From the NCBI GenBank assembly GCA_045586685.1, contig JAZNAU010000011.1:1-37854 (forward strand): DNA of 37,854 nucleotides, written 5' to 3'. The first letter of the stretch is position 1. Each line of letters opens with the position of its first letter. A program made the translations under genes and the position numbers. Origin of the DNA: Clostridia bacterium (GTDB lineage: Bacteria; Bacillota; Clostridia; HGM11514). Shown here piece by piece: positions 1-37,854 of this stretch. The notes beneath the pieces were generated by a model. The model was not told where the DNA came from, did not search any database, and saw only the letters and a program-made list of their open reading frames with translations.

Positions 1-22
1 TGAGATTTGCATTGTTAGTTTA

Positions 23-138
23 TCCGGTGGCGATAGCACAGAGGTCACACCTGTTCCCATTCCGAACACAGTAGTTAAGCTCTGTAACGCTGATGATACT
101 TGGTGGGAGACCGCCCGGGAAAGTAAGTAGTTGCCGGA
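23..138 (+). rRNA. rrf: 5S ribosomal RNA
   Basis: TCCGGTGGCGATAGC...CACCTGTTCCCATTCCGAACACAG..GTTAAG...GTAAGTAGTTGCCGGA; ends pair (TCCGGTGGC/GTTGCCGGA); about 116 nt. Confidence 0.97.
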
Positions 139-318
139 ACATTTTAAAAAGAGTTGTCAAAATGACAACTCTTTTTTTGTACGACATGAAATAGAATTTA
201 GACACGAACTTTTGCAAGGCGGTCCGACCGGAAACAACCAGTTTTCTGACGAAAATTGATTAGAGTAGTTGCCGGAACATTTTAAAAAGAGTTGTCGAAA
301 TGACAACTCTTTTTTGTA
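126..318 (+). repeat. About 55 bp direct repeat of the 5S 3' end plus terminator (126-181 and 264-318)
   Basis: AGTAGTTGCCGGAACATTTTAAAAAGAGTTGTC(A/G)AAATGACAACTCTTTTTT(T)GTA occurs twice. Confidence 0.92.
146..178 (+). terminator. Intrinsic terminator after 5S rRNA
   Basis: AAAAAGAGTTGTCA-aaa-TGACAACTCTTTTTTT. Confidence 0.9.
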
Positions 319-494
319 TAACGAAAACTACTACTTCAGTTATACGGGGGGATATTTGGTGTACTAATTTTATTTTGGTTTTATCATTTTATAGAATAGG
401 GAATCAATAAATATAACATTAAAAAATACAATAGAAAAAGAGAAAATGCCTTTCTCGTATAATTTAGGGGGCTTAAAAACCCTCTCTTTTCCTA

Positions 495-523
495 TTGACG
501 AAATTGTGAAAAAGTGGTATAAT
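495..523 (+). promoter_or_regulatory. sigma-A promoter of the methyltransferase-ecf-truA-rho operon
   Basis: TTGACG-17 bp-TATAAT with extended TG. Confidence 0.75.
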
Positions 524-559
524 AAAAAGATAATCATGGAGCGAAACGGAGAGAACGAA

Positions 560-1426
560 ATGTGGACTGCAAATCAATGGCAGGATTATTGTCTGATAGA
601 CGGCTGTGACGGAATGAAGCTGGAACGGTGGGGTGATTTTATTTACCAAAGACCTGACCCTCAGATTATTTGGAAAGAGCAGTCAACTTCTGAAAAATGG
701 AAGCAATCTGACGGGGTTTACTACCGCAGTGCAACTGGCGGCGGGAATTGGAAATTTCCCAACGGACATGCCGAACAGGAACAAATCATTTCCTATCAAG
801 ATCTTCGTTTTATGATAAAGCCTATGGGATTTAAGCATATGGGACTGTTTCCCGAACAGGCGGTTAATTGGGATTTTATGCGGGAACAGATTGAGAGTGC
901 AAGACGGGACATTAAAGTGCTGAACCTGTTTGGATATACAGGCGGTGCCACGGTTGCCTGTATTGCCTCGGGTGCCAGTGTGTGCCATGTGGATGCGGCA
1001 AAGGGGATTGTTGCCCATGCCAAGAGGAATATTCAGGAAAACCAAATGGAAGGTCCTTTGATTCGGTATATTGTAGATGATGCAGTGAAGTTTGTTACCC
1101 GTGAAATCAAGAGGGGAAAGAAATATGATGCCATTGTCATGGACCCTCCTTCCTACGGCAGAGGACCGGGAGGAGAGGTTTGGAAAATAGAGGATGAGTT
1201 ATATGGCTTGGTTGATTTGTGCTCTCAAGTGTTAAGTGACAATCCCTTATTTTTTCTTATCAATTCTTATACTACGGGGCTTGCACCCACAGCGGTCAAG
1301 AACTTGATGACTATGACTCTGGTAAAAAAATTCGGTGGCAAGGTGACCACCGATGAAATTGGTTTGCCATTTGCAAATTCAGAACTTATTCTGCCTTGCG
1401 GATGTACCGCCCGCTGGCAGTGCTAA
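560..1426 (+). CDS. Class I SAM-dependent methyltransferase (RlmI/COG1092-like)
   Basis: VLNLFGYTGG SAM motif, DAIVMDPPSY; start set at ATG 560, downstream of the promoter and GGAGAG. Confidence 0.85.
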   Translation: MWTANQWQDYCLIDGCDGMKLERWGDFIYQRPDPQIIWKEQSTSEKWKQSDGVYYRSATGGGNWKFPNGHAEQEQIISYQDLRFMIKPMGFKHMGLFPEQAVNWDFMREQIESARRDIKVLNLFGYTGGATVACIASGASVCHVDAAKGIVAHAKRNIQENQMEGPLIRYIVDDAVKFVTREIKRGKKYDAIVMDPPSYGRGPGGEVWKIEDELYGLVDLCSQVLSDNPLFFLINSYTTGLAPTAVKNLMTMTLVKKFGGKVTTDEIGLPFANSELILPCGCTARWQC

Positions 1427-1438
1427 ACGGAGAATTTT

Positions 1439-2278
1439 ATGATAGAAGTAAAGAATGTGTCCTTTTCCTATAAACAGGAGGACAAGATGACAGAAGTGTT
1501 AAAGAATATGAATCTGACCGTGAAAAAGGGCGAATTTTTAGTAATTCTCGGGCGAAACGGTTCAGGAAAATCCACCCTTGCAAAGTTGTTAAATGCAGTA
1601 TTGCTTCCCGATTCGGGAACAGTGACGGTAATGGGAATGGATACCAAGGATGAGAAACGGCTTTTTGATATCCGTGCCCATGTGGGAATGGTGTTTCAAA
1701 ATCCTGATAACCAGATTGTCGCTACCGTTGTGGAGGAGGATGTGGCATTTGCACCTGAAAACTTAGGCGTGCCCACTGAAGAAATTTGCAAACGGGTAGA
1801 GGAAAGTCTGCAGGCGGTAGGGATGAGCAAGTATCGCCGTCATGCACCTCATATGTTATCGGGAGGGCAGAAACAAAGGGTTGCCATAGCAGGAATTCTG
1901 GCAATGGAGCCGAAATGCATTGTGTTAGACGAGCCTACGGCAATGCTTGACCCAATCGGTCGGCAAGAAGTAATGAAAACTGTTCGGAAATTAAATCAGG
2001 AGCGGGGAATGACGGTAGTGCTGATTACCCATCACATGGAAGAAGCGGTGGAGGCAGATCGAGTGGTGGTGGTACACGGCGGAGAAATTGTAAAAGAGGG
2101 AACTCCGCGAGAAATCTTCTCAAAGGTGGAAGAAATTAAGAAAATGGGATTGGATGTTCCACAAGCAACAGAGCTTGCACATGAGCTGATAGGGAAGGGG
2201 ATGAACATCCGAGACGATGTTCTGACAGAAAAAGAATTATTGGAGGAATTACTGCCCCTGTTGGAGGAATCACATTGA
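1439..2278 (+). CDS. ecfA1: ECF transporter ATPase A1
   Basis: [36 protein letters not shown]. Confidence 0.93.
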
Positions 2279-3132
2279 AGGAATGTATCAGATTAGAAGA
2301 GGTAAGTCATATCTATATGCCTGACAGCCCTTTTGAAAAAAAGTCGCTGGAGGAGGTATCTTTTTCGGTGGAATCAGGTGAATTTTTAGGAATCATCGGT
2401 CACACCGGTTCAGGAAAATCTACTTTAATTCAGATGTTTAACGGTTTGCTTTATCCCACCAGGGGAAAAGTATATGTTAATGGTCAAGATATTCACCAGT
2501 CCAAGGAAACCCGAAAAAAGGTAAGAAGAAGTGTAGGGATGGTATTTCAGTATCCGGAATATCAGCTTTTTGAAGAAACGGTATACCGTGATATTGCATT
2601 TGGTCCCACAAATTTAGGGTTATCTCCCGAGGAAGTGAAGAAAAATGTGTTGGAAGCGGCAGAACTGGTGGAACTGCCCCAAGCCATTTTGGATAAATCT
2701 CCCTTTGATTTATCCGGCGGACAAAAAAGACGGGCGGCTATTGCGGGAGTTCTGGCGATGAAGCCGGAAATTCTGGTGCTGGACGAACCAGTGGCAGGAC
2801 TTGACCCAAAGGCAAGAACCCGCGTGCTGGAACAAATAAGCCGACTACATCAATCGACCCATATGACGGTGATTATGGTATCCCACAGCATGGAGGACGT
2901 GGCAAAATACGCCAAGCGGATTTTGGTAATGAACGAGGGAACAGTGGCTTATCTTGATACTCCCCGTGAAATTTTTCAACACCGTAAGGAGATTACCAAA
3001 ATGGGACTTTCCGTTCCGCAGATTAGCAAGTTGGTACAGCATTTGAAGGAGCGGGGGATTGAGGTTGACCCTTATGCTATTACCATAGAAGAAGCGGCAA
3101 AAACCATTTTATCGTGCATGGAGAAGAAATAA
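2275..3132 (+). CDS. ecfA2: ECF transporter ATPase A2
   Basis: [33 protein letters not shown] start after GGAGG. Confidence 0.93.
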
Positions 3133-3929
3133 TGATGAAGGATATTACAATCGGACAGTTTTTTCCGGGAAATTCTATTATTCATAAATTAGACCCTCGG
3201 TTTAAAATCATATTTACTCTTTTTTATATTATTGCAGTGTTTTTGTCAAACAGCTTAGGGGCATATGTGATGGTTGCTGTTTTTGTATTTGGGTCGATTT
3301 TTTTATCGGGGATTCCGGTAAAACATACATTACGTGGCTTAAAATCAGTTTTAATTATTATTGCGTTTACCGCTCTTTTTAATTTGTTTTTAACAGAAGG
3401 AGAGCCTCTCTTTTCCATTGGTCCTGTAACAGCAACAAAGGAAGGATTGTGTCTGACAGTTTTGATGATTGCCCGGGTGTTCTTCCTGATTATCGGAACC
3501 ACACTTCTGACCTTTACTACATCACCCATTATGTTGACGGATGGAATTGAAAGTCTGTTAAAGCCCTTTGCAAAAATTGGGCTTCCCGCCCATGAGCTTG
3601 CCATGATGATGACGATTGCTTTGCGGTTTATTCCCACTCTGATTGAAGAAACGGATAAAATTATGAAGGCACAAACTGCCCGAGGTGCTGATTTTGAAAG
3701 CGGAAATTTATTTCAACGTGCCAAAAATTTTGTACCCTTGCTGGTACCTTTGTTTATCAGTGCCTTTCGCCGCGCTGATGAGTTGGCAATGGCAATGGAG
3801 TGTCGCTGTTATCACGGAGGGCAGAATCGAACTCGGATGAGAGTGCTGAAAGCCGGACTACGGGACGGACTCGCAACAGTTGTGGTGTTGGTTTTTTGCG
3901 GCTTGATTGTGCTGAGTCGTTTTTGGTAG
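3132..3929 (+). CDS. ecfT: ECF transporter transmembrane component T
   Basis: LDPR N-terminus, ALRFIP, AQTARG, AMECRCY; follows ecfA1A2. Confidence 0.93.
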   Translation: MMKDITIGQFFPGNSIIHKLDPRFKIIFTLFYIIAVFLSNSLGAYVMVAVFVFGSIFLSGIPVKHTLRGLKSVLIIIAFTALFNLFLTEGEPLFSIGPVTATKEGLCLTVLMIARVFFLIIGTTLLTFTTSPIMLTDGIESLLKPFAKIGLPAHELAMMMTIALRFIPTLIEETDKIMKAQTARGADFESGNLFQRAKNFVPLLVPLFISAFRRADELAMAMECRCYHGGQNRTRMRVLKAGLRDGLATVVVLVFCGLIVLSRFW

Positions 3930-3938
3930 GAGGATGTT

Positions 3939-4697
3939 GTGGAAAATTTAAAGTTAACCTTGTGTTATGACGGAAGCGGGTATCATGGCTGGCAACGTCA
4001 GGAAAATGCCATAACGGTGCAGCAACAGGTAGAAAAGGCATTGTCCCATATTGTAAAATCACCTGTAACGGTGACGGGATGCAGCAGAACGGATGCGGGA
4101 GTTCATGCAAAGGAATATGTGTGTAACACCCATGTCTCCACCACTGTGCCCGATGATAAAATGCCCTATGCTTTGAACGCCTTGCTTCCAGACGATATTT
4201 GTGTGCTATCCTGCCAACGGGTGAGTGAGGAGTTTCATGCACGATTCGATACGGTGGCGAAGGAATATTGCTACACTCTTTGTAATCAGCCACATAAAGA
4301 CCCTTTTACCAGAAATCATGTCTGGCATTATCCTTATTTCCTAGATTTTAAGGCAATGGAACGGGCGTGCAGAGATTTGACAGGAACCTATGATTGTACT
4401 GTTTTTGAAGCAGCGGGTTCGGATACAAAGGGAAGCAGAGTTAGGAGTATTTATCAATCAGAACTGACCAAAGAAGGAAGTCTGATTCGATTTCGTATTT
4501 GTGCAAATGGTTATCTCTATAATATGGTGCGGATTATGATGGGAACTCTCATTTATGTGGGGAACGGAAAGCTACCTGCTGATGCTATCCCCCAATTGAT
4601 TCAAAAAAAGGACAGACGTCTGGCAGGAATTACTGCAGCACCTGAAGGACTTTGTCTCACAAAGGTTTGGTATGAAAAGGGGGATTGGTTGGAATGA
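3939..4697 (+). CDS. truA: tRNA pseudouridine(38-40) synthase
   Basis: YDGSGYHGWQ, GCSRTDAGVHA, YLYNMVR, TAAPEGL. Confidence 0.95.
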   Translation: MENLKLTLCYDGSGYHGWQRQENAITVQQQVEKALSHIVKSPVTVTGCSRTDAGVHAKEYVCNTHVSTTVPDDKMPYALNALLPDDICVLSCQRVSEEFHARFDTVAKEYCYTLCNQPHKDPFTRNHVWHYPYFLDFKAMERACRDLTGTYDCTVFEAAGSDTKGSRVRSIYQSELTKEGSLIRFRICANGYLYNMVRIMMGTLIYVGNGKLPADAIPQLIQKKDRRLAGITAAPEGLCLTKVWYEKGDWLE

Positions 4698-5776
4698 AAT
4701 TAAAAAAATTGTTGTTTCTGTTTTGTGTTGTTTTAATAATTGGGTTCGGTTTTTTGATTCATTATCGGTTTCATCCGTTTATATATAAAAAATTGGAATG
4801 GCTGTATGGGAAAGAATTTGCAGTAACCCAAACGGTAAATCTGGAAGGAACGGCAGTGCTTTCCAGCGAACTTAGTCACAAAAATCTTGTGTATTTTTCT
4901 TCTATGGGGTTGCATTTGTCTCCAAAAAAAGTACATGAAATGCATCTGGCATCTTCCCAAATGTATCGGAGCGGGGATTATTTGCTGGTGTATGACCGAG
5001 AGGGAACCCAAGCTGCAGTTTTTTATAAAAATAAGCAGCTTTATACCATTTCCACCGAACATCAGATTCGTAATGCAAAGGTGAATGAAGAAGGCTATTC
5101 TGTTGTGATTTGTGACCAGCCCGGTTATCAGGGTACGGTTACTGTTTATAACCGAAAGGGAAGAAATATTTATCGTGTGTATTCAGGAGAGAAGTTTGTT
5201 CTAGATGCAGATGTATACAGCAGAGGCGAACTGCTTGCTGTGTGCCAATATAACACCAGGGAAGAAAAGCTTATCTCAAGCATTAGTTTTTACCGCTTGG
5301 ACGAAAAGAAAGCTTATGAAGTTGTTGATTCCACCCAAACAGTGTTTACCACGATTCGGTTTATGGCAAACGGAAAATTGATTGCAATTGGAGATTGTAT
5401 GGCAGCTGGATTTTCCAATAACGGAGAGGAAATTTGGAACTATGACTATCAGGGCGGTGCATTACAAAACTTCTCCATTTCTGAACGGTCGGCAGCGTTG
5501 GTGCTCCGTCAGCAAAACCAAAAAATTGTCATATTAAAAGAAAACGGCAGAATCAGCGAGCATCTTTACGAAGGTGCAGATATTAAAAAAATTGCCAATA
5601 ATAAAAGTGGAGTACTCTTTGCCACTACCCGTGACGTGCTGTTTTTAAATAAACAGGGCTATTGCCTGGCAAGCTTTCAGGTAACCCGTGATGTTTCAGA
5701 ACTGTATCTGGAGAAAAGCGGAAGAAGCGGTGCGATTCTTTATGAATCAGGTTATGATATGATTAAGGTGAAATAA
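4694..5776 (+). CDS. Membrane-anchored beta-propeller-like protein (DUF5711-like)
   Basis: N-terminal TM then beta-rich domain; position before a CvpA-like gene. Confidence 0.6.
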   Translation: MKLKKLLFLFCVVLIIGFGFLIHYRFHPFIYKKLEWLYGKEFAVTQTVNLEGTAVLSSELSHKNLVYFSSMGLHLSPKKVHEMHLASSQMYRSGDYLLVYDREGTQAAVFYKNKQLYTISTEHQIRNAKVNEEGYSVVICDQPGYQGTVTVYNRKGRNIYRVYSGEKFVLDADVYSRGELLAVCQYNTREEKLISSISFYRLDEKKAYEVVDSTQTVFTTIRFMANGKLIAIGDCMAAGFSNNGEEIWNYDYQGGALQNFSISERSAALVLRQQNQKIVILKENGRISEHLYEGADIKKIANNKSGVLFATTRDVLFLNKQGYCLASFQVTRDVSELYLEKSGRSGAILYESGYDMIKVK

Positions 5777-6316
5777 ATGAAACTGGATTTGATGGTGCTT
5801 GCCGTTATTTTTCTTTTTGTACTTGGAGGGATTCGTTTAGGAGCCATGGGAAGCCTGATGAAGTTTCTTTCCTTTTTCGGCTCAGCTTTGGTCTCGTTGT
5901 TTTTGTTTCCTGTTTTGCAGAAAACACAAGGATATCAAACGGCAATAAAAAAAATAGAAGAGATCTTAATCAGGCAAGGGGTTACAGTGTTTCCCGACCG
6001 TGCAGCCTCTATTATAGCGAGCATTTTACTCATCCTTATATTATATTTTGGCGGTAAATTGCTGTTGCTTTTACTGTCTACTGTTTTGGAGGGCGTGGTG
6101 CAATTACCTCTTTTAAAACAGGCAAACCGCCTGACAGGTGCCCTGTTGGGTGCTTTAGAGGCGGGGGTGCTGATTTTGGGATTTTTGGCAGTGGTGAGGC
6201 TGGTTGCTACTCCTGATATGGAAATAAATCAATGGATTGGAGATTCTGTTCTTACCAAAGCCTTATATGAATATAATCCTTTGATAACCTTATTTGCCGG
6301 AAAGCGAGGGAAATGA
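5777..6316 (+). CDS. CvpA family membrane protein
   Basis: GGIRLG N-terminus, LPLLKQANRLTGALLG, several TM helices. Confidence 0.75.
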   Translation: MKLDLMVLAVIFLFVLGGIRLGAMGSLMKFLSFFGSALVSLFLFPVLQKTQGYQTAIKKIEEILIRQGVTVFPDRAASIIASILLILILYFGGKLLLLLLSTVLEGVVQLPLLKQANRLTGALLGALEAGVLILGFLAVVRLVATPDMEINQWIGDSVLTKALYEYNPLITLFAGKRGK

Positions 6317-7597
6317 ATGGAAGAATTAAAAAAGGAAACCTTGAGCAAACTCCGAGAAATAGCGAAGGAGCTTGGAATAAAAAGTGTAACAGCAATGAAA
6401 AAAGCAGAACTGCTTGAGGCAATTACCGCCGTGAAGGAGTCTAAAGCAGAGGAAAAGTGCGAATCGGACAGGCAACATTCTCCGTCCAATCCGGTCAGTG
6501 GTGTGTTAGAAGTGGTTCCGGACGGATTTGGATTTTTGCGGTGTGAAAATTACTTAACAGGAAGTAACGATGTGTATGTTTCTCCTGCACAGATTCGTCG
6601 TTTTCGTTTGCGAACAGGAGATTTCATTGAAGGAAACGCCAGAACTCAGCGGGAAAATGAACGGTTCGCAGCGCTGATGTATGTGCAAAGGGTCAATGGA
6701 TTTTCTCCCGAGGAGGCAATTCGGAGAATTCCCTTTGATTCCCTGACTCCTGTTTATCCTGACCAAAGACTGCGCCTGGAAACCACCCCTAATCGCTTTT
6801 CCATGAGATTGGTAGATATGGTGGCGCCGGTAGGAAAAGGGCAAAGAGGAATGATTGTAGCACCTCCCAAGGCTGGAAAGACCACATTATTAAAAGAACT
6901 TGCCAACAGCATCAGCCAAAATCACCCCGAGGCGGAACTGATTGTCTTGCTGATTGACGAACGTCCTGAAGAAGTAACAGATATGTGTCGCAGTACTAAT
7001 GCAGAAGTTATTTATTCTACCTTTGATGAACTGCCCGAGCATCACATTAAGGTTGCAGAAATGGTATTGGAGCGTGCCCAGAGGTTGGTAGAACACAAAA
7101 AAGATGTGGTGATTTTGCTTGACAGTATTACTCGTTTGGCACGTGCCTATAATCTAACCATTCCGCCTTCCGGAAGAACACTTTCCGGCGGACTTGATCC
7201 CGGTGCACTCCATAAGCCGAAACGGTTTTTTGGTGCGGCAAGAAATATTGAAAAGGGCGGAAGCTTAACCATTCTTGCCACAGCTTTAATTGAAACGGGA
7301 AGCAGAATGGATGATGTTATCTATGAAGAATTCAAGGGAACAGGGAATATGGAGTTGCACCTGGATAGAAAACTGTCTGAAAAACGGATTTTCCCTGCGG
7401 TAGATTTGTACAAGTCCGGAACCAGAAAAGAAGAACTGCTCATGAATCAGCAGGAACAGGAATGCGCATGGCTGATTCGCAAAGCTTTTTCCAATCAATC
7501 TACGGCAGAAATAACCGAACAAATTGTTTCTCATCTTGTTTCTACCAAATCTAACGAAGAATTTTGCAATATCCTTCCTAAAAAACTCCATTTTTAA
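6317..7597 (+). CDS. rho: Transcription termination factor Rho
   Basis: [46 protein letters not shown]. Confidence 0.98.
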
Positions 7598-7647
7598 TAG
7601 TAAAAATGATAAAAACTTACAAAAAATGAAATTTATTTATTTTTTTC

Positions 7648-7676
7648 TTGCAACAGGAAGAAAAAAGTGCTAAAAT
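7648..7676 (+). promoter_or_regulatory. sigma-A promoter of gdhA
   Basis: TTGCAA-17 bp-TAAAAT with extended TG. Confidence 0.6.
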
Positions 7677-7696
7677 AAAGTTATGTTATAATATAG

Positions 7697-9049
<1,353 letters not shown>

Positions 9050-9060
9050 TCAATCAGTTG

Positions 9061-9097
9061 AAAAATACACGCACGAAATTCGTGCGTGTATTTTTTT
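9061..9097. terminator. Intrinsic terminator after gdhA (probably bidirectional)
   Basis: AAAAATACACGCACGAA-a-TTCGTGCGTGTATTTTTTT. Confidence 0.9.
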
Positions 9098-9222
9098 GAA
9101 AGACTTTCAATTTTTTAAGTGTAGCATAATGAGTTTGTAAAAAAACTCAATGTCATTCGCTCTAATCTTTATCTCTTTCAGTTATTTTCGGTTTATGTCA
9201 AGAGATAAAGTCCTTTGAAAGA

Positions 9223-9381
9223 TCATTTATTTTCTTCTGAGCAACTACAAGTCTTACTGCCACAGTGTTTACTGTTCGGACAGCCAATACAAGACTGCCC
9301 GTTCTTCTTTTGCTTATAAATATATCGTAATGCACCGCCTACAGCAATTAAGATGATCACAACAAGAATGACATTTTCCAT
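9223..9381 (-). CDS. FeoB-associated Cys-rich small membrane protein (52 aa; not in the ORF track)
   Basis: Hand translation MENVILVVIILIAVGGALRYIYKQKKNGQSCIGCPNSKHCGSKTCSCSEENK; directly after feoB. Confidence 0.85.
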   Translation of the reverse strand: MENVILVVIILIAVGGALRYIYKQKKNGQSCIGCPNSKHCGSKTCSCSEENK

Positions 9382-9384
9382 TTC

Positions 9385-11403
9385 TCACACCTTCACCTTT
9401 TCGTTCATTTCATTTCCTTTCAACGCATATTCTTCTTTCAATTTCTTATCAGACTTCAACATAAGAAAAACAATTATTCCAATTATAACGGCAACTGCTA
9501 TCAATCCGGGCAGAAAACCGGAACCAACTGTCCCTTGGGTAATTAAAGTTCCAATCTGGTATACAAGATAAGCAATCGTATATCCTGTTGCCAACTGTAA
9601 GCCTACTCCGCCGAGCATCCATTTTTTATCCTTAATTTCAGAATTCATAGCACCGATTGCAGCAAAGCAAGGAGGGGTAAAGAGATTAAACATGAGACAT
9701 GCCAGAGCTGCTGCTTTTGTAATCCCAAACACTGTTGCAACTTCGTTGGCACCGCTTGTGAGTGCCAATTCTTCTGTATCAATAAAGTTGGTTATACCAT
9801 AGCAAACAGCCAAAGTTCCAACTACGTTTTCTTTTGCAATAAAACCGCTAACAGAGGCCGCTGCCATTTGCCAAACACCAAATCCAAGAGGAATCAGCAA
9901 AAATGAAATAGGTGTTGCAATAGAAGCTAAAATAGCAGTTTGTTCCATTCCTTCTTCCACCAATTCAAACTTCCAGTTGAATGCCTGCATAATCTGAACC
10001 AATGTGTTACACACAAGAATGATGGTCCCCGCTTTCACTATGTAAGCCCAACCGCGGGAGCACATAGAAAAGAAGGCACGCTTTAGAGAAGGAAATTTGT
10101 ATTCGGGCAATTCCATAATAAAGAAGGATTTACGCTTTTTATGTCCTGCAATCTTATTGACAATCAAAGCACCCAGAAAAATCAATACAATCCCTGCAAA
10201 ATACATTAAGGTACCAACCCACGAAGCATCTGCAAAAAATACCCCTGCAAACAATGCAATCACCGGAAGCTTTGCACCGCAAGGCATAAAGGGTGCCAGC
10301 ATTGCAGTGGCTCTCCGTTCCCTTTCGTTACGGATGGTACGGCAAGCCATAACGCCGGGGATGGCACAACCTGTACCGATAACAAAGGCAATCACCGATT
10401 TACCAGACAGTCCAACCTTTTTGAAGATAGGGTCCAATACCACCGACACACGAGCCATATAACCGCAGTCTTCCAGTAATGCAATCAGGAAGTACATTAC
10501 CATTACCAGAGGCAAAAATCCTACAACCGCACCTACACCGCCAATGATACCGTCAACCAAAATTGCCTGCAATAAGGGATGAGCATTTTCTGCAATCCCA
10601 CCTACCCAGACTTGGAAGATTTCAATCCAAGCTACTAAGGTGTCTGCAATCCAAGGACCAAAAGAGGACTGTGATATATCAAATACCAAAAACATAACAA
10701 CTGCAAAAATCGGAATGCCCAACCATTTATTGGTAAGATATGCGTCGATTTTATCATTGATATTTTTATCCTTAGTCAAAACCTTTCTTGTTTCCACACT
10801 TTTTACAATTTTATTGACAAAGGCAAAACGCGCCCTGTCAGCTGCTTCCACTGCTGCTTTACTTGTTAAATCAATGTCTCCCTGTTGATAAACCATTCTT
10901 TGTTCCTTGCCAACCTGAGAGATTGCCGCATCCAAAACAGCCTTCAAACCGTCTGCCGTAGTAGAAACTGTTTCAACGACAGGGCAAGCAAGTTTTTCTG
11001 ACAGCCCCTCTGCATCAATTATCGTCTCTTTTTTTTCGTTAATATCACTTTTATTCAAAGCAACAACAACAGGAATACCCAGTTCCAATAGTTGCGTGGT
11101 AAAGAACAAGCTACGGCTTAAGTTGGTAGCATCCACAATGTTGATGATGACATCAGGTTTTTCGTTCATTACATAAGAACTTGTAATGCTTTCTTCCGAT
11201 GTAAAGGGTGACATGGAATATGCACCGGGAAGGTCAACTGCAATCATTTCTTCCGTCTCTCTGGAATATGCCTTTTTTATGGGATGTTCCTTCTTTTCTA
11301 CAGTAACACCTGCCCAGTTTCCTACCTTTTCATTTTGGTTGGTCAGAGCATTATACATTGTGGTTTTCCCTGAATTTGGATTGCCGGCCAAAGCAATTCG
11401 CAT
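9385..11403 (-). CDS. feoB: Ferrous iron transporter B
   Basis: GNPNSGKT, GNWAGVTVE, DLPG, NKSD; gate/TM domains; GAGGAGG RBS before ATG 11403. Confidence 0.96.
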   Translation of the reverse strand: MRIALAGNPNSGKTTMYNALTNQNEKVGNWAGVTVEKKEHPIKKAYSRETEEMIAVDLPGAYSMSPFTSEESITSSYVMNEKPDVIINIVDATNLSRSLFFTTQLLELGIPVVVALNKSDINEKKETIIDAEGLSEKLACPVVETVSTTADGLKAVLDAAISQVGKEQRMVYQQGDIDLTSKAAVEAADRARFAFVNKIVKSVETRKVLTKDKNINDKIDAYLTNKWLGIPIFAVVMFLVFDISQSSFGPWIADTLVAWIEIFQVWVGGIAENAHPLLQAILVDGIIGGVGAVVGFLPLVMVMYFLIALLEDCGYMARVSVVLDPIFKKVGLSGKSVIAFVIGTGCAIPGVMACRTIRNERERRATAMLAPFMPCGAKLPVIALFAGVFFADASWVGTLMYFAGIVLIFLGALIVNKIAGHKKRKSFFIMELPEYKFPSLKRAFFSMCSRGWAYIVKAGTIILVCNTLVQIMQAFNWKFELVEEGMEQTAILASIATPISFLLIPLGFGVWQMAAASVSGFIAKENVVGTLAVCYGITNFIDTEELALTSGANEVATVFGITKAAALACLMFNLFTPPCFAAIGAMNSEIKDKKWMLGGVGLQLATGYTIAYLVYQIGTLITQGTVGSGFLPGLIAVAVIIGIIVFLMLKSDKKLKEEYALKGNEMNEKVKV

Positions 11404-11446
11404 AGTCAATTCCTCCTCGTTATCCAATCATTATACATTTCATGAA

Positions 11447-11462
11447 GTTAGTTTTTCCTAAC
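11447..11462. promoter_or_regulatory. Palindromic operator GTTAG-N6-CTAAC between feoA and feoB
   Basis: GTTAGtttttcCTAAC; related sites upstream of feoA. Confidence 0.55.
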
Positions 11463-11491
11463 CAATAAGCAAAAAATAAGAACACTAAAAG

Positions 11492-11710
11492 CTATTCTTT
11501 AATCAAAATAGCCTTTGCCAACTGGGTATCAATATTATATCGTCCATCTTTAATAGAAACCACGCAACCGCCTTTCAAATGGGATACCACTGTGATAGGC
11601 TCGCCGCTGTAGCATCCCAGAGAAAACAAAAAGGCATTCAATTCTTCGTCGTCGGTTTCAATTTCCTTAATGATATATTCTTGTCCTTCCAGGGCATCTG
11701 TTAAGTTCAT
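11492..11710 (-). CDS. feoA: Ferrous iron transport protein A
   Basis: FLFSLGCYSGEPITVVS; upstream of feoB. Confidence 0.9.
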   Translation of the reverse strand: MNLTDALEGQEYIIKEIETDDEELNAFLFSLGCYSGEPITVVSHLKGGCVVSIKDGRYNIDTQLAKAILIKE

Positions 11711-11756
11711 TATTATCACCCATTTTGTTCATTCTTTATTATGTATTCACAGATAA

Positions 11757-11815
11757 TTAGTTTCAACTAACTAACCATCCTTGATTAGTTTAACATAACT
11801 AACCCAATTTGTCAA
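11757..11815 (-). promoter_or_regulatory. feoAB promoter overlapped by TTAG/CTAA operator-like sites
   Basis: Minus-strand TTGACA(11815-11810)-17-TAAACT(11792-11787); palindrome TTAGTT-tc-AACTAA at 11757-11770. Confidence 0.65.
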
Positions 11816-11851
11816 CCCTTTTTTCTCAAAACTTTCTAAAATTTACAAGTG

Positions 11852-11887
11852 AAAAAAGGGGGGTGGAGCAAAAAATTTTGCTCCACC
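11852..11887 (-). terminator. Terminator of the proBA operon
   Basis: GGTGGAGCAAAA-aa-TTTTGCTCCACC with a T-tract on the minus strand. Confidence 0.7.
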
Positions 11888-12690
11888 TATAGTAAACTAA
11901 ATATCCAAGATAACAAGGGTACATTTGAAATCAGCCAGCTTGTTCCCCCAAACCATATCAGTAAGGAAAGAGGAAACAGATAAAACAACTTGGTTTCAGA
12001 AAGTTCAGTAGATACCTTGACGGCTGAATACAATGCAAGCACGCTCAGGACTATACCGCCAAACAATAGTAAGCAAACTGCACCGGGAACAAACGCACTC
12101 GTAACCGCTGTTACCATTCCTGAAAGCCCGTTTGCCAAAAGAGCCGTCCCCACCGCACCTGTCATTTTTGACAACCCTCTCTGGGTACCAAAACCGCCGG
12201 TCAATAAAATCAATAAGAAAATCAGAAATAAATCAGCTAACAGTACTGCTCCTGTCAACTGGAAAAACAGTACAAAAAGGCTGGAGCCTGAATGTGCCAA
12301 ATATTGTCCAAAAGGAATTGCCTGTTCAAAAAATCCCAGGCTATATCCTACCTGAACCCGTGCCGTCAGGTAAATACAAAATCCTCCTGCAATCAAAAGT
12401 GCTTGCAGAAAGCAGGATAATATTCCAACGCCTTTATCTCCAAATTCCCCCGCCTGTCTAATTGCTAAAATGGGTTGCCGAATAAAATGTGTCAGTACTG
12501 ATACAAACCGAGAAAAAAGAGTCGGTTCCTTTCTCCTAAAAATTTGTGGTGGGGGGGAATCAAAATTTAAAAACCCATCCGATGAATCTTCGATTTCCTC
12601 TGCAGATTCATGTACAGTAACTTCCTCTGAAACGAGGCAACTGCAAAGTTTCCCTTCTTCCAATTCTTTTCCGCAATATTTGCAAAACAT
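11887..12690 (-). CDS. Zinc-ribbon-containing multi-pass membrane protein (Yip1-like)
   Basis: MFCKYCG...CSC N-terminus, about 5 TM helices. Confidence 0.6.
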   Translation of the reverse strand: MFCKYCGKELEEGKLCSCLVSEEVTVHESAEEIEDSSDGFLNFDSPPPQIFRRKEPTLFSRFVSVLTHFIRQPILAIRQAGEFGDKGVGILSCFLQALLIAGGFCIYLTARVQVGYSLGFFEQAIPFGQYLAHSGSSLFVLFFQLTGAVLLADLFLIFLLILLTGGFGTQRGLSKMTGAVGTALLANGLSGMVTAVTSAFVPGAVCLLLFGGIVLSVLALYSAVKVSTELSETKLFYLFPLSLLIWFGGTSWLISNVPLLSWIFSLL

Positions 12691-12702
12691 GTGAAGTCTC
12701 CT

Positions 12703-13698
12703 TTACGGTAATAGTTTAATTTTGGACAAACCTTCCGGAGTTGAAATCAAAATTTGTCCGTTTTTTTCCGCTACAATAATATTTTCCAAACCAAGAATAC
12801 GGATTTTACTGTTGTCAGGGTACACCAGACAATCCTTGCAGTTAATCTGACGGCTGTCGCCTAACAACACATTTCCCTCTTCATCTGTTTGCTCCGCATA
12901 ATGCTGATGTAGGGAAAGAAACCCGCCTAAATCAGACCATTCTGGATTTACAGGAAGCACAGCAACATTTTCCGATTGTTCCAAAACCCCTATATCCACT
13001 GAAATAACAGGACACGCCTTTACCGCTTGGGTAGGTTCCATACAAGCAAAAGCTTCAGATACAGGAGGACAATGAGCAGAAACCTCTCTTTGAAACAGCT
13101 CCGCATCAAACAGAAAAATACCGCTGTTCCAAAAATATCCTTCCCGCAAATATTTTTTTGCCGTTTCATAATCGGGTTTTTCACAAAATTGTTCCACACG
13201 AAACCCTGTTTCCACAGCAGTTCCCCGCTTTATGTAACCATATCCCGTTTCGGGACGGTCGGGTAAAATTCCAAAGGTCACAATAAACTCTTTTGCTAAT
13301 TTCACCGCTCTCATGATTGCATGGGTAAGCACCTCAGGTTGTCCGACAGAATGGTCACAAGGAAGTGCCGCAATGGTACCCCCTCCTCGTTTCAAAATTT
13401 CCTGAACGCCCAACATCAAAGCAGGAAGTGTTCCTCTGGGAGCGGGTTCGAATAAAATATTTTCATCAGGAATCGAAACAGAAAGCTCCTCTAACTGTTC
13501 TTTAATTTGATCTGCATAAATCTGTCCTGTCAAAACAAGAATATGAGTGTCATCCGTAAATTCCAGACATCGTTTTACTGTGTGCTGAAACAGGGAATAT
13601 TTTTCTCCGCGCAGACGAATAAATTGCTTTGGATGGGAAACGGTAGAAAGAGGCCAAAGCCTTGTTCCGCCGCCGCCTGCCAACAATAATGCGTACAT
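12703..13698 (-). CDS. Mannose-1-phosphate guanylyltransferase
   Basis: LAGGGGTRLWPLS..HPKQF, PETGYGYI, FCEKP, WNSGIF, WSDLG. Confidence 0.9.
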   Translation of the reverse strand: MYALLLAGGGGTRLWPLSTVSHPKQFIRLRGEKYSLFQHTVKRCLEFTDDTHILVLTGQIYADQIKEQLEELSVSIPDENILFEPAPRGTLPALMLGVQEILKRGGGTIAALPCDHSVGQPEVLTHAIMRAVKLAKEFIVTFGILPDRPETGYGYIKRGTAVETGFRVEQFCEKPDYETAKKYLREGYFWNSGIFLFDAELFQREVSAHCPPVSEAFACMEPTQAVKACPVISVDIGVLEQSENVAVLPVNPEWSDLGGFLSLHQHYAEQTDEEGNVLLGDSRQINCKDCLVYPDNSKIRILGLENIIVAEKNGQILISTPEGLSKIKLLP

Positions 13699-13708
13699 TT
13701 TCTTCCTC

Positions 13709-14953
13709 CTAACGAATTTGTCCGTTTCCGTAAATAATATATTTGGTGGTGGTCAGTTCCTTTAAGCCCATGGGACCCCGGGCATGAATTTTCTGTGTAC
13801 TGATTCCGATTTCTGCACCAAAGCCAAACTCAAAGCCGTCGGTAAAGCGAGTAGAGGCATTGACATACACTGCTGCCGAGTCCACCTGCTGTAAAAATTT
13901 CTGAGATGCGGCATAATTTTCTGTTATGATTGCCTCAGAATGACGGGTGCTGTATTTTGCAATATGGTCGATTGCCTCGTCTATATCCTCCACCACTTTT
14001 ACTGCCAGTATATAATCTAAAAATTCTGTTTGATAATCCTCCTCTGTGGCGGGAGTACATAAAATCACCTTACAGGTTTCCTCACATCCCCGCAGTGTCA
14101 CCCCTGCTTTTTTCAAGGCATCAAAGGCAACAGGTAAAAATTCTTTTGCTTTTGCCCTGTGCACCAACAAGGTTTCTGCTGCATTGCAGACAGAAGGACG
14201 GGACGCTTTGGCATTGACAATAATCTCTGTTGCCATTTGTACATCTGCACTTTCGTCCACATATACATGACAGTTCCCTGTCCCTGTTTCAATCACGGGG
14301 ACGGTAGCGTTTTGCACCACGGAAGATATCAAGCCCGCTCCTCCCCGGGGAATCAGCACGTCAATTAAGCCGTTGGCTTTCATCATTGCAGTTGCGGTTT
14401 CCCGGTCAGTGTCTTCCACTAAGGAAACACAAGAACCGGGAAGTCCCGCCTCCTCCAGTGCCAGACACATCACCTTTGCAATCATTTTATTAGAACAGAT
14501 AGCATCACTTCCACCACGCAAAATCACGGCATTTCCTGATTTTAAACAAAGTGCCGCTGCATCTGCCGTCACATTGGGACGGGACTCGTAAATAATCCCG
14601 ATGACACCCAACGGAACCCGCTTTTGGCCAATGGTGAGTCCGTTGGGACGCTGCCACATAGACAGCACCTCTCCCACGGGGTCAGGGAGTGCCGCCACTT
14701 GACGAACTCCCTCTGCCATTCCCTTGATTCTTTCTTGGTCCAATTTCAGCCGATCCAACATTTGCTTACGTGTTCCTTTTTGAACCGCCTTTTCAATATC
14801 AATTTCATTTTCCTTTATTATCAAGTCGGCATTTTCTATTAAGGCATCTGCAATAGCAAAGAGAGCCTTGTTCTTTTCTCCTGAAGAGCTGACTGCCAGC
14901 ACTCTTGCCGCTTTTCTTGCCTCTTTGCCTAAACGTTCTATCAATTCATTCAT
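13709..14953 (-). CDS. proA: Gamma-glutamyl phosphate reductase
   Basis: [39 protein letters not shown]; start moved to ATG 14953 after GAGG. Confidence 0.97.
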
Positions 14954-14957
14954 TGTG

Positions 14958-15743
14958 TTATCCTCTTTTCCGGAATAAAGTTCCCTTAAAGTCCCCTTCA
15001 AAAATATCAAATAAAATTTCAGGATTTTCTCCGTTTGCAATAATCATGTCACAACCTGCGTTTGTTGCAATTTCAGCGGCAGCTAATTTGGTCACCATTC
15101 CACCTGTACCTCGACGGGAGCCTGCACCGCTGGCACCCTTTTTGATTTCCTCTGTAATTTCTTTTACTACAGGAATGAGGACTGCATCCCCGTATTGATG
15201 GGGGTCCTTGTCATAAAGACCGTCTATATCAGAAAGCAGAATTAACAAATCCGCACCAATCAGCTTAGCAACCAATGCAGATAAGGTATCATTGTCACCA
15301 AATTCAATTTCTTCGGTGGCAACCGTATCGTTTTCATTCACAATAGGAATTGCTTCATATTCCATTAACTGGTCAAATGTGTTGGTAACATTCTGCTTTT
15401 TCAGTTCCGTTTCCAAGTCTGCCTTGGTCAGCAGAATTTGGGCAACCGTCTGACAGTATTCTGCAAAAAAACGGTCGTAAATAGACATAAGCTCGCATTG
15501 ACCCACAGCCGCAACCGCCTGTTTTCCCTGCATGGTTTTGGGCTTTGCTTTTAAGGAAAGTTTTCCCACGCCTACTCCCATTGCACCGGAAGAAACCAAC
15601 ACCACATCATATCCCCGGTTTTTCAAATCAGCAAGGCAACGAACCAACAGCTCTATCCGACGCAAATTCAGTTTTCCGTTACTGTATGTGAGCGTAGAGG
15701 TTCCCACCTTTACCACAACTCGTTTTATTTCTTCTAAATTCAT
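14958..15743 (-). CDS. proB: Glutamate 5-kinase (no PUA domain)
   Basis: [35 protein letters not shown]; start 15743 or 15752. Confidence 0.96.
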
Positions 15744-15863
15744 CTTTTTCATTCCTTTGTAAATGTTCTTTCTTCTATTTTACAATCTTTTCAAAAAATA
15801 TGCAATACTTTTTTATCAAATAAGGCTTTCTTTTTAAATATTTGTGTTAAAAAATTTTTTTCC

Positions 15864-15892
15864 TTGACATAAAATTGATTTTATGATACAAT
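15864..15892 (+). promoter_or_regulatory. sigma-A promoter of the riboswitch-mntP unit
   Basis: TTGACA-17-TACAAT with TG. Confidence 0.75.
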
Positions 15893-15913
15893 AAAAGCAA
15901 TTTTTAAAACTTA

Positions 15914-16033
15914 CATAAGGGAGTAGTCAGCGTTTATAAGACGTGACTTAGCCAACATCTTGGAATCATTTGTTCCTGGCTATGTATTAAATGACGAGAC
16001 TTATCTGTAACAAAAACAGATATGTCTTTTTTT
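15914..16033 (+). ncRNA. yybP-ykoY (Mn2+) riboswitch with overlapping terminator
   Basis: ATAAGGGAGTAG...GCCAACA...TGGC...GACGAGACTTAT; terminator AGACTTATCTGT...ACAGATATGTCTTTTTTT; upstream of mntP. Confidence 0.85.
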
Positions 16034-16053
16034 ATCCCTGAGAAAGGAGAATT

Positions 16054-16623
16054 GTGGTGAGTCCTTTAGAACTATTCATTTTAGCCGTAGGTCTTTCTAT
16101 GGATGCTTTTGCAGTAGCCATATGTAAAGGTCTTTCCGTGGGAAAAACAAAATGGAAACACTGTGCGTTGTGCGGTTTGTATTTTGGTGGATTCCAAGGA
16201 TTAATGCCCTTAATTGGATACATTTTAGGAAAGCAATTCAGCTCTCTGATTACTGGAATTGACCATTGGCTTGCCTTTCTTTTACTGATCATCATCGGCA
16301 TCAGTATGATTCGTGAATCAAAAGGGGAAGCGGAAAACCTAAACCCGTCTTTTTACCCTCGCACCATGCTCCCATTAGCCATTGCTACCAGTATTGATGC
16401 ATTGGCTGTGGGTGTTACCTTTGCATTTTTACAGGTTCGCATTATTCCTGCAGTGTCCTTTATCGGTATTATTACCTTTTTATTCGGTATCGCAGGTGTG
16501 AAAATCGGAAGTGTTTTCGGAGTGAAATTCAAATCAAAGGCAGAGATGGCAGGCGGAATTATTTTAATCGGAATGGGTTTGAAAATTCTATTGGAGCATA
16601 CCGAATTTTTCAGGCATTTCTAA
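16054..16623 (+). CDS. mntP: Manganese efflux pump
   Basis: [19 protein letters not shown], 6 TM. Confidence 0.93.
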
Positions 16624-16645
16624 TGCATGAGCGAGGTAAACCAAT

Positions 16646-17164
16646 ATGATAAAAGAAGAAAATTCCTGTTGTTTTACAGGACACAGAAAAATTGAAAAAG
16701 AGAAGATTTCAAATCTGTCAGACCAGCTTTATCGTGAAATTTTACGTCTGTTCCATTCAGGTGTAACCCATTTTTATGCAGGAGGTGCATTGGGTTTTGA
16801 TACCTTAGCGGCAAGAACGGTTCTGGCAGTAAAGCAACAACACAGATCCATTAAACTTCATTTGATTCTCCCTTGCAAAAATCAGGATAAATATTGGAGC
16901 ACTGCCGATCATTTTATGTATCAAAAGCTGTTATGGGAAAGCGATTCTGTTCAGTATGTTTCAGAAAATTATAATTCAGGCTGTATGCATGAGCGAAACC
17001 GCCGTTTGGTGGATAGTTGCAACTATTGTATTTGCTATCTGAAATCGGAAAAAGGCGGTACTGCATATACCGTTAACTATGCCCGTAAAAAAGGCTTAAC
17101 CATTATCAATTTGGCAGATGATACCATTCAAACTACTTTTTTTAAATGTCAATACCACCAGTAA
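16646..17164 (+). CDS. SLOG superfamily protein (DUF1273/YpsA-like)
   Basis: CCFTGHR, GGALGFD, RNRRLVD, GGTAYTV. Confidence 0.85.
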   Translation: MIKEENSCCFTGHRKIEKEKISNLSDQLYREILRLFHSGVTHFYAGGALGFDTLAARTVLAVKQQHRSIKLHLILPCKNQDKYWSTADHFMYQKLLWESDSVQYVSENYNSGCMHERNRRLVDSCNYCICYLKSEKGGTAYTVNYARKKGLTIINLADDTIQTTFFKCQYHQ

Positions 17165-17186
17165 CTGGTGGTATTGACATTTAAAA
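17140..17186. terminator. Perfect 22-bp inverted repeat around the SLOG stop codon (likely bidirectional terminator)
   Basis: TTTTAAATGTCAATACCACCAG-TAA-CTGGTGGTATTGACATTTAAAA. Confidence 0.7.
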
Positions 17187-17206
17187 TTTTAATTTTCTTT
17201 ACCTTC

Positions 17207-18857
17207 TTGTGTCAAGATAGATGAACAGTAAATAATAGGGCCTGCTATTTTTGGCTTTTATATTTCACTGATTTTTTAAACAAAAATCTTTAGAATCAAT
17301 ATTGGGTTTTCCCGCTCCAATATTATATGATTTATTATCGGCATACTAATTTTTTGAATTTTATCCCTTAAGATCAACCATATTATTTTGAAACTTTGGA
17401 ACGGTTATAAAATACGAAACTGACAGTGTAATAATAGATAAAACCCAACCAATAGGCCAGATCAAGTACAAAAAGGTAAGTGTTGGATATAATGGGAATA
17501 TACAGTAAACCCAGAAAAAACGTATTAGGCACATAAATACTAACGTTGATACTGTAGGTATAATCGGCTTACCCATGGCTTTGAGTGTTGCACCCATAAC
17601 CTCGTTAATTCCCGTTATAAAATATGTACTTGAAATAATAATCATTTTTTGACACGAATATTCTATGACTGCAGGAGTTGTAGACATTAATGACGAAAGT
17701 TGTCTACTGAAAATTGCTGATAAAGAACCAAACCCTGCCCCGAAAATAGTAGTAATAAGTATCGCATTTAAAATTGCTTTTTTTGCTCTTTCCAGATTTT
17801 TTGCGCCTATATTTTGCGCAATATACGGCATCGCTGCAAGTGAAGTAGCAATTGAAATCTGATATAGTATTCCGTCAAATTGATTTGCAATAGAAACTCC
17901 TGTAGATGCATCAGGGCCAAAGCCATTAACAGCTGTAACAATTACGGCGTTTGCCAAAGAATATAACGCTGTCTGCATACCTGTCGGGATTCCAATAAAT
18001 AATATAGATTTCAGTTCCGAAGAGTAAAATCTAAATCTGTTCCAACTAAATTTTGTTACAGTGTCATTTTTAAGTAATGCGAAAAGCACAAGTCCACTCA
18101 TGATAGTATTTGAAACAATAGTCGAGATTCCAACACCAGCAATTGTCATATTTAATACTGTAATGAAAAAATAATTCAATATTATTTTTATAACCCCGCC
18201 TATTATCAAAAAATATAAAGGTCTCTTTGTATCTCCGCCCGACCTCAATATTGATGCACAAAAATTATAAAGAAGCAACATCGGAGCGCCAAGAAAATAT
18301 AGTCTAAAATACAACACTGCCTGGCTCAGCAAAGTTTCCGGACAGTTTATCATTTTTAAAAATACATCTGCCAAACTTACACCTATTACAGAGAGAGTAA
18401 CCCCGCCTATAATAGAAAACAAAATTGCTGTACCAATAGCTTTTTCGGTGGATTCTTTATCTCCACGGCCAATGGCTCTTGCAACCACAACATTTGCTCC
18501 TGTCGAAACACCAATAAAAAGTCCCGTGCATAAAGAAATGAGCGTAGAACATATGCCAACAGCTCCAACTACCGCATCATTTGTAAACTTGCCCAAAATC
18601 ATCATATCTATGAGATTGATCATGTTTTGAATAACATTCATTAACATAATAGGTATTGCAAGTGAAATCAATCCTTTAAAAATGGATCCTGACAACATAT
18701 CAACATTTTTTCTTCTTAACATTTTAAAATTTTTCTCCCTCTGTCAGTATATTTTATCCTGTTATTGTGAGCCGTTTTTATGTAAAGTTTGTGTCATGTC
18801 AGGAGAACAGTAAATAATCGGACCTACTGTTTTCAGCCCGATTATTTACTAATTTTC
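17207..18857. repeat. Degenerate about 70 bp repeat flanking the MATE gene (17207-17277 and 18789-18857)
   Basis: TTGTGTCA-N8-GAACAGTAAATAAT in both; second copy forms the hairpin AGTAAATAATCGG...CCGATTATTTACT. Confidence 0.6.
17361..18722 (-). CDS. MATE family efflux transporter
   Basis: About 12 TM, SILRSGGDTKRPL, IAQNIGAKN; visibly AT-rich. Confidence 0.92.
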   Translation of the reverse strand: MLRRKNVDMLSGSIFKGLISLAIPIMLMNVIQNMINLIDMMILGKFTNDAVVGAVGICSTLISLCTGLFIGVSTGANVVVARAIGRGDKESTEKAIGTAILFSIIGGVTLSVIGVSLADVFLKMINCPETLLSQAVLYFRLYFLGAPMLLLYNFCASILRSGGDTKRPLYFLIIGGVIKIILNYFFITVLNMTIAGVGISTIVSNTIMSGLVLFALLKNDTVTKFSWNRFRFYSSELKSILFIGIPTGMQTALYSLANAVIVTAVNGFGPDASTGVSIANQFDGILYQISIATSLAAMPYIAQNIGAKNLERAKKAILNAILITTIFGAGFGSLSAIFSRQLSSLMSTTPAVIEYSCQKMIIISSTYFITGINEVMGATLKAMGKPIIPTVSTLVFMCLIRFFWVYCIFPLYPTLTFLYLIWPIGWVLSIITLSVSYFITVPKFQNNMVDLKG

Positions 18858-19140
18858 TTTTAACACTTTGCCGTTACAACTCGCAAGAATACTGATTTTT
18901 CTCACTATTGTATCATATCATAAATATTGAAAAATGAAACGATAATCTGTAAAAAAATGTTTTGGGGGAGACATCATTATACCAGTCAATAACAGATCCT
19001 TCTCCCTGATAGCCTTAAACATTTTTTAAGGGGTTTGTGAAAATGCTGAGCAGACGGAGACTAGATATTCAAATTTTTAATGTACTTAATCATTACAACT
19101 TCCGCCTTTGCATTTCCGATAAGCCCAAAAATCTCAGATG

Positions 19141-20178
19141 TTAATCATCAAGTCCGAGTCCTCTCAAGTCGGCAATTGTGCCTGCTTTCTCTGCGTCATA
19201 CATCTTCCATACAATACGTAATCCCGCAAGGGCAGATTTAGCATCTGTAAGCGGTTTTTTACCGTTGTTGATACAATCTGCGAAATGCTTGATTTCATGC
19301 TGTGTTTCCTTTGATATGCCTCCGTCTCTTTTCCAGATTTCTTTGTATGCTCTTTGTTCTGCAAGTCCCGGTACATGCTCTACAGATGCATCATAAAGCT
19401 TTATTACACCTGCAATATGATCATAATCAAGCAAGCCTTTTTCTGTATGTACTTGGAAATCATATCCAAGTCTTGTACCTCTTGCACCCCATGTTGCCCC
19501 GTGGTAACCAACGGCACCGTTCTCGAACTGGAATATTGCCTCGCTTGTTCCTTCTCTCATAAGCCACGGTGTACCTATTCTTGTGCCGAAGTGTACACCC
19601 TTTACGGGCTTACCAAGGAACCAGAGCAGTATGTCAACATAGTGGCAACCATGACTGAAGAACTGTCCGCCGCCGAGACGTGCATCGCTTTTCCAGCTTC
19701 CTTCTGGAGTTCTTGTAAGCTGTTCTGTCCATATAGACATCTGCATGACCTTGCCGTATTCGCCGGAATCTATCAACTCTTTCAGTTTAACTACGCCCGG
19801 CCAGTAACGAACAGGGTATGCACACATAAGTACAACGCCCTCTTCTTCACATGTTTCCATAAGCTTTATGCACTCTTCTTCAGAATTGCACAAGGGCTTT
19901 TCCATAAGAATATGTTTTTTATTACGTGCAAAAAACATTCCGCATTCAAAATGAAGATGATGAGGCAGAACGCAAAGAATAGCATCAACTTTATCTACCA
20001 TGGTTTTATAATCATCTGTAACATATGGATTGTTTAGAACCGATGCAACATCTTGAGCTCTTTCAATTTCGACATCACATACTGCCGTAATTTCAACGCT
20101 TTCAACCATATTTACTCCTTGCGCATGATTTTTCATCATGCCTCCACAACCTATAAGTCCAAGTCTTATTTTTTTCAT
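19141..20178 (-). CDS. Gfo/Idh/MocA family oxidoreductase
   Basis: GLIGCG, HILMEKP, GGGQFFSHGCH. Confidence 0.92.
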   Translation of the reverse strand: MKKIRLGLIGCGGMMKNHAQGVNMVESVEITAVCDVEIERAQDVASVLNNPYVTDDYKTMVDKVDAILCVLPHHLHFECGMFFARNKKHILMEKPLCNSEEECIKLMETCEEEGVVLMCAYPVRYWPGVVKLKELIDSGEYGKVMQMSIWTEQLTRTPEGSWKSDARLGGGQFFSHGCHYVDILLWFLGKPVKGVHFGTRIGTPWLMREGTSEAIFQFENGAVGYHGATWGARGTRLGYDFQVHTEKGLLDYDHIAGVIKLYDASVEHVPGLAEQRAYKEIWKRDGGISKETQHEIKHFADCINNGKKPLTDAKSALAGLRIVWKMYDAEKAGTIADLRGLGLDD

Positions 20179-20337
20179 TTCTTTTCTTTCCTTTCTTGAC
20201 TTTTAAATTTTTTTGATGTAAAATATAAATATATTATACATCTTAGTTGTACACATAAACATTATCATATATAATCTGAAATGTATTTGTACAAAAAAGT
20301 CTTTTTTTTAAATTATTCATCAAAAAGGGGTATGAAT

Positions 20338-21207
20338 ATGGCTGACTATATAAAAACATCCTTTTCAGACGTTATATCCATAGACGCGGTCATTACAGTA
20401 TTTCATAATGAGCTATATGGCTCAGAACCAGTAGGTGAATCACATGATTTTTGGGAATTTATATATGTAGACAGCGGAACTTTTGAAGTATCAATAGATA
20501 ATAATATGTATACTGTCGAGGAAGGGCAAATGATAACCTATGCCCCTTATGCATTTCATATCGGCTCCAAACCAAATGTTGTAAAACTAAATGTAGTTAG
20601 CTTTGAATCAACATCAGACGTAATGTCGTACTTTGCAAACAAAGTAATCACCCTTTCGGGAACACAACGCCAGATTCTTTCGCAAATTATCTCTATTGGA
20701 GAAAAGTGTTTTAAAAAACAATTTGATGATCCGCAACAAAAAGGAATGGTGCCCCGTGAAGAAACAGATAATTTCACACTGCAGAGTTTAAAAAATAAGT
20801 TAGAGCTTTTACTTATCGATATCTATGTGAAGAACGAAAGCACAAGTTCAAAGCCGAAAAATTCCAATTATGAAAACTACAGTAGTAACATTTTTGATAT
20901 GGTAACTCAATATTTGCAAAATCACATTAGCGAAACTCTATCACTTGAAGATATTTGTAATAATTGCGGAATCAGTCTTTCTACCCTTAAAAGAGTGTGT
21001 AAAAGTCACTGCGGAATGTCACCTATGTCATATTATATTTCGCTGAAAATAGACGCCGCAAAGGCTATGATTTGTGATACGGATTTGAATTTTACTCAGA
21101 TTTCAGAAAAATTAGGCTTTTCATCTGTACATTATTTTTCAAAACTGTTTAAGAATAGGGTGGGAGTTTCTGCATCCCAATACGCAAAGTCAGTTTATAA
21201 GCAATAA
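20338..21207 (+). CDS. AraC family transcriptional regulator (cupin plus HTH)
   Basis: GESHDFWEFIYV, LGFSSVHYFSKLFK; divergent from the oxidoreductase. Confidence 0.92.
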   Translation: MADYIKTSFSDVISIDAVITVFHNELYGSEPVGESHDFWEFIYVDSGTFEVSIDNNMYTVEEGQMITYAPYAFHIGSKPNVVKLNVVSFESTSDVMSYFANKVITLSGTQRQILSQIISIGEKCFKKQFDDPQQKGMVPREETDNFTLQSLKNKLELLLIDIYVKNESTSSKPKNSNYENYSSNIFDMVTQYLQNHISETLSLEDICNNCGISLSTLKRVCKSHCGMSPMSYYISLKIDAAKAMICDTDLNFTQISEKLGFSSVHYFSKLFKNRVGVSASQYAKSVYKQ

Positions 21208-21484
21208 GCTTTTATCTCTCAAAAAAGCGATACTTATCCAAATTTTATGGCGTAGATGATATAGATGCCGTTCGGTTTTTTGGAGACTATCCTAAATTTT
21301 GTGTAAAGTCTGCACAAGACCTCCAGAATGATATGTAATAAAAATATCATTTTGGAGGTTTTAATTTTGCCAAAGTACAAATGAAGTCCCATCGAGAGGA
21401 CAGCAGAAAAGGAAAGAAACTTTGCGGTATTGAAAGGATATGAGTGCTTTTTTTGTTGAATTTTGAAAAAAGCGGTGTAAATCG

Positions 21485-21513
21485 TTGACAAAACATGTAA
21501 AAAGAGATATAAT
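21485..21513 (+). promoter_or_regulatory. Consensus sigma-A promoter
   Basis: TTGACA-17-TATAAT. Confidence 0.85.
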
Positions 21514-21585
21514 TTAAAGTGATTGTTTTCTTATATTTTTATTATACTAACAGAGTAGATAGAAATTTTTTGAATGGATGTGTAA

Positions 21586-22767
21586 GTGGGAATGGATTTG
21601 AAAGAGAAATTTTTAAAGCTATATCCTAAAGAAAAAGAAATTCAGATTGCTTTTTGCCCTTATCGGGTTTGCCCGATTGGTGCTCATTCGGACCATCAAT
21701 ACGGAATGGTATCGGGATTTGCTATTGATAAGGGAATTGAAATTGCCTATGTTCCTTCTGATAACGGCGTTGTAGAACTGCAAAGTATGAATTTTGAAGG
21801 GAAAGTTCAGTTTCATATTCACGATGTTCCTCCTGTCAAACAAAATGATTGGGCAGATTATTTGAGAGGAGCAACTTTGTTTTTAGCAAAAAGATTTGAA
21901 ATAAAAAAGGGAATTTATGCATTGATTCAAGGTTCCCTGCCCATAGGAGGATTGTCTTCTTCGGCAGCAGTCATTCTGGCATATTTAAGCGCTCTTTGTA
22001 AAGCAAACCAACTCATGCTGTCCAAGGGTCAGCTCATTCAATTTGCATTAGAGGCAGAAAACCGCTATGTGGGTGTATCCTGTGGTAAACTGGATCAATC
22101 CTGTGAAGTTTATAGTAAAAAAGATCATTTGTTATATTTAGACACCAAGGATGACAGTTTTGAACTGATTCCCAAGAATCCAAACATGAAGCCCTTTGAA
22201 ATTGCCATTTTTTTCAGTGGGGTAGAAAGAAGTCTGGCAAGCTCTGCATTTAATATGCGTGTGGATGAGCTGAAGGCAGCGTCTTATGCACTAAAAGCAT
22301 TTGCGGGAATGGAGTACGGAAAATTTGAAGACAGCAGATTACGAGAGGTGCCCCGTGAAGTGTTTGAGACATATAAGGACAAGCTGCCTGAAAACTGGAG
22401 AAAACGTGCCACTCATTTTTATACAGAATTTGAACGGGTGAACAAAGGGGCAGAGGCGTGGAGAAGAGGCGATATCGAGACGTTAGGAAAACTCTCTTTT
22501 GAAAGCGGTCATAGTAGTATTTACGATTATGAAACGGGTTCTCCGGAGCTAAAAGCCATTTATGAAATTATGCTGGAAACTGACGGTATTTACGGTGGCC
22601 GATTCAGCGGTGCAGGATTTAAGGGTTGCTGTATGGCATTGATTGACCCGTCATTTGAAGAACGTATTAAGAAAACGGTAACCAATCGTTATTTGAAACA
22701 ATTTCCTCAATATAAAGGGAAATTTTCCGTCCATTTCTGTCAGTCGGCAGACGGATGTGAAGTATAA
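21586..22767 (+). CDS. GHMP sugar kinase, galacturonokinase-like
   Basis: PYRVCPIGAHSDHQ, GGLSSSAA, GGRFSGAGFKGC. Confidence 0.8.
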   Translation: MGMDLKEKFLKLYPKEKEIQIAFCPYRVCPIGAHSDHQYGMVSGFAIDKGIEIAYVPSDNGVVELQSMNFEGKVQFHIHDVPPVKQNDWADYLRGATLFLAKRFEIKKGIYALIQGSLPIGGLSSSAAVILAYLSALCKANQLMLSKGQLIQFALEAENRYVGVSCGKLDQSCEVYSKKDHLLYLDTKDDSFELIPKNPNMKPFEIAIFFSGVERSLASSAFNMRVDELKAASYALKAFAGMEYGKFEDSRLREVPREVFETYKDKLPENWRKRATHFYTEFERVNKGAEAWRRGDIETLGKLSFESGHSSIYDYETGSPELKAIYEIMLETDGIYGGRFSGAGFKGCCMALIDPSFEERIKKTVTNRYLKQFPQYKGKFSVHFCQSADGCEV

Positions 22768-22779
22768 AGGAGAAAAAAC

Positions 22780-23523
22780 ATGGATTGTATTATTCTGGCG
22801 GCAGGCTATGCCACAAGACTGTATCCTTTAACTGAAAATATGCCAAAACCCTTGCTTAAAGTAAGGGATAAGACTATTTTGGATTGGTTGATTGATGATA
22901 TCAGTAAATCCGGTCGAGTGGATCGGTATATCGTGGTATCCAACCATAAGTTTGCCACCCATTTTGAACAGTGGGCGAAAGAAAAGAAAAGCCAGGTTCC
23001 CATTGTTGTATTAGATGATAAAACAGAAAGTAATGAAACCAGACTGGGTGCAGTTGCGGATATTTTGTTTGCGGTTAAAGAATTGGGGATAAAGGGCGAA
23101 ACCATGGTGATTGCAGGGGATAACGTGCTGGATTTTTCTCTTTGCCATTTCATCGAATATTTTGATAAAAAGAAACATTCTTGTATTATGCGGTATTTCG
23201 AGCCGGAATTAAAGCGGTGTCAATCCTCAGGTGTGGTGGAAATTGATGAGCAAGACAGGGTTCTTTCTATGGAAGAAAAACCTGCCAATCCGAAATCAAA
23301 TTGGCTTGCTCCTCCTTTTTATTTGTATACAGGAGAAGATATGGGAATGTTAGAGCAAGCCTTACAAGACGGTTGCGGAAAGGATGCTCCAGGAAGTTTT
23401 CCAGCATATCTGCATAAAAAACAGCCTTTGTATGCAATGGAAATGCCGGGAAAACGGTATGATATCGGAAACCTTGCAAGTTTTGAGGCGGTGCAAAAAT
23501 CATATCAGGGTATTGTGAAATAA
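22780..23523 (+). CDS. Sugar-1-phosphate nucleotidyltransferase
   Basis: ILAAGYATRLYPLT..PKPLL, AGDN, EEKP, YDIG. Confidence 0.9.
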   Translation: MDCIILAAGYATRLYPLTENMPKPLLKVRDKTILDWLIDDISKSGRVDRYIVVSNHKFATHFEQWAKEKKSQVPIVVLDDKTESNETRLGAVADILFAVKELGIKGETMVIAGDNVLDFSLCHFIEYFDKKKHSCIMRYFEPELKRCQSSGVVEIDEQDRVLSMEEKPANPKSNWLAPPFYLYTGEDMGMLEQALQDGCGKDAPGSFPAYLHKKQPLYAMEMPGKRYDIGNLASFEAVQKSYQGIVK

Positions 23524-23532
23524 AAGGAGAAC

Positions 23533-24543
23533 ATGATGACAGAGAAAGTTCTTGTAACCGGAGCTGCCGGTTTTATCGGATTTTATCTTTCCAAGCGTTT
23601 GCTGGAAGAGGGAAAAACGGTTGTAGGCTTGGATAATCTGAATGATTATTATGATGTCAATCTGAAAAATACTCGATTGGATTTATTAAAAAAATATCCG
23701 GATTTTCACTTTATTAAGGGCGATATTGCAGAGAAAGAAACGGTCGAGAAAGTATTTGCCAAACATCAGCCAAGCATTGTTGTGAATTTAGCAGCACAGG
23801 CAGGAGTACGGTATTCTATCACCAATCCCGATGCTTATATCAGCAGTAATCTGATTGGTTTTTTTCATATTTTAGAGGCGTGTCGTCATTTTGGCGTGGA
23901 ACACCTCGTATATGCATCTTCTTCATCTGTGTACGGTACCAATCAAAAAATTCCTTATTCTACAGAGGATAAAGCAGATTCGCCTGTTTCTTTATATGCA
24001 GCTACCAAGAAATCCAATGAGCTGATGGCACATTCTTATTCAAAATTATACAAGATACCCACTACCGGACTTCGGTTCTTTACGGTGTACGGACCTATGG
24101 GACGTCCCGATATGGCATATTTTGGGTTTACCAACAAGCTTGTAAAAGGGGAAAATATTCAGATTTTCAATTACGGAAACTGCAAGCGCGATTTTACATA
24201 CATTGATGATATTGTAACCGGCGTGATGAATGTGATGAAACAGCCTCCGCAAAAAAACGAAGACGGGGTAAAATATAAGGTTTACAATATTGGAAACAAC
24301 CAACCAGAAAATCTTCTGGAATTTGTGGATATTTTGCAGCAAGAGCTGATTAGGGCAGGGGTTCTTCCAAGTGATTATGATTTTGAATCTCATAAGGAAT
24401 TGGTTCCTATGCAACCGGGTGATGTAGAAATCACCTATGCTGATGTGAGGGATTTAATGAAGGATTTTGACTTTAAACCTTCCACTCCTTTACGAGAAGG
24501 ACTACGGAAATTTGCCATGTGGTACAAGGAATATTATAAGTAA
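23533..24543 (+). CDS. NAD-dependent epimerase, UDP-glucuronate 4-epimerase family
   Basis: GAAGFIG, NLAAQAGVRYS, YAATK, RFFTVYGPMGRPDMA. Confidence 0.88.
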   Translation: MMTEKVLVTGAAGFIGFYLSKRLLEEGKTVVGLDNLNDYYDVNLKNTRLDLLKKYPDFHFIKGDIAEKETVEKVFAKHQPSIVVNLAAQAGVRYSITNPDAYISSNLIGFFHILEACRHFGVEHLVYASSSSVYGTNQKIPYSTEDKADSPVSLYAATKKSNELMAHSYSKLYKIPTTGLRFFTVYGPMGRPDMAYFGFTNKLVKGENIQIFNYGNCKRDFTYIDDIVTGVMNVMKQPPQKNEDGVKYKVYNIGNNQPENLLEFVDILQQELIRAGVLPSDYDFESHKELVPMQPGDVEITYADVRDLMKDFDFKPSTPLREGLRKFAMWYKEYYK

Positions 24544-24554
24544 GAAACATAGAC

Positions 24555-24587
24555 AAACCCGCCATTTTTTGGCGGGTTTATTTTTTT
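24555..24587. terminator. Terminator between the epimerase and spoVT
   Basis: AAACCCGCCA-ttttt-TGGCGGGTTT then T-run. Confidence 0.85.
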
Positions 24588-25131
24588 AATCCTCCATTTG
24601 TTTTCCCAAAAAGGAAGCTGCGGTTTTTGCCAGCTTATCTTCTACATCGCTTATTTTTGGAATTTGATCTGTTCCGAAAAATACGACTGATCCGATAGAA
24701 TCGCCTTCTGAAATGATAGGCACTACCATACCTGCAACGTATTTATCCATTCCGTCAATCACATTTGTTTTATTCTGGTCATCGGGACGAAATGAAACTG
24801 CGTTTTTTTCACTTAAAATTTGTTCTAATTCGGGGGAAATACGCTTATCGTTTAATTCTCTTTTAGGAACACCGCCTACGGCAATGACTGTATCCTTATC
24901 TGTAATGCAAATGGAATGACCGCTCGTTTTTGCCAATGTATCGGCATACTGTGCCGCAAAAGTGCCCAATTCACCAATGGGAGAATATTTTTTAAAAATA
25001 ACTTCCCCATCTTTTTCGGTAAAAATTTCCAGCGGGTCCCCTTCACGGATTCTCATGGTTCTTCTAATTTCTTTTGGTATAACCACACGACCTAAGTCAT
25101 CTATACGACGCACAATTCCTGTTGCTCTCAT
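24586..25131 (-). CDS. spoVT: Stage V sporulation protein T
   Basis: MRATGIVRRIDDLGRVVIPKEIRRT AbrB domain plus GAF domain ending AASFLGKQME. Confidence 0.96.
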   Translation of the reverse strand: MRATGIVRRIDDLGRVVIPKEIRRTMRIREGDPLEIFTEKDGEVIFKKYSPIGELGTFAAQYADTLAKTSGHSICITDKDTVIAVGGVPKRELNDKRISPELEQILSEKNAVSFRPDDQNKTNVIDGMDKYVAGMVVPIISEGDSIGSVVFFGTDQIPKISDVEDKLAKTAASFLGKQMED

Positions 25132-25327
25132 AATAGAATTTCTCCTTTAAATTGAATTTACACCTTTATTGTTTACATGAAGGAAATTTTTATGTAAAGA
25201 AAAAATTGGAATCAATTTTATAATAAAGTTTAAATAAAAAGGATACTTGAGACCAAAATCTTACCTGTACTAATTGATGCTTTTTTTGCATATAGTGGAG
25301 TAAAGCGTCAAAGAGGGAGGCGGTGGA

Positions 25328-25459
25328 TTGAATACCCGAATAGAAGAAAGGACAATACAGCTTGCAGAATACATTTTAGAATACAAAGCAACAGTGAGAG
25401 ATACCGCAAAAAAGTTTGGTGTTTCTAAATCAACCGTACATACAGTGAGAGTGACATAG
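25328..25459 (+). pseudogene. spoIIID: spoIIID 5' fragment interrupted by an insertion (not in the ORF track)
   Basis: TTG start after GGGAGG; MNTRIEERTIQLAEYILEYKATVRDTAKKFGVSKSTVHT|VRVT*; match to SpoIIID stops after STVH; sigma-E-like CATATAGT at 25289-25296. Confidence 0.88.
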
Positions 25460-25625
25460 AAACTTTTTATATCGAAGTGGCGTAGTGGTGCACCTTTCGT
25501 GAATTTTACAAAATTTAAAATCTTTCGAAAACATCTGTATAAAAATGAACTATGTAAAAATCCTGAAAACCGCTTAAATAGTGGCTTTCAGGATTTTTTG
25601 TGTTTCAGTCTTGCTCTCTCTGTAT
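25454..25625 (+). repeat. Island left-end repeat, copy 1 (includes terminator-like hairpin)
   Basis: Ungapped match to 27459-27630 with 20 mismatches in 172 nt by hand count; weaker homology continues about 30 nt further. Confidence 0.93.
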
Positions 25626-25655
25626 TCGAATTTTAAGATGTATGCGAACGCATTT

Positions 25656-26063
25656 TTATTTGGTTTTTTCGGTTAAATACTCTTCAATCTTATTTACAAA
25701 AAATTCTGCTTCTTCAACTTGCTTTATAACATCTTCTTTTGGTACTACATAAAAATCTTCATAATCACTATCAGTACGCATATCAAAAGCAGATTTAATA
25801 ATATTTGACATTGCCTTATCAAATATCCCAGTTTTGATATAGTCCTTTTGAAAATTACTGATTACACCGGAATGCTTCTTGTAGTCCTGACCATCAAGCG
25901 CTAAAACTGCACGAGCAGCATGGAATATTGCATAATAAGAACGATTGGCTGCAGTATCAAACATTTCAAATTCAAGCGTTTTCTTCGCATCTTCCAAATC
26001 CGCTTTTGCTTTACTAAGGCGATATAGTGATAAATCAATCATTTCCTTGCTATACACTAACAT
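25656..26063 (-). CDS. HEPN domain protein
   Basis: AANRSYYAIFHAARA, KHSGVI, RTDSDY (RX4Y). Confidence 0.9.
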   Translation of the reverse strand: MLVYSKEMIDLSLYRLSKAKADLEDAKKTLEFEMFDTAANRSYYAIFHAARAVLALDGQDYKKHSGVISNFQKDYIKTGIFDKAMSNIIKSAFDMRTDSDYEDFYVVPKEDVIKQVEEAEFFVNKIEEYLTEKTK

Positions 26064-26391
26064 TCACGCCCTCTCTTATGACATTCATATAATACGGAAG
26101 AGCATTTCCGTACTTTTCAAAAGTGAACTTATCCTGCAATTTAACGGATAACAGAACATCATACTTTAAATCAATATCATTTGCAAAATCAGATATGGTG
26201 CGTCTGTACTTTGTAAGCTCGCTTTTTTCAAGGTCAACCAAAGCCATAACATCTATGTCTGACTCTGGATCATAATCCCCTCTTGCATAAGAACCATAAA
26301 GAATAACACTATCAAGTTTTTCGCCGAAAACTTTTCTTAGTTCCGTATAAGTTTCTTTTAATAACACATCAAGTGTATTTTTATTACACAT
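26050..26391 (-). CDS. Minimal nucleotidyltransferase (MNT)
   Basis: LYGSYARGDYDPESDIDV; AGGAGGTG RBS; overlaps HEPN. Confidence 0.92.
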   Translation of the reverse strand: MCNKNTLDVLLKETYTELRKVFGEKLDSVILYGSYARGDYDPESDIDVMALVDLEKSELTKYRRTISDFANDIDLKYDVLLSVKLQDKFTFEKYGNALPYYMNVIREGVNVSV

Positions 26392-26531
26392 AAGTTCACC
26401 TCCTAATCTATCTTATGCCTATATTTTAACACAATACATTAAAAAAATCAATATTTAATTAATATTTACATGTCGGAGCGTTGTCGATAATTGTGTCTTG
26501 CTGTAAAATTATAGCAGGAGGTGCATAAAAT

Positions 26532-27389
26532 ATGCAATTAAATTTAGAAAAAATTGTCTGGTTTAACAAACCGAAAAAACAAGAAAAACTTACTGCTACG
26601 TTGGGAAGTAATCAAAAACTGTTTTTGAGCGATGCCCTGCGAAATCAATTACCCGAAAATATTCAATTCGGGTTTGATGGCAGTTCGCGAACTCTGGTTA
26701 TTGCCGAATCAGAGAACCCAAGGGACAAAAAGTGTAAAAACGGAATGGTATTTGGCTTAGTAGATGAAATTCTGTCAACGGGAATGAAATTACCGGTCTG
26801 CTTTGAGTTTGAATATGATGGTGAAAACAAACTGTGGGCGGGTCAAGTTGTACTTAGAAAGAAAAAGCAAGAGTATGATTTAGAGCAAGTGCTGGCACTT
26901 TATAAACCTATTGCGGATAAATTGTTTGTTCAAATCGGGAAAACCACACCTAAAGAAGACCGACGGCAAATTATTGCTCTTGCAATTTGCGAAGCAGTGA
27001 AGGAATATACACCTGCATTCGGTGATTTTGAAAAGTTTATTACTAAGCGTGCCAAGGAGTCACTAAAAATAAAAAATCGTCATTATGTAAAATACAATAT
27101 GGATAAATCGATGGATGCATCTTTGAATGATGACAGTAACGACGGCTTTAATTTATATTCTGTAAATAGCTTTATTGATTCTGGTTATTTACGAGCCGAA
27201 AACAGAATTATGGAAGAACAATTCATAAAACAACTTAGCAAAAATGAGTCTGATGTTTTGACACTTTTAAAGAAAAAATTAACAATTTCTGAAATTGCAC
27301 AAAAATTAGAGATTTCAGAAGAAAAAGTTAAGTTTTTTGCAAAAACTGTCGCAATGAAACGAAAACAATTTTTCTCGCAAACCCTTTAA
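26532..27389 (+). CDS. Sigma70-like/HTH regulator with an extra N-terminal domain
   Basis: Region-2-like LYKPIA..EDRRQ..AVKEY..DFEKF; C-terminal LSKNESDVL..TISEIAQKLEIS HTH; AGGAGGTG RBS. Confidence 0.6.
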   Translation: MQLNLEKIVWFNKPKKQEKLTATLGSNQKLFLSDALRNQLPENIQFGFDGSSRTLVIAESENPRDKKCKNGMVFGLVDEILSTGMKLPVCFEFEYDGENKLWAGQVVLRKKKQEYDLEQVLALYKPIADKLFVQIGKTTPKEDRRQIIALAICEAVKEYTPAFGDFEKFITKRAKESLKIKNRHYVKYNMDKSMDASLNDDSNDGFNLYSVNSFIDSGYLRAENRIMEEQFIKQLSKNESDVLTLLKKKLTISEIAQKLEISEEKVKFFAKTVAMKRKQFFSQTL

Positions 27390-27458
27390 CAGTGCAGCTT
27401 TGCGACTTTCGACAAAAAACTTTCAGTTTCGACATCCCAGTATCATATAGTAGGAGCA

Positions 27459-27630
27459 ACATAGAAACTTTTTATATCGAAATGGCGTAATGACGCGCCT
27501 TTCGGGGATTTGACGAATTGTGGAATCTTTCGAAAACATCCGTATAAAAATGAACAATGCAAAAATCCTGAAAACCGCTTAAATAGTGGCTTTCGGGATT
27601 TTTTATGTTTCGGTCTTACTCTCTCTGTAT
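27459..27630 (+). repeat. Island left-end repeat, copy 2
   Basis: Lies 2005 bp downstream of copy 1. Confidence 0.93.
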
Positions 27631-27670
27631 GATAATTTTGAAATATGCGTGAATGTAATTTTGAGATGTG

Positions 27671-27749
27671 TTGTTTTAATTAATAAAATATGTTATACTA
27701 TAACTAACCAAGCACTGTCCGTTTTAACACCCACTTAGCTTGATATACT
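27671..27749 (+). promoter_or_regulatory. Tandem promoter with TGTCC box (putative WYL site)
   Basis: TTGTTT-17-TATACT, then AAGCACTGTCCGTTTTAACAC (identical at 32190), then TGaTATACT. Confidence 0.65.
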
Positions 27750-27791
27750 ATTTATAACAAAACTTGGTTTGGAAGCGAGGTATTCCTTATA

Positions 27792-28925
27792 ATGAAGAGA
27801 AAAGAAAAAGAATTTGATGTTTTTACCAACTACACATTTTCAGGAAAAGAATGGTCAGCTCCAACCTTGAAGTATGCTGCGGAAATCAAAAAAGAACTCG
27901 AAAAAATGCAGTTGGTTGGAAGGCAAATTAAAAAGATGAAAATGATTGGCTTAAGCTACTATCTAACGCGGGATTGGATTGAAAGTGCGGCGTATGATAT
28001 GCTTTCTCATTTGCCCGAGGACGAACGGCAGGATATGTCTAATTATAAAAACATTTCACCTGATATGGAATTTTCCAGATATTCAGAAATTGATGAACCT
28101 TTTTTAATAGAATTTGAAGACGGTGATGTTTTTGAAATTGATACTCCTCAAGATCCGTGTTATCGTTTTTCAATGAATTGCATTCCTTGGCATATAGATG
28201 CAGGGACAAATCTTCCTAACGCTGATGCGAATAAGCTTTTTTCTGTGTGTATCGGAAAGAAAATTGTTGAAATTGAAGTTTGCGAATATAGGGATGGATC
28301 TGAGGCTGAAAAAGGATATGTATCAAGAATTGTATTGTGGCTTGAAAATGATATAGGATTATGTATACATCCAGTATTTGACTATTGCAGAGTTTCATGC
28401 ATTAATAAAAACAATGAAGATGTATTGATTTCATTTAAAGAATTAAAAGACGCTTTGTTCAACTACGAAGATCTTCATACAGATGATACATTAGACTTTG
28501 AAGGAAGTCATACATTATCCTTTGATAAAAAAGGCGCAGAACATACGGAAACGCCATATATGTCGCTAATTCCTTCGGGAAAGGACACTGCTCTTCATAT
28601 TTCTGTCGATGATTTTGATTTGTTTGCGTGGAGTATGACTATTGTCCTTAAAGAAGTTTTTGATGAATATGGTGACTATAGCATAACTTACGAAAAGTGG
28701 AATGAGATTTTAAGCGAAGGAAGAAAGATTATCGATTTTAAAACATTTGATGATTTGTTTGACTATATTGTTGCACAATTTGATAATGGATTGTGGTATA
28801 TGAACAATCGTGGTGCAGAGTTCTGGAAGAATAAAGCTAAGTACGAAACGCAACTGTCGGATGTGACAAAATGGTCTGAATTAGCATTGAATGAAGATGA
28901 TGTTTTAAACATCTATGGGTTTTAG
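27792..28925 (+). CDS. Acidic hypothetical protein
   Basis: 377 aa ORF with GAGG RBS; no recognised motif. Confidence 0.75.
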   Translation: MKRKEKEFDVFTNYTFSGKEWSAPTLKYAAEIKKELEKMQLVGRQIKKMKMIGLSYYLTRDWIESAAYDMLSHLPEDERQDMSNYKNISPDMEFSRYSEIDEPFLIEFEDGDVFEIDTPQDPCYRFSMNCIPWHIDAGTNLPNADANKLFSVCIGKKIVEIEVCEYRDGSEAEKGYVSRIVLWLENDIGLCIHPVFDYCRVSCINKNNEDVLISFKELKDALFNYEDLHTDDTLDFEGSHTLSFDKKGAEHTETPYMSLIPSGKDTALHISVDDFDLFAWSMTIVLKEVFDEYGDYSITYEKWNEILSEGRKIIDFKTFDDLFDYIVAQFDNGLWYMNNRGAEFWKNKAKYETQLSDVTKWSELALNEDDVLNIYGF

Positions 28926-28934
28926 GAGGTTATC

Positions 28935-31900
28935 ATGAAACAGTATGATTTAATAAAACTTCTTGGTGATACATTTGCATTGGGTAATGTTGATGAGCTT
29001 GTTACCCATATGGCAGACGACTGTCAATATTTTTCAGAATATGCGAATAAAAGCTTTTTTTCTGCTGAAGAAATCGCAGAGAGGATGAAATATGTAGATT
29101 CACAATTGGATGAGACAAATTCATATTCTTACGAAATTGTAGAACTTGATACTATTACAAACTTCTCAGATGCAGAAAAACAGTTTGTCACGAATAAAAA
29201 AAACTCGTTGTGTAAATATGGAATGTTTTTATATCAATTTAGTAAGGCACATCCCGTTGCAATAGTTGTTGTAGTTATCAATCGCAAGAAAGAAATATGC
29301 AACATTACGCTTTCGAGGAATAAAACACTGTTTGATATTGAGTTTTATGGAGAAAAGATAGAAAAGGATTCTCCGTATGACACACCTGCCACTGTAAAGC
29401 CGTTAACTCGTCACGATCGTCAGGTCAAAGAATTACGAAAAGCCTTTTCTGGACAACATCTTGAAGAACAAGTATACACCGATGATGAAGTGTATATATG
29501 GCGGAAATCAGATGAATTCATAAAGAAATGGCTGGAAAACAATGGATACTATGTGCAGGAAACAGATGTTTTAGATGATTGCATTGGATATCTGTGTAAT
29601 CGAAATGGTTTTGAATATGCCGTATATATGTACGCATACGGAAAAGAGAGAACTACTCAACTTGATGGAGAATATTGCAGTAAGTTAAGAAATCATCCCT
29701 ATGCGAAAAACAGAACTATTTTAATGGTTTATCTTAGAGCAAAGCGCTTTATGATTGGTGATGAAGTAGCATATGGTGTTTATAGCTACGGCGATAATGA
29801 AGATAAAAATATAGAATTATGGCGTTTGGGTGAAGTGAATGGAAAGTCAATCATCGAATACTATCCAAGGAAAGAAATGATTGATCGCACATATGAACTT
29901 ATGTATGCTTTTAATCGTGCATCTCTTGATGTGTATGATGACATTGTTTGCAAAAGCAATCCGTCTTTTAATGGTTATGATTCACAGGGCATTACTTTCA
30001 ATAGTGCTTTCTACTATAATTTGCAGAGCTTACATAAAGAGTATGGCAATATGAAGATAGGCTATGTCAGGTATAATGATGTGGTGTATAGCGAGGTTCC
30101 GTATCTTGACAATTATGGATTTTTTGGTTTTACGGTAGATAACGAAAATCGTATTGCTCAGATTTATACCTGCCCGTTTGATGGTGGGGAAAGACCTGTT
30201 GCAGAATTCATAAAAACCGATATACGAGAAAAAGAAGACATGTATTCTCACATTCCAAAACTGGTTAATATAGAACCGATATTGCCAGTTATGTATGAGA
30301 GGTTTTCCTTAAAACTTCTGTTTGATAACGGGGAATGTAAAAAATATGTCCTTCCGGTTGACGTTAAAAACGAGAATGATGAAGTTGTTAAATATTGCGG
30401 TCACGTGTTTACGGATAAAATATGGAACTCAGCTGAAATGGTAGCTTCTGTAGAAAGTGAATACAGACATTACCCACCAAGAGGTCAGGCAATTAAGTTT
30501 AAGAATGGATTTTCTTTATCGGCTCATTATTGCTATCAGAACAGCAAGGACTATCAGGAACCAGTGATTTGCAATGACACAATTTACGAAGATGACGATA
30601 TAAAAATAAACAGACTTTGGAAATGGAAAGCAAATTCAGTATATAAAGATGAGGAAACTGGTGTTATCAAAGCATTGCTCAAGGGTGTTGCATTTAATTT
30701 TGAAGGTATTTCTACCTTTGCAACTTTTGAGGGTTCCCGTCTGACAAGTCTTGATTTTGATTATATAGACAGTTTCAAAGAAGGGTTGGCTGTAGTCGGA
30801 ATTCAAGGGCGCGGATATGGCTATATAGATGCATCGGGGAAAATTGCGATTCCTGCAATATATGAAAATGCCGATGAATTCAACGGTGGAAAGGCAAGGG
30901 TTAAGAAAGATGGCAAATGGTATTTTATAGATAAGTCTGGGAATGAAACTTCGATAGAAAGTACATTTGGTGAAAGGTATCAGGAAGTTGGTGAGTTCTG
31001 CGAGGGTTTGTGTAAGGTATCTACATTAAAACTTGGATTTATGGACTTGGCATATCATTCTGATTATTCAGAAATTGCCGGAACATGGGGATATGTTGAC
31101 GAGAATGGCACCGAGATTGTTTCTCCGCAATACATATATGCAAATGATTTTAATGACGGCATTGCAATTGTATGCAAAGGAAAATGGACTCGTGATGAAA
31201 AATGGAACAACAAGCATAATTCCGGTCGTTACTGGACGGAAGAAGAGCTTTGGGGTGCTATTGATAAAACCGGAAAAGAAGTTATTCCTTGTGTTTTTGA
31301 TGAAATCAAGGAGCTTTGGGATACTACGGATATATTTGTAGCACATTCCGGCGGATGGGAAAAAGGCAAATGGGGAGTTATCGATAAGAACGGCAAATGG
31401 GTTGTTGAACCTATTTTCGAAGATGTTGGATATGAATACAAAAATGGCTTATTTTCCTTTTATGCAGATGATAAATGGAACGATGATGATGTTCCGCTTG
31501 GTATCTATGATATTACACAGAAAAAAGTGTTGTTTGAACCCCGGTTCCTGGACGTGGACTTTATGGATGATGGCAACATCAAGGTCGAAGTTTACGATGA
31601 ATCTCTTGGCCGAAATATAGAGAAAATCATCAACCGAAATGGAGAAGAATTGTTCCCATCTGTCTATTCCTCTATTTATACGTGGAGAGAACCATACGAG
31701 GTTGTTATAAGAGATGAAAATGGTTCCAGACATGGTTTGATTGATAAAAAAGGTAATGTAATTCTTCCGTGTAAATATGATTTGCCGTGGAATGGGATTC
31801 ACTACGATAAAAAGCTTATGGTGTATGAATGTGATAAAAAACAGGGTCTTATTGATTTTGATGACAACATCGTTGTACCTGCCATATATCATGAGATACA

Positions 31901-32090
31901 CGGAGTAGACGAACCGCTATTGACAGTTCGTGATGGAGATAAAGATAACTATCTTGAGGGCTTGATAAAGCACAATGGAGATAAAGTTGTTGAGCCGAAA
32001 TATAAACGAATTTCGTGGTGTAACAATAATTATCTTTTATGTTCTTTTGACGGAGAATGTGAAGTTTTGCAATATGTAAAGAAGCATTAA
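28935..32090 (+). CDS. Large WG-repeat (KWG-type) protein
   Basis: Repeats such as FKEGLA..GYGYID.SG, WGYVDENG, WGAIDKTG, WGVIDKNG in the C-terminal half; AGGAGG RBS. Confidence 0.85.
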   Translation: MKQYDLIKLLGDTFALGNVDELVTHMADDCQYFSEYANKSFFSAEEIAERMKYVDSQLDETNSYSYEIVELDTITNFSDAEKQFVTNKKNSLCKYGMFLYQFSKAHPVAIVVVVINRKKEICNITLSRNKTLFDIEFYGEKIEKDSPYDTPATVKPLTRHDRQVKELRKAFSGQHLEEQVYTDDEVYIWRKSDEFIKKWLENNGYYVQETDVLDDCIGYLCNRNGFEYAVYMYAYGKERTTQLDGEYCSKLRNHPYAKNRTILMVYLRAKRFMIGDEVAYGVYSYGDNEDKNIELWRLGEVNGKSIIEYYPRKEMIDRTYELMYAFNRASLDVYDDIVCKSNPSFNGYDSQGITFNSAFYYNLQSLHKEYGNMKIGYVRYNDVVYSEVPYLDNYGFFGFTVDNENRIAQIYTCPFDGGERPVAEFIKTDIREKEDMYSHIPKLVNIEPILPVMYERFSLKLLFDNGECKKYVLPVDVKNENDEVVKYCGHVFTDKIWNSAEMVASVESEYRHYPPRGQAIKFKNGFSLSAHYCYQNSKDYQEPVICNDTIYEDDDIKINRLWKWKANSVYKDEETGVIKALLKGVAFNFEGISTFATFEGSRLTSLDFDYIDSFKEGLAVVGIQGRGYGYIDASGKIAIPAIYENADEFNGGKARVKKDGKWYFIDKSGNETSIESTFGERYQEVGEFCEGLCKVSTLKLGFMDLAYHSDYSEIAGTWGYVDENGTEIVSPQYIYANDFNDGIAIVCKGKWTRDEKWNNKHNSGRYWTEEELWGAIDKTGKEVIPCVFDEIKELWDTTDIFVAHSGGWEKGKWGVIDKNGKWVVEPIFEDVGYEYKNGLFSFYADDKWNDDDVPLGIYDITQKKVLFEPRFLDVDFMDDGNIKVEVYDESLGRNIEKIINRNGEELFPSVYSSIYTWREPYEVVIRDENGSRHGLIDKKGNVILPCKYDLPWNGIHYDKKLMVYECDKKQGLIDFDDNIVVPAIYHEIHGVDEPLLTVRDGDKDNYLEGLIKHNGDKVVEPKYKRISWCNNNYLLCSFDGECEVLQYVKKH

Positions 32091-32106
32091 CCACATAAGT
32101 GAAAAA

Positions 32107-32146
32107 GAAAAATCGGTCTGAAAGCTTACTTTTGGATCGGTTTTTC
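32107..32146 (+). terminator. Terminator after the WG-repeat gene
   Basis: GAAAAATCGGTCTGAAAG-ctta-CTTTGGATCGGTTTTTC. Confidence 0.7.
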
Positions 32147-32154
32147 AATATGTA

Positions 32155-32229
32155 TTGATTTGGTAAACGAATTATGTTATACTTTGATTAAGCACTGTCC
32201 GTTTTAACACTCACTCAATTTGTTAAAAT
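32155..32229 (+). promoter_or_regulatory. Tandem promoter with TGTCC box (putative WYL site)
   Basis: TTGATT-17-TATACT, AAGCACTGTCCGTTTTAACAC, TGtTAAAAT. Confidence 0.65.
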
Positions 32230-32273
32230 GAGTATAAAGAAAAGAAGAAATCTTTTTGGGAGGTTAAAACATT

Positions 32274-33092
32274 ATGAAAAAATATCCTATCGGCTTTAAT
32301 ACAAGAATAAACAAAGAACCTGATGTTAATGTTCCAATGGAAGTTTGCAAGGGTGTTATAGAACCTAAAAAGTCTATCGTTCAGGTATACTTCCCACACA
32401 GGGGTATGGGCTGGGCATACTACAACGATAGCTTTGACTTGAAGGTTGGCGACTTTGTTTATGTAGAAGGTAAGCTTGAAGGCTATCGTGGACAGGTTAC
32501 AGAAGTTAATTATTCCTTCAAGATTAAACTTTCTGACTACAAAAAGGTAATAGCTGTAATTGACACCAATGTTAAGGGTGATTTCTTCCTTGCAGGTTCG
32601 CATGTTGTTTCTTTTGACAGAAATGCAATTCCTTTCTCAAAAGTTCTTACCTGGTTTAAGGCGCCTGAGAGTGACGAAGAATATGTAAGCGGCAATGATG
32701 ACACAAATAGATTCTCGCTTGACGATTTGTCAAAGATGAAAATTTCTCACGATGCAGCTGATCGCGGACACGATTATTATATTGAAAACAGAGTTGGCTT
32801 TGTTGAGATAGACGGTACACGAGGTCATGCCATTGTAGAAGGCAGCGAAAACTACGAAATTGAATTTGATTACATAGATGGTGAAATCTCAAACCTTAAA
32901 TGCTCCTGCTTCTGCAGTGGTGCATGTAAGCACGAATTTGCCGCAATGCTCCAACTCAAGGAATCACTTGAACTCATAACCGAAAACTACGAAGACGAAT
33001 ACAACGGCTACTTTGCAATCATCAGCAAGGGTGTATTTATGAATACGGTTATGAATAAAAAGGTTTCCGGTAAAATCAGCCTGGGGGTATAA
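32274..33092 (+). CDS. SWIM zinc-finger protein
   Basis: RGHDYY, VEGSENYEI, CSCFCSGACKH. Confidence 0.85.
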   Translation: MKKYPIGFNTRINKEPDVNVPMEVCKGVIEPKKSIVQVYFPHRGMGWAYYNDSFDLKVGDFVYVEGKLEGYRGQVTEVNYSFKIKLSDYKKVIAVIDTNVKGDFFLAGSHVVSFDRNAIPFSKVLTWFKAPESDEEYVSGNDDTNRFSLDDLSKMKISHDAADRGHDYYIENRVGFVEIDGTRGHAIVEGSENYEIEFDYIDGEISNLKCSCFCSGACKHEFAAMLQLKESLELITENYEDEYNGYFAIISKGVFMNTVMNKKVSGKISLGV

Positions 33093-33094
33093 GC

Positions 33095-33187
33095 ATGGCT
33101 GGTAATAGGAAAAGCGGCTGTGGTTGTGGGTGTCTGTTTTGGATTATAATCATTTCAGTTTTGTTTGAAATTATTACTGAAGTATAA
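33095..33187 (+). CDS. 30-aa single-TM peptide (not in the ORF track)
   Basis: MAGNRKSGCGCGCLFWIIIISVLFEIITEV; GGGGGT RBS; fills the SWIM-Sel1 gap. Confidence 0.5.
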   Translation: MAGNRKSGCGCGCLFWIIIISVLFEIITEV

Positions 33188-33207
33188 TGTATGGAGGAAA
33201 GATAAAA

Positions 33208-34014
33208 ATGACACATGATGAAATACAGAGTAAAATTGGTTACATATTGGAAAAACTTAATAAAGAGGAATATCCAGAACTTTATGAAGTGCTGCTACAA
33301 TATGCTGATTATGACGATGTGGACGAGTGGATGTATGAATTGACAAAAGATATTTATGATGCAGACCAGACAAAAAAATTTCCTACTTGTGTATCTGAAT
33401 TTTTGATTTCAATATATAATTATCTAATCGGTCAACAGAACTATGATGTGGCGTGTGATATGGGTTCGTTGTATTACAAGGGAAGGTTTGGGAAAATCGA
33501 TTATAAAAAGGCAGTGGAATATTATACTTTGGCTGCCGATAATGGTTGCAGACAGGCTCAGGAAAATCTTGGGTATTGTTATTATTATGGTCGTGATGTC
33601 GAAGTGGATTACAAGAAAGCATTTCACTACTTTTCTCTTGGTGCATTTGACGGGCACATAAATTCCCTATACAAAATCGGTGATATGTACCGTAATGGAT
33701 ATTATGTAGATAAAAATCCTATTGAAGCATTCAGAATATATAAAAGATGTCTTGAAACTTTGACGGAAGAAGCTATTCCGCTTGTTGGTGCAGATGTAAT
33801 GCTTCGTATGGGTGATAGTTATTTTGAAGGCATCGGAACAGACATTAATTGGAATGAAGCATATCACTTTTATCGTAATGCAGAGGTTATGTATTATGAA
33901 CGCTTGATGAATGGCGATTTTATGATTAGCAAATGTTATGAAAAATCTATTCAAAGACAATCGCAAATCAGAGATAAGCGAAATGCAGAACTTCCCGATA
34001 ATGAATTGGGTTAA
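33208..34014 (+). CDS. Sel1-like repeat protein
   Basis: MGSLYYKG..DYKKAVEYY..AA, AQENLGYCYYYG, IGDMYRNG; GGAGG RBS before ATG 33208. Confidence 0.9.
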   Translation: MTHDEIQSKIGYILEKLNKEEYPELYEVLLQYADYDDVDEWMYELTKDIYDADQTKKFPTCVSEFLISIYNYLIGQQNYDVACDMGSLYYKGRFGKIDYKKAVEYYTLAADNGCRQAQENLGYCYYYGRDVEVDYKKAFHYFSLGAFDGHINSLYKIGDMYRNGYYVDKNPIEAFRIYKRCLETLTEEAIPLVGADVMLRMGDSYFEGIGTDINWNEAYHFYRNAEVMYYERLMNGDFMISKCYEKSIQRQSQIRDKRNAELPDNELG

Positions 34015-34029
34015 GGGGGAGATGAAAAA

Positions 34030-35010
34030 ATGAAACTATCACATCAAAAACTTAAAATGATGTATCTGGCAAAGATACTTATGGAACAGACTGATGAGGA
34101 ACACACAATAACTGTGCCTGAAATGATTGCCGAGCTTTCAAAGCTTGGCATTTCTGCCGAGCGCAAAAGTATTTATGATGACCTTGAATATTTGCAACTC
34201 TTTGGGCTTGATATCTGTTCAAACAAAACCCGTACAACCAACTATTATGTTGCAAGTCGTGATTTTGAATTGCCTGAATTAAAACTTCTAGTTGACAGTG
34301 TACAAGCATCAAAGTTTATCACTCGTAAAAAGAGTATGGAGCTTATTTCAAAGATTGAAAAGCTTACAAGCCACGAGAATGCTAAAAAACTTCAAAGACA
34401 GGTATTTATTACAAATCGTGTAAAGACAGTCAATGAGCAGATTTACTACAATGTTGATAAAATCCACGAGGCTATCGCGGCAAATAAGCAGATTACTTTT
34501 AAGTATTTCAACCTTGATGTGAATAAGAAAAAGGTGTACCGAAAAGATGGTGGATTATATACTGAATCACCTGTATCTCTCACCTGGGATGACGAGAACT
34601 ACTATCTCATTACATACAAAGAAAAGTATGACAGCTACACCCACTACCGTGTTGATAAAATGGAAATGATTGAACTTACCGAGGAGGACAGAGTTCTTTC
34701 AGACAAGCCCTTTGATTTGTCAAATTACTCAAAGACAATGTTCCAGATGTTCAGTGGCGAAGAAACTGATGTTTCTATTGAGTTTGATAATGAATTAGTT
34801 GGTGTTGTGTTTGACAGATTTGGTACGGACATCCCGATTGTCAAAAAGGATGAAGACCATTTCATCTGCCATGTTAAAGTTGCAGTCAGCCCGCACTTCT
34901 TATCGTGGATTATGAGCTTTGGCAAACAAGCAAAAATTATTTCTCCCGACTATGTGGTAGAGGAAATGTATCAACTCGCAAGAGATATAACTGAAATTTA
35001 TGAAAAATAG
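34030..35010 (+). CDS. WYL-domain transcriptional regulator (wHTH-WYL-WCX)
   Basis: ERKSIYDDL, SPVSLTWDDENYYL, HYRVDKM, WIMSFGKQAKIISP. Confidence 0.93.
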   Translation: MKLSHQKLKMMYLAKILMEQTDEEHTITVPEMIAELSKLGISAERKSIYDDLEYLQLFGLDICSNKTRTTNYYVASRDFELPELKLLVDSVQASKFITRKKSMELISKIEKLTSHENAKKLQRQVFITNRVKTVNEQIYYNVDKIHEAIAANKQITFKYFNLDVNKKKVYRKDGGLYTESPVSLTWDDENYYLITYKEKYDSYTHYRVDKMEMIELTEEDRVLSDKPFDLSNYSKTMFQMFSGEETDVSIEFDNELVGVVFDRFGTDIPIVKKDEDHFICHVKVAVSPHFLSWIMSFGKQAKIISPDYVVEEMYQLARDITEIYEK

Positions 35011-35026
35011 AAAAAATGGCTAATAA

Positions 35027-35061
35027 GTGTCCGTATTTATGGACACTCTCTTTTGTATAAT
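35027..35061 (+). promoter_or_regulatory. Palindromic box plus -10 upstream of the retron
   Basis: GTGTCC-N8-GGACAC then TATAAT at 35056. Confidence 0.7.
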
Positions 35062-35083
35062 ATATTTATAAGGTACTATATAA

Positions 35084-35260
35084 GTGGAACATTAGAGCAA
35101 GTCAATTAACATTGGCACCGTCAGCGAGTCGCTTACGGGATGCAAAATTATGAAGTATTCTCTTCGTTCATTCGAAACTGATTTCGCTGTATTTATGCCC
35201 ACTGACATGGGCTAAAAGATACAGCTACACAGTATCGATATTCACATTGTTTTGTTCCAC
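35084..35260 (+). ncRNA. Putative retron msr-msd RNA
   Basis: Terminal inverted repeat GTGGAACA/TGTTCCAC; stems GCACCGTcAGCG..CGCTtACGGgaTGC and GCTGTATTT..GCCCA..TGGGC..AGATACAGC; directly before the RT. Confidence 0.7.
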
Positions 35261-35284
35261 ACAAGAAGGGAGGAAAATTTTATA

Positions 35285-36217
35285 ATGATTGTATATAAGG
35301 AGTTTTCCTCCCTTGTTAATGATCTGGGATTTTCGGGTAAAGCATTATATAGTGTCAGCAATTATATTAACAAGCATTACCATTCTGTTAAAATACCAAA
35401 AGAAAATGGTGAATTCAGGCAGTTGTATGTTCCTGATAAATTTTTAAAATCCATTCAAAGAAGTATTAATGAAAAACTTTTATCTTTGGAAGAAATATCA
35501 CCATATGCTACAGCGTATCGCCCAGGAGGAAGCGCAAAAGTAAATGCACATCCCCATATAGGCAAACCGGTGTTGTTAAAACTTGATATCCGTCATTTCT
35601 TTGACCACTTAATTTATCCTGTTGTAAAAGAGAAAGCATTTCCTAAAAAAAGGTATTCTGAACAAAATCGAATTTTACTCTCGCTACTTTGCGTATATAT
35701 GGATTCTCTTCCTCAGGGGGCACCCACATCACCAACTATCTCAAATATCATTATGAGTGATTTTGATAATACAATTGGTCACTGGTGTTTGGACAATAAA
35801 ATCGCATACACGCGATATTGTGATGATATGACTTTTTCGGGGGACTTTGAACCAAGGCCTGTTATACAGTTCGTTAAGTCTGAACTCAAAAAACTCGGAT
35901 TGTTTTTAAATGACCAAAAAACGGTGGTTGTTCATAAAGGCCAAAAGCACTCCGTAACGGGTATTGTTGTTAACGAAAAACTTAGTGCACCTTATGAATA
36001 TAAGAAAAAGATTCGCCAGGAAATGTATTATTGCAAGAAGTTTGGCGTGAAGTCTCATCTTGATTCATGCCGCAACAATGAATTGCCCGAAAAATATGTT
36101 CTGGGACTTCTTGGCAGAATCAACTATGTTCTTTCAATAGAACCGAAAAATGAACAGATGCAAGAATATAAAACCTGGTTACAAAACAAATTGCAGAACG
36201 GAGAATTTTTATGGTAG
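35285..36217 (+). CDS. Retron-type reverse transcriptase
   Basis: NAHPH (region X), KLDIRHFF, LPQGAPTSP, YTRYCDD, VTG (region Y); 310 aa; GGGAGG RBS. Confidence 0.92.
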   Translation: MIVYKEFSSLVNDLGFSGKALYSVSNYINKHYHSVKIPKENGEFRQLYVPDKFLKSIQRSINEKLLSLEEISPYATAYRPGGSAKVNAHPHIGKPVLLKLDIRHFFDHLIYPVVKEKAFPKKRYSEQNRILLSLLCVYMDSLPQGAPTSPTISNIIMSDFDNTIGHWCLDNKIAYTRYCDDMTFSGDFEPRPVIQFVKSELKKLGLFLNDQKTVVVHKGQKHSVTGIVVNEKLSAPYEYKKKIRQEMYYCKKFGVKSHLDSCRNNELPEKYVLGLLGRINYVLSIEPKNEQMQEYKTWLQNKLQNGEFLW

Positions 36218-37320
36218 AAAGAAGTCAAGGTTCATTGGAGCTTACAGTCGATCAAATGGTAAAACAACTTTCAACGGCATATGTTTCCCTAATAAAATCA
36301 GACACACCACTAAAGAAATTTCCCTCTGTTATGCTTTGGGGGCCTCCCGGTGTTGGTAAATCACAAGGAATCAGGCAAGTTGCAAAAGAAATCGCAAACA
36401 GGACCGGTAAGAAGGTTGAAATAACAGATGTCAGACTTTTGCTTTTTAATCCAGTTGACTTAAGAGGTATTCCTACTGCAAATGAGGATAAAACACTGGC
36501 GATATGGCTTAAGCCTAAAATCTTTCAAATGGATGATAGATCCGATGTTATAAACATTTTGTTTCTTGATGAGATTTCTGCAGCTCCACAGTCTGTGCAG
36601 GCTGCAGCATATCAGATCACACTTGACAGAACTGTCGGGGAACACAGCCTTCCTGATAATTGTATCGTAATCGCCGCCGGAAACAGAGTGACAGACCGCA
36701 GCGTTACATACGCTATGCCGAAAGCATTGGCAAACAGACTTTGCCATATTGAGATTATAGGTGACAGCAAGAGTTGGCACGAATGGGCAATCACTGCCGG
36801 AGTGAACCGCATTGTGCTTGGGTTTTTAGACTATAATCCAAGTATGCTTATGCAGTTTGATGCCGCAACAGATGGTCTGGCATTTCCTACGCCGCGCTCT
36901 TGGGAAATGGTAAGTAATATTCTAAACCACGTTTCAGAAAATATTTTAGATGTATATCCCTTAATAACAGGATGTATTGGAGATGCTGCGGCATACGAGT
37001 TAAGATCCTGGAGTGAGGTTTATAGCAAAATTCCTGAGGTTGAGACTGTGTTTGAAGGGAAAACAGCGGGTATACCAACCCGTCCTGAAATCTTATATGC
37101 TCTTTCATCAAACATTGCTACATATGCCGTAGAACACCATTCTGAGGAAGAAATTAGAAACGCCGTTAGTTATGTGGTAAAACTTCCGCCTGAATTCAAA
37201 AATAGGATTTTCACTGATTTTCTGAAAGTAAAAGAGGCACATAAGGTATTGTCAAGAATTCGTGAGTATGATGATTGGTTTATCCGTTCCGGCAGATATT
37301 GGGAAGATTATGGCTTATGA
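36211..37320 (+). CDS. MoxR-like AAA+ ATPase
   Basis: GPPGVGKS, PVDLRGIP, LFLDEI, AAGNR, ALANRL, FPTPRSWE; overlaps the RT stop. Confidence 0.9.
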   Translation: MVERSQGSLELTVDQMVKQLSTAYVSLIKSDTPLKKFPSVMLWGPPGVGKSQGIRQVAKEIANRTGKKVEITDVRLLLFNPVDLRGIPTANEDKTLAIWLKPKIFQMDDRSDVINILFLDEISAAPQSVQAAAYQITLDRTVGEHSLPDNCIVIAAGNRVTDRSVTYAMPKALANRLCHIEIIGDSKSWHEWAITAGVNRIVLGFLDYNPSMLMQFDAATDGLAFPTPRSWEMVSNILNHVSENILDVYPLITGCIGDAAAYELRSWSEVYSKIPEVETVFEGKTAGIPTRPEILYALSSNIATYAVEHHSEEEIRNAVSYVVKLPPEFKNRIFTDFLKVKEAHKVLSRIREYDDWFIRSGRYWEDYGL

Positions 37321-37854
37321 TGACAAAACAAAGAAAAACACGATTAAAATACAAGATACAGGAATCCAGAGGACGTCTTATGGAATCACATCCGTTTTTT
37401 GCGCTCTTATTGATGTATTTGAAATTTGTTGCTGTTCCTGGTATGAAGAAAATGTCTACTAATGGAAGATGCATATACTTTTCGCCAGATTTTGTGGACA
37501 AACTGTATGGATACGAACTTGACTTTATTCTTTGTCACCAGATAATGCATATCATTTGTGGCGATATATGGCGGCCATTTGATCGCGAGGGTGATAATTA
37601 CCATTTTGCGTGTGATATACTGGCTAACATTTATCTTATAAATCATGGTTTTGAAAAAGATAGATATCCACACCTTGGAGAAGTACATCTTAGAGTGCCT
37701 GGTGAGAATGTTAACCCTGCTAATATGTCTGCTGAAGAAATATTTGAAATTTTGCCATACAATCTTTATATGTTTGATGACAGAATAAGAAACAAGTTTC
37801 TTATGGATAACGACCTTTGGTGGAGTCAAAAAGAAGACTTAGGCAATTCAGGTG
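37317..37854 (+). CDS. DUF2201-type metallopeptidase-like protein, 5' part (runs off the window; not in the ORF track)
   Basis: Hand translation MMTKQRK..RLMESHPFFALLLMYL..STNGRCIYFSPDF..FILCHQIMH..ACDILAN..MSAEEIF; ATGA overlap with the ATPase. Confidence 0.8.
   Translation, partial: MMTKQRKTRLKYKIQESRGRLMESHPFFALLLMYLKFVAVPGMKKMSTNGRCIYFSPDFVDKLYGYELDFILCHQIMHIICGDIWRPFDREGDNYHFACDILANIYLINHGFEKDRYPHLGEVHLRVPGENVNPANMSAEEIFEILPYNLYMFDDRIRNKFLMDNDLWWSQKEDLGNSG

What the first reader, a model, noticed from the sequence alone, without database searches (positions are those of the whole stretch)
25328..25470. spoIIID is split by the island: possible developmentally excised (skin-like) element
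Seen: an intact RBS, a sigma-E-like -10 and SpoIIID residues 1-39, which switch to VRVT-stop exactly where the duplicated island-end sequence starts. The conserved D-x-T-x-R-L second half is missing from the window. Known: sigK (skin), spsM (SPbeta) and gerE are interrupted by elements excised during sporulation, and SpoIIID is a mother-cell regulator. Inference: the element may be excised only in the mother cell and retained in the spore, tying defence cargo to sporulation.
Basis: partly seen in the sequence, partly recalled or inferred. Interest (0 to 1): 0.78.

Follow-up and report, generated by a model that had tools for sequence, protein, structure and literature searches.

The report
Mobile element splitting sporulation gene spoIIID
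The sporulation regulator gene spoIIID is cut in two here by an inserted mobile element at a spot that related recombinase-carrying elements hit in many gut Clostridia, but the contig ends before the recombinase and the second gene half, so excision during sporulation remains a plausible guess.

Summary
ORF 25328-25459 encodes SpoIIID residues 1-38 followed by TVRVT-stop. Homology to a relative with an intact gene (L001, 86% DNA identity) stops exactly at 25442, and GC content drops there.

The break lies in a core TA-CA-TA (25437-25442). This is a recurrent target:
- 88 of the 150 best protein representatives diverge right after STVH.
- 48 of 48 near-length relatives are N-terminal halves that break at that codon.
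- 4 of 80 genomic loci are split at the same point. In three of them a large serine recombinase gene ends exactly at the junction with the 3' half. L067 is a complete 4.1-kb element beside an empty-site relative.

The window is the whole contig. Its 12.4 kb of element holds no recombinase and no 3' half. It looks composite: a 2-kb module, an internal attP-like site, then a defence island with a retron.

Mother-cell excision is inferred only. One preprint sentence already reports a skin-like element in spoIIID of Ruminiclostridium cellulolyticum. Verdict: a new member of a known kind.

The parts
24586..25131 (-). spoVT, intact host sporulation gene flanking the site
   Evidence: NCBIfam TIGR02851 equivalog, 251.5 bits against a cut-off of 235.9, profile positions 1-180 of 180. 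Pfam SpoVT_C E=1.4e-43.
25267..25296 (+). Candidate sigma-E-type promoter of spoIIID: GTACTAA at 25267-25273, a 15-nt spacer, then CATATAGT at 25289-25296
   Evidence: Read from the sequence. The -10 element is conserved in L001. The consensus it is compared with is recalled, not tested.
25315..25320 (+). Ribosome-binding site GGGAGG, 7 nt before the TTG start
   Evidence: identical in L001.
25328..25441 (+). spoIIID 5' segment, codons 1-38, ending with ...SKSTVH
   Evidence: 97% identical to the intact SpoIIID P0151 over the N-terminal half. Against L001 it shows 6 synonymous and 2 non-synonymous codon differences in 38 codons.
25437..25442 (+). att core TACATA with the presumed crossover dinucleotide CA at 25439-25440; the host/element boundary is 25442|25443
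   Evidence: Homology to L001 ends at 25442. The same core sits at the attL and attR junctions of L067 and at the L027 junction. The core GTACATAA(G/A)G occurs in 58 of 76 intact loci.
25442..25459 (+). Element-encoded tail TVRVT plus the TAG stop
   Evidence: The same or similar tails (TVRVT, TERVT, TVGVT, TDRVT...) occur on N-terminal halves from other assemblies.
25441..25476 (+). P' arm of attL, including the outer motif GAAACTTTTTATATCGAA at 25459-25476
   Evidence: 31 of 36 positions identical to the arm at 27446-27481. 19 of 36 identical to the P' arm of L067, p about 0.017. The motif occurs exactly twice in the window.
25439..25657 (+). Conserved left-end sequence, copy A, holding a bidirectional terminator hairpin at 25556-25598
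   Evidence: Hairpin folds at -25.5 kcal/mol, z = -6.4, with 0 of 200 shuffles as stable.
25656..26391 (-). HEPN (25656-26063) and MNT-type nucleotidyltransferase (26050-26391) gene pair
   Evidence: Pfam HEPN E=2.1e-21 and NTP_transf_2 E=1.2e-10. PADLOC PDC-S09 E=2.1e-26.
26532..27389 (+). Sigma-70-like / GerE-type HTH protein, 285 aa
   Evidence: Pfam GerE E=7.8e-6. PHROGs sigma factor families about 8e-6. NCBIfam sigma70-ECF below its cut-off.
27408..27481 (+). Internal attP-like site: centre CA at 27444-27445, left arm TTCGACAAAAAACTTTC (27408-27424), right arm GAAACTTTTTATATCGAA (27464-27481)
   Evidence: Dyad symmetry between the left arm and the reverse complement of the P' arm: 19 of 35, p about 0.006. 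This is the same level as the P versus P' arms of the complete element L067 (19 of 36, p 0.006).
27444..27662 (+). Conserved left-end sequence, copy B, with hairpin at 27561-27603
   Evidence: -23.7 kcal/mol, z = -5.6.
27792..37854 (+). Cargo of the larger module, running off the contig end. Genes: unknown 377 aa (27792-28925); WG-repeat protein of 1051 aa (28935-32090); 272-aa protein (32274-33092); Sel1-repeat protein (33187-34014); WYL regulator (34030-35010); retron-type RT (35252-36217); AAA ATPase (36211-37320); DUF2201_N protein (37275-37853, open at the 3' end).
   Evidence: Pfam. PADLOC RT_Ec107-like E=2.3e-127 and WYL E=7.2e-30. PHROGs gives no structural phage family. tblastn with the L067 recombinase finds nothing in the window.

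Best explanation
The window holds the left junction (attL) of a site-specific integrative element inserted into spoIIID. The insertion falls within the codons of the conserved stretch SKSTVH|KDVTERL, at a TA-CA-TA core.

This site is a recurrent attB for a family of large serine recombinase (LSR) elements in Clostridia. In those elements the recombinase gene sits at the far end, and its last codons run into the junction with the spoIIID 3' half.

The visible part of the element is composite:
- a 2,005-bp module (HEPN/MNT pair plus a sigma-like gene), bounded by attL and an internal attP-like site;
- a related, larger defence island of at least 10.4 kb (WYL regulator, retron RT, AAA ATPase and others) that runs off the contig.

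Shown: the split, its exact position, the recurrence of the site, and the LSR link in other genomes.

Inferred:
- this element's own LSR and the 3' half lie on another contig;
- attL x attR recombination by the LSR plus a directionality factor restores an in-frame spoIIID;
- as with skin, SPbeta and gin, this happens in the mother cell, so that the spore keeps the element.

My odds are about 0.85 for an LSR-type insertion at a recurrent attB and about 0.4 for developmental excision of this particular element.
For: Precise junction against an intact relative. GC content falls from about 0.41 to about 0.35 at the junction, and the upstream genes are housekeeping genes.

Recurrence of the site:
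- Of the 150 best representatives, 88 diverge at the residue after STVH, 55 continue with K, and 7 lack the motif.
- 48 of 48 near-length relatives are N-terminal halves.
- 27 of 116 relatives of the C-terminal half lack the N-terminal half and begin with a P-arm peptide of the type ..PFQIVTT(V/I)HK.
- The N-terminal halves of the split clusters P0184, P0185, P0187 and P0183 are identical to those of the intact clusters P0154, P0159 and P0155, which suggests presence/absence polymorphism within species.

Link to a recombinase. 4 of 80 loci are split at the same codon. L027, L049 and L067 carry Resolvase+Recombinase+Zn_ribbon proteins that end at the junction, and so does L081.

Complete example. 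L067 against L062 is an occupied/empty pair with a 4.1-kb insert and a 9-bp shared core. Both halves of the gene are in frame and differ from L062 by 6 synonymous and 1 non-synonymous codon changes in 88 codons.

This window. Its P' arm resembles that of L067 (19 of 36), and the internal site has attP-like dyad symmetry. The neighbouring spoVT is intact.
Against: No recombinase, no 3' half and no homologue of the conserved small ORF next to the L067 and L027 recombinases lie in the 12.4 kb of element that can be seen.

It was also not among short proteins at 95% identity or more to the expected C-terminal half.

The link between this P' type (TVRVT..KLFISKW) and an LSR rests on arm similarity only. 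In the linked elements the P arm lies inside the LSR gene, whereas the internal P-like arm here follows a sigma-like gene.

Nothing here speaks to timing, cell type, or whether the host sporulates. A second spoIIID copy cannot be excluded. The synonymous/non-synonymous counts cannot be assigned to the period after insertion.
Confidence: 0.6

Rival explanations
1. Safe-harbour insertion with no developmental role. The element uses the highly conserved spoIIID stretch only as a widely available attB. The host no longer needs spoIIID, sporulates poorly or not at all, or relies on another copy. Excision, if it happens, serves transfer and not sporulation.
For: Many hosts of split alleles are gut Lachnospiraceae or Oscillospiraceae genomes assembled from metagenomes (titles). 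One 3' half is annotated in Roseburia hominis (P0305). The core is conserved across 76 intact loci, which suits a broad-host attB. Only 4 of 80 species representatives are split, as expected for a polymorphic, dispensable insertion. There are no data on timing.
Against: Both halves keep open frames, the start codon and the RBS wherever they could be seen, and spoVT next door is intact. In L067 the two halves show 6 synonymous against 1 non-synonymous change relative to L062. All characterised elements in mother-cell sporulation genes are excised during sporulation (passages read in PMC4191935, PMC5595907 and PMC6957869). R. cellulolyticum, reported with a split spoIIID, is a spore-former; that point is recalled, not checked.
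Confidence: 0.3
2. Decayed relic. The element has lost its recombinase, or the 3' half of spoIIID has been deleted, so the gene is permanently dead in this genome.
For: There is no recombinase in 12.4 kb. The 2-kb module has none at all. L035 shows that recombinase-less islands exist at this site.
Against: In L027, L049, L067 and L081 the recombinase lies at the far end, which is off-contig here. The 5' half, its RBS and its -10 element are 94% identical to L001 over 25300-25442, against 86% for the wider flank. Both att-like sites keep their core and their arms.
Confidence: 0.08
3. Assembly chimera. The contig joins host DNA and unrelated DNA at a short repeat.
For: The source is probably a metagenome assembly, and the contig ends inside a gene.
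Against: The join falls on the same TACATA core used by independent elements in other assemblies. Identical or similar tails (TVRVT in P0006 and P0011; TERVT in P0183) follow STVH in other records. The two repeat copies are only 83% identical, so they are not a collapse artefact.
Confidence: 0.02

Closest known systems
skin element in sigK (B. subtilis, C. difficile; recombinase SpoIVCA / CD1231)
   Same: A mobile element inside a mother-cell sporulation regulator gene. [quoted passage not shown] The preprint describes the same position for spoIVCA. Cargo differs from one element to the next.
   Different: The target is spoIIID, which acts before sigK; in B. subtilis SpoIIID helps to express spoIVCA (legend passage in PMC6957869). 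Excision here could therefore not depend on SpoIIID. For this window no recombinase has been seen and no excision has been shown.
Skin-like element interrupting spoIIID of Ruminiclostridium cellulolyticum (Galperin et al., bioRxiv 10.1101/2022.02.25.481979)
   Same: The same gene is reported as interrupted by a skin-like element. I read one sentence.
   Different: Its Table S3 is a closed supplement, so the position, the recombinase and the sequence could not be compared. That paper gives neither the breadth of the phenomenon nor the att site.
gin element in gerE of B. cereus (GirC / GirX)
   Same: A non-phage gene-intervening element with defence-type cargo (restriction-modification there, a retron and HEPN/MNT here), in a small HTH regulator gene of the mother cell (PMC5595907).
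   Different: gin carries three serine recombinases and a 9-bp overlap. Here none is visible and the shared core is TACATA.
SPbeta in spsM (SprA / SprB)
   Same: LSR plus a directionality factor, with excision that rebuilds a mother-cell gene (PMC4191935).
   Different: SPbeta is an active prophage. No structural phage family was found here, and there is no DNA match to any phage record beyond a 5% stretch.
SCC composite islands at orfX/rlmH (Ccr recombinases)
   Same: They offer a working model for the tandem arrangement of attL, module, internal att-like site and second module. The L067 recombinase gives its best NCBIfam hits to CcrB and CcrC, 152 and 125 bits.
   Different: Those hits are far below the cut-offs of 900 bits, so it is not a Ccr. 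The accretion mechanism is recalled knowledge and was not tested here.

Membership tests
Sporulation gene-intervening element (skin / SPbeta / vfbin / vrin / gin type) | Inserted inside the coding sequence of a mother-cell-expressed sporulation gene | tested here: met
   The spoIIID 5' half ends at 25442, and the intact relative L001 aligns up to that base. Mother-cell expression of spoIIID is established knowledge (abstract of PMC517825 in the listing).
Sporulation gene-intervening element (skin / SPbeta / vfbin / vrin / gin type) | Element-encoded large serine recombinase | tested here: inconclusive
   None in 25443-37854, and the contig ends there. Present and abutting the 3' half in L027, L049, L067 and L081 at the same site.
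Sporulation gene-intervening element (skin / SPbeta / vfbin / vrin / gin type) | The 3' gene segment lies at the other end, and excision gives an in-frame gene | not testable with these tools
   Off-contig for this genome, and the single genome-contig scan did not return it. Met in L067, whose two halves match intact L062.
Sporulation gene-intervening element (skin / SPbeta / vfbin / vrin / gin type) | Excision is specific to sporulation or the mother cell, under a sporulation sigma factor or a directionality factor | not testable with these tools
   Needs cells or reads. A conserved small ORF upstream of the recombinases in L067 and L027 is only a candidate directionality factor.
SpoIIID (PF12116 / TIGR02844) | Full-length match including the C-terminal half | tested here: not met
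   Profile positions 3-38 only; 51.6 bits against a cut-off of 111.5. It is a gene fragment.
LSR attachment site | Short shared core with a non-palindromic central dinucleotide, flanked by imperfect inverted arms | tested here: met
   TA-CA-TA core at attL, at the internal site and at the L067 and L027 junctions. Dyad symmetry 19 of 35 at the internal site and 19 of 36 for the L067 P versus P' arms, each p about 0.006. Placing the crossover at CA is inference.
Prophage | Structural or lysis genes, or similarity to phage genomes | tested here: not met
   PHROGs gives only sigma factor, RT, ATPase, HNH-like and one unknown family. There are no meaningful DNA hits in 50,697 phage records. Only 12.4 kb of the element could be examined.

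The most novel reading that the evidence does not exclude
spoIIID, the mother-cell regulator that acts before sigma-K, is a major and so far undescribed integration hot spot for a diverse family of large-serine-recombinase elements in gut and environmental Clostridia.

These elements stack in tandem at the site and carry anti-phage cargo (retron, HEPN/MNT, AbiL). In sporulating hosts they must leave the mother-cell chromosome under sigma-E control before the late programme can run.

This would add a DNA-rearrangement checkpoint one step earlier than skin, and it would give defence islands a germline-safe home. A sister solution exists at the same site: in L035 the island brings its own spoIIID 3' half and so does not need to excise.
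Probability: 0.4. Interest if true: 0.8.

Novelty: new member of a known kind. Interest (0 to 1): 0.6.

Why it matters
Rearrangements that rebuild sporulation genes are known for sigK, spsM, spoVFB, spoVR and gerE. For spoIIID I found one sentence in print.

The data here suggest that the spoIIID site is used widely, by several element lineages, and is polymorphic within species. The attB lies in the most conserved codons of the gene.

If excision is developmental, it would have to precede SpoIIID action. That would reorder the known logic in which SpoIIID helps to drive skin excision.

The site also gives a defined attB/attP pair for a new LSR group, and it is a natural case of defence cargo parked in a gene that only a terminally differentiating cell needs.

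Tried and rejected
- Search for the 3' half inside the window: none in six frames.
- Rfam over 24500-37854 at E up to 1: no match. The conserved 219-nt end is therefore no known RNA. It does hold a strong terminator hairpin, which the simple terminator scan missed.
- Is the left arm of the internal site a decayed piece of spoIIID? A local alignment is reached by 116 of 1000 shuffles. Rejected as not significant. The in-register comparison gave 18 of 36, p about 0.03.
- Element DNA against plasmids: no match. Against phages: no match for the att region, and only a 5% stretch to Bacillus phage G for the cargo.
- H1 (MT838016.1), labelled 'Bacteriophage sp.', was checked as a possible excised circle. 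It is a linear scaffold with an LSR abutting a spoIIID 3' half, so it is another integrated copy.
- The journal version of the preprint is not held, and its supplement Table S3 could not be seen.
- A look by eye for a sigma-E or sigma-K promoter upstream of the L067 recombinase gave nothing convincing.

Full report
1. What is at the coordinates.

ORF 25328..25459 (+, TTG start) reads LNTRIEERTIQLAEYILEYKATVRDTAKKFGVSKSTVH followed by TVRVT and a TAG stop. Pfam SpoIIID matches residues 4-39 to profile positions 3-38 of 82 (E=2.6e-15). The NCBIfam equivalog TIGR02844 scores 51.6 bits against a cut-off of 111.5. This is the first half of the gene and nothing more. GGGAGG lies 7 nt before the TTG, and CATATAGT lies at 25289-25296. 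No D-x-T-x-R-L motif exists in any frame of the window.

2. Is it an insertion?

Upstream genes are ordinary chromosome: an ECF transporter, truA, rho, gdh, feoB, proB/proA, a sugar-nucleotide operon and an intact spoVT. GC content falls from about 0.41 to about 0.35 at 25.4 kb.

The closest intact SpoIIID in the protein set, P0151, is 97% identical over the N-terminal half and continues KDVTERLSRLN.... L001, a Clostridia genome assembled from a metagenome, has an intact gene. It aligns to window 21426-25442 at 86.3% identity, and the alignment ends at 25442. Of the 16 loci that align to the 5' half, 15 stop at 25442-25445, one stops at 25419, and none extends further.

The boundary is therefore 25442|25443, inside the core TACATA (25437-25442). 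In L001 the sequence reads ..CAGTACATA|AGGATGTGACAGAA...

3. The site is recurrent and linked to large serine recombinases.

Protein evidence:
- Among the 150 best of 1,259 representatives matching the 43-aa ORF, 7 lack the STVH motif, 55 continue with K (the host-like continuation), and 88 diverge at the very next residue. Their tails are related: TVVTK, MVVIK, TVRSICVG, TVRVT and others.
- All 48 near-length relatives are N-terminal halves that break at that codon.
- Of 116 further relatives of the C-terminal half, 27 lack the N-terminal half and start with a conserved peptide of the type ..PFQIVTT(V/I)HK. One of these is annotated as SpoIIID of Roseburia hominis.
- The split clusters P0184, P0185, P0187 and P0183 have N-terminal halves identical to those of the intact clusters P0154, P0159 and P0155. 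I read this as presence/absence polymorphism within species.

Genomic evidence:
- Of the 80 loci, 76 are intact and 4 have a 3' half without its 5' half in front of it.
- In L027 and L067 a protein of 551-552 aa with Resolvase, Recombinase and Zn_ribbon_recom domains ends exactly at the junction. Its TAA stop spans the core.
- L049 begins with the C-terminus of such a protein, ending at the same point.
- A scaffold in the phage collection, MT838016.1, shows the same arrangement with a recombinase 57% identical to that of L067.
- L067 is complete. The 5' half ends with the tail TVVIK, there is a DapB-like gene, then the recombinase and the 3' half. Against L062 it forms an occupied/empty pair with a 4.1-kb insert and a 9-bp shared core. 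Joined, its halves equal the L062 protein apart from 1 non-synonymous and 6 synonymous codon changes in 88 codons.

4. What the window's own element looks like.

The window is the whole contig: its protein is listed on one contig of 37,854 bases. Only the first 12.4 kb of the element can be seen, and it holds:
- a HEPN/MNT pair,
- a sigma-like HTH gene,
- two large proteins without family or with WG repeats,
- a Sel1 protein,
- a WYL regulator,
- a retron-type RT (PADLOC 2.3e-127),
- an AAA ATPase,
- a DUF2201 protein cut by the contig end.

No structural phage family appears. There is no recombinase and no homologue of the small ORF that accompanies the recombinases of L067 and L027. There is no DNA match to plasmids or phages worth the name.

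The 'duplicated island end' is 25439-25657 against 27444-27662, 83% identical. Each copy carries the att arm and, about 115 nt further in, a strong bidirectional terminator hairpin.

At the second copy the central CA (27444-27445) is flanked by TTCGACAAAAAACTTTC on the left and GAAACTTTTTATATCGAA on the right, which are inverted versions of each other. The score is 19 of 35 (p about 0.006), the same level as the P and P' arms of the complete element L067. Its left arm is not significantly like spoIIID.

I read this as an internal attP-like site. On that reading the insert is a tandem or composite: attL, a 2,005-bp module, P-P', then a larger related module. The model for how such arrays form (SCC-type accretion) is recalled knowledge and is only a lead.

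5. Mechanism.

Shown: a precise insertion at a recurrent core, and LSR genes at the far edge of elements at this core in other genomes.

Inferred:
- the same holds here, off-contig;
- attL x attR recombination rebuilds spoIIID in frame;
- the timing is mother-cell specific.

The third step rests on analogy with skin, SPbeta, vfbin, vrin and gin (passages read in PMC4191935, PMC5595907 and PMC6957869). It also rests on the fact that both halves stay open wherever they could be seen, and on the intact spoVT next door.

Against it:
- nothing in the data addresses timing;
- many hosts are gut genomes assembled from metagenomes, of unknown sporulation ability;
- a plain safe-harbour use of a very conserved site is a live rival. 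The core GTACATAA(G/A)G occurs in 58 of 76 intact loci.

6. What is known.

Six literature searches found one statement. Galperin and co-workers note skin-like elements interrupting cotJC of Laceyella sacchari and spoIIID of Ruminiclostridium cellulolyticum. I read the passage; the supplement is closed. No paper in the held library describes the att site, the recombinase family or the breadth of the phenomenon. This holds for that library only.

The case is therefore a new member of a known kind. Its breadth, its several arm types, the tandem structure and the defence cargo are the parts that seem new.

7. Verdict.

Interest is moderate to high as a lead into a widespread and little-described target of sporulation-linked mobile elements, but this contig alone cannot show a recombinase, a 3' half or developmental excision.

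Noticed in passing
L035:5379-10150: A different solution at the same site. An island with AbiLi/AbiLii and an ATPase-Toprim protein, bounded by ACACAAG repeats, carries its own spoIIID 3' half. The gene therefore stays intact (5379-5654), and the displaced original 3' half sits downstream at about 10001. No recombinase lies inside the island.
   Followed up: partly
window:35252-37853: A retron-type reverse transcriptase (PADLOC RT_Ec107-like 2.3e-127; NCBIfam retron St85 family at 215 bits, below its cut-off of 235) is followed by an overlapping AAA ATPase and a DUF2201_N protein. Rfam finds no msr/msd RNA.
   Followed up: partly
window:27659-27762 and 32143-32242: A noncoding stretch of about 100 nt is repeated (71-77% identity) upstream of the genes starting at 27792 and 32274. 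It may be a shared promoter or leader of two cargo operons.
   Followed up: no
window:126-177 and 264-315: Two copies, 98% identical and 138 nt apart, of a 52-nt unit that contains a hairpin (AAAAAGAGTTGTC..GACAACTCTTTTT), near the start of the contig.
   Followed up: no
L067:9990-10002, L027:9990-10002: The recombinase stop codon TAA is formed across the att core. In the excised circle the reading frame would run on into the other arm and change the protein's C-terminus.
   Followed up: no
L067:7762-8010 and L027:5960-6316: A conserved small ORF lies upstream of the recombinases (shared motif RKLNY..HNPNS.E.TA..L..ANAGKVER; tblastn 3.9e-12). It has no NCBIfam family and is a candidate directionality factor or regulator.
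   Followed up: partly
76 intact loci, 30 nt either side of the His/Lys codon boundary: In the core GTACATAA the synonymous third positions of the Val and His codons are at least 80-90% conserved, whereas neighbouring third positions are 30-60% conserved. The sample is biased by the query.
   Followed up: no
L081 (MT838016.1) and P0305: A record labelled 'Bacteriophage sp.' is a chromosomal fragment holding a recombinase and a spoIIID 3' half. A protein named SpoIIID of Roseburia hominis is a 3' half fused to an element-encoded peptide. Both are annotation traps.
   Followed up: partly
P0001 (383 aa), P0002 (337 aa): The two best representative hits are long proteins with 5-6 tandem stretches that resemble the SpoIIID N-terminal HTH.
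   Followed up: no
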